IMG/VR virus record: IMGVR_UViG_3300023173_001364
Location: 1 to 64,000 of that record
Direction: 5' to 3' (one strand)
DNA length: 64,000 bases
Source: an uncultured virus (IMG/VR IMGVR_UViG_3300023173_001364)
Lineage: Duplodnaviria > Heunggongvirae > Uroviricota > Caudoviricetes
Shown here: piece by piece, positions 1 through 64,000 of the stretch
Numbering within the stretch: the stretch's first letter is position 1
Layout of the letters: each line of letters opens with the position of its first letter
Program-made: the position numbers and the translations under genes
The notes under the pieces: model-generated
What the model saw: the letters and a program-made list of their open reading frames with translations, nothing else
What the model was told of the DNA's origin: nothing
Database searches by the model: none

Positions 1-1
1 T

Positions 2-913
2 GTAAACAACAAAGAAAACAAAACGTCATTAAACGACTTAAACAGTATAGCATATCCTAATTACGAAGATTTTTTCAAAGACTTTCCAAAATATAAAAGT
101 TGTGAAGTTTCTATTCCTATTGTTGGAAGCAGAGGATGTGTTCGAAAATGTACTTTTTGCAATGTTGCAGCAATATGGCCAACTTATAGATTTAGAACTG
201 GAGAAAATATTGCGCAAGAAATGATTAGTAACAAAGAAAAGTTTGGAGTAACTTCTTATAGATTTATGGATAGTCTAATCAATGGAAGTATGAAAGCATT
301 TCGTGATTTGTGTTATGTAATGTCAAGGTATAACAGTAATATTCAAGATAAAATAGTTTGGAGTGGGCAATTTATATGTAGATCAGAAACACAAATGCCA
401 CCAGACGATTTTGTTAATATGAAAAAAGCAGGATGCCATTCTGTTAGTATTGGTATTGAAAGCGGAAGTGAAAAAGTCCGAAATGATATCATTAAAGGAT
501 TTACTGAAGAAGACATGATTTATACATTGGATCAATGTGCAAAGAATGATATAAGAATACAACTAATGTTTTTAGTTGGGTATCCGACAGAAACTGATGA
601 TGACCATCAAAAAAGTATTGACTTATTACACAAATACAGTTATTATAAACATGGTATAGATATTACTATTGGAAAAACACTGCGTCTATTAGACAATACA
701 CCATTGACAGATAAATTTAGTCATCTGTATACATTTGACAACAACAAAGAATCCGAATGGGTAAGCACAGTTGTTCCAAGTTTAACATTTGAAAAACGTG
801 TTAGTCGTGCAAAAGAGCTCAGAGAAGTGAGCGAACTTATTGGATATAAATTAATAAACATACACGACGATGAAAACTTTTTTGAATACAAATTGAAAAA
901 AAGACAAGAATAA
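2..913 (+). CDS. Radical SAM protein (B12-binding/class B-like), 5' truncated by window edge
   Basis: Frame open from base 2; GSRGCVRKCTFC (CxxxCxxC at 137-160) lies upstream of the ORF-track start; GIESGS and FLVGYPTET motifs. Confidence 0.9.
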   Translation, partial: VNNKENKTSLNDLNSIAYPNYEDFFKDFPKYKSCEVSIPIVGSRGCVRKCTFCNVAAIWPTYRFRTGENIAQEMISNKEKFGVTSYRFMDSLINGSMKAFRDLCYVMSRYNSNIQDKIVWSGQFICRSETQMPPDDFVNMKKAGCHSVSIGIESGSEKVRNDIIKGFTEEDMIYTLDQCAKNDIRIQLMFLVGYPTETDDDHQKSIDLLHKYSYYKHGIDITIGKTLRLLDNTPLTDKFSHLYTFDNNKESEWVSTVVPSLTFEKRVSRAKELREVSELIGYKLINIHDDENFFEYKLKKRQE

Positions 914-940
914 ATATATTATAGTATATTGGAGAATATC

Positions 941-1555
941 ATGAAAAAGCAAGACTTACCTACAATAGAAAACTTAAATCTCAATATCGAGTTAGATAAA
1001 CTCAGATTTGAAAGTGATAGATTAGCAGAAAAGTTTACAGATGTACGTAGTGCAAATCCAATGCTTTGTGATAACCATATGGAACTTGTAAAAGATGTAT
1101 ATGACAACTTTGAACAAATTAATTTAACAGAGCCAAGTGAAATACTTCCTTATACAGAGAGTATTAAAGAACGTCTGAGACGTCGAGAGGAACATTTGTA
1201 TAATGTTCCTACAGAAGATTATACTGGAAGTTACATTCAAAGTATTGTAGAGCAGTGTAAATCTCCTGCTAGTCGTGTACGTATTACAAAATTAGCACCA
1301 GGTAAGATGATTCCATTTCATGTAGACTATGATGTTAGTTATGCAGTACGTTGCATTTGTCCAATTTACGGCGGAAATAACGTAGTTAATCTTTTTAAAC
1401 GTGATGGTAAATTAGAAGCATACAACTTAGAAGATGGCAATGCATATTTCTTAAATATCGGATATCCACATGCTGTGATAAACATGAGCGACAAGCCTCG
1501 TATTGCTTTGATGTTCAGTCTTGACGGTACATTGGATATCGAACATGCCGCATGA
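941..1555 (+). CDS. Aspartyl/asparaginyl beta-hydroxylase-like 2OG-Fe(II) oxygenase
   Basis: IPFHVD...HAVIN...RIALM jelly-roll motifs; GGAG RBS before ATG 941. Confidence 0.8.
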   Translation: MKKQDLPTIENLNLNIELDKLRFESDRLAEKFTDVRSANPMLCDNHMELVKDVYDNFEQINLTEPSEILPYTESIKERLRRREEHLYNVPTEDYTGSYIQSIVEQCKSPASRVRITKLAPGKMIPFHVDYDVSYAVRCICPIYGGNNVVNLFKRDGKLEAYNLEDGNAYFLNIGYPHAVINMSDKPRIALMFSLDGTLDIEHAA

Positions 1556-2213
1556 AATTGATATTAAAGAAAGTACAATAGAATTACTTTTAGACTATGT
1601 TAAACAACATGTAGATATAAATGCGAATCCGGATCCGTTTTATATGAATGTAGATGCTGATTTGCGAGAACGTGCGTTTGGCGACTATCTAAACACAGAT
1701 ATAATGGAAACCGCATATATCTATGCTCATACACAACCAATACCATTGCATGTAGACAGATATAAAAAGAATGCTGTTTATAATTTGTGTGTACCTTTGT
1801 ATAAAACTACCGAACAAGAACAACGTCTTTTAGTATTTGATCAGCAGTTTACATCACATGGTATGAGTTGGAGACTTAGCAGTATAGAACACGAAAAACA
1901 TAAACCAGCAGGTTATTATGATCAAAGTACCAGTGATGCTGACAACGATCATTTACCCAGTGAAGTATTAATAGATGTGCGTCCGGCAGACACACCAGGT
2001 GTAAGTGCAATTACTGATCAACCTTTACCTGACAGCATACAAAAGTTATTGCCATACGGAAATCAAAATTTTTATTATGGACTAACTGGTATTGCTTGGC
2101 ACTGGAATCCGGGTAAGGCATTAGTATTTAAATCAAGTCAGATACACGGAACTGCACAACAGTCTGAGTTTAAAATTGGATGTGTTGTATTGATGAATTC
2201 AGACCAAGTATAA
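1545..2213 (+). CDS. Putative 2OG-Fe(II) oxygenase-like protein
   Basis: PLHVD...IHGT His-Asp-His triad; paralog of 2170..2829. Confidence 0.6.
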   Translation: MPHEIDIKESTIELLLDYVKQHVDINANPDPFYMNVDADLRERAFGDYLNTDIMETAYIYAHTQPIPLHVDRYKKNAVYNLCVPLYKTTEQEQRLLVFDQQFTSHGMSWRLSSIEHEKHKPAGYYDQSTSDADNDHLPSEVLIDVRPADTPGVSAITDQPLPDSIQKLLPYGNQNFYYGLTGIAWHWNPGKALVFKSSQIHGTAQQSEFKIGCVVLMNSDQV

Positions 2214-2829
2214 CTTTTTCGTAAGGTGCTTTAAATTGTACTGTACACCCAATTTTAGGGCTCTGCATTAACCCTGTTGCATGAGGATGTACTGCAGAAA
2301 ATATAAGTGCTTTTCCTGGTTTATATGGCCACGCTTTTCCTGATAGACCGTAGTAAAACTCTTCAGAAAACGGTAAATGTTTCATTAGTTCTGGATCAAT
2401 CGAACTATTAGTTAATCCAGATATATTCGGATATTCACATGGTCTAGATTTTAATGCACTTAGATAATACATATCTGCTAATTCTTGGTCAGTTTTGTCG
2501 TCGAACAAATTCCATATCCAACTAACCGGTGACAAATTGTTTATTTTTTGATCGAATACTACAAAATGCTGAGATGGATCTGCACTTATCGGCATTAGCA
2601 TTATAGTTTGTTTTAAATCAGAAATATCGGCGTGCGTTGTAAACGGATTAATATGTGAAAACAAGTTACCGTAGTGGTAATAAGTTGTATCGATAAACTC
2701 AGACACAATAGCTTCGATTTGATCCTGTTCTTCAATAATGCTTAGTTCATGCATTTCACTTGCATTTCCGTGTTTCGATAAGTGCAATAATTTTTCTAAT
2801 ATATTGTCAGGTAAATCAATTTCTATCAT
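2170..2829 (-). CDS. Putative 2OG-Fe(II) oxygenase-like protein
   Basis: THAD...PHATG; shares VFDQ, FYYGL.G.AW, PGKAL.F and KIGC with 1545..2213. Confidence 0.6.
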   Translation of the reverse strand: MIEIDLPDNILEKLLHLSKHGNASEMHELSIIEEQDQIEAIVSEFIDTTYYHYGNLFSHINPFTTHADISDLKQTIMLMPISADPSQHFVVFDQKINNLSPVSWIWNLFDDKTDQELADMYYLSALKSRPCEYPNISGLTNSSIDPELMKHLPFSEEFYYGLSGKAWPYKPGKALIFSAVHPHATGLMQSPKIGCTVQFKAPYEKVILGLNSSIQHIQF

Positions 2830-3383
2830 GGAATTATAGTAAGCTCTCTAATTGTATTTCCTGTCTCAAATGTTCTTATAATATAGTCTACTGCTGAAAT
2901 TGCATTTTTAATCGACACTTTTTTTTCGTTTGGTACCATTTCATTTATATGTGGTAAATCAATATAACCGAATCTTAAATTACACACAGATGGTCCGTTT
3001 TTCAAATAGCTTAACTGTTCACATGCTTTATCAGTAGCTGCTTTAGCCGCAGCATATGGCCAGAAATGTTTTTTGATACCATCACTTGTATTTGATCCTA
3101 AGTTAATAATTAATTTGTTTTGTTGATGTTCCCAACGTTGGTAAATTTTATATAATATATCTAATTGTGTATTCATACCTTCGGCACTATCCGCTGCAAT
3201 TGCAGGAAATGCGTTGTTTATAAAAATGTCACAATCTTGTGCAGCATTAATCATACTTTTAATGTTAGCAGTTTCTAATAAGTTATATCCGTTTTTTCTA
3301 GAAAATCCAATTGCTTGTGGAAAATGCTGATATAAAACTAATCCTAGTCCACTAGTATGTCCTGTTATTGCAATATTATACAT
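2826..3383 (-). CDS. Short-chain dehydrogenase/reductase
   Basis: IAITGHTSGLG, FINNA and YAAAK (YxxxK) motifs. Confidence 0.85.
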   Translation of the reverse strand: MYNIAITGHTSGLGLVLYQHFPQAIGFSRKNGYNLLETANIKSMINAAQDCDIFINNAFPAIAADSAEGMNTQLDILYKIYQRWEHQQNKLIINLGSNTSDGIKKHFWPYAAAKAATDKACEQLSYLKNGPSVCNLRFGYIDLPHINEMVPNEKKVSIKNAISAVDYIIRTFETGNTIRELTIIP

Positions 3384-3384
3384 T

Positions 3385-3945
3385 TTATTCGTCCAATAAA
3401 CAAACAACAAGATGTATACGATCATCAGTACTACCATTAAATGCAGTGTGAGGTTTTTTTGTATTTGTATGCCACCAAGTATTTGCTGGTAAATGCATTA
3501 CTTCATCGTCGATTACCATACGACATCCTTCATGTGTCTTAATAGGATAATGTATTCTTGTACTATCATCTGTATGCCATGTTAGACAAGTTTTTAGTTT
3601 TGATTTCATTAAACGTATTCTTCCTACAGCATGATGTTGTACAAGCATATTATACATCTCTTCGAATTCTGTTCCATTGAAGGTAGGATTAAAAACAGTA
3701 AAATCTTTTTCTGTATACATTGTGGTACGTTTTGGCACTACAAGTTTATTGTTTTCATCATAATATGAATTATCCCAATCCCAATATAAACTACCGCAAC
3801 CAATTGCTTGATTGCTAGGATCTTCTTTTACTCCATTAATACAGATTTGTCCATGATGCCAATTTATTAAATTATTTTTTATTAAATTGTTTAAAGCATT
3901 TTCTAAATCGTATTCTGGGTAATGTAGTTTTGTAAAATACTTCAT
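3385..3945 (-). CDS. Aspartyl/asparaginyl beta-hydroxylase-like 2OG-Fe(II) oxygenase
   Basis: LTWHTD...RIHYPI...HTAFN...RIHLV. Confidence 0.8.
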   Translation of the reverse strand: MKYFTKLHYPEYDLENALNNLIKNNLINWHHGQICINGVKEDPSNQAIGCGSLYWDWDNSYYDENNKLVVPKRTTMYTEKDFTVFNPTFNGTEFEEMYNMLVQHHAVGRIRLMKSKLKTCLTWHTDDSTRIHYPIKTHEGCRMVIDDEVMHLPANTWWHTNTKKPHTAFNGSTDDRIHLVVCLLDE

Positions 3946-3956
3946 AAATTTATTTA

Positions 3957-4823
3957 TTATACCGCCATTGGCGCTTTAATACTTGGCATTGGATCGTAGC
4001 CTATTAGTTTATAATCTGAGGTTCTTGTGTTTAGTAATGTTTCTAAATCGCAGAAAGGAGGCATGAACAAGTAAGGAAGTTTACGTTCATCTCTTGTTAG
4101 TTGCTCTTGTACTTGTTCTAAGTGATTCATATAAATGTGACAGTCGCCTCCAGTCCAAACAAACTCGCCAACTTCCAGATCACAGATGTGTGCTAGCATA
4201 TGTGTCAGTAGACTATAACTTGCAATGTTAAATGGAACACCTAAAAACATATCGGCACTACGTTGATACAGTTGACAATTTAGTTTACCATTCATTACTC
4301 TAAACTGTGCCATAGTATGGCAGGGAGGAAGTGCCATTTGTTCAATTTGTAATGGATTCCATGCACTTAATATAATGCGTCTACTGTCTGGATTATTTTT
4401 AATTTCACTAATAATATTAGTGATTTGATCACACTTTGGATGCTCTCCATTAAAGTTACGCCATTGTGCACCGTAAACAGGACCTAAGTGTTTTGTTAGT
4501 GTAGTATTAATATAACCTAAGTCTACACCTTGCTTGTCGGCATTAGCAGTCCAAATAGTTGCTTTGTCTACTAGTTCGCTGCGTGACTCTCCGTATGTAA
4601 GTTCAGCTAGTCTACGCTCATCTGTACTGCCTTCTAAGAACCATAACAGTTCTCCTACTACACTCTTCCATGCAAGACGTTTTGTAGTAACCGCAGGAAA
4701 TCCGTCTTGTAAATTAAAGCGCATTTGGTATCCAAACACGCTCTTTGTACCTACTCCGGTACGATCAGTAACTTCTTCTCCATTATTGAATATATGTTGT
4801 AACGCATCTAAATACTGCTTCAA
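3957..4823 (-). CDS. thyA: Thymidylate synthase
   Basis: DRTGVGT, ELLWF, GPVYG, LPPCH, YQRSAD, PFNIASY, C-terminal MAV. Confidence 0.97.
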   Translation of the reverse strand: MKQYLDALQHIFNNGEEVTDRTGVGTKSVFGYQMRFNLQDGFPAVTTKRLAWKSVVGELLWFLEGSTDERRLAELTYGESRSELVDKATIWTANADKQGVDLGYINTTLTKHLGPVYGAQWRNFNGEHPKCDQITNIISEIKNNPDSRRIILSAWNPLQIEQMALPPCHTMAQFRVMNGKLNCQLYQRSADMFLGVPFNIASYSLLTHMLAHICDLEVGEFVWTGGDCHIYMNHLEQVQEQLTRDERKLPYLFMPPFCDLETLLNTRTSDYKLIGYDPMPSIKAPMAV

Positions 4824-5236
4824 AGTGTACCCTCTTCTCTCATTTGTGCTCTTATTTTTGTAGCACTAATTTCATGAATTTTTTCACCTAAGTCGTGTTC
4901 TGTAAATGTATAACCTACTCCACGTCCGTAACTAATATCTACAATGTTAGGAACTTTCATGATAATGTAATGTTTATTGTGTGCGATATTTTCATCATAT
5001 AATGCGTAAATAATGTTTTTTCTAACTTGATTAAATGTAAACGGGTTATCGTCTTGTACTGCAGTACGTCCGGCACCTGCATCTTCTCCTATAATACCGC
5101 CTACATCACGTACCATAATACAAACTTGTCCAGTGATTTCTAGTGCACGTTTAACTAATTCAGTATGACCGTCATGCCACGGTTGCCAGCGTCCTAATAA
5201 TTGTACAGTTGGTTTTTGTGGATCAAACAGTTCCAT
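4820..5236 (-). CDS. HxGH-family nucleotidyltransferase (cytidylyltransferase/ATP-sulfurylase-like)
   Basis: GRWQPWHDGH and ISATKIR motifs. Confidence 0.8.
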   Translation of the reverse strand: MELFDPQKPTVQLLGRWQPWHDGHTELVKRALEITGQVCIMVRDVGGIIGEDAGAGRTAVQDDNPFTFNQVRKNIIYALYDENIAHNKHYIIMKVPNIVDISYGRGVGYTFTEHDLGEKIHEISATKIRAQMREEGTL

Positions 5237-5663
5237 TTTTATTTCTCTCCATCCAAATTTTTACTATTGGCATTAATACTTCGTGTGTATCATCGAACCA
5301 TTCGCTAACATGATAATCGACATATGCTTCGTACGGACGTACAAACATTTTGTTTGTATCTTCAAAACGTCCTTCTTGAATAGTATCCATCCATATTGTA
5401 AAATCAGCATCAAATATTTTACGTGCTTCATCTGTAGGACATACAAAATCTGATACAGCAATTTTATTTGCAAGTACAACACCGTCTGCTAAATGACGCA
5501 TACGTTCTGCTTGACGTTGTCGTCCGACAGGACTAAAGTCCCAGTCGTTATACTTTTCTCTGATGTTATCTGCATTTAAATGTACACCGTTTAATAGTTC
5601 TGCTAGTGGTTTTGCTAGTGTAGTTTTACCACTACCAGGTAATCCAAATATTAAAATTTTCAT
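5223..5663 (-). CDS. cysC: Adenylyl-sulfate kinase-like P-loop kinase
   Basis: GLPGSGKTT, LNADNIR, FSPVGR.RQ..R, FVCP. Confidence 0.8.
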   Translation of the reverse strand: MKILIFGLPGSGKTTLAKPLAELLNGVHLNADNIREKYNDWDFSPVGRQRQAERMRHLADGVVLANKIAVSDFVCPTDEARKIFDADFTIWMDTIQEGRFEDTNKMFVRPYEAYVDYHVSEWFDDTHEVLMPIVKIWMERNKNGTV

Positions 5664-6139
5664 ATTTGTCTCCACTTGTCGACCCATAAGTCTCCTTCAC
5701 GTTCACTGCTAAACAGTTCATATGAAGTTTCGATAATTTCACGTGGCAAAAATGTATCACAGTCGTATGTTCCTGGAATACGACTTAACCATATTTCATC
5801 AATTATTGATAATAGACCATTAACAAGTTGTGCACCACCGATTACCCAAACGTCCTGTAGCTTGTTCATATTAACTAGCTCTGTTTTAGCAGTTTCAAAC
5901 TTTACATAATGATACCCGCCGCCATTATAATCATCAGCACTGCTGGTTACAACTATGTTATTGCGATTAGGCAGTGGTTTATTAGGTAAGCTATCCCATG
6001 TAGACTTGCCCATTGCTACTACACTGCCTGTAGTATTTTGTTTAAACCATTTTAAATCTGCAGGATTATGAGGCCAAGGCAAATCGTTATCTTTACCTAT
6101 ACCCCAGTCATCATCACACGCTAGTATCGCTCGGATCAT
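5660..6139 (-). CDS. folA: Dihydrofolate reductase
   Basis: GIGKDNDLPW, DLKWFK, MGKSTW, PLPNR, VIGG, CDTF. Confidence 0.95.
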   Translation of the reverse strand: MIRAILACDDDWGIGKDNDLPWPHNPADLKWFKQNTTGSVVAMGKSTWDSLPNKPLPNRNNIVVTSSADDYNGGGYHYVKFETAKTELVNMNKLQDVWVIGGAQLVNGLLSIIDEIWLSRIPGTYDCDTFLPREIIETSYELFSSEREGDLWVDKWRQI

Positions 6140-6446
6140 CTTTCTTTTTGTCCAATAAATTTGTTGTTAGTTTACTAATTTGGTCTTCGAGTTTATTATA
6201 GTCTATCATAATTTCAATATCACGAACTGGACTACCATAATCTTCGCCCAAGTCTTCTACTGCACTTAAAATAAACAATACAATGTTCGGCTCTTCAACT
6301 TCTTGTAAATCTTCGCCTTCGAATATTACTCGATCGCCGTTCTCTAGTACAAGAACGAGACGCTCAACAAATTCAAGGGGAACCTCGTCAATGTCAGCGT
6401 CTCTTAATATATTTTGAAAACTGCGATCTTTTTTATGTATCGGCAT
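6114..6446 (-). CDS. Hypothetical acidic phage protein
   Basis: ORF overlapping both neighbours in an operon. Confidence 0.6.
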   Translation of the reverse strand: MPIHKKDRSFQNILRDADIDEVPLEFVERLVLVLENGDRVIFEGEDLQEVEEPNIVLFILSAVEDLGEDYGSPVRDIEIMIDYNKLEDQISKLTTNLLDKKKDDPSDTSV

Positions 6447-7086
6447 TGGCAGTAGCTTTTTTCTTACGTCCACGCTTTGGTTTCAATGACGGATCCATTT
6501 CATATGCTTCAGCTTGTAGTCTTTCTGCTTCTGCTAAAAATGTTTCAGCTTGCGATAACAATCCTTGTGCGATTGCTGAATCGTCTAATGCTTGTTCGCC
6601 AGTGTTTACTGCCTGATCAATTGTTTGCGTTGGATCTAATGTAGTCTGTGTACGTGGCGGCTGATCTGTGTCGTTTACCATTGTATTACGAATATCTTGC
6701 TCGCTCATGCCTGTACGTTGCTTACGAATTACTTCGTTAACTTCGCTTAGTGATACACCTGTGCTACGATTAGGTGTTAACGTAATATTAGTAGTTGGGT
6801 ATTTTTTAATCCAACCACGTTTGTGCATCTCTTGTAACATTGGTGCACCATCGCTAAAGTAACTACGGTTAGCAATTTCAAAAAACTCACTTGCTTCTTG
6901 TCCTGCTGCAGACTCAACTACACGAACAACATCGTCGTGTGCATAGTCTGGTAGTCTGTCTGTTTCTACTACTAAACAATGATCTTTGTCTTGAACATTG
7001 CCACGTTCGTCGTAGATTTCACGGAACACTACAACACATTTAATACCTGTGTTAGTTACTTGTCCGATGTGTTTTAAATTTGCCAT
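6433..7086 (-). CDS. Conserved hypothetical jumbo-phage protein with basic C-terminus
   Basis: 217-aa ORF, GGAGG RBS, C-terminal KPKRGRKKK. Confidence 0.7.
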   Translation of the reverse strand: MANLKHIGQVTNTGIKCVVVFREIYDERGNVQDKDHCLVVETDRLPDYAHDDVVRVVESAAGQEASEFFEIANRSYFSDGAPMLQEMHKRGWIKKYPTTNITLTPNRSTGVSLSEVNEVIRKQRTGMSEQDIRNTMVNDTDQPPRTQTTLDPTQTIDQAVNTGEQALDDSAIAQGLLSQAETFLAEAERLQAEAYEMDPSLKPKRGRKKKATANADT

Positions 7087-7097
7087 TATAAGCCTCC

Positions 7098-7367
7098 TTA
7101 TGCTGTTTCTTCAGCTGCGGCGTCTTCTGTTTGATCTTTTTGTTGATCTTGTACACTTGTAATAAACGCTGTTAAGCGATTATATACAACACCTACTTGC
7201 GCAGCTTCGGCGGCACGGAAAGCACCACGTTGCATTGCTAAGTCGATAACTTGTGCAGCATTTTGCAAATCAGCTACACCTAAACTTGGTGCAACAGGTT
7301 GATCTGCTGCAGCCGCTGGTGCTTCTGTTGTTTCTTGTGCTTCTGTGTTTTGATTTTCTTCAGCCAT
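7098..7367 (-). CDS. Hypothetical phage protein
   Basis: AGGAG RBS; late-type ATAAATA upstream at 7404-7410. Confidence 0.7.
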   Translation of the reverse strand: MAEENQNTEAQETTEAPAAAADQPVAPSLGVADLQNAAQVIDLAMQRGAFRAAEAAQVGVVYNRLTAFITSVQDQQKDQTEDAAAEETA

Positions 7368-7402
7368 ATTATACTCCTATTGACTAATAATTATATACGT
7401 AC

Positions 7403-7681
7403 TTATTTATCACTGTTGTCGATAGACATTTTATACGCTATAAGATTTGAATAAAATGTATCAAAATCAGTTGCTTCTTCAAACCAAAATTGATACAACT
7501 TTTTACCTAAACTTTTTATGTAATGAAAGCCAGTGCAGCCACTAAAGTCTAAACTGTCTAAATCTGGCTCTTCGTTGAATTCTACTACTAAGCGATTCTT
7601 CATCATTTTAGTTACTACTGCAACATCTATAATATGAAGATCATTGTCGCTTAGTGTCAACCCCTGTTTAACAATTTTCAT
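7403..7681 (-). CDS. Hypothetical phage protein
   Basis: ORF fills the gap in the operon. Confidence 0.6.
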   Translation of the reverse strand: MKIVKQGLTLSDNDLHIIDVAVVTKMMKNRLVVEFNEEPDLDSLDFSGCTGFHYIKSLGKKLYQFWFEEATDFDTFYSNLIAYKMSIDNSDK

Positions 7682-7687
7682 AGATAT

Positions 7688-8902
7688 TTATGCAGCCTTT
7701 CTTTCCTGCGATTCGTAGTATACGCTCTGTCCGAATGGTGCTTCAGGCTTTCGGTATTCATTTTTAATAAGGAATAATGTATCACAGTAGTCTGGATCTC
7801 CCCATTTACCCCACGGCTCACCATCTGTAAACATAATAAATTGATCAGGTTCGATACCTTCTTGTTCCATAAATGTCCAGTTAGGCATAAAGTCAGTGCC
7901 ACCACCGCCTGTCATTTCGAACTCTGTAATTGAACGTCCATCTTCGTGTGTAAACTCATCGTAGCCGCTAACTTCTGTGTCAAAGCACCAGATACGAATT
8001 TTATATGATTCGAACTGATCCATAATGCCTTGTACTTCACTTAAGAAGTCTTTGGAATCATCATAACTAATACTACCACTTACGTCTAATGCAATAGCAA
8101 TATCAATCATCTGATCTTTTAGCATACCTGGAAGCACTACATTACTAAACTGACTTTTGCGATTAGGACGCATAAATGTAAAGTCTGATGTTAAGTTACT
8201 TTCAAGTGACACACGGATCATCTGACGCCAGTCCATTTTAGGCTCTGTTAGTTCGCCAATCATACGCTTAATATCTCCAGGAATATTACCAGCACCTGCA
8301 CTTTGTGCGGCTTGTATAATTGCGTTCTTCATTTCGTCTGCGATAGCTTTAGCATCATCTTTTGAAATTTTAGGAGCCTTACCTTTGCCTTCACTTTGAG
8401 AACTGCCTTCTTGGTCACCATCTTCATCGCCTATCTCTAAATGGACGTCTAATGTTTGTTGCGGTGCTGCACCAGACTGTTTAAGTTCTTCGTAAATTGT
8501 TTCAGCAGTCCAGTCGTCTGAGTCATACTTTGCATCGTATAGAGGTTTAACTGTAGTAATAAGACGACCGATTTTTTCACGTACTAACATACCGTTAATT
8601 TTATAGTCGCCTGCCATATTCCATAGTTTACCTTCTCGGTCACCTCTGCGTAGGAAGTGTTCGTATATGCAGTGTCCAACTTCGTGTGCAACCAAGAACA
8701 CAGTCTCGTCTATGTCTAGTGACATTACAAATTCTTCGTTATAGTAAAAGTTGCGTCCGTCTACTGCGGCAGTAGGCAACCAATCTTCTTCTACTTTAAC
8801 TAGTTTTAAACGACATGCTACTTGCCCGAAGAACGGTTGCTTAAACAACATTTTTACACGAGCTGCTACTAATTTGTCGTATGCGTTATTGAACTGTTGC
8901 AT
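7688..8902 (-). CDS. DUF2201-type metallopeptidase + VWA domain protein
   Basis: TAAVDG, AHEVGH (HExxH), DVSGS MIDAS, GGGGTDF, FTDG; start moved to ATG 8902 (AGGAG RBS, promoter upstream). Confidence 0.88.
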   Translation of the reverse strand: MQQFNNAYDKLVAARVKMLFKQPFFGQVACRLKLVKVEEDWLPTAAVDGRNFYYNEEFVMSLDIDETVFLVAHEVGHCIYEHFLRRGDREGKLWNMAGDYKINGMLVREKIGRLITTVKPLYDAKYDSDDWTAETIYEELKQSGAAPQQTLDVHLEIGDEDGDQEGSSQSEGKGKAPKISKDDAKAIADEMKNAIIQAAQSAGAGNIPGDIKRMIGELTEPKMDWRQMIRVSLESNLTSDFTFMRPNRKSQFSNVVLPGMLKDQMIDIAIALDVSGSISYDDSKDFLSEVQGIMDQFESYKIRIWCFDTEVSGYDEFTHEDGRSITEFEMTGGGGTDFMPNWTFMEQEGIEPDQFIMFTDGEPWGKWGDPDYCDTLFLIKNEYRKPEAPFGQSVYYESQERKAA

Positions 8903-8935
8903 ATAATATACTCCTGGAATTTCTATTACAGTATT

Positions 8936-8964
8936 ATAATAAACGAAGTAAGATGTATTGTCAA
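8936..8964 (-). promoter_or_regulatory. sigma70-type promoter for the VWA gene
   Basis: TTGACA-17nt-TATTAT. Confidence 0.7.
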
Positions 8965-9278
8965 CCACTAATGTTAATTAATTTAAATAAAATCATCTCG
9001 TCATATGATTCAAAACTAACATATGCTTGGGTACCTTCTACAACCTTTTTAGGCGGTAGCCAATCGTCGTGCCATGCCATTTGTGAAATTCGTTTTGCTT
9101 CTTCACTTTGCCAAAAGTGCCATCCCCAACGGTGTTTACAGTTAGCATTACACCATTCTATGTACTTACTTGAGACACCGTGACTGTTTAAATCTACAAC
9201 GTGTTTAAACTTTTTCATGTATCCACAATGTGGGTTAGTTACTTCTGTCAATAACAACTCCATACATATACTTATCAT
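8961..9278 (-). CDS. Hypothetical phage protein (start uncertain)
   Basis: ORF with EWC...W.W motif typical of small jumbo-phage proteins. Confidence 0.55.
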   Translation of the reverse strand: MISICMELLLTEVTNPHCGYMKKFKHVVDLNSHGVSSKYIEWCNANCKHRWGWHFWQSEEAKRISQMAWHDDWLPPKKVVEGTQAYVSFESYDEMILFKLINISG

Positions 9279-9281
9279 AAA

Positions 9282-9308
9282 GAAGTAGGGCCACTAGGAC
9301 CCTACTTC
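9282..9308 (-). terminator. Intrinsic terminator-like hairpin after the AAA gene
   Basis: GAAGTAGGG-9nt-CCCTACTTC inverted repeat followed by TTT on the minus strand. Confidence 0.65.
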
Positions 9309-9331
9309 ACCCAGGAGTGACGTAATTAATA

Positions 9332-10423
9332 TTACGCCATTTCAATCAGCGTACCGTACTTGGAAATAAATCCTTTCCAGTTGTTTAGCTGATTAAACTT
9401 AATCCGGATTTTGTACTTGCCTAGTGCAACTGTACACGCCATAACAACCATTTCCGCTTCAAAGTTGTTTTGAATAAACTCTAGGAAGTTGTCAAACTTA
9501 CCATTGACATCTTTGTTGTTGTCATATGCTTCTTTAAGTTCGTAGCATAGTGCAGTAGTTAGCGAGTACTTTGCACTAATATTATCTGTTTGCAACTCCT
9601 TAACTTTACCGTCTAGGATGTCACTTGGGTTAGGTAACTGACTTGCAACTTGACGGTGTGTTTTAAACTTAAGAGCAGTACCTTCGCCGATACCTGCAGC
9701 AACCATATCGGTTACTTCTTCCTCTGTAAACCCGTCTGTGTTTTGAATTGTATCGGATACAAACTCCCATGAACGAGGTGTAGCAAACGAACGATCTGAA
9801 CTTGTAGCGTCAAACTTGTACAAGTCCTCTTTGAACGTAGTTAGGTAACCAATTACATCTGGATGCTGATTGTGCAATACTGCCCAGTCAAACCAGTCCT
9901 CAAAGTCTACACGTACTTCGTAGTGTAGGAAGCGGTTTGCTAACGGCTTAGGCATACGATATGTAACACCTTTGTCTGTCTCACGGTTACCGGCTGCAGC
10001 GATAACAACGTTATCGGGCAAACGATATTTGCCAATTGCACGGTTAAGGATTAGCTGATATGCTGCAGCCTGTGTTGCAGGCGCTGCACCGTTAAGTTCA
10101 TCTAGGAACAAAATAATGATATCGTATTCTGCAGCTTCTTCTTCGGAGGGAAGTTCGTCCGGAGCACTAAAGCTCATACGGTTTGTTTCCTGATTGTAGT
10201 AAGGATAACCTTTAAGGTCGGTTGGCTCCCAAAGAGACAGTCGGCAGTCGATTAGTAAGCAAGACTTGCCTTCTGCTTCGTATGATTCTTTGATACCCTT
10301 AAATGTATCTGACTTGCCGATGCCGGGAGGACCCCAAACCATAATTGGACGCTTGGTAGCAAAGTGATGCTTTGCATACTTTGTTAGCTCGGAAAGTTTA
10401 ATTGTACGTGTTTGTAAATCCAT
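9332..10423 (-). CDS. MoxR-like AAA+ ATPase
   Basis: GPPGIGKS Walker A, LFLDE Walker B, AAGN, LANRF, TPRSW; partner VWA gene nearby. Confidence 0.9.
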   Translation of the reverse strand: MDLQTRTIKLSELTKYAKHHFATKRPIMVWGPPGIGKSDTFKGIKESYEAEGKSCLLIDCRLSLWEPTDLKGYPYYNQETNRMSFSAPDELPSEEEAAEYDIIILFLDELNGAAPATQAAAYQLILNRAIGKYRLPDNVVIAAAGNRETDKGVTYRMPKPLANRFLHYEVRVDFEDWFDWAVLHNQHPDVIGYLTTFKEDLYKFDATSSDRSFATPRSWEFVSDTIQNTDGFTEEEVTDMVAAGIGEGTALKFKTHRQVASQLPNPSDILDGKVKELQTDNISAKYSLTTALCYELKEAYDNNKDVNGKFDNFLEFIQNNFEAEMVVMACTVALGKYKIRIKFNQLNNWKGFISKYGTLIEMA

Positions 10424-10457
10424 GTTTAATACTCCTGGGTTGGTGTTTTACATGTAT

Positions 10458-10486
10458 AGCTTATTATATGTTAAAGACAGTGTCAA
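10458..10486 (-). promoter_or_regulatory. sigma70-type promoter for the AAA gene
   Basis: TTGACA-17nt-TAAGCT. Confidence 0.55.
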
Positions 10487-10495
10487 CTACTTTTT

Positions 10496-10735
10496 TTACT
10501 TTTCTGCAAAAAGAGGTGCCATTTTTTCGAATACAATGTTAAAAGCACTACACTCATAACACCACATGCTATAGAAATCGTCGTCGTCTGCATCTTCGGT
10601 AACACAATGCTCGTCCCATTTTTTGTTCATGTACTCAAGTCCAGAAAGCAAGCCGCCTTCTGTTAAACGAGAAAGTGTTGACTTTGCTTCGTCGAACGTC
10701 ATCTCTACAACATGAAAATCTGGAATTCTAAACAT
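10496..10735 (-). CDS. Small early phage protein
   Basis: AAGGAG RBS and its own strong promoter. Confidence 0.7.
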   Translation of the reverse strand: MFRIPDFHVVEMTFDEAKSTLSRLTEGGLLSGLEYMNKKWDEHCVTEDADDDDFYSMWCYECSAFNIVFEKMAPLFAEK

Positions 10736-10761
10736 CGTGTTCTCCTTCTTGTTACATATAT

Positions 10762-10790
10762 AATATAGTGTAAGATGTCTTGGATGTCAA
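10762..10790 (-). promoter_or_regulatory. Early sigma70-type promoter with CCAAGACATC spacer
   Basis: TTGACA-TCCAAGACATCTTACAC-TATATT; 32 bp (10759-10790) identical to 60646-60677. Confidence 0.85.
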
Positions 10791-10849
10791 TACCTAAATG
10801 CATCTTTTTTAAAAAAAATCATAATAAATATAAAAAAGAGGATCGCAGT

Positions 10850-12118
10850 ATGGCATTGCAAAGTAGCGGATCAATAAGTCTTGCTAATATTCAAAATGAA
10901 TTTGGAGATTCTAGTCCAACTAGTATATCCGAATATTACAAAGGCGGATCTAACGTATCTAGTTTAGCAACTGATCCTAATACTATTCCTTCGTCTGGCA
11001 CAATAAGTTTTTCAGATTTTTATGGTGCTGAAGAATATGTACCACCTGCTGTTATTAATTCGTTTACTGCTTCACCTTCTAGTATTATCGAAGGTGATTC
11101 CTCTACACTATCGTGGTCAATTAGTAATGCAACAAGTGCTTTTATTAGTAACGTTGGATCGGTAAATTCATCAAGCGGTAGTACATCGGTAAGTCCTACT
11201 AGTAGCACATCGTATACGTTGTCAGCATCAAGTTCAGGCGGCTCCGATAATGCAACTGTATCTATATCTGTAGCTCCGCCTCCCCAAACTATTTCAGTGA
11301 CTGGTAATCAGTCTGGCGGTACGTCGACAAGTTCACTTGGTCTATCAAGCGGTGATACATTAATTATTAATAGTGGTGTTTGGATATATTCTGATAGCAC
11401 TAGTACTGCAGCTTTAACTGTTAATACATCAAATTTAACTATTATCAATAACGGTAATATTATTGGTAAAGGCGGTGACGGCGGCTCTCCTGGCAGTCCT
11501 GGCGGTGCAGGCGGCCCTGCTATTAGTGTGTCTGCATCTGGTGTATCTATTACTAATAATTCTTTCATCGCTGGAGGCGGTGGCGGAGGTGGCGGTGGCA
11601 AAAAATGGCCAAGTCCAGGAGCCGGCGGTGGCGGAGGCGGCGGCGCAGGCGGCGGTAATGGCGGCAGTTCTGCAAATGGAACCGCAGGCGGCACAGGCGG
11701 TGGTATAAATCAATCAGGTGGAAACGGTACACTTGGCCCAGGTAATCCAGCTTGGAACGATCCAGATGGTGGCCAAGGCGGCGGAGCCGGAGGTGGCGGT
11801 GGCCAAGGTTGGGGTTCTGATCAGTCTGGTTCCGGCGGCGGCGGAGGACGTATACTTCCTGGCACTGGTGGTGCACCTGGTTTGCGAGATGTTGGTACCG
11901 CTGGCGGTGGTGCAGGCGGATCAGGCGGTTCTGTGGGCGGCGAAGGTGTGCTTGATATTCACCATAGTAGTATATCAGGCGGCGGTGGAGGCGGAGGCGG
12001 CTGGGGTGCTGCTGGAGGCGGCGCAGATGGGGGTTCAACTGGCGGTGCTGGTGGTGCTGCTATAACTGGCTCATCTGTTTCATTAACAAATAACGGTACA
12101 ATTTACGGATCAACATAA
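10850..12118 (+). CDS. Glycine-rich tail fibre/adhesin-like virion protein
   Basis: N-terminal MALQSSGSISL..I..EFG fibre-docking type motif, Ig-like Ser/Thr segment, GGxGG polyglycine repeats; ATAAATA at 10824-10830; GAGG RBS. Confidence 0.8.
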   Translation: MALQSSGSISLANIQNEFGDSSPTSISEYYKGGSNVSSLATDPNTIPSSGTISFSDFYGAEEYVPPAVINSFTASPSSIIEGDSSTLSWSISNATSAFISNVGSVNSSSGSTSVSPTSSTSYTLSASSSGGSDNATVSISVAPPPQTISVTGNQSGGTSTSSLGLSSGDTLIINSGVWIYSDSTSTAALTVNTSNLTIINNGNIIGKGGDGGSPGSPGGAGGPAISVSASGVSITNNSFIAGGGGGGGGGKKWPSPGAGGGGGGGAGGGNGGSSANGTAGGTGGGINQSGGNGTLGPGNPAWNDPDGGQGGGAGGGGGQGWGSDQSGSGGGGGRILPGTGGAPGLRDVGTAGGGAGGSGGSVGGEGVLDIHHSSISGGGGGGGGWGAAGGGADGGSTGGAGGAAITGSSVSLTNNGTIYGST

Positions 12119-12227
12119 TTTAACCTTTTCAAGATATCTTACCCTGCGTTAATTTAACGCAGATTTAGATAAGTACTATTACGGGTAAAATAAAATCCGT
12201 AGCCAACAAAAGGAAGGGAGATATATC

Positions 12228-12458
12228 ATGGATATGTTGAACAAAGTAAAAGCATGGGCAGCAGGACTTGCAGATGTAGGTCTTTCAATTGCAGCACTTA
12301 TGATCGTAGTAGAAGTACTAGGCATGGGCGCAATTCCATTCTTTCCAGAGACTAGTGTAGTTGCTAACGTAGCAGGTATGCTGTCAACACTTGGCGCAGA
12401 AGGCCTAATGGGCTTGATTGCGATCTGGGTACTTTGGGGTATCTGGAACCGTAAGTAA
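12228..12458 (+). CDS. Small two-TM membrane protein
   Basis: Two hydrophobic segments; strong GGAAGGGAG RBS. Confidence 0.7.
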   Translation: MDMLNKVKAWAAGLADVGLSIAALMIVVEVLGMGAIPFFPETSVVANVAGMLSTLGAEGLMGLIAIWVLWGIWNRK

Positions 12459-12494
12459 CGGCCTTGAAGGCTGAAAGATCATAACAATGAAAAT

Positions 12495-12863
12495 TCAGCC
12501 TCCCTCTTCTTTCATATTTTCTTCCATATGTTCAACCCATGCAGTTAAGTCATGTCCGTACAATTTGTATAACATACGATCTTCACTTCCATACAATACT
12601 AACTCACGTCTACTAATGTAATAAGGATATTTGTTGTATCTATCCAACAATATACGCAGATGTGCATTGAACTTAGGCTCTACATTAAGCATAAAGTGTT
12701 CACTTTCAAAGCCCATGTCATTCAAAACAGCGACCCCAAACTTTGTTAAGTTGAGGCCTTTGCCATTTCTATAATTTTTAAAGATATTTCTCAGAGACAT
12801 TCGGTCACCGTATTCCATTGTTTTAGCATGTGCTAATACACTGTTATAAAAGTCCGGTGTCAT
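12495..12863 (-). CDS. Hypothetical phage protein
   Basis: ORF coupled to upstream gene. Confidence 0.65.
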   Translation of the reverse strand: MTPDFYNSVLAHAKTMEYGDRMSLRNIFKNYRNGKGLNLTKFGVAVLNDMGFESEHFMLNVEPKFNAHLRILLDRYNKYPYYISRRELVLYGSEDRMLYKLYGHDLTAWVEHMEENMKEEGG

Positions 12864-13149
12864 CTTCTTTTATTACCTCACCTTGTGTGAGTTTAATTAC
12901 TTCAAACTTATCAGTTTTATATAATTTGTTTAATCGTTCTGCTAAGTTAAATGCATGTCCGCTATTACTAAACGATACTTTTTTATACTTAGGGCCTGGA
13001 TAATTTGATAAACTATTTAAACTACGTAAGTTAATAGGTTTACCGTCGTGAAATACTGCATATATTGCATCTGCATCTAATAACTGTTCACTACGGAATG
13101 TCTTGGGGTCTGTCCACTCCATTAAAATTTTTGGTTTAGGTCTAGCCAT
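12844..13149 (-). CDS. Conserved hypothetical jumbo-phage protein
   Basis: MARPKP...GPKYKKVSFSNSGHA; late motif upstream. Confidence 0.7.
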   Translation of the reverse strand: MARPKPKILMEWTDPKTFRSEQLLDADAIYAVFHDGKPINLRSLNSLSNYPGPKYKKVSFSNSGHAFNLAERLNKLYKTDKFEVIKLTQGEVIKEDDTGLL

Positions 13150-13158
13150 TTTCACTCT

Positions 13159-13198
13159 TTCTATACTGCTTTAATATATTTATTAAAGTAGTACAGAA
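13159..13198 (-). promoter_or_regulatory. Late promoter motif (ATAAATA 13177-13183) inside a long hairpin
   Basis: 18-bp imperfect inverted repeat TTCTGTACTACTTTAATA/TATTAAAGCAGTATAGAA. Confidence 0.55.
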
Positions 13199-13459
13199 TT
13201 AAGTCGCTTTACCTTGTTTTACTGGTGCATTTGGATGCTTTTCAAGTATTTCTTTTATTGTATCTTCTTGTAGACAGTTTACACCCGCTATTGGCATCAC
13301 TTCGCCATATTCTCTCATAAGTTGGCGTATATAACCTTGTTGATCTTCTGTGCTTCTAACACTATCTACACATTGCTGTCTTGTTTCAAATGTTGGATCT
13401 GTGAAAATATACACATCTCCTGTGACTGTGGCAAATATTACCACGATTAACCAATTCAT
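13199..13459 (-). CDS. Small secreted/membrane-anchored protein with 2 Cys
   Basis: Hydrophobic N-terminus, Cys pair. Confidence 0.65.
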   Translation of the reverse strand: MNWLIVVIFATVTGDVYIFTDPTFETRQQCVDSVRSTEDQQGYIRQLMREYGEVMPIAGVNCLQEDTIKEILEKHPNAPVKQGKAT

Positions 13460-13800
13460 CCTTTTTCTCCCTTGGGTTTTGTTATACTAAAAGGAGAAAA
13501 ATCAGTACCTGCGTTTTGTATACAAATTGTACCGTCTGGGTATAGATTTGCTAATGTCCATGTGCCACTATCTTGATTTACAAAAAACATCATTCCGCCT
13601 GGGAATGATCTGCCATCTTGACTAAACGTCATACTAGTTCCGGTAAACAGTGCTTCTTCGTTCCATCTGGTCATTACCATTGACATAAATTTTTCACTTG
13701 GCCAACACTCGGCTCTAGTAAAAAAATATGTTCTATCAGTCTCTTGTGCAAACACACTAGTAGAAAGTAATACAACAAAACTAGTTATTAGATATTTCAT
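13456..13800 (-). CDS. Secreted hypothetical protein
   Basis: Signal peptide ending VFA; Cys pair. Confidence 0.7.
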   Translation of the reverse strand: MKYLITSFVVLLSTSVFAQETDRTYFFTRAECWPSEKFMSMVMTRWNEEALFTGTSMTFSQDGRSFPGGMMFFVNQDSGTWTLANLYPDGTICIQNAGTDFSPFSITKPKGEKG

Positions 13801-14245
13801 TTTCTTGCCCTTTACGCTTCATAGCCAAATTCATATCCGACTCGTTCTTAAACGGTCCGGAATATGTATACTTTTGTAGCGTATCTGCTCTAGGACAAAA
13901 ACTTGGTCTCCAACCCATCGGAAATAGCAAACAATAGTAGCCGGCCGCAAAATATACGCTAGAACTGGCTGTTTTCTTATAGATAGGCACATTATCTAGT
14001 AGGTCGATATCGTGCGCTTGCTCAGTGTTAGCGGGATAGCCGTAAACAGTTTCGTTTATAAAAGTCTTTGACTTTTTAGTTTCGATTTTAAAATCGTCTA
14101 AATTCTCATATGTTGTTTCTGAGTTATTATAGCTATTATATAATATATATTTATCGTTTACAGCTTTAAGTGTACCAATCTTGCTACCGTTGGCTTCAAC
14201 TATCCAAAACTTATCTTCTAATACTGGTTTTGCTTTATATTTCAT
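13781..14245 (-). CDS. Conserved hypothetical jumbo-phage protein
   Basis: AKPV...FWIV...AAGYY...FCP...GPFK. Confidence 0.7.
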   Translation of the reverse strand: MKYKAKPVLEDKFWIVEANGSKIGTLKAVNDKYILYNSYNNSETTYENLDDFKIETKKSKTFINETVYGYPANTEQAHDIDLLDNVPIYKKTASSSVYFAAGYYCLLFPMGWRPSFCPRADTLQKYTYSGPFKNESDMNLAMKRKGQENEISNN

Positions 14246-14483
14246 GTAACCACATAAGTTTATAGGTTATGTGCTGTTCTCTTGTAAAGTCTGCTATTAT
14301 AGTAACTGCCAATGAACCATCTGCCCAACTATCATTAACTTCAGTTGTTAATGCTTTACAATTTTCACTAACCCACTTTCCTTTGCCTGATTTAATCCAA
14401 GTGTCAACTACGTCTTCTACTTCAAAGTTTGTCGTTAATATGCCATGCGGTATTGTTGCACGGCATACTTTAATAAGCGGCAT
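14235..14483 (-). CDS. Hypothetical phage protein
   Basis: Overlaps both neighbours. Confidence 0.6.
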   Translation of the reverse strand: MPLIKVCRATIPHGILTTNFEVEDVVDTWIKSGKGKWVSENCKALTTEVNDSWADGSLAVTIIADFTREQHITYKLMWLHEI

Positions 14484-15450
14484 TCAAATACTCTGCATGA
14501 GCTTCTGCTTGTGCACTTACACGTTGTAAATCGTGTTTACCACAAAACTTCATAAAATGAATACCAACGCCGCTTACAGGAACTCGCTGTACTTGATTAA
14601 CAATAGTTTCATCTAGTACTGTTTTAATCTCTGCAGGTTGTGCTGTAAGATCGATTAGTTCACGATTACGTTGATAATCATCTAGTACACGGTGCTCAAC
14701 ACCTTCGTGATCTACCCATTTTTGCAACATAAAGTTATTCCAATTAAAGCCTTTATCATTTTTGTCTTCAAATGCTTCTAGTAGTCCAACTTTATTTTTA
14801 GTACCTTTCTTACGTGCACCAGGATATGCACTAAAGATATTATCACTTGTATCGCCACGTATACACTTTTCAAATAGTAACCATTCAGGATCGCCTACAA
14901 CTTTGTGTTCTTTAGTTTTCTTATCTACAACAGGCTTGCCTTTATCATCGTATACACCATCTAAACGAATATGTTGATTAGTAATACCGTTATACTGACT
15001 TACATTGTTAGCAAGCAACTGATAAAAGTCACTGTCGCTACTGATAATAACGTGTTCATCATTAGGATGATTCTGAATAAAACGTGCAATAAAGTCGTCT
15101 GCTTCACACACAGGATGTTGAAGTACAGTACAGTTAGTACGCTTTTCCATAAACGATTTTAGTTCATCAAATGCTTCAAAGTACTTTTGATCTTCTTCTT
15201 GTTCACGTGGACTTAGTGCGTCACGTGCTTCTTTACGATTACGCTTGTAAGGCTCGTAGTGATCTTTACGCCAGCTACGTCCTTCAAAACAAAACACAAC
15301 ATGACTGCCGTTAAAGTCTCTCCATGCTTTATTAATAGCACTAAACATAATATGATATGCCATACCGATTTTAGTTTCAATGTCATCGCCTCGTACTACG
15401 TGACGTGCACGATAAAACATATTAAGACTATCTACTAAGATATAAGTCAT
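14470..15450 (-). CDS. rnh: 5'-3' exonuclease / T4 RNase H-like flap endonuclease
   Basis: LVDSLN, YKRNR, EADD, SSDSDF.QL, GDTSDNI motifs. Confidence 0.92.
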   Translation of the reverse strand: MTYILVDSLNMFYRARHVVRGDDIETKIGMAYHIMFSAINKAWRDFNGSHVVFCFEGRSWRKDHYEPYKRNRKEARDALSPREQEEDQKYFEAFDELKSFMEKRTNCTVLQHPVCEADDFIARFIQNHPNDEHVIISSDSDFYQLLANNVSQYNGITNQHIRLDGVYDDKGKPVVDKKTKEHKVVGDPEWLLFEKCIRGDTSDNIFSAYPGARKKGTKNKVGLLEAFEDKNDKGFNWNNFMLQKWVDHEGVEHRVLDDYQRNRELIDLTAQPAEIKTVLDETIVNQVQRVPVSGVGIHFMKFCGKHDLQRVSAQAEAHAEYLNAAY

Positions 15451-15674
15451 TTGTCATCCTTGAGTAATTTTGTTTCCATGTTCTCTTTTACATCTAGTAT
15501 ACTATCTGATTTAATCATGTCAATGATTATATTGTTGACATCAATATCACGTTGAAGCCAATACATTTTTTCTTTGAGTTTTTCTAATTCTGCTTGATAG
15601 AACTCTAGCTCTTTTTCTTTACGAACTTTTTGTTCTATAATGTCTGACAGTAATATTAACTTAGGTTGTTCCAT
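15447..15674 (-). CDS. Hypothetical coiled-coil protein
   Basis: ORF coupled to rnh. Confidence 0.6.
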   Translation of the reverse strand: MEQPKLILLSDIIEQKVRKEKELEFYQAELEKLKEKMYWLQRDIDVNNIIIDMIKSDSILDVKENMETKLLKDDK

Positions 15675-15774
15675 TTGCTATTTCCATCTGTTGCTAGTTG
15701 CATCAATTTTGCTGGTAAACTACATATCCAAATGTATGGCACCCAAAATAAAATATTATAAATTATAATTTCTG

Positions 15775-15969
15775 TCATTCTTTCATCTGCCTTTTCTTAT
15801 GGACCATTTCCCAATACTGATCATTGTCCATTGGTTCTCTTTTTGCATCTTCTGCTTCTTTGCGTTTACGTTCTTTCATTGCTTGTCTAATTCCCCACCA
15901 GAACCATATTTTCCAAAATATTGGTGCAAGTGTATCACTGTGTAGAATGTAGTTACGTATTTTATCCAT
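15775..15969 (-). CDS. Hypothetical protein
   Basis: Short ORF in operon. Confidence 0.5.
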   Translation of the reverse strand: MDKIRNYILHSDTLAPIFWKIWFWWGIRQAMKERKRKEAEDAKREPMDNDQYWEMVHKKRQMKE

Positions 15970-15977
15970 ATTCTATA

Positions 15978-16556
15978 TTATCTCACTGGCCAACCATTAA
16001 ACCATGTAATTAATGCATAGCGAGTGCCTTTAGTAACAGGATGCACTTTGTGTAGATACCAACTTGGAAAAAATATTACAGTTCCTTTTGTTGGCTTTAT
16101 GAGCCCTCTCTCAGCAGGAACAGTGCTCGGATGAAATTCAAATTCTCCACCTTCAAAATCTTCATTGAGCCATGCAACAAATGAAATTTTTCTAGTTTTT
16201 CCGTGTAAAAATTCATTTCCGGGATAGTTCAAAGGCTGAACACCATTTCCATCCATATGGAATTTATAATGGCCACCATCTTCGTATTTGCCAAGAGTAA
16301 ATGATTCTGCAGCCGATATTTCAAAATTCCATCCTGCATTTTGATTTGCCATTTCCATCAATGACCAAAATGTATCGTATAGCCATTGCTCGTTACTCCA
16401 TGCCAACTCTGTCTTTCTAATTTCATGATTTGACTCTACTGCAACTGCAGCATCTAGCCATTCAGCATTATCTCCTATACCCATAATACGTTCGATTGTA
16501 TTGTCATCTAGTATGTTTGGGTATATCCAATAATCGGCTCTTCTTAAATCTTCCAT
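15978..16556 (-). CDS. 2OG-Fe(II) oxygenase (prolyl-4-hydroxylase-like)
   Basis: Y.FHMD, RKISF, FEGGEF, FPS..LHKVHPVTKGTRYAL..W. Confidence 0.92.
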   Translation of the reverse strand: MEDLRRADYWIYPNILDDNTIERIMGIGDNAEWLDAAVAVESNHEIRKTELAWSNEQWLYDTFWSLMEMANQNAGWNFEISAAESFTLGKYEDGGHYKFHMDGNGVQPLNYPGNEFLHGKTRKISFVAWLNEDFEGGEFEFHPSTVPAERGLIKPTKGTVIFFPSWYLHKVHPVTKGTRYALITWFNGWPVR

Positions 16557-16567
16557 TTTTTTATCCT

Positions 16568-16834
16568 TTAAAACGGTAAATCAATTTCTGCATTTACCAC
16601 GTTGTCCCATCTAAAACTACGCCATCCTTTTGCGTTGACATCCCATACAACACAAACATCTTCATTTATAGCACGAACCTTTTTTTGTGTCAATGGATCC
16701 TCTTTAGTTGCTTTTGGTACAACACTTTCATTAAGAGTACAAATCATTTTGCGATAGTCGCCGTTTACTTTTGTAAACTCTACAATAACATCGCCGTTGC
16801 GAAGTGCATTTAAAATTTCATTACGGTCTTTCAT
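16568..16834 (-). CDS. SH3/WYL-like beta-barrel phage protein
   Basis: FTKVNGDYRKM.CT...VWDV...GWRSFR. Confidence 0.75.
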   Translation of the reverse strand: MKDRNEILNALRNGDVIVEFTKVNGDYRKMICTLNESVVPKATKEDPLTQKKVRAINEDVCVVWDVNAKGWRSFRWDNVVNAEIDLPF

Positions 16835-17061
16835 TGGTCTGCATACTCTCCCATTGCTATCTTAAATTGTAATGCTTCGCCACTACATTCAAAGTGAAAC
16901 GTATGTTCGTATTGTCCGGTCCAAGTTGTTACACTCCACTGGTGTTGTTTTAATCTTTTCCTACAATAAACTTTTCCACGATCAACTACATCGCTATGCA
17001 GTCGTACAGTATAACCAGGCTTCCAACGTTGCTTGTATTCAAATATTTCTGCTGGTGTCAT
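16831..17061 (-). CDS. Hypothetical phage protein
   Basis: ORF coupled to neighbours. Confidence 0.6.
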   Translation of the reverse strand: MTPAEIFEYKQRWKPGYTVRLHSDVVDRGKVYCRKRLKQHQWSVTTWTGQYEHTFHFECSGEALQFKIAMGEYADQ

Positions 17062-17213
17062 TTTACGTGCTTTATGTTTGAAGTTGCTTTTTGACTACCA
17101 CAAGTTTTACAATATGAAATAGTAATTCTATATTCATGTCCTTCTGGTGTAGTTGCTTCTGTTAAAAAATATGCAGGACGAGGATCACCGCAGCATCCAC
17201 TAATCGTTGTCAA
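17058..17213 (-). CDS. Unannotated 51-aa zinc-ribbon-like protein
   Basis: TTG start after GGAGGT; MTTISGCCGDP...YCKTCGSQ; fills the gap and overlaps both neighbours. Confidence 0.6.
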   Translation of the reverse strand: MTTISGCCGDPRPAYFLTEATTPEGHEYRITISYCKTCGSQKATSNIKHVK

Positions 17214-17688
17214 ACCATACCTCCAGTCTGCCTTTGTGAACTGTTAATCTTACTAAACGATCTACGCTTACTAATGGTCGTCTTGTATAATCACGACCGC
17301 CATCAATCCAAACAGACTCGTCATCACTAACTCGATAATCATATCTGCTTCTACTAAAGATAATATCTCCATTGTCTGCAATGATACCTGCAAATTCCTG
17401 ATCCTCTATAAAACTTCCATCTGTTACTAATAATTGTTGTGTTTCATAATCCAAGTACATAGCAAAATATCTACTATTACTGTCGGGATGTGGTTTAGAA
17501 CTATAAAATACTGCACACGAATGATTATCGAATTCGCTATCAACTACATACTGTGCATCGTAGTGCTTGCAAATTTTTTCTAGATGTTCATAGCAGAACA
17601 ATGTTGGATCGTTACATAGTCTCATAGCAGTCCAGTCTGGTGCTCCTAATTTTTGTATAGTGTACACATTTGGATTATATGTCGTCAT
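17200..17688 (-). CDS. Hypothetical phage protein
   Basis: SRSRYDY...IDGGRDY motif. Confidence 0.65.
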   Translation of the reverse strand: MTTYNPNVYTIQKLGAPDWTAMRLCNDPTLFCYEHLEKICKHYDAQYVVDSEFDNHSCAVFYSSKPHPDSNSRYFAMYLDYETQQLLVTDGSFIEDQEFAGIIADNGDIIFSRSRYDYRVSDDESVWIDGGRDYTRRPLVSVDRLVRLTVHKGRLEVWFDND

Positions 17689-17968
17689 CGCCTTGTGCTT
17701 CAAGTGCTACACTGCGACATAAGTCGTTAAACCATAAGTCTACAATTGCTTCTGGTGTTTCACCTGCATAGCCTGCTTCACCTAATAGTCCAACAAAGTC
17801 GTCGTTCCAATCTAATTCAAAGTATCCACGTTGTGGGTTGTCTTTGTCAAAATGTACTTCAATTACTTTGACCCATGGACCTAGTGCATTTTCTTTTGTT
17901 TCTTCTTCTTTAGCATACACATCTTTTCCTGTATGCTTAAAGATAAGTCGTCTAAACCATTCGCTCAT
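17675..17968 (-). CDS. Conserved hypothetical jumbo-phage protein
   Basis: PWV.V...GYFELDWN. Confidence 0.65.
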   Translation of the reverse strand: MSEWFRRLIFKHTGKDVYAKEEETKENALGPWVKVIEVHFDKDNPQRGYFELDWNDDFVGLLGEAGYAGETPEAIVDLWFNDLCRSVALEAQGDDDI

Positions 17969-18138
17969 TAGTACTCTACCGTTTGTACAACATTTTTTAA
18001 TGTGTATTCTTCATCTCGTCTGTTGCGTCCTAAATCATAACTAACATTGGATCGTTGCAATAGTTTATCTAATCTATTTAAGCGATCGATTGTTTCTTTA
18101 AGTTCTTCAACTAATTTTTCTGTACGTGGTTCTTTCAT
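17968..18138 (-). CDS. Hypothetical small protein
   Basis: TAATG coupling to metK stop. Confidence 0.55.
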   Translation of the reverse strand: MKEPRTEKLVEELKETIDRLNRLDKLLQRSNVSYDLGRNRRDEEYTLKNVVQTVEY

Positions 18139-19226
18139 TACCAACCAATCCTTTCCCAAGGAACATCTTTGTTTCCAAAGTGCCCATATGTACAGTTACT
18201 ACTATACTGTGTAAAGTTAAATAAGTCAAATCTATCAATAATACCTTTTGGTGTTAAGTTAATATTGTTCTCGATAAACTTTTGAATACTGCGATTATGT
18301 CCATTTGAATCAACATATATACTTGTCGGCTCTTTAACACCTATAGCATATGATAACTGAATCTGACACCAATCTGCCATATCGTCTGCTACTACGTTTT
18401 TAGCAAGCCACCTAGCCATATAGGCAGCACTGCGATCTACCTTTGTTGGATCTTTACCACTAAAAGCACCGCCACCATGAGGAGCAAATCCGCCGTAAGT
18501 ATCCACGATAATTTTACGTCCAGTAACGCCAGCATCACCGTCAGGCCCACCAATAACAAAGTTACCGGTAGGATTAATATGCCATACAGTTTTATCATCT
18601 ATTAAATCTCCTAGTACATCTCCTACAGCACTGCGGATAGGCATCTTTACACTTTCACCAAAACCTTCACGATGCTGTTGGCTTACAACTACTTGATCAA
18701 TGCGCTTTACACGCCCGCCTTCGTATTCAACACTTACTTGTGATTTAGCGTCTGGACCTAAGTATTCGTAACCGTCCTTACGCATATCACGCAAACGTTT
18801 TAGTATTTCATGCGAGTAGTAAATTGGTGCTGGCATATATGCTTCGTTGTCATTACATGCATAGCCAAACATAATACCTTGATCGCCTGCTCCAAAATCA
18901 TCTGTACCTAGTGCAATGTCTCCGCTTTGAGCATGAATTTCATTATAGATATTTAAATTATCCCAATGAAATCCTTCTTGCTCGTAGCCAATTTCTTTGA
19001 CTTTATTGCGTACAATTTCTTTAACTTCGTCTTTGCTTACATTAAAGTTTTTTACTTCGCCTGCCAATGTTACATGATTGGTAGTTACAAGTGTTTCAAC
19101 AGCAACACGAGTTGTTTCATCTCCTGCTGCTAAACCAGCATCGACAAGTGCATCTGAGATTTGGTCTGCTACTTTGTCTGGGTGTCCATCGCTAACACTT
19201 TCGCTAGTAAAAATATAGTTGTTCAT
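18138..19226 (-). CDS. metK: S-adenosylmethionine synthetase
   Basis: FTSESVSDGHPDK, GAGDQG, GRKIIVDTYGG, GGGAFSGKDPTKVDRS. Confidence 0.97.
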   Translation of the reverse strand: MNNYIFTSESVSDGHPDKVADQISDALVDAGLAAGDETTRVAVETLVTTNHVTLAGEVKNFNVSKDEVKEIVRNKVKEIGYEQEGFHWDNLNIYNEIHAQSGDIALGTDDFGAGDQGIMFGYACNDNEAYMPAPIYYSHEILKRLRDMRKDGYEYLGPDAKSQVSVEYEGGRVKRIDQVVVSQQHREGFGESVKMPIRSAVGDVLGDLIDDKTVWHINPTGNFVIGGPDGDAGVTGRKIIVDTYGGFAPHGGGAFSGKDPTKVDRSAAYMARWLAKNVVADDMADWCQIQLSYAIGVKEPTSIYVDSNGHNRSIQKFIENNINLTPKGIIDRFDLFNFTQYSSNCTYGHFGNKDVPWERIGW

Positions 19227-19292
19227 AAATGTTTCCTTATCTTTTCGTATTGCTCTTCGGTGTGTATTCCTTTACTATATTTGGCAACCTCT

Positions 19293-20189
19293 TTAAGTTC
19301 CCCAGGCATTTCCGAATAAGCTGATGTGGAGTCTAGGCGAGAACCTCCACCCTCGTTCCATACAGAGGTTCGCCACCTCTTGTACGTTGAGTGTGTATTC
19401 TTCACTACGCCCTCCAAGCGGCATGAGGTATACAGGTACGTCCACGCCTGCTTCACGATAGGTATCGACAGCTCTACTAACTTCGTCAACATCGTCTTGA
19501 TCAGCAACAACAAACTTAAAGTACATATCAGCGCCATCCACAAGGGAATACTCACGAGCAACATCAGACTTGATAGCATCACTCCAAGACTCGCCTGAAA
19601 CTGAGAGTTTTGGGGAACACGAAAAAGTAACTTTAATTCTGTCATTGTTGTTGAGATAATTGTAGAAGTCGTTGTGTAACTGTTGTGTAGTGTTTGTTTC
19701 AATTGTGACATTTTTTAAATCCTGCATACCTGGGTGTTCAAATAACTCGACATATAAACGCTGCCAAGCAAGTAATGGCTCGCCGCCTGTAAGAATTAAG
19801 TGTACGTCCTGGCCGTTATCCATAGTCCATTTGCCTTCCGGCAACAAACTAAGCAAGTGTTCTACAACTTCGTCGACTGTTGCAAGTCGATTAAAGTCTT
19901 TAAACTCTGGATAAATGCTTGCATATGTATCACAACCAGTGTGTACAATAGGCAAGTCTTCAAACTTTTCTGTTTTTTCTACAATACCATCATCTAGCAA
20001 TGCTTTTACTTCTGCATTGTAACGATTGCCTTCTGCATGTTGTTTCCAGCGATCACCTACACTTTTATCAACACCAAAGTTCATACAACGAAAGTTACAA
20101 CCAAAAGTACGTAGAAATACACTTGGTACTCCTACGTATTTACCCTCGCCTTGTACACTATAAAATGCTTCGCTATATCTAAGTTTCAT
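19293..20189 (-). CDS. queE: 7-carboxy-7-deazaguanine synthase (radical SAM) with atypical cluster spacing
   Basis: EAFYSVQGEG, VFLR.FGCNFRC...GCDT, LTGGEP, IETN, SPKL, FSPRLH. Confidence 0.9.
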   Translation of the reverse strand: MKLRYSEAFYSVQGEGKYVGVPSVFLRTFGCNFRCMNFGVDKSVGDRWKQHAEGNRYNAEVKALLDDGIVEKTEKFEDLPIVHTGCDTYASIYPEFKDFNRLATVDEVVEHLLSLLPEGKWTMDNGQDVHLILTGGEPLLAWQRLYVELFEHPGMQDLKNVTIETNTTQQLHNDFYNYLNNNDRIKVTFSCSPKLSVSGESWSDAIKSDVAREYSLVDGADMYFKFVVADQDDVDEVSRAVDTYREAGVDVPVYLMPLGGRSEEYTLNVQEVANLCMERGWRFSPRLHISLFGNAWGT

Positions 20190-20409
20190 CTTCTTCTTTC
20201 TTTGTTATTTGCCATGCACCAGGAGTTATTTCTTCCCAGAGCAGTGTGTCTCCATCATCCCAACCAACTTGGTTGAGCATTTCTGGAGGCAGTTCAACAT
20301 ACAATTCTTTGTCTTTACCGTTTTCTTGTACAGTAACGACCCAGTTATTATCTCTTAGTTTACGATATGGTTCTTTAGTTGTCAACTGTTTCTTCCTCTG
20401 CACGTGCAC
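20179..20409 (-). CDS. AbrB/MazE-like small DNA-binding protein (start uncertain)
   Basis: YVELPPEML.QVGWDDGDTL.W. Confidence 0.65.
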   Translation of the reverse strand: MHVQRKKQLTTKEPYRKLRDNNWVVTVQENGKDKELYVELPPEMLNQVGWDDGDTLLWEEITPGAWQITKKEEDET

Positions 20410-21121
20410 GTTTTTCTGCTAATTCGTCTTCGTAGTATTCCCATGCTTCGTCCCAATAATCATCACCTTCGTGCATATGACTATCTTCCCAACGTTTATT
20501 AAACCATGCTACTTGTGCATAATAACCCTTTCCACGACTATCAACAAAATCATAATCTTGTTCGATTTCTTCTTTGTTATACCATAAACGTTCAATCATT
20601 TCGCCGTGATCTGTTTCTACACCAGACACCGCAACCAAGTTAGGATCAAATTCTTCTCCGTCTTTGAGTTCTACAATCCAGCCGCCGAACTCTCCTTTTT
20701 CTGCACTATAAAACATTAGCACAGGAACACTATTATCCTCTTCTTCTTCATCTTGTGGCTCTTCTTGTGTATAGCATTCACGACTGTATAATTGATGTGG
20801 ATCGAAATCAATACGTTTGTCCCAATCAATTTCGTTATCTTCGTCTAGTTCGAACGCCATTAATTCAAGTCCGTTACTAGCTGTTTGGTGATGAATGTCG
20901 TCAATCTCGTACCAACTGTTATAGTACTCCATATCCTCTAAAATGTCAGGACTGTCTGGATCGATGTCTTCGCCGTCTTGCCAATCTTCTAGTGCTTGCA
21001 AATGATTAATAAGTTCATCTTCGTCACGTCCTTGCCAGTATGTAACAAACTCTGGTGTTACTGTACCAATAGTCATTTCGCCGCCGTAGTTGCTACCACG
21101 AATATAAATTTTCTTACCCAT
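20375..21121 (-). CDS. Highly acidic hypothetical protein
   Basis: 248-aa D/E- and aromatic-rich ORF. Confidence 0.7.
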   Translation of the reverse strand: MGKKIYIRGSNYGGEMTIGTVTPEFVTYWQGRDEDELINHLQALEDWQDGEDIDPDSPDILEDMEYYNSWYEIDDIHHQTASNGLELMAFELDEDNEIDWDKRIDFDPHQLYSRECYTQEEPQDEEEEDNSVPVLMFYSAEKGEFGGWIVELKDGEEFDPNLVAVSGVETDHGEMIERLWYNKEEIEQDYDFVDSRGKGYYAQVAWFNKRWEDSHMHEGDDYWDEAWEYYEDELAEKRARAEEETVDN

Positions 21122-21359
21122 TTTCTTTCTCCCATAGTACTGTGTCCATGTGACTAATTAAGTTACTGAATCCGATTTGCATTACACTATAATCGTGTAG
21201 TTCTTCTCTGTATGCTTCAATTTCTGCTAGTTGGTCACCATCTAGTTCTTCTACATTATCGATACCGTAGTGTTCACACACATATTCATAAACATCGTCT
21301 GTAATATTACGTTCGTGGTTTTCTTCCCACTTGTGTATTCTATTCCATTCAAAACTCAT
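21114..21359 (-). CDS. Small acidic hypothetical protein
   Basis: ORF coupled to neighbours. Confidence 0.6.
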   Translation of the reverse strand: MSFEWNRIHKWEENHERNITDDVYEYVCEHYGIDNVEELDGDQLAEIEAYREELHDYSVMQIGFSNLISHMDTVLWEKENG

Positions 21360-21508
21360 TTTGACTTTCCTCTTTTGCCAACTTTAAATGTATATTCAAT
21401 ATCTTCAGGATCGGTTTTTTCGCCTGCTTCGCATACAGTTACTTTATTCTTTTTTAACCATTCATCTATAGCTTTGTTTTCTTGATCTGATAGTTGTGGT
21501 CTACTCAT
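21356..21508 (-). CDS. Small hypothetical protein
   Basis: MSRPQ start; ATGA coupling. Confidence 0.55.
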   Translation of the reverse strand: MSRPQLSDQENKAIDEWLKKNKVTVCEAGEKTDPEDIEYTFKVGKRGKSK

Positions 21509-21674
21509 CGCTATTCCTATGTTGTATGCAAATTGCTTTTTCGTTATTTTCAAATGTTGCTTCTAAAACTGCACGTTCGATTGAACAACGGTTACCGTCT
21601 TGATATAACTCGTAGTGTGTAAGACGGACTTCATCACTACCATAAACTGTGCTTAGTACTACTAGTATCCACAT
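21501..21674 (-). CDS. Unannotated 57-aa secreted-type protein with 2 Cys
   Basis: MWILVVLSTVYG...C...C; same architecture as 13199..13459. Confidence 0.6.
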   Translation of the reverse strand: MWILVVLSTVYGSDEVRLTHYELYQDGNRCSIERAVLEATFENNEKAICIQHRNSDE

Positions 21675-21678
21675 TGTG

Positions 21679-21840
21679 CTATCCTTGTACTGCTATATGC
21701 TGTGCTTCACGTTCGGCTGTTTCAACAATTTTAGCAAGTTCGTTTAGACGATCTGCTACTTCTCTAAAGTAACTGTTTCCGGTTGCACGAGCTTTATCAT
21801 GTAACCACATTACCATTTGACTGTCTTTTTCATTTATCAT
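21679..21840 (-). CDS. Unannotated 53-aa protein
   Basis: MINEKDSQMVMWLHDKAR...; ATGA coupling to the PRTase stop. Confidence 0.55.
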   Translation of the reverse strand: MINEKDSQMVMWLHDKARATGNSYFREVADRLNELAKIVETAEREAQHIAVQG

Positions 21841-22391
21841 TTATCATACTCCCAAGGAAAAACAATCCAAGGATCGCCTTCGCTAGTATCCACTGTTTTC
21901 CAATTATAATTTACACCGTCAAAAATTGTATGTGTTTTTTCACACATTGTAGCAAAGCGAACGTTTTGTCCCCATACAGTGTCCCAATTTGGATGAGCAG
22001 GTAAGCAGTTCTTTTGCCAATCATCTTTAATCCAGTTAAAGGTAGCACCAGTATCGTTGATATCATCTACAATGAGTATATTCTTTTTCTTAGCAGGATC
22101 GCTTGTAGCTTTACTCCAAACATCATCTCTACCAATCTCGGATACATAACCAAATGCATCTTCTGCCATCCAACAATTTGATTCAGGACCATTGCCGCTA
22201 CCGTCACGTAATCTAACATCTAGTGTATACATGTTAGCATCTATCAAATGACTAATACGCAGTGCTAATGGCAAGCCACCTCTGTTAAGTCCTACAATAT
22301 AATCTGGACGCCACGCATCATTATACATTTGTAACACAATGTCTGTGGCAGCATCATGCAAATCATTGTATGTGTAATATTGTTTGTTCAT
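21837..22391 (-). CDS. Type I phosphoribosyltransferase (xanthine/guanine PRT-like)
   Basis: IVGLNRGG, ILIVDDINDTGAT PRPP-binding loop, WIVFPWE. Confidence 0.9.
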   Translation of the reverse strand: MNKQYYTYNDLHDAATDIVLQMYNDAWRPDYIVGLNRGGLPLALRISHLIDANMYTLDVRLRDGSGNGPESNCWMAEDAFGYVSEIGRDDVWSKATSDPAKKKNILIVDDINDTGATFNWIKDDWQKNCLPAHPNWDTVWGQNVRFATMCEKTHTIFDGVNYNWKTVDTSEGDPWIVFPWEYDK

Positions 22392-22732
22392 TTCATACTT
22401 TCTATTGCTAGTTTTGCAGTTAGCATAACATTTTTATTTTTGAAAGTCAACACCAAATACTGCTCAAATGAACTAGAAGCGGTTTCTCCTGTTCCATACT
22501 CAAAACTTTTCCAAGTAAAATCTTTTCCATATTCTAGTCCGAGTTGTCCTAGTATATTGCTTACACGTGCAAGTGCATCGACAGGTGTATATCCTGCATT
22601 AAGAGCACCGCCCCCACCAGATAAATGATTGGGGCGGTTACTCAATTTGTTAACTGAAATTTCCAGTTTATTGTTCACGCAGTTTACCACTAATTGCTTT
22701 GAGTAATAAACCGTATGCTGGAAGGAATACAA
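22388..22732 (-). CDS. Hypothetical protein (true start probably downstream)
   Basis: ORF between yhhQ and PRTase. Confidence 0.5.
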   Translation of the reverse strand: MYSFQHTVYYSKQLVVNCVNNKLEISVNKLSNRPNHLSGGGGALNAGYTPVDALARVSNILGQLGLEYGKDFTWKSFEYGTGETASSSFEQYLVLTFKNKNVMLTAKLAIESMK

Positions 22733-23258
22733 TTAGACCTACTACAATTTTTAGTACTGTTTGTGATCCTGCAATCTCCATCCAATGTGCAGCCATATAT
22801 TCATCTGCGCTGTTGTGGAAAGCAACTGCAAAGAATGTGTAACTGTCAATTACGTTTGCAACAACAGTTGATAGTGCAGGTGCAGCCCACCATGCTTTGT
22901 AGTTTTCACGTATCCATTGGAACACGTAAACATCAAGCATTGCTCCAACTGCGTATGCAGTAGCACTTGCAAAACCAATACGTAGTGCAACACTCATTGG
23001 TGCGCCTTCTAGCATTACTACTAAAATGCTACCAATAATTGCTAGTGGATATGCATATGCAATTGTTGATCTTGCAGTTTCTTTACCAAGAAGTCTTACT
23101 GTAAGATCAGTAGCAACAATAACAATTGGGAACGTAAACGCTGCCCATGTTAATTTAACACCAAAGATTTCTACTGGAATCCCTACTAGTGCGTTTGAAA
23201 TAGTAATAACAATAACATGCAATAATGCAAGTTTCATTACTAAACTTTTATTTGTCAT
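22668..23258 (-). CDS. yhhQ: 7-cyano/7-aminomethyl-7-deazaguanine transporter (VUT family)
   Basis: Multi-TM; ISNALV, TWAAFTFP...ATDLTVRLLG, RIGFASATAY, LDVYVF, IDSYTFF.VAF. Confidence 0.9.
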   Translation of the reverse strand: MTNKSLVMKLALLHVIVITISNALVGIPVEIFGVKLTWAAFTFPIVIVATDLTVRLLGKETARSTIAYAYPLAIIGSILVVMLEGAPMSVALRIGFASATAYAVGAMLDVYVFQWIRENYKAWWAAPALSTVVANVIDSYTFFAVAFHNSADEYMAAHWMEIAGSQTVLKIVVGLIVFLPAYGLLLKAISGKLREQ

Positions 23259-23269
23259 AATTTTCTCCT

Positions 23270-23956
23270 TCAACGTGGCGCAAATTCTTGTTGTAGTTTA
23301 ATGTTGTCAAAGAATTCTTTCTTTGTTCCCATGTCTTTATTAAATGCGCCGTGCAGCACACTAGTTTGTGTTAAACTAGAATGTGCCATAATGCCTCTGT
23401 TTTCACAACAGCCGTGTGTAGCTTGTACGTATACGCCTACGTCTCCGCTACCTGTAGCTTTCATGATTTCTTTAGCAATATCGTTAGCAAGTTCTTCTTG
23501 TAGTGTTCCACGTCTAGCACACCATTGTGCCAAACGAGTGTACTTGCTAAGTCCAATCAGTTTTTGTGCAGCAATAATACCGATGTATGCTACACCAGTT
23601 ACTGGTTGGTGATGATGCGAACACATACTACGTAGTTCGCTTCTAACAACTAGCATGCCTTCATAACGATCATTGCTGTCATTAGGGAAACTAGTTGCAC
23701 TAGGGCGAGGATCATATCGTCCGCCCATAATCTCATTAATATACATTTTAGCAAGTCTGCGTCCGGTATCCATACTGTTTGGATCGTTGTGTCTATCGAT
23801 TACCAAACTGTCTAGTACACTTTCGAACTTGCCTGTAAGTTCTTCGATAAGTTCTTCCTTATCACCATTTTGCATAACTTCGCTAATGTTATCACCTGCC
23901 CAATAGCGGATGCCTGCATCATCGAGTCGTGCTTTTAATTGTTCGCTTTTTGCCAT
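23270..23956 (-). CDS. folE: GTP cyclohydrolase I
   Basis: SMCSHH, GLSKY.R, LQEEL, HGCCENRG. Confidence 0.95.
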   Translation of the reverse strand: MAKSEQLKARLDDAGIRYWAGDNISEVMQNGDKEELIEELTGKFESVLDSLVIDRHNDPNSMDTGRRLAKMYINEIMGGRYDPRPSATSFPNDSNDRYEGMLVVRSELRSMCSHHHQPVTGVAYIGIIAAQKLIGLSKYTRLAQWCARRGTLQEELANDIAKEIMKATGSGDVGVYVQATHGCCENRGIMAHSSLTQTSVLHGAFNKDMGTKKEFFDNIKLQQEFAPR

Positions 23957-24005
23957 TATATTCTCCTAGTTATACACGGCGAGACGTGTTATATTCAATA
24001 TACTT

Positions 24006-24206
24006 TTATGCAAAGTATTTGTCAAGCATTTCAAGGACATCGTCATACTTTGCAATTTCCATAATTTCCATTTCCATTGCTTCAATAATGTCCGGGTGTT
24101 CACCAATTCCTGTAGTATTATTTAGGTAAACTTCTACATTTGCCTTATGTTTATCTACGTGTCCTTTAGCATGACTACGTAGTGCTTCTAATAGAATCTC
24201 ACGCAT
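24006..24206 (-). CDS. Conserved small phage protein
   Basis: ANVEVYL...GIGEHPDI. Confidence 0.7.
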   Translation of the reverse strand: MREILLEALRSHAKGHVDKHKANVEVYLNNTTGIGEHPDIIEAMEMEIMEIAKYDDVLEMLDKYFA

Positions 24207-25299
24207 TTACTATTTCCTTTCCTTCAATTTTATCATATAATTTACTGCCACTAAAAAATTTGTTATGCAATTCTGCTGCATTACTATTTAGGTAATTACT
24301 ATAGTTTTTATGATTTTGCATATACTTACGAATACGCTCTATAACTTTACCTTTATGTTTTTGATAACTATCCCATGACTCTGTCCATTCACTTGGATAT
24401 CTAAATTCCTCATCATACATTTCTGTATAACTTAAACGATCTGGAACCATCGGAATAGCACCTACTAACATACCTTCAAATGCACTAATACCTAGTGTTT
24501 CTTGCAGGTTAGCACTAAACACAATCTTAGCTTCTCCTAGTATATTATGATATTCATTTTTAGTTAGTTGTTTTTCCTGACAAACAATAAACTCGTATTC
24601 AGTAAGTTCTTTTTTTAGATCATTAAAAATTTCTAACTGTTTCTCAGGAGCAAGCCTGTGTGGAAATACAATAGTGTCACGTTTTTCCATATTTTTATAT
24701 GGAAGCATTGTATCACGTAAGTATTCCATTGGCCATCCTACAATACTAACGTTGTCTTGTTCCATAAACCATTCTGCAGGTTCGAGACCAAACATTGTTT
24801 TAAACTCTAGCAAATTCTCTGCAAATATTTTAGCATGAAACTCTGTAGCAAAGAAGTTGTCATCAAATACATGAAACATACTTTTCTCTGCATAACGTAC
24901 CCAAGGTTTATTACCTATAAGTCTTCCTAAAAAATCTTGAGGATCATAGCTACCAGCATGCCACATACCACCAATAGTGATTTGAACACCTAATAGCTCT
25001 GCCATATACTTGAGTTGGATAACTGTAGGATTCCAAGCATCTGTGTATAAGAAATAGTCTCCGTCTTTAATTTCTCCGTTGCAAAACATTTCGCCTATTG
25101 TTTCAAGTTGTTTAGACTTGTAAACATTAGTACCGCCGAAATTAAGAAAAGCGCCAGGTGTAGTAGCTTGCGGAGTTTCACCTCCGCTAATAACTACTAC
25201 ATTATCTGTACGCTTTTGTAGTTGCTTAGGTAGATAATCTTTCCACTGTTTAGTATATCGAGTATCTACTGCTTCGATGTCAACTATATATACAGTCAT
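24199..25299 (-). CDS. GT-B fold glycosyltransferase (GT4-like)
   Basis: WHAGSYD, FPHRLAPEK, QETLGISAFE (Ex7E) motif. Confidence 0.85.
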   Translation of the reverse strand: MTVYIVDIEAVDTRYTKQWKDYLPKQLQKRTDNVVVISGGETPQATTPGAFLNFGGTNVYKSKQLETIGEMFCNGEIKDGDYFLYTDAWNPTVIQLKYMAELLGVQITIGGMWHAGSYDPQDFLGRLIGNKPWVRYAEKSMFHVFDDNFFATEFHAKIFAENLLEFKTMFGLEPAEWFMEQDNVSIVGWPMEYLRDTMLPYKNMEKRDTIVFPHRLAPEKQLEIFNDLKKELTEYEFIVCQEKQLTKNEYHNILGEAKIVFSANLQETLGISAFEGMLVGAIPMVPDRLSYTEMYDEEFRYPSEWTESWDSYQKHKGKVIERIRKYMQNHKNYSNYLNSNAAELHNKFFSGSKLYDKIEGKEIVNA

Positions 25300-25643
25300 T
25301 AAGCTGCCTTAGGTTGATACACACCTACGTGAATTTTAAGTTTCTTAGGGCTACGTTCAGCACTAAGTTTTACACTTACATCGTAAGTAATTGCAGTGTC
25401 ACGAATCATTCCTTGAATGTCGTAACTTTGAATTAAATTAGCATATTTAAGATCACTTAAATATAAGTTAAACAAACGACGAACAGTTTCTTCACTGCCT
25501 CGATTTGTCGCTAGTACACCGTCATATGGTTCGATAATCTTAATAAGATCCCACTTAACGTCATTTACACTTACACGCCCTTGACGAACGTCACGAATAT
25601 CAGTTGCTACATTATTCATAGCTGCATGTTGCTCCGTTTTCAT
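25299..25643 (-). CDS. Hypothetical protein
   Basis: ORF coupled between QueD-like and GT genes. Confidence 0.65.
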   Translation of the reverse strand: MKTEQHAAMNNVATDIRDVRQGRVSVNDVKWDLIKIIEPYDGVLATNRGSEETVRRLFNLYLSDLKYANLIQSYDIQGMIRDTAITYDVSVKLSAERSPKKLKIHVGVYQPKAA

Positions 25644-26046
25644 TATCCTCGCTTACAGTAATTGTCATTTTGCGATTAGGATATTTGTTGTTAATTGCTT
25701 CTGCAAGATCATCACAAATCATCTCACAGGATTTAAAGTCAAGTTGCAGAGTATTTTCTGCATAAAGTTTTTCTAACCAGCGTTTAAACTGGATAAATTC
25801 AATGTCTCGATCGTCGTGGAATACTTCAATCTCAACTTTAAAATGAAACATATGACGATGAACATAACCTAAGAAACTTACGTCATACTCGTCACCAGTT
25901 GCAAGATTGGGATCATCTATTGCTGCAGGATACTTGTGTAACCCTTCTTTTTGAAAGGTGACCCAAATATTTGTTTTTGTTTTATTCATTTTGTTATCTT
26001 CCTCACGCATACGCCGAAGCATATATTCGTAATAACGTTCTTGCAT
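25612..26046 (-). CDS. dpdL: QueD-like T-fold protein, probable CDG decarboxylase (DpdL-type)
   Basis: EGLH, LGYVHRHMF (LxxxHRHxF in place of QueD CxxxHGH), RDIEF, SCEM, VSEDNEN. Confidence 0.7.
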   Translation of the reverse strand: MQERYYEYMLRRMREEDNKMNKTKTNIWVTFQKEGLHKYPAAIDDPNLATGDEYDVSFLGYVHRHMFHFKVEIEVFHDDRDIEFIQFKRWLEKLYAENTLQLDFKSCEMICDDLAEAINNKYPNRKMTITVSEDNENGATCSYE

Positions 26047-26225
26047 TATTTGTCTTCAGTATCAGTATCAATAACTGATAGTTTTTTCTCAACTCTCTGC
26101 ATGATTTGCATCATTTCCCATAACTTCCAATCCATTGTTTTTGCAAGTTCATAAAACGATTCCATAGATGCTTCTTCAGTTTTTTCTTCTACAGGTTCGT
26201 CAATAACACGAATTTTCTTAACCAT
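26046..26225 (-). CDS. Unannotated 59-aa protein
   Basis: MVKKIRVIDEP...MDWKLWE; fills the gap with stop/start coupling. Confidence 0.6.
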   Translation of the reverse strand: MVKKIRVIDEPVEEKTEEASMESFYELAKTMDWKLWEMMQIMQRVEKKLSVIDTDTEDK

Positions 26226-26400
26226 TTTTTATTTCCTTTTTAACGGTTTCAATTTGTTCTTTTAGTTTAAGTTTTTGCTTCTTAAGACTTTTTATACTTA
26301 ATTCAGCATTAGTATGTTTATACAACTGTTCTATTTCTTTGTCAAGTGTTCTGTGTTTCTTTTCCAAACTTTTTAACAGTTGTGTTTTTTCTCGGGGCAT
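26218..26400 (-). CDS. DUF465/YdcH-like coiled-coil protein
   Basis: LEKKHRTLDKEI...LKKQKLKLKEQI. Confidence 0.7.
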   Translation of the reverse strand: MPREKTQLLKSLEKKHRTLDKEIEQLYKHTNAELSIKSLKKQKLKLKEQIETVKKEIKNG

Positions 26401-26806
26401 TTTCTACTCTTTCCCTTAGATCACTTGTACTGAATCTGTGATCTCTTTTATTAAAGTACAGTTCAATACCACGCTTACGACAAATTTCTTTGCCAGTAAA
26501 ATCTTTTTCACGATATTCTTCGCCTAGTATACGCATATCGATGTGATACATTGTTAAAATATCAATCAGATCTTGTTCAGTTTCATATGGGACAATTTCA
26601 TCTACATATTCTACTGCGCTCAGTTGTGCATAACGCTCAACTAAACTTTGCACAGGCTTATTTTTTTCACCTGGTCTATCAATAGTCGGATCGGTTTGGA
26701 GACCGACTATCAAATAATCGCAATGTTCTTTTGCTTCACGTAACATAATAATATGTCCTGCATGAAGCAAGTCAAATGTACTACATGTAAAGCCTACTTT
26801 AGTCAA
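26342..26806 (-). CDS. Cytidylyltransferase (TagD/glycerol-3-phosphate cytidylyltransferase-like)
   Basis: STFDLLHAGH, LIVGL, KPVQ..ER, VDEI, RDHRFSTS. Confidence 0.9.
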   Translation of the reverse strand: MTKVGFTCSTFDLLHAGHIIMLREAKEHCDYLIVGLQTDPTIDRPGEKNKPVQSLVERYAQLSAVEYVDEIVPYETEQDLIDILTMYHIDMRILGEEYREKDFTGKEICRKRGIELYFNKRDHRFSTSDLRERVENAPRKNTTVKKFGKETQNT

Positions 26807-27312
26807 ACTACTGTATCTCCTACATATTCACGCCAGTCTGTGTAGACTTTGCGTTTTTGTAATTCATGTAAATTATGACACCAAACACCTGGATTACTAT
26901 GTCCCCATGTTGTATCATCTAGTTTAAGTGTTGCATTATAATTGAACTGTTTAATGTATGGAAGTTTAACACTTATCATACTAATATAGTTATCATATTC
27001 GTCAAACCCACATTCAAGTACATTAGATGCATGTTCTACACCAAAGTCCAATGTACACCAGTAACCTTCTTTAAGTAAAGGTGTAATCATATTTACCCAA
27101 AGTTCATATTCTTCCCAATTGTTAGGATTAAAACTTTGACTTGTACCAAAGTACAAGTGTTTAATTTTATGTTCATCTGCTTTTTGTGCAATTTCTTTAG
27201 AATCTCGAACACCAACTACGAACAGTGTTTTTTCACCTTTCATGCAAGTGTTTTCAATTTCAGTACCAATAAAGTAAACTACGTCTTGGCGTTCGTCTGT
27301 ATTTAATCCCAT
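26803..27312 (-). CDS. Conserved hypothetical protein in the deazaguanine cluster
   Basis: YF.GTE.E, TLFVVG, HLYFG, NPGVWC, YTDW..Y..D. Confidence 0.7.
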   Translation of the reverse strand: MGLNTDERQDVVYFIGTEIENTCMKGEKTLFVVGVRDSKEIAQKADEHKIKHLYFGTSQSFNPNNWEEYELWVNMITPLLKEGYWCTLDFGVEHASNVLECGFDEYDNYISMISVKLPYIKQFNYNATLKLDDTTWGHSNPGVWCHNLHELQKRKVYTDWREYVGDTVV

Positions 27313-28196
27313 TTGATATAACCTCTGCTATAGCCTTCAGGTCGATTAACTGCATCTTCAAAGGCTTGTTTCCATTCATTATCACGATTATAACCTTTAG
27401 TCCAAATATTGTCAAGGTTTAATTTATTTGTTTCTTGCCATGTTACTGCTACATTCAATGCTTGTATAAAACTAACAGCACGTGGACTTGGAAAATGCAT
27501 TGTTACATTATTCCATAACCAACTACTAAAATTTGTCATAACCATATCGGCTTTTTCGGCTGCCATAATTACAAGTCCGTTTGGTGCAACTTCTACTCTC
27601 ATAAGTCTACTAGTATCACTTAAATCAATTACAACATCGTATTCAGTTGTATCAACGTCAGACATAAGCAAATCGCCCCAATAGTCTGCATTACTATGTC
27701 CTACTACAGTAATATCGTCGTACTCTAGTTTGACAATTTTCATTGTTTGATGTACAACACGAGCTAAAAACCCTGTACCTAATATAAGAACTTTGCCGCC
27801 TTCACGTCTGCGTAAGTCTTCTAAACTATTTAGAATTACATTAATACCACATGCAACAGGTTCTGCAATGTATTTAGGATCTAATTCAGGAACATTTACA
27901 TAAGTGCCTTCTCGAGCAACATAGTAGTCTGCATATGCAGGCTCTCCACGTGTTGCAACATACTCTCCTGTTGCTGTGTTGATACCTAATCCTTCGTGTC
28001 CGTGCATATGTGCAGGTAACAGCTGGAAGTCACCTTGCATCATTGCAACATCACTGCGACACACTCCAGTCATAACTGCTTTGACTAGTATGTCGCCTTT
28101 ATTTAATTCTGGGATTACGTAAGTAGTTTCATAAAATGCACCTTGCCCATCTGTAGCAAGAGCTCTTACAGTGTCGCCACATGTCGGTGTATCCAT
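27303..28196 (-). CDS. Zn-dependent (MDR family) sugar/polyol dehydrogenase
   Basis: GVCRSD, GHEG, EPVAC, ILGTGFLA; AAGGAG RBS before ATG 28196. Confidence 0.85.
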   Translation of the reverse strand: MDTPTCGDTVRALATDGQGAFYETTYVIPELNKGDILVKAVMTGVCRSDVAMMQGDFQLLPAHMHGHEGLGINTATGEYVATRGEPAYADYYVAREGTYVNVPELDPKYIAEPVACGINVILNSLEDLRRREGGKVLILGTGFLARVVHQTMKIVKLEYDDITVVGHSNADYWGDLLMSDVDTTEYDVVIDLSDTSRLMRVEVAPNGLVIMAAEKADMVMTNFSSWLWNNVTMHFPSPRAVSFIQALNVAVTWQETNKLNLDNIWTKGYNRDNEWKQAFEDAVNRPEGYSRGYIKWD

Positions 28197-29026
28197 AGAT
28201 CCATCTCCTTTTGATGTTTCCAAAAATTATCGTTTTTCCAATTATCAATTGCAGCGTTAATCATATTTTCATATGCACTTTCTGGACACAACGGACCTAG
28301 TTCAATCCGTTCGTCGTCAAAATAAATTGCAAAATCATCTGTTGTTTTACTTCTCCAATTAGAGTATATCTCAAAATTTTGATATGTCAATAAACAATAG
28401 TCATCTACATCATATACACCATTTTCAATTACATCACCATAGTCACTATCTGTTAGGTCATCTAATGTCCAGTTCTGTTTTAGAGATGTTTGTGTTCTAA
28501 CTGAATGTTTCCAAGTTGGATATAGTAACTGATAGATGCTCAGTAAGTGTGGAGTTAAGTCTCTACTGACACCGCCATATGCTAGTTTTTTATTAGTAAA
28601 CCAGCTACCCGGACGTGGTACTCTGTTACTGTTAACCCAACAAATTTTTATATTTTCTGCGGAACTTGCACGTTGTTTTAGTTCTTCTATCTCTGCGTCT
28701 GACCATCTGTGTTGATTATTTTTGGTCATCATAAATCTTGTTGTAGGATTATATGTGCAAAGTTTATTCCATTGATCTACATTCTTAACACCGGGCTTTT
28801 CTACAAACACAATGTCACTAACTTTAGCTGCAGCATTTGCTAAATCATAATGTGTTGTATTAGGAGTACAAATGTGTGCAGTAGCAAATGACTGATCTTC
28901 TGGAATTTCAATATAGTCGGCATCTTTGTTGTAAGGATCTACGTATACAATATCCCAACCTAAGCGTTCGTATATGCTACCATATACTGCTTTACCAAAT
29001 CCCATGCCGACTATAAGTGTTTTCAT
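28166..29026 (-). CDS. Gfo/Idh/MocA-family oxidoreductase
   Basis: IVGMGFG, ICTPN..H, VFVEKP, GGV..DL.PH. Confidence 0.88.
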   Translation of the reverse strand: MKTLIVGMGFGKAVYGSIYERLGWDIVYVDPYNKDADYIEIPEDQSFATAHICTPNTTHYDLANAAAKVSDIVFVEKPGVKNVDQWNKLCTYNPTTRFMMTKNNQHRWSDAEIEELKQRASSAENIKICWVNSNRVPRPGSWFTNKKLAYGGVSRDLTPHLLSIYQLLYPTWKHSVRTQTSLKQNWTLDDLTDSDYGDVIENGVYDVDDYCLLTYQNFEIYSNWRSKTTDDFAIYFDDERIELGPLCPESAYENMINAAIDNWKNDNFWKHQKEMDLWIHRHVATL

Positions 29027-30540
29027 TATACTGCCTCAAATAAACTGTTAAATTGTGCACTAGTATTAACAGTTTTCTTTCCTACTGCACCACGTGTACC
29101 AACAACCATCATCCAAAGTTTTTCATGGTCATCAATCATTTTAAGTGCTTTTTCTTTATCGTCAAGTTCAAAGATACGTGCAATTACGTCTTTAACTTCT
29201 GTACGATCAAAACGGTTATCAACTAACATACTAGGATAATCTCCTGCATCATATGCTCTGTTTGCAGCTTGTACGCTATTGATATGTGTATAAGTGTTAT
29301 GATTCATCATAAGCATATAAGCAAAACTATCCCAAGATGTTTTAGTTTCTGTGCCCATTCTATTTGTATCGCCTGGCGCATAACAACAAATATCATTTAC
29401 TTTTAGACCTTCACTTAGTGGTGTAGGCATCCACGTATGTCCGTACTGTGCACAATGTTGTGTTGCATAGTCATCATACGATGTAGTATTTGTTGCAAGT
29501 TGACGATCATCAAATGCATCTCCCATCATATAACTCCACTTGCCATTATGATCTAGTCTATGTCCTGTGTAGAACTGTCCATTTGCAGTACATAAAAACG
29601 GACTTGCACAGTCAAATGTGATAGTAAAGTTTTCGTTATGATTCTTACGTACACCACGTTGTATTGCTGTAAGCACAAGTGCCCATTCTAGTTTACTTGT
29701 GCCCAAGAAGTGCATTACATCATGATAACCTTTTTCTAGCAATCCATCAAAACGTAGTTCAACTACACGTTTTAGTGCTAAATGAATATCACACATGTTT
29801 TGTCCACCCATTGCCCAGCCGTTAAAGTGTGCATCTGGATATTTTTTAGGATCACAATAGTGTTTCATTTGCGAATACCAATCGTCTGCTTGTGCAAAGT
29901 TTTCACCTTGTAGTACGTTTAAGAACTTACAGTCACCGCTACGATTGTTAATAAAGTATTCGTTGTTTTCTTGTGTGCCTTCTACTGCTTCTTGATAGCT
30001 ACCAATTTTACTTGCTGCAGCGCCATCTGGCGAACGACTTACCCATGCTGGAATATCAAGTATCATTCCATAGTCCATAAAGGCATCCATCCAACGTAGT
30101 ACGCCTTCACGTTTCTTTTGTGCTTGTGGACAGCCACTACCTTTGCGCCAGTCGCCTTCCCATTTGCCTTTACCAATTTGGAAGCCACCTGAGTCTCCTA
30201 GCAACCAACTAGCTGAACGATCTCTTACACGATATTGATCTTCACGGTACATATCTTTGTTTAAGTCTAGACTAGCGTGTCCTGCAGAGTGCAAACTCCA
30301 TTTGTATTGCCATAGTCCTTGATTGTCTAACCAATTGAGACTTTCAACACCGTTAGTTAAATGACTTGGGATACGATTTAAGTCAATGTAAGGAGTACCA
30401 GAGCCTTTTTTGTTTTCGTCAAATGGCTCTAGTCCTCGTCGCTGTCTACCCACAAACAGTGCATAGAATGTACTAAGTGCAGGCAAGAAAATAGCAAAGT
30501 CGTCTTGTCTGTCTGTTAAGTTTGTTGGTAGTTGTGTCAT
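29026..30540 (-). CDS. dpdA: TGT-fold base-exchange enzyme (DpdA-like 7-deazaguanine DNA transglycosylase)
   Basis: LGDSGGFQ, MILDIP, NVLQG, WAMGG, MHFLG, TFDCAS; context of folE/queE/yhhQ. Confidence 0.8.
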   Translation of the reverse strand: MTQLPTNLTDRQDDFAIFLPALSTFYALFVGRQRRGLEPFDENKKGSGTPYIDLNRIPSHLTNGVESLNWLDNQGLWQYKWSLHSAGHASLDLNKDMYREDQYRVRDRSASWLLGDSGGFQIGKGKWEGDWRKGSGCPQAQKKREGVLRWMDAFMDYGMILDIPAWVSRSPDGAAASKIGSYQEAVEGTQENNEYFINNRSGDCKFLNVLQGENFAQADDWYSQMKHYCDPKKYPDAHFNGWAMGGQNMCDIHLALKRVVELRFDGLLEKGYHDVMHFLGTSKLEWALVLTAIQRGVRKNHNENFTITFDCASPFLCTANGQFYTGHRLDHNGKWSYMMGDAFDDRQLATNTTSYDDYATQHCAQYGHTWMPTPLSEGLKVNDICCYAPGDTNRMGTETKTSWDSFAYMLMMNHNTYTHINSVQAANRAYDAGDYPSMLVDNRFDRTEVKDVIARIFELDDKEKALKMIDDHEKLWMMVVGTRGAVGKKTVNTSAQFNSLFEAV

Positions 30541-31272
30541 TTACTTACTTTGTGCTGGAAGGATATATTCGTATACCGCTAGTCCATTGTCTACTTCAAT
30601 CATTGCTGCGCCCATATCACTAAACTTCATAGTAATATCGCCTGTTAAGTTAAGAATATTCATAACTTCACTTACAGGATATTTCCAACTTTGATTTAAA
30701 TTACCGCCAACGCCTGGCTGGAATACAAAGTTACCTGTGTGACCACTGTCATCACCGAAGAAGAATTTTAGATCACCATCTTCTACTTTAGCAACAAACA
30801 AACTTTCTTCGCTATTAGCTTGTGCTTGCATTTTAAAGCGAGCAACACTTGCACTGTGTGGCTGTACTTCTACATCCCAATTAGCACCTTTAAAACGTAC
30901 ACTTGCTAGTTTTTCTTCCATTAGTTCTTTTTGCATAAAGCGGAAGTCGTTTTTAAAGTCGCCTGTTGCGTTTTCAAACTTCATACTAAACGGTTCTTGT
31001 TCACCGTTACGTTCACGTGTGTTAACAGTGATGTTTGCATTTTCCTTGTATTCAGGAATGTTAAGTAGAATGTTTAGTTTGCTCAAGTTAGGCATACCAA
31101 ATGTGCCATCTAATCCTGGAATAGCACTCTTATACTTTGCTTTAACAACAACAAAGTTATTGTCGTCTTTAGCTTCGATTTCTGTTGCAGCACTGTCGCT
31201 AACAACTTTAACTGCTTCGATGTTTCCTACACCGTGTGTATGTTTTACAATATCGAGTAGATAATCTCTCAT
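30541..31272 (-). CDS. Putative DNA polymerase sliding clamp
   Basis: 243-aa two-domain beta-rich protein next to polB; C-terminal YEYILPA. Confidence 0.65.
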   Translation of the reverse strand: MRDYLLDIVKHTHGVGNIEAVKVVSDSAATEIEAKDDNNFVVVKAKYKSAIPGLDGTFGMPNLSKLNILLNIPEYKENANITVNTRERNGEQEPFSMKFENATGDFKNDFRFMQKELMEEKLASVRFKGANWDVEVQPHSASVARFKMQAQANSEESLFVAKVEDGDLKFFFGDDSGHTGNFVFQPGVGGNLNQSWKYPVSEVMNILNLTGDITMKFSDMGAAMIEVDNGLAVYEYILPAQSK

Positions 31273-31511
31273 ATGTTTTTCCTTTTTATTAACTGTACGT
31301 TATAACTGCCTTGTGTGCGAGTATTAAATTTGTAGTTTCTTACAAATCTATTTAGGTGGAGCCATGTTTCAATTTCGTTACGTATCATTCCTTGTCCACA
31401 AATAATTTCACAAGATTTATAGTTATCATAATAACACTCTTGCAAGAACCTGTCAACCATTTTCCATGCAACATGTATATGATAACCATGTAAATCTAAA
31501 CTTCGCTTCAT
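31269..31511 (-). CDS. Stand-alone Smr/MutS2 domain protein
   Basis: LDLHG, EIICGQG. Confidence 0.8.
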   Translation of the reverse strand: MKRSLDLHGYHIHVAWKMVDRFLQECYYDNYKSCEIICGQGMIRNEIETWLHLNRFVRNYKFNTRTQGSYNVQLIKRKNI

Positions 31512-34201
31512 CCAAAATCAAACAAACTTTCAAATGTAGTTTTGTCCTCTGCTTTAGTTAAGTCGATATCCAAAACTCCTAGCAAGTTTTCAATCTTCTT
31601 TGTGATAATTGTTTCTTCCATTTCATCTGTATCAAACGGAAGTTCTTTAAACCAGTCTGGGATACGAGTTTCGTCTGTCGGATATCCGATACTAGTAAAT
31701 CCCATTGGATTACTTTTTAGTTTACAGACAATAGTTTTCATACCATCCATAATTTCCATACTATACTTGTCGCCGTTTAGTCTACGCATTCTGTTATAGT
31801 TAATTGCTGCACGAACATGTCCAGGCATGTTTGCTTTGCCTTTGTACATTTCCTGTCCGTCACGAGTCTTTTCCCATTCCAACCCTGTGTAGTATGTTAG
31901 TTTGTTAACACGTTTAGGTGTTCCGATTTCCCACGGCTCTTTGTTTCTAAACTCTTGTCTAAATTCAATAATACGATCGATTAGTTCTTCGTTGCTTGTG
32001 CCTGTTAGCGTTTTTAACAATAGTTCATTCAAGAAGTCTTGCATAAATGCTGGAGTGTCACTACGTTTCAAGTCTAAGCCCATTGCTTTAATTTTGCCTG
32101 GCTTGCCTCCTTGATCTTCTCTGAATCCTTCGTTGTCATAAACAAGAATTGCATAGCGTTTCTTCTTAATAAAGATGCCAGCACGTGCGCAAACTTCACG
32201 ACCCGCTGCAATAATTTCGCCTTGTTCTGCATTTAATACATTATGTGCACGAGCCATATAATCAGGGAAAGTTACATTTGCTTGTTCACAAACTTCATCA
32301 TAAATTGCAGTAACAGTATCCTTATCCCATGTGATTTCGCCAGCTTCGATTTGTTCTTTAAATATAGGATAAGCACTAAAGTATACAGAGTCTGTATCAC
32401 CATATATGATTGCAGGTCCTACATGATTGTATTCGCCTGTAAACAGTTCGTTTACTTTAGCACCCATGTGTCTAGCAATGGTGCGTCCTGTTAGTGTTGT
32501 ACTTTGACCCATACGTGGATCGTTGAATCTACTGCCAGGATTTAGTAGCGCACCATATAGTGAGTTCAAGTTAATCTTTTTAACAAGTTGTCGCTTATCC
32601 CAATACGCAAACTTTTCATCGTCTACGCCTTTTTGCTCTTTAGCATTTTTTTGCAGAACTTTACGTTCACTATACCAACGTTCTAGCAAGCCTGGAATGA
32701 TACCTTTTTTAGTTTGATCAACAATAGTACCATTACTTGTTAGTACCCACGGCTGCCCACTTTCAAATATAATGTTGTATATTTCTGCACCTGTTGCAGA
32801 CAGTTCTTCGCCATTTTCAAAGTCAATATACAGCAAGACTTCTTGGTCTTTGTCCATAACAAGTTCATATTCAGGACAAGCAAACTTGCCTTCCCATGCA
32901 CGTGCAGGCTCCCATTTAAAATCATCTAACATTGGTACAGTTAGTGTGTGACGTATTTGTCCTACAATAGTTTCTGTACTTAAATTAGTACTACGCAAGA
33001 TACTAGGATACAGACTGTTCAAGTCCATACTACCAATCCATTCGTGATAGCCGGATTTAGGAGTAGCAACATATGCGCCTGCGGCAGCAACTTGTTTAGG
33101 ATAATGTTCTTGAATACGGTCATGTTCTTTGTCTGGAACAATCATGCCACGCCTGTGTGCTTCGTTTACAATAGCCTGGTCTGTAACAGCAACCGCACCC
33201 ATTGTTGTTTGTATAAGCACTGTGTTGTCGTGTGCAATAACGTTTGCAAGGTCAATGAACTGTAGCTTGTTGTCTAGTTTGACTAGTAGTTCGACGTCTT
33301 GTCTGTTATAGTCAATAAACGTATAAAAGTCATTGTTGTATAACTGATCTAGTGTACCTTGATATGCAATTTTACGTTCGTCAAGTTCGTATTCGCCAAT
33401 AGCATCCAAACTATAAGAATGCATTTCGTGATATGTATACTTGCGATATAGTTCCATATAGTCTAAGTGCAAACGACCGATTGTATCAAACGTTTCTTGT
33501 GTTTTGCCAAACTTTTCATACTCTCTGCGTTTTGGATATTTGTTCCACAAACAAAAACGTTTAGTATGTTCCTTGCCAAGAACTCTTGCTATACGATTAA
33601 CCATATATGGAATATCAAAGCCTTCGCTGTTCCATCCGCTTAATACATCTGCATCTTCAATAAGATCTAAGAACGTTTGTAGTAGTTCACGTTCATTGTC
33701 CATTAACAGTGTATCTTCAAACTTATCGCAAATTTCTTTTGCAGTTTCACGAGTAAGTGTATCAGGTTTGATAACCAAACATATAGTTCTGCCAATCCAA
33801 TTTAAGTGTACACCGATTGCTGTAACAGGATTAAACGGATCTTCAGGCGGCGCAAAGCCTACGTCTTTATCAAAGTCAACCTCAATATCGAAAAATGCAG
33901 TTTGTAGTTTAGGAGGATCAATATTTAAATAATTATCTGCTAAACATCTAAATACAGGATTAATATCACTTTCAAAAAGTCGTTGCCCACTGTATAGTTT
34001 CTTTTCTTTTTTGAATGCTTTACCGTTTGTAGTTGTAAAACGTTCTAACTTGTCGCCGAAAATACTTTCGTATTTGCCACGTTGATCTTTGTAGTAAAAC
34101 GTGTAACGTGCAGGATACTCTCTGTATTCTCTGCGCCCGTTTACACGCTCTGCTACGTATATAATATCTTTATCTCTATCGAAATGTGCGTCTACATACA
34201 T
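31508..34201 (-). CDS. polB: Family B DNA polymerase
   Basis: FFDIE, GWNSEGFD, YNRQD exonuclease motifs; DLNSLYPS, KINLNSLYG, YGDTDS, KKRYA. Confidence 0.97.
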   Translation of the reverse strand: MYVDAHFDRDKDIIYVAERVNGRREYREYPARYTFYYKDQRGKYESIFGDKLERFTTTNGKAFKKEKKLYSGQRLFESDINPVFRCLADNYLNIDPPKLQTAFFDIEVDFDKDVGFAPPEDPFNPVTAIGVHLNWIGRTICLVIKPDTLTRETAKEICDKFEDTLLMDNERELLQTFLDLIEDADVLSGWNSEGFDIPYMVNRIARVLGKEHTKRFCLWNKYPKRREYEKFGKTQETFDTIGRLHLDYMELYRKYTYHEMHSYSLDAIGEYELDERKIAYQGTLDQLYNNDFYTFIDYNRQDVELLVKLDNKLQFIDLANVIAHDNTVLIQTTMGAVAVTDQAIVNEAHRRGMIVPDKEHDRIQEHYPKQVAAAGAYVATPKSGYHEWIGSMDLNSLYPSILRSTNLSTETIVGQIRHTLTVPMLDDFKWEPARAWEGKFACPEYELVMDKDQEVLLYIDFENGEELSATGAEIYNIIFESGQPWVLTSNGTIVDQTKKGIIPGLLERWYSERKVLQKNAKEQKGVDDEKFAYWDKRQLVKKINLNSLYGALLNPGSRFNDPRMGQSTTLTGRTIARHMGAKVNELFTGEYNHVGPAIIYGDTDSVYFSAYPIFKEQIEAGEITWDKDTVTAIYDEVCEQANVTFPDYMARAHNVLNAEQGEIIAAGREVCARAGIFIKKKRYAILVYDNEGFREDQGGKPGKIKAMGLDLKRSDTPAFMQDFLNELLLKTLTGTSNEELIDRIIEFRQEFRNKEPWEIGTPKRVNKLTYYTGLEWEKTRDGQEMYKGKANMPGHVRAAINYNRMRRLNGDKYSMEIMDGMKTIVCKLKSNPMGFTSIGYPTDETRIPDWFKELPFDTDEMEETIITKKIENLLGVLDIDLTKAEDKTTFESLFDFG

Positions 34202-34461
34202 TAAACGTCTTTACCAACTGCCGCTAATACTTCTTCTAGTTCGTTAAATCCTTCTGCTACTTTAGCAAACTCTTGCTTGTATGCAATACGGATAGCTTTG
34301 TTAATTGTTGCAGGTTTCATGTCTAGTTCTTCTGCAATTGCTCGTACAGTATCAGTTAGTCCGCCTTTGAGCGTTTCTACTTCTGCTGTTACTTGAATAC
34401 CTTCGTTGATAATTTGTTTAAGTTTCGTGATCTCGCTGTCACTGAAAGAACGTGTAGGCAT
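34201..34461 (-). CDS. T4 DsbA/GapR-like dsDNA-binding protein
   Basis: Helical 86-aa protein with ..EELDMKPATINKAIRIAYK. Confidence 0.6.
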   Translation of the reverse strand: MPTRSFSDSEITKLKQIINEGIQVTAEVETLKGGLTDTVRAIAEELDMKPATINKAIRIAYKQEFAKVAEGFNELEEVLAAVGKDV

Positions 34462-34495
34462 ATGCTACTCCTTTTAATTTAGTTATATTGTTATG

Positions 34496-34531
34496 AATAT
34501 AAGATAAAAAAAGCGTTTTGTCAACGCTTTT
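34496..34531 (-). promoter_or_regulatory. sigma70 promoter of the replication/modification operon overlapping a terminator hairpin
   Basis: TTGACA-17nt-TATATT (34524-34496); AAAGCGTT-GACAA-AACGCTTT hairpin followed by a T-run. Confidence 0.75.
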
Positions 34532-34799
34532 CTAATTCTTCTAGACGCTTTTCTATGCTGTCTATTTTTGCTGTAATTTTCGGATACTTCTTTCTCCAAG
34601 CATCCTCTGGCTGTTCTAGCCATGTTAAGCCCCATCGTTCTACCAAGTAATCTACCATACGGTCAAACTTAGCATAACCCCAAAGACCTAATCTTGTAGT
34701 GCTCAAGTATGCTAGTACCATTGCACCTGCAATACTACCAGCAATACTTGTGTAAATCCATGTACGATCGCTCGCCATGTTTTGTATCATATCCCACAT
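34521..34799 (-). CDS. Membrane protein in lysis region (holin candidate)
   Basis: One TM segment; downstream of endolysin. Confidence 0.6.
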   Translation of the reverse strand: MWDMIQNMASDRTWIYTSIAGSIAGAMVLAYLSTTRLGLWGYAKFDRMVDYLVERWGLTWLEQPEDAWRKKYPKITAKIDSIEKRLEELEKR

Positions 34800-34951
34800 T
34801 ATTCAGACTTCCAAATAGTCCATGCGCCATATGCAATTGCGGCATAGCCAACCAAGTTAACCGGTGCCATTACCATTACCAAACCAGCCGCTACTAGCAT
34901 CACTCCATCCAGTGTGGTTCTTTCTTTTAGTCTGTTTTTTAACCAATTCAT
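34799..34951 (-). CDS. Small two-TM holin-like protein
   Basis: MNWLKNRLKERTTLDG + two hydrophobic helices. Confidence 0.6.
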   Translation of the reverse strand: MNWLKNRLKERTTLDGVMLVAAGLVMVMAPVNLVGYAAIAYGAWTIWKSE

Positions 34952-35043
34952 TGTACTCTCTCCAATATTTGTTTCGATCATTAGTTGATGTTTTATTAGC
35001 TTCGTGCTCTTTTAGTTTCATTACATAATGATCTGTATCCATA

Positions 35044-35235
35044 TTATTCTCCAAACATGCTGATTAGTTCTGGACCAAAACTTCCTGCTGCCCAACCTAG
35101 TGCAACAATAGCAATTACTCCCATTACTAACCATTTCATTTTAAAGTCATCTACATCCATACGTAGTGCAACTAGTTCATTTCCTAGTATGCGAACACTA
35201 ACTTCTAATTTACCTTTATCATCTTTTTCGGTCAT
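35044..35235 (-). CDS. Small membrane protein
   Basis: C-terminal TM; coupled to endolysin. Confidence 0.6.
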   Translation of the reverse strand: MTEKDDKGKLEVSVRILGNELVALRMDVDDFKMKWLVMGVIAIVALGWAAGSFGPELISMFGE

Positions 35236-36086
35236 TCGTCTTCTCCAAATAGCATTGCTAAACTAATTGGACCCATAACACCATCTGGAGTTAGTCCATT
35301 TTCTTCTTGCCATGCTTTTACGTGTGCTTCAGTGCCACGGCCAAAAATTCCGTCTGCACCAATTTCCAATTCTTCTTGTACTGCACGTACTGTTGGACCA
35401 CGTGAACCTAAACGTACTGTTTCGTATACAATTTTACTTGGCTCCCAATGTCCGCCTAGAACTTCCATAGCGTGTTCGTAATGCTTCTTACGATCTTCTA
35501 ATCCAATGTAGCCACCGTTGATACGTTTTGTTGCACCTTTAACATCACGAGCATCTGCATACTTGTTGATGTCATTTGTATCCCAGAACCAGCAAGCACT
35601 GTCTAGCGCACCTTTTTTAGTACGCACGTACTCCACTGCTTCTTCAGGTGACATATCTACTTCTATTCCGAATTGAGTATAGTTATAGCGTCCTGTAAGT
35701 TGTAGTATTCCACCACCACGGTACCGCCAACCATCACCGCTATCAGTATCCCCATTATCCATTCTATTGGCATAAATGACGTTAGCAATCTTACGAGGTT
35801 GTCTGTGATATTCTTGAGCATCTCTGCCTGCCCTTTCAAAATATTTTGGAAAAATTGCGTTAAGTGCTTTTGCACTATAGTTTAAGTTTTCGCTTAGTAC
35901 TTTAAAGTTGTTAGATTCGTGTCCGCACTGTGCAATAAACATTGCTACACGCTCTGGTGTATCCATTTCCCATAATGGAAGAACTTCACACATTGCATCA
36001 TACCAATCTTCTGCTTCTTCGTTTCCACGTAGTAATTCGATTGCCATTTCTTCGGTAAAATCGAATTCAAAATCTTCTACTGCCAT
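35232..36086 (-). CDS. Endolysin: GH19 catalytic domain + C-terminal peptidoglycan-binding domain
   Basis: FIAQCGHES, ENLNYS, YRGGG..QLTG..NY, SACWFW, RINGG..GL.DR; ADGIFG..T...V..WQ...GL.PDG. Confidence 0.92.
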   Translation of the reverse strand: MAVEDFEFDFTEEMAIELLRGNEEAEDWYDAMCEVLPLWEMDTPERVAMFIAQCGHESNNFKVLSENLNYSAKALNAIFPKYFERAGRDAQEYHRQPRKIANVIYANRMDNGDTDSGDGWRYRGGGILQLTGRYNYTQFGIEVDMSPEEAVEYVRTKKGALDSACWFWDTNDINKYADARDVKGATKRINGGYIGLEDRKKHYEHAMEVLGGHWEPSKIVYETVRLGSRGPTVRAVQEELEIGADGIFGRGTEAHVKAWQEENGLTPDGVMGPISLAMLFGEDE

Positions 36087-36116
36087 TTTACAATTCCTTG
36101 TTTTATGTATTGCTAT

Positions 36117-36713
36117 TTATTTTACAAATGCACCAATTCTGCCGTGTACATCTGGGTACTCTCTATATGTATATCCTTCTGGCGGTACAGTGCTTTCACC
36201 TTTCCACACAGGAATAAAATGATCTGCATCACCGTCAAAGTCTACATTATGTCTTAAATGTACTTCTATTAGGTTGCCGTCTATGTATTCGCAGTTTACC
36301 CATTCATACTTTTGTAAAAATGGCATAATTAAACTTGGTCTATTTACATAGTCTTTTGTACGTTTCCATTCTTTCCAACGTACAAAATCGTCGTCTTTGT
36401 GTTTGAAACCTTCTACACACAATACTTGCAAACCATAATGATAATCTACACTTAAATGTCTGCCTACAAATATTTCGCACCAAAAGTGTCCAGGTGTTAA
36501 ATGATCTGTTGTATTTTCAATATACTCAATACTAGCACCTAAGCCTAGTCCTATTGCATTTACTGCAGGACGTACAATATAGTAGCCTGGTTCGTCTACT
36601 CTAACACCTACAGGTCCGCAGTTGTATCCCATTTGTTTGCTGAGTATAAGTTTATCCATGATCCACATATCTGCCGGATCAATTGTTTTCCAAACTTCTT
36701 CTTCTGGGTGCAT
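36117..36713 (-). CDS. ATP-grasp fold protein
   Basis: DKLIL, YIVRP..N..G.G.GA, FWCE...G.HLSVD, NCEYI...LIEVHLR. Confidence 0.7.
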   Translation of the reverse strand: MHPEEEVWKTIDPADMWIMDKLILSKQMGYNCGPVGVRVDEPGYYIVRPAVNAIGLGLGASIEYIENTTDHLTPGHFWCEIFVGRHLSVDYHYGLQVLCVEGFKHKDDDFVRWKEWKRTKDYVNRPSLIMPFLQKYEWVNCEYIDGNLIEVHLRHNVDFDGDADHFIPVWKGESTVPPEGYTYREYPDVHGRIGAFVK

Positions 36714-36883
36714 TAGAATCCTAGTTCTATTCCGCTATCAACGCCTGTCCATTCGTCTCTTGTTCGAATTGGGCGTTCTGAACAATGTTCACATTCGCAT
36801 TGTTGACAAACATCATTTGCACAATCTTGGCACTCAGTGCCACAGTGATGATCACAATGACAGTTTTGACATTTACAAGACAT
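36713..36883 (-). CDS. Unannotated 56-aa Cys/His-rich metallothionein-like peptide
   Basis: AAGGAG RBS; MSCKCQNCHCDHHCGTECQDCANDVCQQCECEHCSERPIRTRDEWTGVDSGIELGF (11 Cys, 4 His); TAATG coupling to the ATP-grasp gene. Confidence 0.8.
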   Translation of the reverse strand: MSCKCQNCHCDHHCGTECQDCANDVCQQCECEHCSERPIRTRDEWTGVDSGIELGF

Positions 36884-36893
36884 TGATTACTCC

Positions 36894-39800
36894 TTAGTCT
36901 TTTTTACGGCAAGAACCTGGCTCGCCACGTTTCTTCCCTGGAACTTTTTCATACCCATCCCAGCATTTATCATATTCTTTACTGTTAGGATGTGCTTCTG
37001 TTGTCTTTTTACGGCGTTGCATTTTACCCATTGGCTGTGCAACACTAGCAATTCCACCTGCGCTAGTCATTTCGTTGAACATTTCTTTACGTTTCTTTTC
37101 AACATACTTGCTAGCACGAGCATACATACCGTCGTATCTGTCATTCATTTGGTCATCTAAGTCCATGTTATACAACCAGTCTTCAATTTCTTCTAATTCA
37201 TCTTGTTCGTATGCTTCCCAATCAAGTCTTGAAATATTACTAAAGTCCCAATCCAGGTCATCCATAAATTCTAATCCTGCTGATTCTTTAACTTCTTTTT
37301 CATCGTCATCTTCAATGCCACGCTTCTTTTTACTGTCTTTGATTGCTTGTTGCATAATTTTTTGCAATCTCATTTGTGCTTGCATGTTGTGGTCTGGACG
37401 TCTTTTTTGACCTTCTGGTATCTCTCCAGTTGGATCCATTTTATTAATGGCATCAATGATTAATTTGTCCAATTGCTGATGCAATGACTTACCGCCATCG
37501 GGTAATTTTTTCATTACGCTCGACATACCAATATCAAATGCTAGCTCTTCATGTGCTCGCATTCTCATTTCGTGTTGGTTTACACCTTTTTTTAGCCCTG
37601 CTTTAAACTCATGAAATGCTGCTTCTACGGCTTGATCTGGATCGTTAAGATCTATATCGAGATCTTCGTTATCTTCCATTGCTTGTTTGCGAATAGTTGC
37701 AAAGTATACACTTTCCCAATCATCGCCGTACTGCTTTTTCATTGACGCTTTCATGTCACTGTCATCGTACTTTTTCTTTAAACGCTTTTCTTTTGACTTT
37801 TCTGCTTTAGTCATTTTACGTTCGTCAACTTCATCTGAACTATGTCCTAAATGCTTGTGTACAAGTGCATCAAGTGCACGGTGAAAAGCATCAATTTCAT
37901 CATCTGACATTTCTTCATTAACACGAGGACCATTAATTAAGTTCGGTGCTTTTGGTTTGGGTGCAGTACGAGCACGTTGCGCCGCTGCCATTTCTTGATC
38001 ATAAGTTGACTGACTTACAGGACCACTTGCAAGTCCACCACGGCGAAAACCTGGATTCAATCTTGATGTGCCTGCTGGTAAAGCTGCTGACTCAGTTTGT
38101 AGACCATACTGTGCAAACATATCAATGATCATGTCTTTGTTTGCTTCCATCCAATCACGTTCACGTGTCATACTGTATACATGTCCATAAGCATCATAGG
38201 CGTGCATGTTATGGCGAATTGCATTTTCTGCGTGTTGCGCCATTGCTGAATCGCCATCTTCATCTGTGTCTGGCCAGTCAATACTGCCAAGCCCACGAGC
38301 AGATTCTTTCATGCCACGTCTGTCGTTGTCTAGTTCTTTAAACTCATCATATGAAAGATACATGTCAGTATCTGGATCGTAGTACGCACCTTCTTTTGGA
38401 TCGTAGTAAACTACTTTACCACTTAGTGTACTAAATGGTCCTTCTAAACCTGGACGTTCTTGATAACGATCTCTGTCAATTGGTGGAAGTTCTTTGTAGC
38501 CTTCGCTATATTTTTTCTTTTTATTTTTGTTATATTTTCCTTCACCGAGTGCACCTTTATTGTAACGTTGTGCAATTTGGCTTAGTGTGTCTCCACTTTT
38601 TACTGTGTACGAACCACCGTTTGGCAAAGTAATTGTGTCACCTGGATAAATTTTATTTGCATCTTTAATACCACTTGCACGTGCCAAATCTTGATATGTA
38701 ACTTTTGATTGTGTTGACTGTTTTTTAGCAGGCTCGTTAAATTTAAGTGCTTGTTTTACTGCATTGTCAATACTTGGTTTGTCTGGGCCAGTTGTGGTTG
38801 GACGCAATTTAGGACGAGGGCTTGTTGCTCTGCTTGGTTCTTTTGTTTGTGGTTGAGCTGCTGTACCTGGTGCGGTGATTTGATAATTAGAAGATTTTTT
38901 AATTACTTTGTCCGCATGTGTAGTAGCCATTGCTTGCGCTTTCGGGCCACGACTTAAAATACCAGGGCCGCCATTATACATCATAACTGCTACTCTGTCA
39001 TCTTCTGCACCATATGTATTTTTCATAGCAGAATAATATCTCATAGCAACATCTGTGTTAACAAACGGATCTTCAACATCAGCTAAACTAAAGTTTGTAC
39101 CGTAAATTCTGTTAACGTCATCGATTGCAGGTTGACGAAGTTGGAAAATACCAATAGCACTACCACCGTCTCCACGTGCAGAATTATCAAATCCACTTTC
39201 TTGATCTGCCATACCCATAGCAATATGATACGGAACATTGTATTTTTCTGCTGTGGTACGAATCATTTCAGCTGTTGCATCACCTACTTTTTCGCTCACT
39301 GGACGTAACTTAGGGCGTGGACTTGTTGATCTGTCTGATCCAGGACGTAACTTAGGACGTGGGCTTGTACTTCTAGGATCTGTTAATCCTTTGTTTTGAG
39401 GATGTGATGGTTGATCCATGTGTCCTGCATTTGGATTAAAATAATCATGGTCTGTATCAAATCCACGTGTACTTCCTGTCATCTGACCATTTGGTGCACG
39501 TTCACGACGACCGATATTATCGTTAGGTCCTTCTTTCATTACAGTTGTAATCATTTGTGTTGTATCAACTGTAGGTCCTTCAAAAATAGTAAGCATACGT
39601 ACACGGTCTTCGTCTTTTGTAGTAAGATTCGGATACGCTTCCATTACACGTTCCCATGAAAGAGATGCAGTATCTTTTAGTTCTGATTCTGTTAGTGCAC
39701 GTTCATTATAGTATTTTTTACTTTGTGCTTGTGCAGCACTTTCACCGATAAAACCTACATGCTTTAATAGTTTATTAGATAGTTTTTGTTCGTTAACTTT

Positions 39801-40106
39801 TTTGTATTCATCTAGTGCAATTTTATATTCTACTACTACACGTTTATATTCTTGTTTCATCGAAGCACGTTCTTCTTTAAGCATATTGTCTTTGTGTAAT
39901 GACAAGTATTTTTTAATGCTTTCTTGGAAATATTTTTTAGTTGTGTCCCAACTGATAACTCCATGTGCATAACATTCAAATACACTATACATATTTGCCT
40001 GAACTTTATCAAACTCTCTACCTGTGACTGCAAATTTGTTTCTTGATTCTTTTGCAATGTCTAGTATGTTTTTTGCTGCTTTAATAGGTTTCATTTTGTT
40101 TTCCAA
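36894..40106 (-). CDS. Large modular virion protein with lytic transglycosylase (SLT) and LysM domains
   Basis: QESGF...AIGIFQL...YNGGPG (SLT); YTVKSGDTLSQIA (LysM); 3x SPRPKLRP; many short unrelated modules. Confidence 0.8.
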   Translation of the reverse strand: MENKMKPIKAAKNILDIAKESRNKFAVTGREFDKVQANMYSVFECYAHGVISWDTTKKYFQESIKKYLSLHKDNMLKEERASMKQEYKRVVVEYKIALDEYKKVNEQKLSNKLLKHVGFIGESAAQAQSKKYYNERALTESELKDTASLSWERVMEAYPNLTTKDEDRVRMLTIFEGPTVDTTQMITTVMKEGPNDNIGRRERAPNGQMTGSTRGFDTDHDYFNPNAGHMDQPSHPQNKGLTDPRSTSPRPKLRPGSDRSTSPRPKLRPVSEKVGDATAEMIRTTAEKYNVPYHIAMGMADQESGFDNSARGDGGSAIGIFQLRQPAIDDVNRIYGTNFSLADVEDPFVNTDVAMRYYSAMKNTYGAEDDRVAVMMYNGGPGILSRGPKAQAMATTHADKVIKKSSNYQITAPGTAAQPQTKEPSRATSPRPKLRPTTTGPDKPSIDNAVKQALKFNEPAKKQSTQSKVTYQDLARASGIKDANKIYPGDTITLPNGGSYTVKSGDTLSQIAQRYNKGALGEGKYNKNKKKKYSEGYKELPPIDRDRYQERPGLEGPFSTLSGKVVYYDPKEGAYYDPDTDMYLSYDEFKELDNDRRGMKESARGLGSIDWPDTDEDGDSAMAQHAENAIRHNMHAYDAYGHVYSMTRERDWMEANKDMIIDMFAQYGLQTESAALPAGTSRLNPGFRRGGLASGPVSQSTYDQEMAAAQRARTAPKPKAPNLINGPRVNEEMSDDEIDAFHRALDALVHKHLGHSSDEVDERKMTKAEKSKEKRLKKKYDDSDMKASMKKQYGDDWESVYFATIRKQAMEDNEDLDIDLNDPDQAVEAAFHEFKAGLKKGVNQHEMRMRAHEELAFDIGMSSVMKKLPDGGKSLHQQLDKLIIDAINKMDPTGEIPEGQKRRPDHNMQAQMRLQKIMQQAIKDSKKKRGIEDDDEKEVKESAGLEFMDDLDWDFSNISRLDWEAYEQDELEEIEDWLYNMDLDDQMNDRYDGMYARASKYVEKKRKEMFNEMTSAGGIASVAQPMGKMQRRKKTTEAHPNSKEYDKCWDGYEKVPGKKRGEPGSCRKKD

Positions 40107-40108
40107 TA

Positions 40109-41629
40109 TTATCTATCTAATTTTAATGGGCTTGTTAATTTTATAGGTGAAAATTTCATTGCAGTTGCGTCTACCGGTCCGATACCAGGTAAACCAAATC
40201 CTGGTAATCCGAATCTACGTCTTGTTCTTTTTTTACCATTGCCTTTACCGCCTTTAGGTTTTAATCTAGGTTGTGGCAGTGGCCTTGGGCCTGGAACAGG
40301 AACAATCTCCGGTGCCTTTATAGTTTTAGGAGTAGTTTTAGGCTTACTTGGTGTAGTATCTGGCGTTGGCTTAGTATCGGGTTTTGGCTCAGCTGGCTTA
40401 TCGGATGGCTTAGTATCCGGTCTACTATCGGGTTTTGGCTTAGTATCTGGCCTACTATCGGGTTTTGGCTCAGCTGGTTTAGCTGGCGGTTTAGTATCTG
40501 GTTTTGGTGTAGGCGTTGGCCTATCAGCTGGCTTAGTATCTGGCTTTGGCTTAGTATCGGGTTTTGGCTCAGCTGGCTTATCGGATGGCTTAGTATCCGG
40601 TCTACTATCGGGTTTTGGCCTGGTATCTGGTTTAGAATCTGGCTTCGGTTGTGCCGGTTTAACTGGCGGTTTAGTATCTGGTTTTGGTGTAGGCGTTGGC
40701 CTATCAGCTGGCTTAGTATCTGGCTTTGGCTTAGTATCTGGCTTTGGCTTAGTTGGTTTTTTTGGTTGACCGGGAACAGGTTTTGTGTCTGGACGGGTAC
40801 GTGGCTTACTACCCGGCTTATCAGATGGCTTTGGCTCAGCTGGTTTAGCTGGCGGTTTAGTATCTGGTTTTGGTGTAGGTGTTGGCCTATCAGCTGGCTT
40901 AGTATCTGGCTTTGGCGTTGTTTCTGGCTCCGGCACTACACGAATAGGAGGCCCTGGTTTGTTTGCGGGCTTCGGATCTGTTTTAGGTGTAGTACGATCT
41001 GGAGCGGGATCACTAGTTGCTGGTTCTCCCAACTCTGGTGCAGGAAGACTTGCTGCAGCTTTTGTTAACGCATCTTTTGCAGCTACATATCTAGGATGAG
41101 TACGTGGGTCGCCACTTGCTATGTCATCTGCTGACATAGCATTTGCTTCTGCATCTATTAAGTCAACGAAAGCCTGAGGATCATTGGTCGAAAGATGATC
41201 TAAAAACTTTTCTGCTTCGTTCCAAGCTGCCGACTGATCATCTGATATAGTGCCATCGGCTGCAGTAGATGGAGTTAGTGCAAATCCTATAGCACCGAAT
41301 AATCTTCCCAATACACCTTTTGCTAAAGATCCTGCTTTTGATCCCGTAGATTTCGGAATACTGGGAATATTGCCCGCTTTAAAATTATTGTTTGCTGCTT
41401 GTAATGCTTTTGGATTATCTAATAAGTAATTTGTTATTGCATTTTTAAATTGTGGTGTTTTAAACTGCGGATTTAAATTCACAATATTATTTACAGTTCT
41501 CGCTGCTTGACTTGGACTTACTTTGTATTGATTCTGAAATTGAACCGGATCAAGTCCTCTTAAATTAAACGCAGGCACTGCTTCGTCTAATGATTCTTTG
41601 TTGCCTTCAGTGAACTCTGTAAATTTCAT
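40109..41629 (-). CDS. Pro/Lys/Asp/Thr repeat protein, probable virion internal/ejected protein
   Basis: MKFTEFTE start; hydrophobic GRLFGAIGFALTPS segment; PKPDTKP repeats. Confidence 0.75.
   Translation of the reverse strand: MKFTEFTEGNKESLDEAVPAFNLRGLDPVQFQNQYKVSPSQAARTVNNIVNLNPQFKTPQFKNAITNYLLDNPKALQAANNNFKAGNIPSIPKSTGSKAGSLAKGVLGRLFGAIGFALTPSTAADGTISDDQSAAWNEAEKFLDHLSTNDPQAFVDLIDAEANAMSADDIASGDPRTHPRYVAAKDALTKAAASLPAPELGEPATSDPAPDRTTPKTDPKPANKPGPPIRVVPEPETTPKPDTKPADRPTPTPKPDTKPPAKPAEPKPSDKPGSKPRTRPDTKPVPGQPKKPTKPKPDTKPKPDTKPADRPTPTPKPDTKPPVKPAQPKPDSKPDTRPKPDSRPDTKPSDKPAEPKPDTKPKPDTKPADRPTPTPKPDTKPPAKPAEPKPDSRPDTKPKPDSRPDTKPSDKPAEPKPDTKPTPDTTPSKPKTTPKTIKAPEIVPVPGPRPLPQPRLKPKGGKGNGKKRTRRRFGLPGFGLPGIGPVDATAMKFSPIKLTSPLKLDR
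40360..40920. repeat. Coding tandem repeats (short units nested in a ~180-bp period)
   Basis: 40369-40439 repeated at 40549-40619; GGCTTAGTATCTGGCTTT-type units recur. Confidence 0.9.
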
Positions 41630-41630
41630 A

Positions 41631-42077
41631 TTAGATTTCCTCGATAGGAAGGTCATCTACTATTTCTGGTTGACCTTCTGTAGCTTCTATATATTCCATA
41701 TAGTGCTTTACAGTAGCAATGTAATCTGCTGCTTTAGTGATTTTACTTTGCACCCAAGGTTCTAAATTTTCGTTGTCTTGAATCATGCCATGCAATTGAA
41801 TAGCATACTTTGAAAGTTTATATAGTTCACTTTTTGCCATCCATCCATCATCGTCGGTGTCATCTAATACACCTTCCATAATTTCGCTCATGTAAACTGT
41901 AGGCTCTGTGCCTTCTTTTAATTCTGTACTGTGTCTTTTCATCCACGCACGTGCAACATCGATGTCTTCGAACACTTTGCGTTCTACTCCGTTAACATCT
42001 AGTACTTTATATTCGCTGCCTTCTTTCACAAGTTGTGGTTTGGCAGCTGGGTTTGATTGTAATTTTTCTAATCTCAT
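41631..42077 (-). CDS. Hypothetical late protein
   Basis: MAKSELYK...LEPWVQSKITKAADYI module; late motif at 42116-42122. Confidence 0.7.
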   Translation of the reverse strand: MRLEKLQSNPAAKPQLVKEGSEYKVLDVNGVERKVFEDIDVARAWMKRHSTELKEGTEPTVYMSEIMEGVLDDTDDDGWMAKSELYKLSKYAIQLHGMIQDNENLEPWVQSKITKAADYIATVKHYMEYIEATEGQPEIVDDLPIEEI

Positions 42078-42133
42078 TGAGACGCTCCAAGTATCATGAT
42101 AAGTAATTATACACTTATTTATCAGAGTACAGC

Positions 42134-43195
42134 ATGAAGATAGCAATTTTCCTTACCGGTCTAATAATAGACAAAACTCCAACATTAGAATATATTAAAC
42201 ACATGTTTGATGATTTTGCAAGAAGAAATAGCTTGCAAATTGATTATTATTGTCACTTTTGGGATAGTACAGGTTTATATCCTTATGATATAGATTATCA
42301 AATTACAAAGATAACTGTACCTTGGGAAAATCGTGGCAGTGTAGATCGTGCAATTAATACTTTTAAACCAAGAGAATACAAAGTAAGTAAATTTTCAGAT
42401 ATACATGATCATTTTTTAATTTATTACAAAAACAAATTTAAAGACAATGAATGGGTACAAGACACAATTTCAATGATCGAAGATCAGCAATTTAACAAAA
42501 ACTTACATCCAAACTTTTTTATAGACAACTTTAAAAATCCACATCATGTATTTGATAAATGGTGGCACTATCATGTATTTTACTGCAGATATGTTCATGT
42601 TGTTTCACAAGCATTTAGTGCTTCGCAATCTAAAAATCTTATTAAGAATTCAAACGAAGAATATGCGGCTGTTATTAAATGGAGATACGATGTACTAGCT
42701 GATTTAATTTCTAATAATGACAAAATGATAGATGCAATTAAACATTGCTCAGATGATTCTGTTTTTTATACAGAATTAGCATGGGAAGGAAACGAATGGA
42801 AAGAAGACTTACCATATGATATTAACAGTGCGCCTGTGAACAAAACTATAAGTTTACACGACGGTTGGTGGATGACTAGTAATTCTGTTAATAATACATT
42901 AGCAGAAACCTTACTAACTAAATATTCCGAAGTCGATGACGGTCAACACATTAGATTTTATAAGTCGATTAAGTCCGACGAGTATCAGATTAAATTAACT
43001 AATAGAATACAACATAATATTATACGCTTTCCCGAATCAATACCAAAAGATTACAACTCAAAACCTTGGGAGTATTTTCATACATTGTATCAGAAAAACT
43101 TTAACACAAAAAAACAAAGCGATTTCAGAGGTCCTATAGATCACTGCGATGAAAGAGCAAAATACTATACTATCAAATATTTTAATTTTTATTAG
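42134..43195 (+). CDS. Putative glycosyltransferase-related protein
   Basis: MKIAIFLTG, YCHFWD, VIKWRYD motifs; distant paralog of 43192..44064. Confidence 0.6.
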   Translation: MKIAIFLTGLIIDKTPTLEYIKHMFDDFARRNSLQIDYYCHFWDSTGLYPYDIDYQITKITVPWENRGSVDRAINTFKPREYKVSKFSDIHDHFLIYYKNKFKDNEWVQDTISMIEDQQFNKNLHPNFFIDNFKNPHHVFDKWWHYHVFYCRYVHVVSQAFSASQSKNLIKNSNEEYAAVIKWRYDVLADLISNNDKMIDAIKHCSDDSVFYTELAWEGNEWKEDLPYDINSAPVNKTISLHDGWWMTSNSVNNTLAETLLTKYSEVDDGQHIRFYKSIKSDEYQIKLTNRIQHNIIRFPESIPKDYNSKPWEYFHTLYQKNFNTKKQSDFRGPIDHCDERAKYYTIKYFNFY

Positions 43196-44064
43196 GCTTT
43201 GTCAGGATTCTCAAATTGATATTGATTAAACTGTTGCTCGATATATTGGAAATTTAGTTGATGTAATTCTTCATCATACCGTATTAGTTTACAATCAAAT
43301 GGCATCGGCCACACTACGCTAAAACTTAACATATTTGTCTTAGAGTACATTGCTAACTTATTCCATATCCAATGCGGCGGCTCTGGAAAATCACTTACTT
43401 GTAGTTCATACCATAATTGTTTGTGTTCGGTTGCTAATTTTAAACAATGATCTTCGATATTATTATTAAATTTGTACCAGACATCTGGTTTGCTTATGAA
43501 TGCAAAATCTGCAAATAACGGAATACCACTGTCTATATAGAGCCAAGGCGAAAACATTTTATCATTGAATATTGGATTTCGATATATGTTTTCAAATGCT
43601 TCTGTCCAGTACTTTACATCCATATCTTTAAAAGCAACGTCACTGCGAGTCCGTATTACAATGTCATAATCAGATAGTGTTCCTAACATTTTAGTTATTT
43701 TGCCACTACAAATATACTGTCCCCAGAAGTTTTTAGCATAGTTGCTGATATATTGTTTTTCTACACCGAATAAATGTGCATGTTTGAATTTATCTGATAC
43801 AAAGGACCAATCTAAATGTTGATTTATATTTTGTACACTATCTATAAATTTATCTATTACATTGTCATAATTTTGTATATGATACCGTATAGGTGCATAT
43901 GTATTTTCTATTCTACTACGCAAATCAGGATCACCGTCGTCCCAAAAATATCCGTAGTAATCTACGTCAATTCCACAACCGTCGGGAAAAACTCGATTTT
44001 TAAACCACCAGGCACCCTGCTCAAGATGTCTTGGCTGCCCGGTTACTAATACTGCTATTCTCAT
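43192..44064 (-). CDS. Putative glycosyltransferase-related protein
   Basis: MRIAVLVTGQPR, YDIVIRTRSD, ADFAF. Confidence 0.65.
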   Translation of the reverse strand: MRIAVLVTGQPRHLEQGAWWFKNRVFPDGCGIDVDYYGYFWDDGDPDLRSRIENTYAPIRYHIQNYDNVIDKFIDSVQNINQHLDWSFVSDKFKHAHLFGVEKQYISNYAKNFWGQYICSGKITKMLGTLSDYDIVIRTRSDVAFKDMDVKYWTEAFENIYRNPIFNDKMFSPWLYIDSGIPLFADFAFISKPDVWYKFNNNIEDHCLKLATEHKQLWYELQVSDFPEPPHWIWNKLAMYSKTNMLSFSVVWPMPFDCKLIRYDEELHQLNFQYIEQQFNQYQFENPDKA

Positions 44065-44073
44065 ATAAAACTC

Positions 44074-44712
44074 TTAGTTTAGCGGAAGTTCTGGGTTAGA
44101 TGTTCTGAAGTCTTTTTTACGCATAACTGTTTTAGCAATCAAATCTAGTTCTTGCTTGTTGCTATCCCAGTCTAATGCAAACGGTACGTTTACATCACTA
44201 CGCATGTCTTTAATAACTGCTTCAGCGTCTGGACCCATTTGTGCAATTCGCTTACCATACTTATTATAAGCATCTTTAAACAAAATTGCAAGCTCTTTTA
44301 GTGTAATTGGCTGTTTATTTCTTCTATCATTTACACGATCCAAAAAGTGCTTTGTAAATTCTACATCAATTCCAACTGCAGCAAATAGTCTATCCAAATG
44401 TTTTTCTAATGTATCTAACATCGGCTGTGTAATCTCTGTTGGATAACCTTCGCTTTCAGCCATGTACTTGTCACGATACATCTGTTCAATTTCTCTGTGA
44501 TCAAAACCGCCAAACGTTCTACCAATGTCAAATGCATAACTGCTGATACTGCGTCGATTACCTTTACTCATTACAAGACGGTGCATTGCTGCTAACATAG
44601 CTTCAATGAACGCTTCTTTTTGTCGTCGTTTTATTTCTGCTTGTACTTCATCTTTGCTCATCGCTTCCTCCATATTAGGGAAGTCGATGTTTAAAAGTTC
44701 TGATAATTTCAT
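44074..44712 (-). CDS. Putative capsid-internal protein with C-terminal nuclease-like domain
   Basis: MKLSELL start; FTKHFLDRVND.RN...KTVMRKKDF. Confidence 0.6.
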   Translation of the reverse strand: MKLSELLNIDFPNMEEAMSKDEVQAEIKRRQKEAFIEAMLAAMHRLVMSKGNRRSISSYAFDIGRTFGGFDHREIEQMYRDKYMAESEGYPTEITQPMLDTLEKHLDRLFAAVGIDVEFTKHFLDRVNDRRNKQPITLKELAILFKDAYNKYGKRIAQMGPDAEAVIKDMRSDVNVPFALDWDSNKQELDLIAKTVMRKKDFRTSNPELPLN

Positions 44713-44927
44713 CTTAAATCATCCCTGTACTCTTTCACGTAGTAATTCATTGGTTCGGTGTTTACTATTTCGAAGGTCTCGCCGTCGATATTCACGCCTG
44801 CCAACTTTTTTGGTTTTTTGCTTGTGAATTTTACTACGTGTATTCTGCGCTCAATACCACGGTGGTTTACCTCAAGTATATACTGAGGAAACATATTACG
44901 CCACCATCTTTTGAGCAACTTCTTCAT
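44709..44927 (-). CDS. Hypothetical protein
   Basis: ORF in late operon. Confidence 0.55.
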   Translation of the reverse strand: MKKLLKRWWRNMFPQYILEVNHRGIERRIHVVKFTSKKPKKLAGVNIDGETFEIVNTEPMNYYVKEYRDDLR

Positions 44928-44940
44928 TTCTTTTTATTCC

Positions 44941-45234
44941 TTACTGCGAATTTAATTCTAGTTCGTATCTTACTGCTTCTAACTCGTCTATATAAGTTTG
45001 TAATTCTTGTTGACTTGCGTTTTTAGCCATAGCATCAAAGTCACCATCATACTTGTCCATTGCTGCATCAAATGTTGGAGCATGAGTATAAAGATATTCT
45101 AATGCACTGTCACCTATGGTGCCAACATAATCATACACTTTGTTGTATGCTGTTTGCAAATCTTTTACACCCAAGCCTTCGTTTAAATTTAGTCCTGCTA
45201 GTTGTACAATTCTATCTAAGTCTGACATTTTCAT
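44941..45234 (-). CDS. Putative capsid-internal protein
   Basis: MKMSDLDRIVQLAGLNLNE N-terminus. Confidence 0.6.
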   Translation of the reverse strand: MKMSDLDRIVQLAGLNLNEGLGVKDLQTAYNKVYDYVGTIGDSALEYLYTHAPTFDAAMDKYDGDFDAMAKNASQQELQTYIDELEAVRYELELNSQ

Positions 45235-45956
45235 TTCTTTTTGCCTGCTTTCATATTAGCACACCAGTGATACATTTTTTGTTTTTCACCGCTGCTATTT
45301 TTTGCTTTACGTCTTAGTTCAGTAACGCTACCGTCACAACTAGCACCTGCTGCTTTTACACGCCCAGGTCTACTTTTGCCTTTTACTTTACCATCAGCAA
45401 AGTTTTCTCCCATTACACGTTGTTTAAGAGATTGCCACCAACTTTGATTTTGTTGATTTGTTTTTGTCTGTTGTTTAGGTTGTTTGTTTTGTCCACCCCA
45501 GTTAATTTTATGTGCTAGGCTACCTGGTTCATTTTCGTTAAATGCTGTATCAGCATGTTTCTTAGCACTAGCACCATCTGGGTGTTTTGGATTAATACCA
45601 ACAACTTCACCGTTTATTAGTTCGCTTATATTACTTGCTTTGCCAATTTTGTCAAGCAATTGATGCAGTGGATCTTCAGGATCATAGTTACCACTTTCGT
45701 ATCCACTTTTACCTCTTACTTCAGTGCGTTTACCTGTTTCACTATCTGTAATATGTAGTACATACATATCATCATCACGTTCTAATTGTAGTTTATAACC
45801 TTCTAGTACTACTTCGGAACTTTCTTTAAGATATGGCAAACTAAACCACAGTTTAAACCATTCTTGTGTGCCAGGCTTAACTTTATTCTTACGCTCGATG
45901 TCGTGAATACGTTTAGCAGTATGGCTCATGTTCTCTGTGATTTCATTCAACTTCAT
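45231..45956 (-). CDS. Modular putative capsid-internal protein
   Basis: MKLNEITE start; modules separated by xxE sites; basic Cys-containing C-terminus. Confidence 0.65.
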   Translation of the reverse strand: MKLNEITENMSHTAKRIHDIERKNKVKPGTQEWFKLWFSLPYLKESSEVVLEGYKLQLERDDDMYVLHITDSETGKRTEVRGKSGYESGNYDPEDPLHQLLDKIGKASNISELINGEVVGINPKHPDGASAKKHADTAFNENEPGSLAHKINWGGQNKQPKQQTKTNQQNQSWWQSLKQRVMGENFADGKVKGKSRPGRVKAAGASCDGSVTELRRKAKNSSGEKQKMYHWCANMKAGKKK

Positions 45957-47164
45957 TTTACTAACCCTAAGTTAAATGCTTGGTTAGGTGTTGCACCTGG
46001 TACACCAAGAGGTTTTGGTTTACCATCGCCGCCAAAAAACTTTTTAGCCTGACGTTCTGTTTCGCCTGGTTTAACATCTACTGTAGTGTTAACACCTGGA
46101 ACAATTTTACCATCTTCTTTTATTGCTATTCTTTGATTCTTAACATCATCAAACATTTTGTTAAATTTATTTAATGTTTTATCTAGACTTGCATTTACTT
46201 TTTTCTTTTTGTTATCAGTGTTAGATACCGGTACATTGTTAGTATTTGGTGTGACTACCTTAGGTGATGATGTTTTTTGATTTGGTTCCATTTTGTTCCA
46301 TGGCTTAGATGTATCCCAATCTTTATTCGGAATCATTTCGGTAGGAACTTCAAAATCAAAAATACCAGGATCATAATATGGATTTGGTTGAGGATCACTG
46401 ATACTGTTAGATCCAGGTTCTCTTACAGTGTAATCTGGTAAGTCATGTCCTATTGACGGAAATACTCTTGCTCGTTCAGCAGGATCAAGTGTTCTGCGTA
46501 ATTCTCCGTAATCACGTGCACCTATTTCGCCAGATATTCTTCTGTAATCATCGTAATCTCCTCCTGTCATATCCAAGTTTCCACCGCTGCCCCAGCCTTC
46601 CTCGTCTTGTATAAGATGTTGAATTTCGTGTATAATTGTGTTGAGAATTTCATCGTCGGAGTTAAGGTCGCCCCAAGGATTGAGTGTACCGATACCAATT
46701 TGACCACCTCCGGCCCAACCTTGTTCTTCTGGATTACTAGAATTATCAAAAAATTCTATTTCTACATTTTTTAAAAATGGATATGACTTGAATATTTCGT
46801 CGTGGTTAAGAAATTTATTTAATTTTATTGGATTCATTGGCCTTTGATTTGATATAGTTGCGTTATGATCCGACACTTCTTGACGCCAACGTCCTTCTAA
46901 ACCTCTAACAGTGCCTGTTGCAGCCCATATTTCTTCCGGAGAATATCCTTGTGACTCCATTCGTTCCGCTTTACGAGCACGATCCGGATCCCACAATTTA
47001 GCCTGTTGTCCTATCATTGTTGTCTTGGTAGGTTTGATGTTTTTATCTGCTGTAGTAGCCGGTTGTCTAACAACTGGTGTGTTGTTAATTTCAGGATTAA
47101 GTTTTCCTAAGCCAACTGATGCTCTAGAACCCGGACCTTCGGATATAAATTCATTTAGTTTCAT
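45953..47164 (-). CDS. LPD23-like domain + zincin metallopeptidase, putative internal protein
   Basis: MKLNEFISE start; IW..TG..RGLEGRWRQEVSD; IIHEIQHLIQ..EG...GG; Y.R..GE..AR. Confidence 0.7.
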   Translation of the reverse strand: MKLNEFISEGPGSRASVGLGKLNPEINNTPVVRQPATTADKNIKPTKTTMIGQQAKLWDPDRARKAERMESQGYSPEEIWAATGTVRGLEGRWRQEVSDHNATISNQRPMNPIKLNKFLNHDEIFKSYPFLKNVEIEFFDNSSNPEEQGWAGGGQIGIGTLNPWGDLNSDDEILNTIIHEIQHLIQDEEGWGSGGNLDMTGGDYDDYRRISGEIGARDYGELRRTLDPAERARVFPSIGHDLPDYTVREPGSNSISDPQPNPYYDPGIFDFEVPTEMIPNKDWDTSKPWNKMEPNQKTSSPKVVTPNTNNVPVSNTDNKKKKVNASLDKTLNKFNKMFDDVKNQRIAIKEDGKIVPGVNTTVDVKPGETERQAKKFFGGDGKPKPLGVPGATPNQAFNLGLVK

Positions 47165-47469
47165 GATACTAACGCCGTTAATAATTGTAATATCTCTATT
47201 GGATATATTGTTTGTCTATCGCTTGAAAGAGATTGAATTCCTCTGCGCATTTTGTCAGCAGATTCTGGTGAAATATTTCCAGTACTTTCGAATCTATCAA
47301 TTATAATGTTTATTCTAGAAATATCAATTGGAAGTTCTTGCTGTACTGCTTCGTTCTTTTTACGACCGTCACAATGAGCACGTTGAGAGAATCCTTTTGG
47401 ATTATTACAATCAATTGAACGCTTGTACTTTGCGCTCCACTTCTCTCCTAGTATCTCATTAGTTTTCAT
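47161..47469 (-). CDS. Putative capsid-internal protein
   Basis: MKTNEILGE start; KWS.KYKRSIDC.NPKGFSQRAHC module. Confidence 0.65.
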   Translation of the reverse strand: MKTNEILGEKWSAKYKRSIDCNNPKGFSQRAHCDGRKKNEAVQQELPIDISRINIIIDRFESTGNISPESADKMRRGIQSLSSDRQTIYPIEILQLLTALVS

Positions 47470-47470
47470 A

Positions 47471-47821
47471 TTACCACTTTCTACATGACCAATAACGAGC
47501 TTTCCACTTTGGACCTGGATTGTCGCAATTATGTCTAGCACGGAAACTTTTACGTCTTTTCGGATTAGACTTCTTAATACGCATATTAGGATCACCAAAG
47601 TTTACTTTTACAACATTGCCTTTATCGTTTTTAACGTAAACTTTAAATTTCTTCACGTCACCACGCATTGGCTTGTTTAGTTTAACTTTACGTCCTTGAT
47701 ACTCTGCTTCGAATACACCTTCTTCTTCTGCATATCCTAGTTCGCCAAACTCTTCGTGAAAGTCTTGTGTATCTTCTAACGTAATTTCTTCGTTAAGTTG
47801 TGTAAATTCATAAATCTTCAT
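47471..47821 (-). CDS. Basic putative capsid-internal protein
   Basis: MKIYEFTQLNE start; KKFKVYVK...VNFGD...SFRARH.C...YWSC. Confidence 0.7.
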   Translation of the reverse strand: MKIYEFTQLNEEITLEDTQDFHEEFGELGYAEEEGVFEAEYQGRKVKLNKPMRGDVKKFKVYVKNDKGNVVKVNFGDPNMRIKKSNPKRRKSFRARHNCDNPGPKWKARYWSCRKW

Positions 47822-47825
47822 AAAA

Positions 47826-47868
47826 ACACCCTTGGTAATAGTCGTTAGTACTATTTATCCAAGGGTGT
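47826..47868 (-). promoter_or_regulatory. Late promoter (ATAAATA 47852-47858) within an RBS-sequestering hairpin
   Basis: Perfect 10-bp inverted repeat ACACCCTTGG/CCAAGGGTGT; 3' arm contains the RBS. Confidence 0.7.
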
Positions 47869-47885
47869 AAAGTTTTTAGTAAAAC

Positions 47886-48296
47886 TTATGGTGTTTCGTC
47901 ACCTTCGAGATCATCTGCATTAGTTAATGATGAATCGTCGCCTGCTTCTTCAATTTGTGCGCCGCCATCTGTCAGATCTGCGTCGAAGTTCCATGGATAT
48001 GTGTTGCCATCATTTCCTGTAACTTTTCTACCAGAAATTTTAGTAACTTGTAACTGGTCACCTGAATCATTCAATACTGTAATTGACATTTGACCTGCTG
48101 TAAGTGCTGCACTTGCTGCATCTGTTAGTGTGCAAACTGCAGTGTTAGTGCCGTCTGAACATAAAAAACGCTTTGACGCTTTTTGTTTTACAATCCATCC
48201 TGCTACACTAGCTGTACCATTATGGAATTGTACTTTGATTTCGTTTCCGCCTGCTGTTGGTGTTCCGAAAAATCTTTTGTTTAGTGGTCTTCCCAT
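47886..48296 (-). CDS. Putative virion structural protein
   Basis: MGRPLNK start; AAGGAG RBS; late motif at 48363-48369; A/G/T-rich composition. Confidence 0.65.
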   Translation of the reverse strand: MGRPLNKRFFGTPTAGGNEIKVQFHNGTASVAGWIVKQKASKRFLCSDGTNTAVCTLTDAASAALTAGQMSITVLNDSGDQLQVTKISGRKVTGNDGNTYPWNFDADLTDGGAQIEEAGDDSSLTNADDLEGDETP

Positions 48297-48348
48297 TTGT
48301 TTTCTCCTTTGACGTTCTAGGTCTACGGGGTGGTGTCCCCATAAGCTC

Positions 48349-48846
48349 TTATTGAGCAGTAGTATTTATCGGATATCTTCGAATACCTATAGCTTTATTA
48401 GGTTTATAATAGTCATACCGAACTTCATTGTTTTGATTACCGCCAAGTATTACCCAATATTCGGTGTTGTCTACTAGTCTTGTTTCTACGTAAAAGCCAA
48501 CGTGTCCTTGCCAACCTTGATTACCTCTTGGAAACACAACAACATCTCCACGTTGTATATTAGCACGTTCAACACGTTCTCCCCATTGTAAAAAACTTCT
48601 GGCCATTAACGGACTATCGCTGACACTTGAACTACCAGGTATATTATCTATCTCTAGTACACTGTTAACAAACGCTGCACACCATTCTGTTCGCACAGGA
48701 TCTACACCGACTAGTTCTTTCAACTCTGAACGATTTTGTCTTTCTTGCAAACCAATATATGGTTGTGCAGTAATAACACTATCGTTGGTACTAACAGTAT
48801 TACAGCCGCTGACAGCGGCTGCTAATAAAAAAATAATCACTCTCAT
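48349..48846 (-). CDS. TIGR02594-family NlpC/P60/CHAP-like peptidoglycan hydrolase lipoprotein
   Basis: Lipobox VSGC; WCAAFV, ARSFL.WG, GDVVVF.RG, GHVGF, LGGNQ. Confidence 0.85.
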   Translation of the reverse strand: MRVIIFLLAAAVSGCNTVSTNDSVITAQPYIGLQERQNRSELKELVGVDPVRTEWCAAFVNSVLEIDNIPGSSSVSDSPLMARSFLQWGERVERANIQRGDVVVFPRGNQGWQGHVGFYVETRLVDNTEYWVILGGNQNNEVRYDYYKPNKAIGIRRYPINTTAQ

Positions 48847-48861
48847 AAAGATATTTAGTGA

Positions 48862-49629
48862 TTATTCCTCTAAGAAAAAGTTCTCAATTTTAATGTAAGG
48901 AGTGCTATTATCAATATTGTGCAATATTTTGCTGGTTACTACATTAATAGTAGTGCCATTTTTAATACGTTTTTCAAACATAGGCAAAAATGCATTGTGT
49001 TTAGTATGTACCCATACCTTAACTGCACCATATTCACTTGCACAAATATACCATCTAATTTCTTTATGTGTATATTCATATACACTACGTACAAATAGTT
49101 TTCTATTATCGTAGTCTGCAGGGTTTTTTAGTTTTTTGTGTACATCATTTGTAAAGTAACTGATGTAATTGTTAAATGGAACAGTACCTAGTATACGACT
49201 TGCATCTTCTTCTAGTGTTTTAATGTTTGTATTTTCATTTAACTGTTGAACTGTTGTGTCTACATTAAATTGTAGTTCTAGCCAACGTGCAAGTCCTATA
49301 TAACTGTTAATGTCGTCTTGTCTAGTGCGATGCCCCCAGGAGTTTCTGTCATTGTATGATTTATTTTCGATAAAACGTTGTAGTGTACTTCTAAAACTTG
49401 TTAAGGATTCTCCTGTAAGTTTAGCACTAATAAACATTGTACGATAGTAGTCCCAAATAGCAGTAGCCTTTTCCATACTAATTTGAGGATTGGCTAACAT
49501 AAAAATATCAAAGTTTGTAGTTTTATTTGGAATACACTGAAATTTATGTTCTTCTCCATTTAGATAGAATGTTTGAATTTTATCGTCTTCTTGTTCACGA
49601 ACTAAATTATAATCGCTTTCGTAATCCAT
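48862..49629 (-). CDS. Hypothetical protein
   Basis: 255-aa ORF coupled to uvsE. Confidence 0.65.
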   Translation of the reverse strand: MDYESDYNLVREQEDDKIQTFYLNGEEHKFQCIPNKTTNFDIFMLANPQISMEKATAIWDYYRTMFISAKLTGESLTSFRSTLQRFIENKSYNDRNSWGHRTRQDDINSYIGLARWLELQFNVDTTVQQLNENTNIKTLEEDASRILGTVPFNNYISYFTNDVHKKLKNPADYDNRKLFVRSVYEYTHKEIRWYICASEYGAVKVWVHTKHNAFLPMFEKRIKNGTTINVVTSKILHNIDNSTPYIKIENFFLEE

Positions 49630-50675
49630 TATGCTGCCTTACTTGTAAATGGGTCTTTTTGCATTAAGTAGTGCTGATACAATTGTGCACTAGCTAAGTT
49701 TTTATTTTTTGCTTCTACCATGATATCAAAGTCTTCCCAAAAGCTCAACGCCCAGTCGTTGCAGGCGCTGTTCCAACACATATCACTGTGTGCTCTTAGT
49801 TTGGCTTTTTTGTATCCTTGTTCAAGTAGTGAGTCCATGTCTGGTCGTACACTCGGTCTAGCAGTTTCCAATAAAGATTCACGGCTAAGACTGTAATGCA
49901 TAGTAGGACGGACACCCCGCCAACTATCGATAATACGGTTAATGCGAACATCATCTCGTGCAATATATTCTCCTGTACGCACCCAATGGTGATGTATATC
50001 TATCACTAGTGCTACATGTTTACTTAGCTCGAGTATAGATTCGAGTCCCCACGCATTTTCTTCGTTTTCAATGGTAATTGTGTTTCGTGCTTCTGTAGAG
50101 AGTCTTGGAAGGATGTCTTTGATACCTTCTGGACCTTTTCTGCCGGCGATGTGGACGTTACATTTGAAGTCTTGCCATGTCTGACCATAGCCCATCCACC
50201 TGATGATATCCGCATGATATTCAAACTCCTCTAAACTACGTTCTACAACATCCGGATTATCGGAAGCAAGAACGGTAAACTGACCAGGGTGCATAGACAA
50301 GCGTACATCAAACTCACGTGCAATGTCGCCAATTGCTTTGTACGCTCGCTCGAGCCTTGTTCTGAGATCTGGTTGCCGATAGAAATAAGACCAATCACTG
50401 TGAGTATAAGCAGGAAGAAGACCGCTTCCAATACGAACCATACGTAACTGGGGTGGTAAAGATCCAACATATCTAATTAGCCTTTCCAGTGCACTGATGT
50501 TGTGCTCTATAATCTCGTATAAACGTTGTTCTGCTACATCACGTGTTTGATTGTTAAGCCATGTAATAGTAGTAGCACGTTCATTAAAAGGACGTTGTAT
50601 GTCCTCTAGTAATTTCTTTTTAATGCTTTGATCATGATGCAAATACTTACATGCAAAGCCGATACGTTTGATCAT
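49629..50675 (-). CDS. uvsE: UV-damage endonuclease
   Basis: RIGFAC, RLSMHPGQF.VL.S, TIENEE, DIHHH, HYS, AHSD, DIMVEAK.K. Confidence 0.93.
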   Translation of the reverse strand: MIKRIGFACKYLHHDQSIKKKLLEDIQRPFNERATTITWLNNQTRDVAEQRLYEIIEHNISALERLIRYVGSLPPQLRMVRIGSGLLPAYTHSDWSYFYRQPDLRTRLERAYKAIGDIAREFDVRLSMHPGQFTVLASDNPDVVERSLEEFEYHADIIRWMGYGQTWQDFKCNVHIAGRKGPEGIKDILPRLSTEARNTITIENEENAWGLESILELSKHVALVIDIHHHWVRTGEYIARDDVRINRIIDSWRGVRPTMHYSLSRESLLETARPSVRPDMDSLLEQGYKKAKLRAHSDMCWNSACNDWALSFWEDFDIMVEAKNKNLASAQLYQHYLMQKDPFTSKAA

Positions 50676-50706
50676 AATGTTATCTCACTGTTACGTTATC
50701 GTATAT

Positions 50707-50735
50707 AATGTAACACGTATATCACATAAAGTCAA
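50707..50735 (-). promoter_or_regulatory. sigma70-type promoter for uvsE
   Basis: TTGACT-17nt-TACATT. Confidence 0.6.
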
Positions 50736-51289
50736 ACAAATTTGTCTTTATTTTTAATATAATAATCTAATAATTCTTTATCTTCAGTCATTCTTCTGCG
50801 TCTATATGATTCTGGTAAATCATCCCACGGACGCATAGCAGGATGTGTTTTGTTAACTTGGTCAAAGTTTAATCCAAACCTCCAACCTTTATCTTGTTGT
50901 TCTGTAATCCATTTGTTATGATTTTGACGTTCCATAGTTAGCATAATTATTTCACGAGCACCATCATCCATTTGTACATCATACTCAAACGGATGACCGA
51001 AGTTTGCCTTAGAGCGATATACATTACTACTTTCAATTTGGAAGTCGTGTTCAGTAACACGCATATATCCTTCAACAATACGTTCTGCTTCATCTGCAGT
51101 AAGATGTCTTACTAACGGAATGATATACAAATAGTCTGTATCTTGCATACCTAACATCAAATTATTAGTATCGTCGTCTCCTGCCATTATAGCATCAGGG
51201 CCGAGCATATCAACAGTATAATACCATTTTTGTATTTGATCTGCAGTTAGTGCGTATGAACTACGTTGAAGGATATAAAAATCTTGCAT
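50732..51289 (-). CDS. Protein with C-terminal RyR domain
   Basis: HNKW......GWRFG......KTHPAMRPWDDLP. Confidence 0.75.
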   Translation of the reverse strand: MQDFYILQRSSYALTADQIQKWYYTVDMLGPDAIMAGDDDTNNLMLGMQDTDYLYIIPLVRHLTADEAERIVEGYMRVTEHDFQIESSNVYRSKANFGHPFEYDVQMDDGAREIIMLTMERQNHNKWITEQQDKGWRFGLNFDQVNKTHPAMRPWDDLPESYRRRRMTEDKELLDYYIKNKDKFV

Positions 51290-51297
51290 GTGTTACC

Positions 51298-51765
51298 TTA
51301 TTTTTTTGTTTTACTTTTACTTTGAGTAAATGCTTGTCCACCAAAGAATGCAGCAACAATAGCAGCAACTGACACAAAGTATGTAGCAGCCATATCGCCT
51401 AAAATTTTGCCTGCTTGATCTAAACTAAACGCTACTGCTAGTACTACTGCAAAAGGATATAATAACATACCTCCTAGTGCAAACCAAGCCATTTTTCTTT
51501 GTGCATCACGCATTGCATCTGCATCTTCAAATTCTTTACGTCTGAATTCGAGATACATTGCATGTTCTTCTGCATCTACTATTCCGTCACCATTTGTATC
51601 AGCTTCGTGGAATCCAGTTGGCGCTGTTGATACAGGTGCTGGCGCTCCTACTGGAGCTGGTGCGGCTGCTGGAGCCGGCTTTGGTGCGGCGGTCGGTGTA
51701 GTTGCAGTTGCAGCTTTTCCAGGCCCTCCAGCACTTTTTAATTCTTCGGGTTTTTTTCTTGGCAT
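51298..51765 (-). CDS. EF-hand-containing two-TM membrane protein
   Basis: DTNGDGIVDAEE loop; two C-terminal TM helices; Pro/Ala linker. Confidence 0.7.
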   Translation of the reverse strand: MPRKKPEELKSAGGPGKAATATTPTAAPKPAPAAAPAPVGAPAPVSTAPTGFHEADTNGDGIVDAEEHAMYLEFRRKEFEDADAMRDAQRKMAWFALGGMLLYPFAVVLAVAFSLDQAGKILGDMAATYFVSVAAIVAAFFGGQAFTQSKSKTKK

Positions 51766-51793
51766 TAAAATTTCCTCTGTCTATGTCACTCTC

Positions 51794-52120
51794 TTAAAAG
51801 TCGAAATCTGCTACTGTAGTAGTACTACAATCGTAATCGTTATCTCCGACTGTTGCACCTAAACTTTGCATTGCATTTTCTAATGTTGCTGCAGTCCATG
51901 TACTATTTTCAACTGCAATTCTAAATGCACCATTGTTTTCTGCACCTACTGCAAGAAGTGTTCCTTCTCTGCCGATAAGTTCTACAATTGCTTCGACTGC
52001 TTCTCCTGGATTTAATTCGTTTGCCAGTGAGCTGCCAGTATTAATACTGTAAAAACTCACAGGAGCACCAAAGTTTTGTACATCAAACTCTAACACATTT
52101 GTTGAATTTCTGGTTACCAT
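51794..52120 (-). CDS. Putative small structural (decoration-like) protein
   Basis: Late motif 52145-52151; AAGGAG RBS. Confidence 0.55.
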   Translation of the reverse strand: MVTRNSTNVLEFDVQNFGAPVSFYSINTGSSLANELNPGEAVEAIVELIGREGTLLAVGAENNGAFRIAVENSTWTAATLENAMQSLGATVGDNDYDCSTTTVADFDF

Positions 52121-52160
52121 TTCTATAACTCCTTAATATAAGTGTATTTATCTAGCCAAC

Positions 52161-52187
52161 AAAAAAGCCCCGACTAGCGAGGCTTTT
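52161..52187 (-). terminator. Intrinsic terminator
   Basis: AAAAGCC...GGCTTTT inverted repeat with T-run on the minus strand. Confidence 0.7.
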
Positions 52188-52210
52188 AAGTTTAAACGTT
52201 TTGTTTAATA

Positions 52211-52447
52211 TTAGTCTACGAATGTTACAACTAGTGTTGAGTCAGTAAGTGTTGGTGCAGCACCTGTACCTTGGATTGCGATATGATCGCCGTTTGCTGT
52301 ACCTTCAACTGCTGCTACTGTGAAACCTGCTTCTGCTGCTTCTGTGCAAGCTACTGCTACGTTTGTTCCTGTTGCAACTACAAAAATATGTGTTTGTCCG
52401 CCTAGTCCGTTACCTGCACGAACTGCTGCTGTTGATGTTAAAGCCAT
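52211..52447 (-). CDS. Putative small structural (decoration-like) protein
   Basis: Ala/Thr/Gly-rich; own late motif (52495-52501), AGGAG RBS and terminator. Confidence 0.6.
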   Translation of the reverse strand: MALTSTAAVRAGNGLGGQTHIFVVATGTNVAVACTEAAEAGFTVAAVEGTANGDHIAIQGTGAAPTLTDSTLVVTFVD

Positions 52448-52520
52448 TTGCTTATCTCCTTGTTTGTGTTAGCATTCTATTCTGCTTATACATTTATTTA
52501 TCAAATTAATTTCAAAAATA

Positions 52521-52688
52521 CTAGTTTTCGGCAATAATTTCTACTAATTTTCCAGGTCCTGCTAGTTCTTGTACAACTGCTTCTAACTGTGCAAGTGTAC
52601 TTGAATCAAAAATTTCGCTAGGTTCCTGTGAATCTTTTAGTAGTTCGCTTACTTTAATAACAAACATTGATTCATTAAGTTTAGCCAT
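52521..52688 (-). CDS. Unannotated 55-aa late protein
   Basis: MAKLNESMFVIKVSELLK...LEAVVQELAG...VEI; AGGAG RBS; late motif 52714-52720. Confidence 0.7.
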   Translation of the reverse strand: MAKLNESMFVIKVSELLKDSQEPSEIFDSSTLAQLEAVVQELAGPGKLVEIIAEN

Positions 52689-52716
52689 AATACTACTCCT
52701 ATCATTATAGTAGTAT

Positions 52717-53424
52717 TTATTCTAAATCTTCTATTAGAACTACTTTTGTTGTACTAGTAATAATGTTTTTAAACATCAAATGCATTGTGCATACATCGCT
52801 ATAATCTATAAAGTATACAGATCCTGTAGAACTATACGGAATAAAAGTAGACCAACGTGGTCTTCTAAATGCACTACCCGAGCCTACATTTTTATACTGA
52901 TCTTCTAATGCTTTTAGTCTTGGATACTGTCGTATAGTGCTGTTTATATAATAAGTGTCTGGTTCAAAACTGCTGGTTACAAAGTCTGCTATGTCAATAA
53001 ATTGATCCATTTCATCACGAAACTTATACATATGACAACTTACTTTATATCTGTATTTGTTATAAAATAACTTTTTGCGTACACTTTGTGTTAGGTCTTG
53101 TACCATTAGATCTTTATGATCTCGACTTAACGGTCCTTGTATTTCGATAATATCATCGTTGTAATACTTAATAACATCCGACAAGGCTTGTTCTTCTTTA
53201 AGATATAAATTAAAACAATGATCATTACGTGACTTGTATTCGTGTTCAAGTCTACTCATTTGTCTTTTAATATTACTATTACGATGAAATAAATTTAAAA
53301 ATCCTCCATCGAACATGTCCCATCCCTTGAAACTAACACGGAATGGGAACTCTTTGTACCAGACTTTACTAGCTATTGTAAATCTAGAATCTGCTTTAAG
53401 CTGTTCGTATATGGATTTTGTCAT
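52717..53424 (-). CDS. Hypothetical phage protein
   Basis: LFYNKYRYKV motif with internal duplication. Confidence 0.65.
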   Translation of the reverse strand: MTKSIYEQLKADSRFTIASKVWYKEFPFRVSFKGWDMFDGGFLNLFHRNSNIKRQMSRLEHEYKSRNDHCFNLYLKEEQALSDVIKYYNDDIIEIQGPLSRDHKDLMVQDLTQSVRKKLFYNKYRYKVSCHMYKFRDEMDQFIDIADFVTSSFEPDTYYINSTIRQYPRLKALEDQYKNVGSGSAFRRPRWSTFIPYSSTGSVYFIDYSDVCTMHLMFKNIITSTTKVVLIEDLE

Positions 53425-55627
53425 CAACTACTTCCAACCTAACAGCCGTAATGTTATCACCGAACAATAGGATTTTTGCTAGTGGCTTTTTAATTTGTTC
53501 GTTAATCAATCTACCCATAGGTCTTGCACCCATTGTTTCAGTAAATCCATTATTTGTTAGCCAAGTAAGAACAGTGTTATTCCAATGTATTGATATATTT
53601 CTATCAGTTAACATTGTTCTTAGTTCGTTTAAGAACTTAACAGTAATGTCTCTCATCAGAGTTTTGTCTAGTTTTGTAAACTGTACAATAGCATCTAGTC
53701 TATTGCGGAACTCTGGAGAGAAGAAACGTTTAACTGCTTCTTCACTGGCTGCACTATTGTCATTATCGCCAAAACCAATTGTATTACGTTCAGCATCACG
53801 TGCACCTAAGTTACTAGTCATAATAACAATAGCATTACGAGCACTTACACTTTTGCCTTCACTGTTAGTAATCATACCATTGTCCATAAGTTGTAACATT
53901 ACGTTACTAACATCAGGGTGTGCTTTTTCAATTTCGTCCAGTAGTAGGATACAGTTAGGATTTTCTTCAAGTTTGTTGACTAGTAAGCCACCTCCTTGAC
54001 CACCTTCACCGTATCCTACATACCCTGGGGGAGCACCGATAAGTTTAGCAACTGTGTGACGTTCTTGGTATTCACTCATATCAAAACGTACAAGCGGCAT
54101 ACTCATTGCATCACTTAATTGTTTTGCTGTTTCAGTTTTACCAACACCTGTAGGGCCTGTAAACAAATAACAGCCGATTGGTTTACTAGGATCTTTCAGT
54201 CCAGCTTTAGCAATATAAATGCTATCTGCAAGTCTAGTAATAGCTTCGTCTTGACCAAATACTTTCTTTTTAACAACTGCCTCAATGTCTACAGGCTTCT
54301 CCTGTTTGTACTCACTGTCTTTTGTAAGTACTAGCTGGTCTACAGGAATACGTGTCATCTTAGCAACTTCATAACGAATATCATCTAAGTCTAGTACACT
54401 TTTACGCATCTCTGCTGGCTGTAACCGCTGACGTGCAGCCGCTGCATCCAATACATCAAATGCCTTGTCTGGCAAGTGTTTGTTGTGCCAGTATTGATGT
54501 GTCAAGTCTACTGCACCATGTAGTGCTTCTTTTGTATATGCTAGTTCGTGGAATAGTTCATACACTGGAATACTTGCTTCGATAATTCTCTTAGCATCTG
54601 CAGGGCTTGGTTCTGGAACATCGACTTTATAAAAGCGACGATTAAGTGCTTTATCTTTTTCAAAGTGTTCTCTGTATTCTTCGTATGTTGTCGAACCAAT
54701 ACAACGTAAGTTACCTTTTTGCAGTGCTGGCTTCAACAAGTTAGCAACATCCATTGCACCTTGTCCTGCGCTACCTGCACCCATAATCATGTGAATTTCG
54801 TCGATAAACAAGATAGCATCATCACGCTTTTCTAAAATGTTTAATACATCTTTAAGACGTTCTTCAAAGTCACCTCTAAACTTAGTGCCTGCAAGTAGTG
54901 CACCAATATCTAAACTATAAATTGTATTGTCTTTAATAACTTCTGGAACTCTGTCTTCGTTAATTAAATGTGCTAAACCTTCTGCAATAGCAGTTTTACC
55001 AACGCCTGATTCACCTACAAGTATAACATTGTTCTTTTTACGACGAGCAATAGTTTGTACTAGTTTTTCTAGTTCATCTTCACGTCCGATCATAGGATCA
55101 ATAATGCCATCTGCCGCTTGTTCGTTTAAATTGTCGCAGAACTTACGCAGCATACGTTCTGCTTTGGCAGGTTTTGTTTTTGACTCATCCATATCTTGTT
55201 CTTGCACTGCAGGGTTCTGAATAAATTGTACTAATTGTTCTCTGCTAATATCAAACTGTTTTAACAAATGCACGGCTGCACTTGTATCTTCTGTTAATAT
55301 ACTAATTAACAAATCTTTAGCATTGATATTTTGTCTGCCGTTGAACAATGCTTGTGTGAATGCACGATTAAACACACGCTCTAACATTTGCGTCTTTTTA
55401 GGATCTTGTACTTCTGGTAATGGTGTTACTTCTTTTTCTAAGTACTGATAAATTAATGCTTTTAACTGTGCAGGCTCTTTGCCCAAGTCATATAATATAT
55501 CTTCAATTTCTTCTTGTTCTAGCAAAATTGCAAGTAGATGTTCTAGTGTAACATATTCGTGTTTATACTCACGAGTAAGTTGATATACACGCTCTACTAT
55601 GTGTTCTATTCTATCATTTTGCGACAT
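53396..55627 (-). CDS. clpA: ATP-dependent Clp protease ATP-binding subunit
   Basis: N-domain HEYVTLEHLL; GESGVGKT and GPTGVGKT; RGDFEERLK; APPGYVG; IGF ClpP-docking loop; no ClpB M-domain. Confidence 0.93.
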   Translation of the reverse strand: MSQNDRIEHIVERVYQLTREYKHEYVTLEHLLAILLEQEEIEDILYDLGKEPAQLKALIYQYLEKEVTPLPEVQDPKKTQMLERVFNRAFTQALFNGRQNINAKDLLISILTEDTSAAVHLLKQFDISREQLVQFIQNPAVQEQDMDESKTKPAKAERMLRKFCDNLNEQAADGIIDPMIGREDELEKLVQTIARRKKNNVILVGESGVGKTAIAEGLAHLINEDRVPEVIKDNTIYSLDIGALLAGTKFRGDFEERLKDVLNILEKRDDAILFIDEIHMIMGAGSAGQGAMDVANLLKPALQKGNLRCIGSTTYEEYREHFEKDKALNRRFYKVDVPEPSPADAKRIIEASIPVYELFHELAYTKEALHGAVDLTHQYWHNKHLPDKAFDVLDAAAARQRLQPAEMRKSVLDLDDIRYEVAKMTRIPVDQLVLTKDSEYKQEKPVDIEAVVKKKVFGQDEAITRLADSIYIAKAGLKDPSKPIGCYLFTGPTGVGKTETAKQLSDAMSMPLVRFDMSEYQERHTVAKLIGAPPGYVGYGEGGQGGGLLVNKLEENPNCILLLDEIEKAHPDVSNVMLQLMDNGMITNSEGKSVSARNAIVIMTSNLGARDAERNTIGFGDNDNSAASEEAVKRFFSPEFRNRLDAIVQFTKLDKTLMRDITVKFLNELRTMLTDRNISIHWNNTVLTWLTNNGFTETMGARPMGRLINEQIKKPLAKILLFGDNITAVRLEVVDDKIHIRTA

Positions 55628-55649
55628 TTAAGTTCCTCTGTTTTTTAAT

Positions 55650-55678
55650 AATATAGTAATTTATTATACTAATGTCAA
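55650..55678 (-). promoter_or_regulatory. sigma70-type promoter for clpA
   Basis: TTGACA-17nt-TATATT. Confidence 0.75.
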
Positions 55679-55684
55679 GGTAAA

Positions 55685-56479
55685 CTACGGTAAATCCTGT
55701 AATTTTGTTTGTAAATCTGTCTCTGTAAGTGCTGGTATGTGTACGTTAATTTCTACGAAAAGGTCACCGTTTGGTTTTTTATTTCTAGGCAAGCCGCCTT
55801 CTGGTATACGCAGCCTCGTCTTTGATTGCGTTCCTGGCCTAATATTTAATTTTAGATTACGTCCGTCTAAAGTGTCTATTATCTTTTCCGTTCCTATCAT
55901 TGCTTCTCGTATACTAATATTTAACCTTTTTACTAGGTTATGTTCTTCAACTGTAAACTGTGGATGTGGTTTTACTTGAAATGTAACAAACAAAGATCCA
56001 GCAGGCACATCTGGTATAGTATTTTCACCATACTGCGCATACCTAACTTCTGCACCATCTGTTACGCCTGGAGGCAGTGTAATAGTAACTTGTCTGCCGT
56101 GTCCATTGCGAAACTTTAAGTCTAGTATTTTTTTAGATTGATGTATAATATCTTCTAGTGATACTGGTACTGTGATTCTAGTATCTGCATTTCGTCTGGG
56201 TCGTTGTCTAAACTGTGATCCAAACTGTTGTGCAAAAATATCTTCGAAACCTTCAAATGGATTTCTGCTATTAAAATTAAATCCATTGGGTGCTTGCTGT
56301 TGTTGATCAGGACCACCGTTTTTTATAATATCATATGCTTCGTTTACCTGCTTGAATTTAGTTTCATCTCCGCCTGGTCTATCGGGATGATGTTGTTTTG
56401 CTAAACGTCTATATGCTTGTTTGATTTCATCGTCGCTTGATGCTCTAGTAACACCAAGGACTGCCCAAGGATCATTCAT
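55685..56479 (-). CDS. dnaJ: Class B J-domain chaperone (DnaJ/CbpA-like, no Zn finger)
   Basis: AYRRLAKQHHPD, G/F region, DnaJ C-terminal domain. Confidence 0.9.
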   Translation of the reverse strand: MNDPWAVLGVTRASSDDEIKQAYRRLAKQHHPDRPGGDETKFKQVNEAYDIIKNGGPDQQQQAPNGFNFNSRNPFEGFEDIFAQQFGSQFRQRPRRNADTRITVPVSLEDIIHQSKKILDLKFRNGHGRQVTITLPPGVTDGAEVRYAQYGENTIPDVPAGSLFVTFQVKPHPQFTVEEHNLVKRLNISIREAMIGTEKIIDTLDGRNLKLNIRPGTQSKTRLRIPEGGLPRNKKPNGDLFVEINVHIPALTETDLQTKLQDLP

Positions 56480-56891
56480 TTACTGATTTGTTATGTTCGT
56501 CGATTGCACGTTCTGCAGACTTGTAGTAGTTTTCATATGCTGCAATGATTGCTTGTTGTTGCTGTACCATAGCACGTATGTCACTAAAATTTAACCCCAA
56601 GTTACCGTAGCCTTCACCTGTTAGTGCATATACTGCAAATGCACCATCGCTGGCTTTTAGTCTAGCAATTACTGCTTCTACGTTACCTTCGTTAATTACG
56701 ACCCATTCTACATCACGCATACGCAGTTGATCTACTGGCGGTAGTGTTAAGTTAGGTTTTTGAATTGGTTCTGCTTTAATAATTACAGGCGGTTCGACAA
56801 CAGGCTGACTATTGCCCAGACACCCGCTCAGGGTCATTACCAGGCCAAAGCCAAGGGCACTCTTTATTAAAAGCGATTTCGTTTTCTGCAT
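56472..56891 (-). CDS. Putative o-spanin lipoprotein
   Basis: Lipobox LSGC; Pro-rich segment; overlaps 3' end of the upstream TM coiled-coil gene. Confidence 0.7.
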   Translation of the reverse strand: MQKTKSLLIKSALGFGLVMTLSGCLGNSQPVVEPPVIIKAEPIQKPNLTLPPVDQLRMRDVEWVVINEGNVEAVIARLKASDGAFAVYALTGEGYGNLGLNFSDIRAMVQQQQAIIAAYENYYKSAERAIDEHNKSVNE

Positions 56892-57294
56892 TTAATTCTT
56901 CCTCAGTTAACGGGCTTCCACTTAGAATCTCAAAACATCTGCCAGCATTTTCTGTACCTCTGTTTACTGCACGTTCAATACCTTCTGCATTTGCAATAGC
57001 GGCTGCTTCTAAATCAATCTTTTCTAGTTTATCTGCTAGTCTACGATTCTGATTTCTAATAGCAGTATATGCTTCTTGTAATGCTGCATTTTCTGCTGCG
57101 GCTGCTTCAAAGTCTTTTTGTAATTGCTCCATTGTTTCTTGTTGTGTAGCAATTGCTTGTTCTAGGTTTGCTTGATTTGCTTTTAGTGTAGCATTGTTTT
57201 CTTGTAGTATTTTCATACGTTCTTGGCTGTCATTGTAATACCAATATCCAATGCCGCCCATCATAAGAATAACAACTAATAATACTTTGCTCAT
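56809..57294 (-). CDS. Putative i-spanin
   Basis: N-terminal TM, long coiled coil, C-terminal Cys. Confidence 0.7.
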   Translation of the reverse strand: MSKVLLVVILMMGGIGYWYYNDSQERMKILQENNATLKANQANLEQAIATQQETMEQLQKDFEAAAAENAALQEAYTAIRNQNRRLADKLEKIDLEAAAIANAEGIERAVNRGTENAGRCFEILSGSPLTEEELNAENEIAFNKECPWLWPGNDPERVSGQ

Positions 57295-57512
57295 TACTTG
57301 TGCCTAAAAACTATACGACCTTTATCTAAATCGTACGGAGTCATCTCCACATCTACACGATCGTCTTGCAATATATTAATGTTAAATCTTCTTATCTTAC
57401 CACTAATAGTTGCAATTATTTGATGACCGTTTTCTAGTTCAACTTTGAATAGTGCATTAGGAAGGCAATTAATTACTTTGCCTTGAAATACTAATACGTC
57501 TTCTTTTGCCAT
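57294..57512 (-). CDS. infA: Translation initiation factor IF-1
   Basis: [36 protein letters not shown]. Confidence 0.95.
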
Positions 57513-57985
57513 TACAGCCCCGCTAGTTCCTTTACTCTTGATAGCGATTCGTTTGTTTCTTCGTTATTTGTATAACGTAACACATACTCTTCCGAATTGT
57601 CAAGAACTGTTTCAGCTAAATTTTCGGCTGTAAGATCCGCACTGTCTGTACCTTTATAGTAACTGTATTTCCATTCTGTAATTGAAGTTGCTTGACTTGC
57701 AACTTTTACAATATTCATAATGTTTTCATATAAGTTTCCGTCACGCTCAAACTCAACAAATACCATATACTTGCCATCACCGTTTGGACCGTCTGATACA
57801 TCTACGTCTAAACTTTCAGTAACATCTGTTTCAATCAAGTTACTTAAATCTTTTGCTGGCTGTTCGAACGCAACTTCAAATGCTACAACTACAGTTTCGT
57901 TTGCTTCACCAATTTTAGGTTTGTATTGGTCAATACTAATTGTAGGAGTCACTAAGTTTGTCATTTCGCCGTATTTTACTGTCAT
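57512..57985 (-). CDS. Conserved hypothetical late protein
   Basis: ISID.YKPKIG; C-terminal RVKELAGL. Confidence 0.7.
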
Positions 57986-58333
57986 TTACTTGTCCTCTGG
58001 AGCCATTTGCTTAATTTGTTGATAGGCTTTCTTAACTGTGCTCAGTCCTGATACGTTTCCGTAAGCTGATACTGATTTCCACAATTCATTTAATGCACTG
58101 TATTTTTCTGGTTCAATACCTGCATTATCCATGTCTTGCATAAGACCACCTAAGATTTCAATTTGTTCGTCTGTAACTTCGCCTTCGTATTCTTTGGCAG
58201 TGTTAAACATATCCATGAGTGCTTCTAGTGCATTTTTTCTAACCGTACCTTGATCATACATGTCATCTGGGTCAAAGTTTACTTTGCGTTCCTCTATACC
58301 AGCTAATTTTTTAATTCTATTTAAATCTGTCAT
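57986..58333 (-). CDS. Hypothetical late protein
   Basis: N-terminal LNRIKKLAGI. Confidence 0.65.
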   Translation of the reverse strand: MTDLNRIKKLAGIEERKVNFDPDDMYDQGTVRKNALEALMDMFNTAKEYEGEVTDEQIEILGGLMQDMDNAGIEPEKYSALNELWKSVSAYGNVSGLSTVKKAYQQIKQMAPEDK

Positions 58334-58872
58334 TCTATATCATCCATAACATCTGTTTTATCTGGTGCAATTTCGTTATCATAATCGCTATCATATGCAC
58401 TGTCAACATCGCTCATATCGATGTCAATGCCGTTAATTGTAACTTTCGAGCTTTCAAATTCATCAACAAAATCACGTGGCATTTCGATAGTTACCAACCA
58501 AACTTTGGTTTTCTTTTTCTTAGGTTTACGTTTGCCTGTTTTAGGATCAGGATCACCTAAGTCTTCTGGCTTAGTAATTTTAACTGGTTCAATCAATTCA
58601 TCACGTTTATAAAATACTCTTGCACCGTGTTTAATTAGTCTTAGTGCTGCATCAGGATCTGGCATTAGTCGTTCCGGATACATCAGTGTTACTGTAATCC
58701 AATAGCGTGATACATCAGGACCAGCAATTACTTCACCGTATTCCCAATTTTTGTATGCATACATGTGCAAACTATCTAATACTTCTTCAAACTCAAGCAG
58801 AACACTCAAGTCACTGCTCGAATCGATTAGTTTATCTAATGTGTTTTTTAATTGTTCAATTTCTGTACTCAT
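58330..58872 (-). CDS. Conserved hypothetical jumbo-phage protein
   Basis: LLEFE.VLD...YAYKNW..GE...GP...RYW...MPDP. Confidence 0.7.
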   Translation of the reverse strand: MSTEIEQLKNTLDKLIDSSSDLSVLLEFEEVLDSLHMYAYKNWEYGEVIAGPDVSRYWITVTLMYPERLMPDPDAALRLIKHGARVFYKRDELIEPVKITKPEDLGDPDPKTGKRKPKKKKTKVWLVTIEMPRDFVDEFESSKVTINGIDIDMSDVDSAYDSDYDNEIAPDKTDVMDDIE

Positions 58873-58880
58873 CTTACTAC

Positions 58881-58903
58881 TATTTAGTTCTTTTTAATAA
58901 ATA
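58881..58903. promoter_or_regulatory. Back-to-back late promoter motifs
   Basis: CTAAATA (minus, 58881-58887) and ATAAATA (plus, 58897-58903) between divergent genes. Confidence 0.55.
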
Positions 58904-58949
58904 CTTTTGTAGACACATTGGGCGCAATCAACAAACAATGGAGTACTAC

Positions 58950-59663
58950 ATGGCCAAAAGAGCGAGAAAACAAAATAGCAGGAATTCATTCAACGATATG
59001 GTAGTAGAATTACAAACCTATCGTAAAAAGAAAATAACTATTTTACCACGCAATGTACATCAGGAAGATTACATTGACTTATTAACTGATCCTCAAAAAT
59101 CTATTGTATTTGCAACTGGACCAGCAGGCACGGGTAAAACTATGCTGGCAGTCCAAATGGGTATACAAAAGTATGATAGTGGTGAAATTAATAAAATAGT
59201 TGTCACGAGACCTGCTGTTAGCGTAGACGAACAACACGGATTCTTACCAGGTGATCTTAAAGATAAAATGGCACCCTGGACTAGACCTATCTTTGATGTT
59301 TTAGAAGAACATTGGACACCACAGCAAGTAGAACGTATGATTGAAAATAAAGAAATCGAAATTGCTCCACTTGCTTATATGCGTGGTAGAACATTTAAGG
59401 AGTGCTGGATAGTTGCAGATGAAATGCAAAACGCTACACCAGAGCAAATGAAAATGTTACTAACACGTATTGGTACAGGATCTAAAATAGTTGTTACAGG
59501 AGACTTAGCACAACATGATAGAGGATACCAAAATAATGGTTTAAAAGATTTTACCGAACGTTTAACCACTAATCACCACACCATCGGGTGTGTACATTTT
59601 ACAAAACAGGACGTCGAACGACACCCTGCTGTAGTTGATGTTTTAAATATTTACGGCGAGTAA
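58950..59663 (+). CDS. phoH: PhoH-family ATPase
   Basis: GPAGTGKT, VTRPAV, GFLPG, LAYMRGRT, DEMQN, LTRIG, GDLAQ; start moved to ATG 58950 (GGAG RBS). Confidence 0.95.
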   Translation: MAKRARKQNSRNSFNDMVVELQTYRKKKITILPRNVHQEDYIDLLTDPQKSIVFATGPAGTGKTMLAVQMGIQKYDSGEINKIVVTRPAVSVDEQHGFLPGDLKDKMAPWTRPIFDVLEEHWTPQQVERMIENKEIEIAPLAYMRGRTFKECWIVADEMQNATPEQMKMLLTRIGTGSKIVVTGDLAQHDRGYQNNGLKDFTERLTTNHHTIGCVHFTKQDVERHPAVVDVLNIYGE

Positions 59664-60236
59664 CTAAGACTTAATAATAGTATTATAAATTTGCGCCCAA
59701 TTGTCTACTTGTGTTACACCGTCGTATTCAAAATTGGCATTGTGCTGGTGCCGCACAAGGATTGACTTTAACCCTAAGTCCGCACCGAGTCTTGCGTTTT
59801 CTGGCTTATCTTCCAACCACCACATTCCGCTATCTTTGTAAGGAGCAAGTGCTTCATCTTTGTCAGCACCAGTATCCAAACAAGTCACAAAGTCAAATAC
59901 ATCACCGAAATGTTTAATTAAGTTTTCTTTACGTAGTTGTCCAGCATAAGGATCCAAGCTCAAGCTAGTAATAGCACCAAACCGATAACCAGCATCTGCT
60001 AGCATTTGGACACCTTCTACTGCATCCCGTAAAGGATTCAAACAACACATCCAAGCACTGTTGTTGTATTCACGTACTAGCTCTTTTACATGCTCTTTAC
60101 GCTGATTGTAAACAACATGCATATCGTAACTAGCAATAGCATTCCGAACAAAGCCCTTGGACTCCATCCAATCATGAAAGCCAGTTTCCCAATCAAGCAT
60201 TACGCCGTCAATATCAGTGAGGATTAATTTTGTCAT
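59664..60236 (-). CDS. HAD-superfamily 5'-nucleotidase-like phosphatase
   Basis: LTDIDGV, ITS, K, WLEDK motifs. Confidence 0.85.
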   Translation of the reverse strand: MTKLILTDIDGVMLDWETGFHDWMESKGFVRNAIASYDMHVVYNQRKEHVKELVREYNNSAWMCCLNPLRDAVEGVQMLADAGYRFGAITSLSLDPYAGQLRKENLIKHFGDVFDFVTCLDTGADKDEALAPYKDSGMWWLEDKPENARLGADLGLKSILVRHQHNANFEYDGVTQVDNWAQIYNTIIKS

Positions 60237-60267
60237 TTTTATCTTTCTTTTCTCAACTTACATATAT

Positions 60268-60296
60268 AATATAAGGCATCTTGGTACAAATGTCAA
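60268..60296 (-). promoter_or_regulatory. Early sigma70-type promoter
   Basis: TTGACA-TTTGTACCAAGATGCCT-TATATT. Confidence 0.8.
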
Positions 60297-60619
60297 GAGC
60301 TTTTTTCATCTTTTTTGCATTGCTCTCCTATAAGTGTAATAATTGCATCTTCGAGTGTATTCACTTCTTCTTTAAGACATTCGATTTCTTTAACTTGTTT
60401 TGTACTAGTGAATGCCCAAACAAGAGCAATAACCCATGCAATAAAACTCCATCCTAAAAATACGTTTAGGATAAAGATAGCCAATGTATTATAGTGTCCA
60501 CGATTCCATGCAACAAACGCTGGAAGAAAGTAAAGCATTACAAGCATTAAAACTAAAACAAAAATACCAACAATTGTTGCGTACGGAGTTAATGCTAACA
60601 TTGTCAATTGGTCTAACAT
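60293..60619 (-). CDS. imm: Superinfection immunity protein (T4 Imm family)
   Basis: YFLP..VA..RGH.N..AIFILN.FLGW..I.WVIALVWA. Confidence 0.88.
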   Translation of the reverse strand: MLDQLTMLALTPYATIVGIFVLVLMLVMLYFLPAFVAWNRGHYNTLAIFILNVFLGWSFIAWVIALVWAFTSTKQVKEIECLKEEVNTLEDAIITLIGEQCKKDEKSS

Positions 60620-60648
60620 ATTCTTTCCTTTTCTCTGTCTACACTTAT

Positions 60649-60677
60649 AATATAGTGTAAGATGTCTTGGATGTCAA
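60649..60677 (-). promoter_or_regulatory. Early sigma70-type promoter
   Basis: TTGACA-TCCAAGACATCTTACAC-TATATT, identical to 10762-10790. Confidence 0.85.
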
Positions 60678-60877
60678 GAGCCTTCCATCATTTTTTTACA
60701 CTGTAGAATAATCTTTTTTTCTGTATCAGTATAATGTTCCCACCGTTTACTAAATGGAGTATCCATCTCAGTTAGTTCTTCACCGAGGTAACTCAGCATG
60801 TTGGCCAAGGCATAATTATCTCCTGTTTTATAAGTTAGATCCATCATATAACGACCAAGTGCAGGTGCTGTTACCAT
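60674..60877 (-). CDS. Small early protein
   Basis: Coupled ORF. Confidence 0.55.
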   Translation of the reverse strand: MVTAPALGRYMMDLTYKTGDNYALANMLSYLGEELTEMDTPFSKRWEHYTDTEKKIILQCKKMMEGS

Positions 60878-61161
60878 GTTTGTGCTTCCACTTCTTTAAA
60901 TTGTAAATCATGACGGCCCATAGTGCCAACTAGTGCATGGTGCTCGCCTTCGTCGATTGCGTAAATCATTGCACTGCGAATTCTATTAGGTTCTTGCAGT
61001 GTAATTTTGCTGTATGCTACAGCCATTTCTAAGTTATCAAAACTCTGATACACACGACTGCTTTTGCCTGGTTGAAACATAACAACGTTGTACGCAACAG
61101 CGTTCGAACGAATTGTATGTTCCCAAGCATCCATAGGTTTTAGTTCACCACGTTTAGCCAT
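60871..61161 (-). CDS. Small early protein
   Basis: Coupled ORF. Confidence 0.6.
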   Translation of the reverse strand: MAKRGELKPMDAWEHTIRSNAVAYNVVMFQPGKSSRVYQSFDNLEMAVAYSKITLQEPNRIRSAMIYAIDEGEHHALVGTMGRHDLQFKEVEAQTW

Positions 61162-61397
61162 TATACATCCATTTCAAGTTGAGTGTTCATTAGTTCTACA
61201 GGCTGTTCAGCAATAACTTTTTCAACAGCTTCGTCCCACGCTTCGTAGTACGCTTCGTCGTCTTTAAAAAACTTGTTTACTCCGCTCATATAGCAATCCG
61301 AATCAACAAAGTTCCAGTTGATAGAACCATCATAGTCAATGTTCTCTGGGTTAGCTGCTGCTTCACGAACTTGTGCTTCTACTAGTGAGTAAATCAT
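61161..61397 (-). CDS. Small acidic early protein
   Basis: GAGG RBS, own promoter; ENI..DGSINWNFVDSD. Confidence 0.65.
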   Translation of the reverse strand: MIYSLVEAQVREAAANPENIDYDGSINWNFVDSDCYMSGVNKFFKDDEAYYEAWDEAVEKVIAEQPVELMNTQLEMDV

Positions 61398-61425
61398 TGT
61401 GTACCTCTTTATTGCTTACATATAT

Positions 61426-61454
61426 AATATAAGCATGATGTCTTGGTTTGTCAA
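61426..61454 (-). promoter_or_regulatory. Early sigma70-type promoter
   Basis: TTGACA-AACCAAGACATCATGCT-TATATT. Confidence 0.85.
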
Positions 61455-61475
61455 GTCTTTTTTTAAAAAAAGATG

Positions 61476-61673
61476 TCAAATTCCTAAAATTCTTTCAACT
61501 TTTTCTTGGAGACCTTTATGAGGATTTTTTTGCAAATGATCCGCAACTTGCTCAAAGTAAAATGCACTATCATCATCACCGTTTGCAGTGAGTTTGTTTG
61601 CACTAGTTTGAAAAAAATCAATAAGCTCTTTGATGCCTACACGACCGTCTGTGGGTGCTTTAGTTTTCATCAT
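61476..61673 (-). CDS. Small hypothetical protein
   Basis: Coupled ORF. Confidence 0.55.
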   Translation of the reverse strand: MMKTKAPTDGRVGIKELIDFFQTSANKLTANGDDDSAFYFEQVADHLQKNPHKGLQEKVERILGI

Positions 61674-61995
61674 TGATCAATGTACTCCATTTTTTAAGTT
61701 TGTTACGTTTTACATCTGCACGATCGTACAGTTCTTTCCAATCAAATAAATTGTGTTCACTTAATAGTTCTAACATACACAATACATCGCCGGCTTCTTC
61801 AACTAATAATTCACGGAACTTATCGCTTTCAATGCCTTCGAGTGAATTATACTTTCGCATAATCTTCATACAGACTTGTGTAAGTTCACCACATTCTTCT
61901 GCAGTAATTGCCATTAATTGTTGGATATCATTTATCGGTGAGTTCAGGTGTATGTTGCTGGTCATCATCATCTTCCACAAATTGTTCATCTTCAA
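61660..61995 (-). CDS. MazG-like nucleotide pyrophosphohydrolase (start uncertain)
   Basis: AEECGEL.Q...K..R...EEAGDVL. Confidence 0.8.
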   Translation of the reverse strand: MKMNNLWKMMMTSNIHLNSPINDIQQLMAITAEECGELTQVCMKIMRKYNSLEGIESDKFRELLVEEAGDVLCMLELLSEHNLFDWKELYDRADVKRNKLKKWSTLINDEN

Positions 61996-62066
61996 TCATC
62001 TGAAATGCTCGCTCAAACAGCGGATGATTGTAGTTTTGCAAGATTTCTGCAATACTAGTATCAAGT

Positions 62067-62315
62067 TCACTTATCTTCAATCTTGCCTCCAAGTTTTTTA
62101 ATAATTTGTTTTTCTCTGCGAAGTTCGTGTAAATCTTCTTCTATTTTACCGTATGTACTACAATTCTTTAATTTATCTTCTACATACCAATATATTGAAT
62201 ATAAATCTTCTTTGCAGCGCCATGTAACATAACCGTCCATACGAGGATCTGATTCAGCCCAAGCGATACGATCTACTTGGGCTTTGATCTCTGCTATGGA
62301 CCAGTCTTTAATCAT
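62067..62315 (-). CDS. Small hypothetical protein
   Basis: DPRMDGY..W.CK.DLY. Confidence 0.6.
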   Translation of the reverse strand: MIKDWSIAEIKAQVDRIAWAESDPRMDGYVTWRCKEDLYSIYWYVEDKLKNCSTYGKIEEDLHELRREKQIIKKLGGKIEDK

Positions 62316-62494
62316 ACAGGAACGTTATCGAACATGTCTTCTACATCAGCTTCAAACTTTGCTGCTTCATGTTCTTTACGAGCAAGCATACGTATAAGTG
62401 AATGACGTGCTGCACGTTTTTCATCTGACGCACCTTCTTCCCATGCAATTAGGACGTCTTTAAGAGTTTCGATATCTTGAAAAAGTTCTGTCAT
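62312..62494 (-). CDS. Small early protein
   Basis: GAGG RBS before ATG 62494; promoter upstream. Confidence 0.6.
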   Translation of the reverse strand: MTELFQDIETLKDVLIAWEEGASDEKRAARHSLIRMLARKEHEAAKFEADVEDMFDNVPV

Positions 62495-62523
62495 GTTAGC
62501 CTCTTGTTGATTGCCATAAATTA

Positions 62524-62552
62524 TGTATAACGCATCTTCCGTCATGTGTCAA
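62524..62552 (-). promoter_or_regulatory. sigma70-type promoter (variant)
   Basis: TTGACA-CATGACGGAAGATGCGT-TATACA. Confidence 0.6.
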
Positions 62553-62899
62553 CCTTTAAGATATTTTGGACCAGTCCAGTTAATGCTAAAACTTTCAAAC
62601 ACGTTACCACGTGCAACATTTGTTGCAGGAGCATTCCATCCTGCTGCTTTTAAGATGTCGCCTTTTTTAAACTTAGGACCATCTTCTTTAACAACAAATC
62701 CCCAAACACAGCCGTTGTTCTCTTTGGTAATCTTAATATACTTTTTACCTTCTGAATAGCCAATGCCTGATTCAAATGCATCTACCATATTTTGTTGTAC
62801 CGTTGTGTACTCATCATCTCGTAACATCCAATCACGATAGTCAGTTTTGATTGCTTCGATAAGAACTTCAACGCCAGTTTTAATATCAGTGATTTGCAT
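62549..62899 (-). CDS. Conserved early phage protein
   Basis: GKKYIKI...VWGFV...GDILKAAGWNAPA...RGN. Confidence 0.75.
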   Translation of the reverse strand: MQITDIKTGVEVLIEAIKTDYRDWMLRDDEYTTVQQNMVDAFESGIGYSEGKKYIKITKENNGCVWGFVVKEDGPKFKKGDILKAAGWNAPATNVARGNVFESFSINWTGPKYLKG

Positions 62900-62928
62900 A
62901 GTAACCTCTTTTCTCTGTCTACACTTAT

Positions 62929-62957
62929 AATATAAGTATGATGTCTTGGTTTGTCAA
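62929..62957 (-). promoter_or_regulatory. Early sigma70-type promoter
   Basis: TTGACA-AACCAAGACATCATACT-TATATT. Confidence 0.85.
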
Positions 62958-62965
62958 CACCTAAA

Positions 62966-63253
62966 TCAATCTTTTTTTAGATTTTCTTTGATATCTTCGA
63001 GGGCGCCTTCGACACGACTGGGATAGTCGCCAAGATAGGTTCCGGCTTGTAAGTCATCAACATTAATAAGGTGCTTGTGAAAATGATCAATGTCATCCCA
63101 TCTCTCCAACATAGTTTTACTCATAGCGTCGAAGAACGCATCACTGAGTATAGGTTCATCTTTTTTGTAGTACGCATATGCTGCTATTAAGTACCATGGT
63201 ACCATCATGTTTATGTTTTCAGCAAACAATTCTGCTGCGTGGTCATCTAACAT
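62966..63253 (-). CDS. Stand-alone NAD+-dependent ligase domain Ia-like protein
   Basis: AYYKKDEPILSDAFFD resembles the LigA YY...P.(I)SD.E(Y/F)D motif. Confidence 0.65.
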   Translation of the reverse strand: MLDDHAAELFAENINMMVPWYLIAAYAYYKKDEPILSDAFFDAMSKTMLERWDDIDHFHKHLINVDDLQAGTYLGDYPSRVEGALEDIKENLKKD

Positions 63254-63477
63254 TTGATGCCCATTTTACGTAACATATCCTGTGCCATGCTTACATCAGA
63301 CTCGGCAGGTTGTTCTAGTAATTGGTCGATAACCATTTCTTGCAGTGTAACAGCCATTTTAAAATCTTCTTCGCTGAGAGATTTCATCCATTCTAGTACT
63401 TCATCAGTTGTATCAAATGACCACAACTTATCTAACATTTCTACTTGCTTAGTAGTCAATCCTTCAATACGTATCAT
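63247..63477 (-). CDS. Small hypothetical protein
   Basis: I.GLT..QV.MLD.LW. Confidence 0.6.
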   Translation of the reverse strand: MIRIEGLTTKQVEMLDKLWSFDTTDEVLEWMKSLSEEDFKMAVTLQEMVIDQLLEQPAESDVSMAQDMLRKMGIKC

Positions 63478-63486
63478 ACTAGAGTC

Positions 63487-63963
63487 CTATTCAAATAAGT
63501 TTGGAGCAGAGTTTTCTTGAACAAATAAATCAGGAAACTGGTTTTTTGGAATATCTTCATCTGCTGCAGATGTTTTTGTTCCGTCCAAATAAAAGTTAAT
63601 AGCCTGAATATTTAAATTAAAGTTATCGACTGCAACTTCTGCAATAGAATATACAGTATCGACTATTTCATTGTCAGCTACATTAAACAATTCTTTTTGA
63701 CCTTGACTGCCTGGTACATGTTTATCTGCTAGTACTTTATGTGCTATTTCTTCAATTTCGTGAGTTTCTTTGTTAGTAGAAACAATAATTTCTGCATAGA
63801 TTCTAAAATCAACGCCTGGTTGGTTACGACCACGCATTAATGCAGTTTTGAATTTACCTCTTCCGACTTTAAGTAATCCACGTGCAGTGATTCCTGTTTC
63901 GAAATCATCGACGTGTACCCTACCGAAGTATAAAAGAAATTCTTCGTTTCCTTTTGCTTCCAT
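63487..63963 (-). CDS. Possible GIY-YIG/T5orf172-like protein (frame is open to the window end, so the start may lie beyond it)
   Basis: LYF...LLKVGR...R...E...H..L...ELF pattern. Confidence 0.5.
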   Translation of the reverse strand: MEAKGNEEFLLYFGRVHVDDFETGITARGLLKVGRGKFKTALMRGRNQPGVDFRIYAEIIVSTNKETHEIEEIAHKVLADKHVPGSQGQKELFNVADNEIVDTVYSIAEVAVDNFNLNIQAINFYLDGTKTSAADEDIPKNQFPDLFVQENSAPNLFE

Positions 63964-64000
63964 ATTAGACGCAGTATAGCCTTCGCTTATACGCTGTTGT

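Follow-up and report, generated by a model that had tools for sequence, protein, structure and literature searches.

The closest described systems are the DpdA3/DpdL systems of phages. The DNA of Cellulophaga phage phiST is fully modified with 2'-deoxy-7-deazaguanosine (dDG), and DpdL, which is defined by the motif LxxxHRHxF and lacks the catalytic Cys of QueD/PTPS, was proposed as the decarboxylase of 7-carboxy-7-deazaguanine (CDG) (Cui/Hutinet et al. 2023, Nucleic Acids Res, PMC10516641). Supplementary Data S1 of the same study lists PA5oct and ACP17 with DpdL, naming the PA5oct proteins QCG76197.1 and QCG76199.1 as DpdA3 and DpdL, respectively. Expression of ACP17 dpdA and dpdL in E. coli failed to reconstitute dDG, and the authors say that further enzymes may be needed (PMC10516641). 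G-modification in PA5oct, a Pseudomonas jumbo phage (Wroclawvirus), is described in an END-nuclease preprint (PMC12191111).

The locus studied here originates from an uncultured marine giant phage. Judged by homology to the proteins described in PMC10516641 and listed in its Supplementary Data S1, it belongs to this published kind. What is new relative to print is a retaining GT-B glycosyltransferase (GT) that accompanies dpdA3/dpdL; PMC10516641 and its available supplement do not mention a GT between dpdA and dpdL in PA5oct or ACP17. All features are collected in Table 1. We refer to the whole analysed stretch of 64,000 nucleotides as the window.

Table 1. Features of the locus, with positions in the window.
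Feature	Position	Strand	Basis or remark
polB, family-B DNA polymerase	31508..34201	-	PF00136 E 1e-32; phrog_262 E 5e-198
Smr-domain protein, 80 aa	31269..31511	-	PF01713 E 9.6e-13
Probable sliding clamp, 243 aa	30541..31272	-	phrog_12062
DpdA3-family TGT-fold transglycosylase, 504 aa	29026..30540	-	AF2 fold, motifs, homology
Gfo/Idh/MocA-type oxidoreductase, accessory	28166..29026	-	PF01408 E 2.6e-7
Zn-type medium-chain dehydrogenase, accessory	27303..28223	-	PF08240 E 8.9e-6; phrog_2640
Conserved 169-aa protein of no known family, core	26803..27312	-	in 74/74 related loci
Cytidylyltransferase, TagD/ECT/RfaE-II type, accessory	26342..26806	-	PF01467 E 3.5e-16
DpdL, QueD paralogue, proposed CDG decarboxylase	25612..26046	-	motif and homology
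Small protein, 114 aa, no assigned function	25299..25643	-	between dpdL and GT
Retaining-type GT-B glycosyltransferase, 366 aa, core	24199..25299	-	AF2 model and structure matches
FolE, GTP cyclohydrolase I	23270..23956	-	PF01227 E 1.1e-37; phrog_2197
YhhQ-type queuosine-precursor transporter, accessory	22668..23273	-	TIGR00697 112 bits, cut-off 51
Phosphoribosyltransferase (PRTase)	21837..22391	-	PF00156 E 6.3e-14; weak XPRT/HGPRT matches
Four small ORFs, 248-aa very acidic protein, 76-aa ORF	between PRTase and queE		absent from the first list
QueE-like radical SAM enzyme (CDG synthase)	19293..20189	-	phrog_2076 E 5.3e-52
MetK, SAM synthetase, accessory	18138..19226	-	TIGR01034 432.6 bits, cut-off 309

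All fifteen named genes map to the minus strand of the window, and by their ORF positions most of them overlap their neighbours. Between polB and the ORF past metK, 22 of 26 successive junctions overlap, and the remaining four comprise one exact abutment and gaps of 4, 49, and 66 nt. The first-pass annotation had described this tightly coupled operon; its coupling and its gene order are borne out, and every gene that it named is present, with families assigned by profile matches. Two amendments are required: the gene labelled QueD-like encodes the QueD paralogue DpdL, and the ORFs between the PRTase gene and queE had been left off the list. For comparison we used a set of 74 dereplicated marine loci. 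These stem from related phages with inherited synteny, hence their counts are not independent, and the independent support for the GT linkage described below is a handful of cultured lineages.

The AF2 model of the 504-aa protein (pLDDT 91.7) has the TGT fold, with Z-scores of 18–19 across approximately 300 residues by VIA, and the best 50 Foldseek matches listed are all tRNA-guanine transglycosylases (E ~1e-6). The TGT motifs quoted at first sight are present, and an alignment of 56 relatives shows no variation at D116, S117, G119, H277, G280, and D310. With 31.5% identity to PA5oct QCG76197.1 (local HMM E 2e-163), the protein is, by homology, a member of the family named DpdA3 in PA5oct.

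The polymerase gene has its nearest cultured relatives in Phosso and Atu_ph07 (47–49% identity). The clamp candidate falls into Atlas clusters named 'sliding clamp' or PCNA-like (0.95–0.98), its Phosso homologue is annotated as sliding clamp, and it was found in 72 of the 74 related loci; searches against Pfam and PDB sequences gave no match. At its C-terminus, DpdA3 of the window has a disordered tail (...SAQFNSLFEAV) and thus shares the FxSLF motif with the polymerase C-terminus (...TTFESLFDFG). Across the related loci, 23 of 25 distinct polB C-termini carry FxSLF, and an FxxLF tail after a disordered linker was found at 15 of 21 distinct DpdA3-like C-termini. This common tail suggests that DpdA3 is tethered to the clamp in the manner of a polymerase. 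Complex prediction for the clamp with the 50-residue DpdA3 tail gave a median score of 0.49 over three runs, against 0.00 for the highest of three controls, with at least 53% contact agreement between runs and a partner pLDDT of at least 42. Of the 157 solved complexes in the benchmark, 116 reach the mark, as do 2 of the 215 mismatched pairs; passes with scores up to 0.60 come from only 18 of those complexes and from both mismatches. The predicted binding lends weak support to the tethering.

The supposed QueD-like protein has the T-fold but is not QueD: its residues L59-x3-H63-R64-H65-x-F67 match the LxxxHRHxF motif, the catalytic Cys of QueD/PTPS is missing from its sequence, and it shares 58.7% identity with PA5oct QCG76199.1 and 31.8% with phiST CGPG_00067 (HMM E 3e-20). 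The true start of DpdL is probably M20. CDG or DG had been predicted as product; the deazaguanine locus stands, and because the gene is dpdL, DG would be expected as in phiST rather than CDG. The whole 73,747-base record gave no match to QueC (PF06508), QueF (PF14489), or PF01242, which extends the earlier statement that the window lacks queC and queF; since this record represents only ~21% of a genome, missing QueC or QueD there shows little. QueC was likewise found in none of the three complete relatives PA5oct, ACP17, and Phosso, and QueD is encoded elsewhere on four of five larger related contigs. The QueE-like protein matches NCBIfam QueE models in two stretches, below their cut-offs. On the grounds of motif and homology, the known core is a QueC-less DpdA3/DpdL route to dDG, and the data support the initial assignment as a 7-deazaguanine DNA-modification locus, here QueC-less and integrated in a replication operon.

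The GT yields no match against Pfam at E 0.01 and no significant match to PDB sequences. Its AF2 model (pLDDT 82.5), however, reveals Foldseek matches to BshA, MshA, glycogen synthase, and PimB' (E 6e-9 to 1e-6), and VIA Z-scores of 19–22 over approximately 300 residues to retaining GT-B enzymes. Both glutamates of the E-x7-E motif, E267 and E275, are invariant in 22 sequences together with H214, R215, and K220. The structural neighbours among the listed matches mostly perform O-glycosylation, some act on S or Se, and a tetrahydrobiopterin glucosyltransferase (GT4) appears at Foldseek rank 38. 7-Deazaguanine has no hydroxyl, and hence no obvious sugar acceptor. The small protein encoded between dpdL and the GT gene has no family match, and its conservation is limited to the window's own sub-clade.

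In IMG/VR loci anchored on the TGT-like gene, the GT was found in 31 of 38; the seven without it stop at most 791 nt past the TGT match, and the shortest TGT-to-GT distance seen is 1,234 nt. Conversely, GT-anchored loci contain DpdL in 79 of 80 and the TGT-like gene in 73 of 80 cases, every miss lying at a contig start, and after dereplication all 74 GT loci hold both DpdL and the 169-aa protein. The association of GT with DpdL recurs in the cultured phages PA5oct, Phosso, ACP17, BUDD, X1, BCSR5, and BUCT-ZZ01, and in ACP17, BUDD, BCSR5, and BUCT-ZZ01 the GT has a TGT-like neighbour (hhalign probability 92–96%). Among 23 cultured phage records with a GT match, 18 also match DpdL, while the other five have matches at 64% coverage and 25% identity; in the high-coverage cases, GT thus always occurs with DpdL (18/18). 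The reverse does not hold, as tblastn found no GT in 10 of 28 DpdL-bearing phage records. Vibrio phage 2.275.O has a member of the window's DpdA3 family (hhalign probability 100%) and also encodes QueF, QueC, Gat, and YhhQ, but lacks both DpdL and GT; in Phosso, the DpdA3-like gene lies ~170 kb away from the GT/DpdL cluster. On the proposed check of co-occurrence between GT and dpdA across phages, the two are linked in the marine loci, and the GT follows DpdL, not DpdA3. It is placed among early replication genes, away from lysis and envelope genes. Taken together, these findings support the earlier call of a genuine GT-B glycosyltransferase in the operon, functionally tied to the deazaguanine locus.

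The remaining genes of the block are distributed differently. Both dehydrogenases occur in 23 of the 74 loci, always together. The Gfo/Idh/MocA protein has DgpA as its best solved relative (E 1.2e-5), and the Zn dehydrogenase matches PDB alcohol dehydrogenases (to E 8e-8) in its N-terminal domain only. The cytidylyltransferase is present in 44 of the 74 loci; it matches TIGR02199 (E 4.5e-23) and TIGR01518 (E 2.5e-18), both below cut-offs, and, in the PDB, ethanolamine-phosphate cytidylyltransferase (E 1.7e-21) and TagD (E 1.3e-13). Dehydrogenases and cytidylyltransferase coincide in 11 loci, 12 have the dehydrogenases only, 33 the cytidylyltransferase only, and 18 neither. This independent occurrence does not fit the TarJ/TarI-like pair that the first-pass annotation had proposed. 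Enzyme type does not support the TarJ/TarI logic either, the cytidylyltransferase being of the TagD/ECT/RfaE-II type; TarI is an IspD-type cytidylyltransferase. The genes of the suggested sugar/polyol activation module are lineage-variable accessories, whereas the GT is core. The 169-aa protein reveals no match in Pfam, PHROG, NCBIfam, or PDB, but has at least 7,996 metagenome relatives, none of them named; E18, E20, T22, H52, D89, K130, D132, D133, N140, and W144 are invariant in 16 sequences, and the ACP17 homologue (E 3e-20) lies directly upstream of its dpdA. YhhQ was found in four of the 74 loci, MetK in two within the flanks covered, and the PRTase in 60; in BUCT-ZZ01, an annotated xanthine-guanine PRTase adjoins queE.

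Our best explanation, to which we assign a probability of roughly 0.5, is a G-replacement system of the QueC-less DpdA3/DpdL type in a replication operon, with one conserved extra enzyme, the retaining GT-B glycosyltransferase. GTP would be converted to CDG by FolE and QueE together with a QueD from another part of the genome; this chemistry is that of the established queuosine pathway, and FolE and QueE are assigned to their families in Table 1. DpdL would then convert CDG to 7-deazaguanine, the role proposed in PMC10516641. The DpdA3-family enzyme would put the deazaguanine in place of G in duplex DNA while held at the fork by its clamp-binding tail; fold and motifs are observed, tethering and DNA as substrate are what we infer from them. 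We consider these three steps together highly likely. From synteny alone, the GT would use an NDP-sugar to glycosylate either the DpdL product or the inserted base, and for a sugar on deazaguanine we put the chances somewhat short of even. In this lineage, the dehydrogenases and the cytidylyltransferase may tailor or activate the transferred group, and the PRTase may recycle the released guanine or make deazaguanine nucleotides. If true, phage DNA may hold a sugar-bearing purine so far undescribed; our literature search found no description of a glycosylated deazaguanine in DNA, in agreement with what had been stated at the outset.

The locus may instead yield plain dDG as in phiST, with the GT acting on an intermediate or by-product of small-molecule type, a protein, or a component of the host envelope, or serving as a non-catalytic partner of DpdA3/DpdL. 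DG lacks a hydroxyl, and the small-molecule enzymes BshA and MshA are the nearest solved structures, with the tetrahydrobiopterin glucosyltransferase further down the ranking. The DNA of phiST, which has DpdL and in which we found no GT, reaches 100% dDG (PMC10516641), so the GT is not required for dDG. A helper role would also fit the failed reconstitution with ACP17 dpdA and dpdL (PMC10516641). Yet the invariance of the donor-site residues speaks for catalysis; the GT accompanies DpdL in all 18 high-coverage phage records and all 74 loci, with early replication genes nearby, and the insertion of lineage-variable sugar-tailoring genes into the block is not what one would expect around a non-catalytic helper. 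We regard this alternative as rather unlikely, though the strongest of those considered.

Less probable still is a pre-replicative entry, in which the PRTase makes a nucleotide that is reduced, phosphorylated, and polymerised, the TGT-like enzyme patches remaining G, and the GT perhaps acts at the nucleotide level. The frequency of the PRTase in the loci and its position next to queE in BUCT-ZZ01 speak for it, and in toyocamycin and tubercidin synthesis deazapurine nucleotides are made by PRTases. Complete G replacement in DpdA3 phages is typical of pre-replicative routes as well, but the known cases were all argued to be post-replicative because DpdA is always present (PMC10516641). Salvage of released guanine explains the PRTase equally well, the block showed no dedicated kinase or reductase, and the TGT-like enzyme retains invariant catalytic motifs and a polymerase-like tail. 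Finally, the genes might supply a queuosine precursor for tRNA or a pterin glycoside: YhhQ, FolE, and QueE are common to the tRNA-queuosine pathway, DpdL is a PTPS/QueD paralogue, and the rank-38 GT4 match acts on tetrahydrobiopterin. However, with QueC and QueF found neither in the record (~21% of the genome) nor, for QueC, in the three complete relatives, preQ0 and preQ1 could not be made, and DpdL lacks the catalytic Cys. The genes lie between clamp and replication genes, the TGT-like enzyme bears the polymerase-like tail, phiST DNA contains dDG (PMC10516641), and the DNA of PA5oct is resistant to G-site restriction enzymes (PMC12191111). A tRNA or pterin role is thus very improbable.

Returning to the GT-bearing DpdA3/DpdL reading, several known systems provide partial parallels. 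Teichoic-acid CDP-polyol synthesis (TarJ/TarI, TagD) likewise combines a Zn medium-chain dehydrogenase, a cytidylyltransferase, and a transferase in one operon. In the related loci, however, the dehydrogenase always travels with the Gfo/Idh/MocA enzyme and not with the cytidylyltransferase, and the transferase resembles an NDP-sugar GT4 enzyme rather than a TagF-type phosphotransferase; TagF is absent among the Foldseek and VIA matches listed for the GT. The alpha- and beta-glucosyltransferases of T4 may serve as a working analogy, as phage GT-B enzymes that decorate a non-canonical base against restriction. The likeness that had been drawn to them holds at the level of the fold but not of the sequence: no sequence similarity to the GT was found, and they are absent among the 50 Foldseek/VIA matches listed. 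Moreover, their acceptor is the hydroxymethyl group of 5-hydroxymethylcytosine, and 7-deazaguanine lacks such a group. A chemical precedent for a sugar on 7-deazaguanine may be seen outside DNA in mannosyl- and galactosyl-queuosine of eukaryotic tRNA and in the N2-glycosylated huimycin and dapiramicin, in which the sugar is accepted by the queuosine cyclopentenediol or by the exocyclic amine on a free base. The tRNA mannosyltransferase of queuosine is also GT4-like. To our knowledge, none of these compounds occurs in DNA.

The phiST system shares with the window FolE, QueE, DpdL with its LxxxHRHxF motif, a DpdA of the TGT superfamily, the absence of QueC, and an adjoining polymerase. It differs in having no homologue of the GT or the 169-aa protein and in its shorter DpdA3 (259 aa versus 504 aa; hhalign probability only 61–79%); the window additionally encodes the two dehydrogenases, the cytidylyltransferase, YhhQ, and MetK. 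The 19 kb of PA5oct examined contain neither the dehydrogenases nor the cytidylyltransferase, nor any detectable homologue of the 169-aa protein, and the PA5oct DpdA3 tail is of an acidic LxELE type in place of FxSLF. PA5oct presents the same gene run of polB, clamp, DpdA3, GT, and DpdL, followed by QueE, with identities to the window of 31% for DpdA3, 43% for GT, and 59% for DpdL.

The viral record to which the window belongs comprises 73,747 bases, by estimate about 21% of the genome. Polymerases nearest to that of the window (43-49% identity) come from giant phages, namely Phosso, Atu_ph07, and members of the RaK2 group, and no near-identical DNA was found among cultured phages. A Lon-like protease, PhoH, ThyA, DHFR, and tail genes are encoded in the window as well. 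All genes that the first-pass annotation had listed from polB to metK (18138-34201) are present on the minus strand. Between polB and the ORF after metK, 22 of the 26 junctions overlap and one is an exact abutment, the others being gaps of 4, 49, and 66 nt. The interval between the PRTase gene and queE additionally holds four small ORFs, a very acidic protein of 248 aa, and a 76-aa ORF, which had not been listed.

The acidic protein (72 Asp+Glu versus 18 Lys+Arg, pI 4.05) has no family match in Pfam, PHROG, or NCBIfam, and a homologue occurs in few related loci only. It could be a DNA mimic or an anti-restriction protein; net charge and pI have no power to pick DNA-binding candidates here, because nearly all proteins of this region are acidic. 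Downstream of metK, at a distance of about 1.6 kb, lies a 2OG-Fe(II) oxygenase gene. The most G+C-rich stretch of the window (0.446 versus about 0.37) holds one of the few plus-strand genes.

Features of the window and their occurrence in 74 dereplicated related loci. Flanks of these loci span 8-10 kb, and genes may be hidden by flank limits and contig ends; the counts are not independent, because the phages are relatives with inherited gene order.
Feature	Position	Strand	Remark	Loci (of 74)
ThyA and DHFR	3957-4823 and 5660-6139	-	canonical thymidylate synthase, above NCBIfam equivalog cut-offs, together with DHFR	
Two overlapping ORFs	4820-5687	-	two halves of phrog_10255 'kinase'	
Plus-strand gene	10775-12118	+	partial matches to virion structural proteins	
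2OG-Fe(II) oxygenase	15978-16556	-	phrog_61, E 6e-37	
MetK		-		2
QueE	19293-20189	-	298 aa	36
Acidic protein	20375-21121	-	248 aa	4
PRTase	21837-22391	-		60
YhhQ		-		4
FolE		-		59
Glycosyltransferase (GT)	24199-25299	-	366 aa	
DpdL	25612-26046	-	QueD paralogue	74
Cytidylyltransferase	26342-26806	-		44
169-aa protein	26803-27312	-		74
Zn-dehydrogenase	27303-28223	-	same 23 loci as Gfo/Idh/MocA	23
Gfo/Idh/MocA	28166-29026	-		23
DpdA3-like enzyme	29026-30540	-	504 aa	
Clamp candidate	30541-31272	-		72
Smr-domain protein	31269-31511	-	80 aa	

Both the putative base-exchange enzyme (504 aa) and the GT were identified through structure models only, since sequence searches gave no significant match. 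For the former, these searches covered Pfam, PHROG, NCBIfam, and PDB sequences and profiles. Its AlphaFold2 model (pLDDT 91.7) has the (beta/alpha)8-barrel fold of tRNA-guanine transglycosylases (TGTs). These make up all of the 50 best matches listed by Foldseek (E ~1e-6), and VIA aligns 287-305 residues with them (Z 18-19, rmsd 4.4-4.7 Å). In an alignment of 56 relatives, D116, S117, G119, P164, H277, G280, and D310 are invariant. The catalytic Asp motifs DSGG(F/L)Q and (F/Y)D are thereby present with D116 and D310, which we take, from their motifs, to correspond to D102 and D280 of the Zymomonas TGT. The family profile aligns only weakly with that enzyme (chain residues 101-232, E ~1.9). Classical TGTs bind Zn through a Cys/His cluster; among the 56 sequences, no alignment column has an invariant or nearly invariant Cys.

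The PA5oct homologue of this protein, QCG76197.1 (31.5% identity over 84% of the query; HMM E 2e-163), is entered as DpdA3 in Supplementary Data S1 of the DpdA3/DpdL paper (PMC10516641), where the ACP17 relative (hhalign probability 96%) is listed as DpdA2. Similarity to the 259-aa DpdA3 of phiST, CGPG_00065, is weaker (hhalign probability 61-79%). A search of 1.8 billion proteins assigns 882 cluster representatives to the family at E ≤ 0.001. From genomic context, a polymerase-like tail, and published DNA data for phiST and PA5oct, we infer that the DpdA3-like enzyme swaps G in DNA for 7-deazaguanine (DG).

The product annotated in the first pass as QueD-like is indeed a T-fold paralogue of QueD, but by motif and homology it is DpdL. 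Its translation reads L59-G-Y-V-H63-R64-H65-M-F67, and QueD identity is ruled out by Leu and Arg in place of the Cys and Gly of QueD's CxxxHGH; according to PMC10516641, LxxxHRHxF is the DpdL signature that replaces this motif. The protein shares 58.7% identity with QCG76199.1 of PA5oct, entered as DpdL in Supplementary Data S1 of the same paper, 57.1% with an ACP17 locus (85838-86179), and 31.8% (E 4e-8) with CGPG_00067 of phiST. HMM E values against named DpdL proteins range from 3e-20 to 3e-67. The PTPS model PF01242 matches neither DpdL nor any other part of the record at E 0.01, and 4 of 5 larger related contigs carry a true QueD at another place. FolE, QueE, DpdA, and DpdL stand together in the operon. 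The lack of queC and queF, noted before for the window, extends to the whole record with its roughly one fifth of the genome, and QueC was found in none of the three complete genomes of PA5oct, ACP17, and Phosso. Motif, homology, and lack of QueC therefore mark the established part of the locus as the QueC-less DpdA3/DpdL route. According to PMC10516641, phiST DNA contains 2'-deoxy-7-deazaguanosine (dDG) in place of all dG, and DpdL is the proposed CDG decarboxylase; heterologous tests, with dpdA and dpdL alone, did not yield dDG. Altogether, the phage very probably replaces G by a 7-deazaguanine through FolE, QueD, QueE, and DpdL, with a DpdA3 enzyme acting on DNA at or behind the fork.

Two further observations concern proteins of this route. 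NCBIfam QueE models match two separated stretches of the QueE of the window, below cut-offs, which suggests from sequence that it may carry a large insertion not shared by its bacterial counterparts. In Vibrio phage Bakedbeans (PQ768826.1), a phage without detectable GT, the 383-aa annotated protein gp176 matches DpdL at its C-terminal end, which suggests that DpdL may be joined there to an unknown domain on its N-terminal side.

The GT has no significant match in Pfam (E 0.01), PHROG, NCBIfam, or phmmer and profile searches of the PDB. Its structure model (pLDDT 82.5) shows a two-Rossmann GT-B fold, with VIA values of Z 19-22 and rmsd 3.0-4.3 Å for 291-324 aligned residues across residues 1-362, and Foldseek E 6e-9 to BA1558 and BshA. 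Nearest are retaining members of GT4, GT5, and GT20, namely BshA, MshA, PimA/B', sucrose-phosphate synthase, and OtsA. E267 and E275 (E-x7-E), H214, R215, and K220 are invariant among 22 GT sequences; presumably, E-x7-E and the Arg/Lys residues (diphosphate) represent the donor-site motifs of GT4. The best viral-model match is the ACP17 homologue (TM 0.83-0.89), named 'Glycosyl transferase family 1 domain-containing protein' in UniProt. The lists of 50 entries from Foldseek and VIA do not include T4 AGT or BGT, to which the GT had been likened, although a likeness may still exist. Transfer to a hydroxymethyl-pyrimidine finds no support in the window, part of a fragmentary record: it shows no sign of such a pathway, and its ThyA, accompanied by DHFR, passes the NCBIfam equivalog cut-offs for thymidylate synthase.

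Related loci from IMG/VR, which form a marine clade, show a close linkage of these genes. Among 38 loci anchored on the TGT-like gene, 31 contain the GT; the remaining seven stop at most 791 nt past the TGT match, the shortest TGT-to-GT distance being 1,234 nt. In the best 80 of at least 577 loci anchored on the GT, DpdL is present in 79 and a TGT-like match in 73, and in every miss the GT starts at most 1,475 nt from the locus start. Both genes were covered to at least 60% in 97 loci, which dereplicated at 97% GT DNA identity to the 74 loci of the table.

Unrelated cultured phages indicate which of its neighbours the GT follows. A tblastn search with the GT yielded 23 phage records, 18 of which match at a coverage of at least 78% (Phosso, 11 PA5oct-like records, two of ACP17, BUDD, X1, BCSR5, and BUCT-ZZ01). 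All 18 also have a DpdL match. The other five, from a Xanthomonas/Erwinia phage group, match at 64% coverage and 25% identity and are without a DpdL match. Gene order is polB, clamp, DpdA3, GT, DpdL, then QueE in PA5oct; QueD, FolE, 169-aa homologue, DpdA, GT, DpdL, QueE in ACP17; FolE, then GT, TGT, DpdL, QueE in BUDD; and QueE, PRTase, QueD, FolE, then TGT-like, DpdL, GT in BUCT-ZZ01, while in BCSR5 the same genes lie inside 6 kb. The GT neighbours in ACP17, BUDD, BCSR5, and BUCT-ZZ01 are TGT-like with hhalign probabilities of 92-96%. In Phosso, about 170 kb lie between the DpdA3-like gene and the GT/DpdL cluster.

Ten of the 28 DpdL-bearing records (tblastn) have no GT, the phiST group included. 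In Vibrio phage 2.275.O (MG592671.1 321309-340805), a 596-aa protein of this DpdA3 family (hhalign probability 100%) is encoded next to polB, accompanied by QueF, a YhhQ-like transporter, QueC, an amidotransferase-like protein, and FolE; neither DpdL nor GT was found there. The set points to a preQ1-type version of the replication-linked module. A 370-aa gene of no assigned family follows immediately on the DpdA3 gene of 2.275.O. As to the co-occurrence of GT and dpdA across phages, which the first-pass annotation had put forward as a check, these cases combined show the GT to follow DpdL and not DpdA3. Its role would therefore lie downstream of DpdL's product.

A TarJ/TarI-type pairing of dehydrogenase and cytidylyltransferase, as earlier proposed, did not withstand comparison. 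Across the 74 loci, the dehydrogenase pair and the cytidylyltransferase occur independently (both in 11, the pair only in 12, the cytidylyltransferase only in 33, neither in 18), with the Gfo/Idh/MocA and Zn-dehydrogenase genes always together. A GT tree from a quick maximum-likelihood search explains the four accessory states with 13 changes, whereas shuffling gives 36.2 on average and in none of 200 shuffles so low a number, and some 'cytidylyltransferase-absent' labels may reflect a missing upstream flank only. On this tree, the dehydrogenase pair is scattered over at least four distinct positions. The pattern fits cassette-like variation of the transferred group, not an obligate TarJ/TarI-like pair.

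The cytidylyltransferase resembles ethanolamine-phosphate and glycerol-3-phosphate cytidylyltransferases as well as RfaE domain II. For the Gfo/Idh/MocA protein, the top PDB match is DgpA, an enzyme of C-glycoside metabolism; at E 1.2e-5 it stands barely above other family members and was given no weight. The 169-aa protein is without match in Pfam, PDB, and profile searches, and none of its 120 best metagenomic relatives is named. The Atlas offers weak leads to a GH18 fragment (0.91, with 161 shared features, fewer than the 170 that mark true family members), and comparisons with phiST CGPG_00066 and the Phosso 'glycosylase' show no relationship. Near the ThyA gene, the upstream of two overlapping ORFs is P-loop kinase-like and the downstream one resembles a nucleotidyltransferase of the NMN-adenylyltransferase type; either one gene has been split here, or the two may form a second activation pair.

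A connection to the replisome is suggested by C-terminal tails. PolB ends in ...TTFESLFDFG and the DpdA3-like protein in ...SAQFNSLFEAV, the latter preceded by a stretch with pLDDT under 50. An FxxLF tail is found in 23 of 25 distinct polB C-termini and 15 of 21 distinct DpdA3-like C-termini; one of the 21 is cut by a contig end, and in five, PA5oct among them, an acidic LxELE-type tail takes its place. The clamp candidate has no match in Pfam, NCBIfam, or PDB sequence and profile searches. It is a candidate sliding clamp not by its fold but by the annotation of its Phosso homologue as sliding clamp and by Atlas feature matches at 0.95-0.98, the matched clusters having PCNA-like or sliding clamp as their names. 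Its predicted complex with the last 50 residues of the DpdA3-like protein scored 0.49 (median of three runs), the best of three controls 0.00; at least 53% of contacts agree among runs, and partner pLDDT is at least 42. Of 157 solved complexes, 116 reach the mark set for such predictions, as do 2 of 215 mismatched pairs; those that reach it at 0.60 or under are only 18 of the 157, together with both passing mismatches. The model thus hints that the tail might bind the clamp candidate. Between the polB and clamp genes lies a small Smr-domain protein, conserved only in the closer relatives of the window.

Our boldest reading, to which we assign a probability of roughly 0.35, is a sugar on DNA 7-deazaguanine that is varied among lineages by cassettes, with the whole pathway placed on the replisome. 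FolE, QueD, QueE, and DpdL would supply the deazaguanine, the DpdA3 enzyme would insert it at or behind the fork, and the GT would then add a sugar to the inserted base. Phage lineages would vary this sugar by exchanging small cassettes within one block, represented in this window by the dehydrogenase pair (Gfo/Idh/MocA and Zn-dehydrogenase) together with the cytidylyltransferase. The pathway as a whole would ride the replisome through the clamp-binding tail of the base-exchange enzyme. Taken by itself, the transfer of a sugar to deazaguanine, suggested by synteny and the conserved active site, is a tentative proposal at somewhat less than even odds. Since DG has no hydroxyl, either an unusual linkage would be required or phages with the GT may have a different DpdL product; the bond, enabled by that product, may be N- or C-glycosidic.

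The lack of a hydroxyl also favors plain dDG in DNA, in which case the GT would act on a different acceptor or be a helper. Along this line, the phiST group has plain dDG without a GT, so the GT is not needed to make dDG. With the tie between GT and DpdL on the other side of the balance, we consider plain dDG rather unlikely for this phage. A pre-replicative nucleotide route through the PRTase, a frequent member of the related loci, appears improbable. Least of all do we expect tRNA or pterin roles for these genes, as context, polymerase-like tail, and published phage DNA data argue for action on DNA.

The DpdA3/DpdL core has already been published, and the linkage of a GT to it was not found in print. 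The word 'Glycosyl' is absent from the text of PMC10516641, as are 'glycosyltransferase' and both GT accessions from its supplement; the MIJ3 genome paper has nothing on DNA modification; and the accessible parts of the PA5oct preprint (PMC12191111) do not identify the modified base. Literature searches combining deazaguanine with glycosyltransferase, glycosylation, or glucosylation returned titles and abstracts on other matters, most subscription journals lying outside their scope. This locus adds the dehydrogenase and cytidylyltransferase cassette with evidence of its accessory status, the counter-example of 2.275.O, and the cross-check against Supplementary Data S1.

Addition of a sugar by the GT could explain the failed dDG reconstitution from dpdA and dpdL alone (PMC10516641) and the nature of PA5oct's modified G (PMC12191111). 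The modification bears on the view of these phages by restriction, CRISPR, and modification-sensing nucleases, and the base-exchange enzyme, the GT, and the 169-aa protein each have more than 7,000 metagenomic relatives. The idea of a sugar-decorated deazaguanine can be tested directly, as these genes are also found in phages in culture, namely PA5oct and relatives, ACP17, Phosso, BUDD, X1, and BUCT-ZZ01. To our knowledge, the sugar-decorated DNA bases described so far are pyrimidines only, namely glucosyl-hmC, arabinosyl-hmC, and base J. If the boldest reading is true, no glycosylated purine would have been described from a genome before this one, and a glycosylated deazapurine would represent a new class of natural DNA chemistry.
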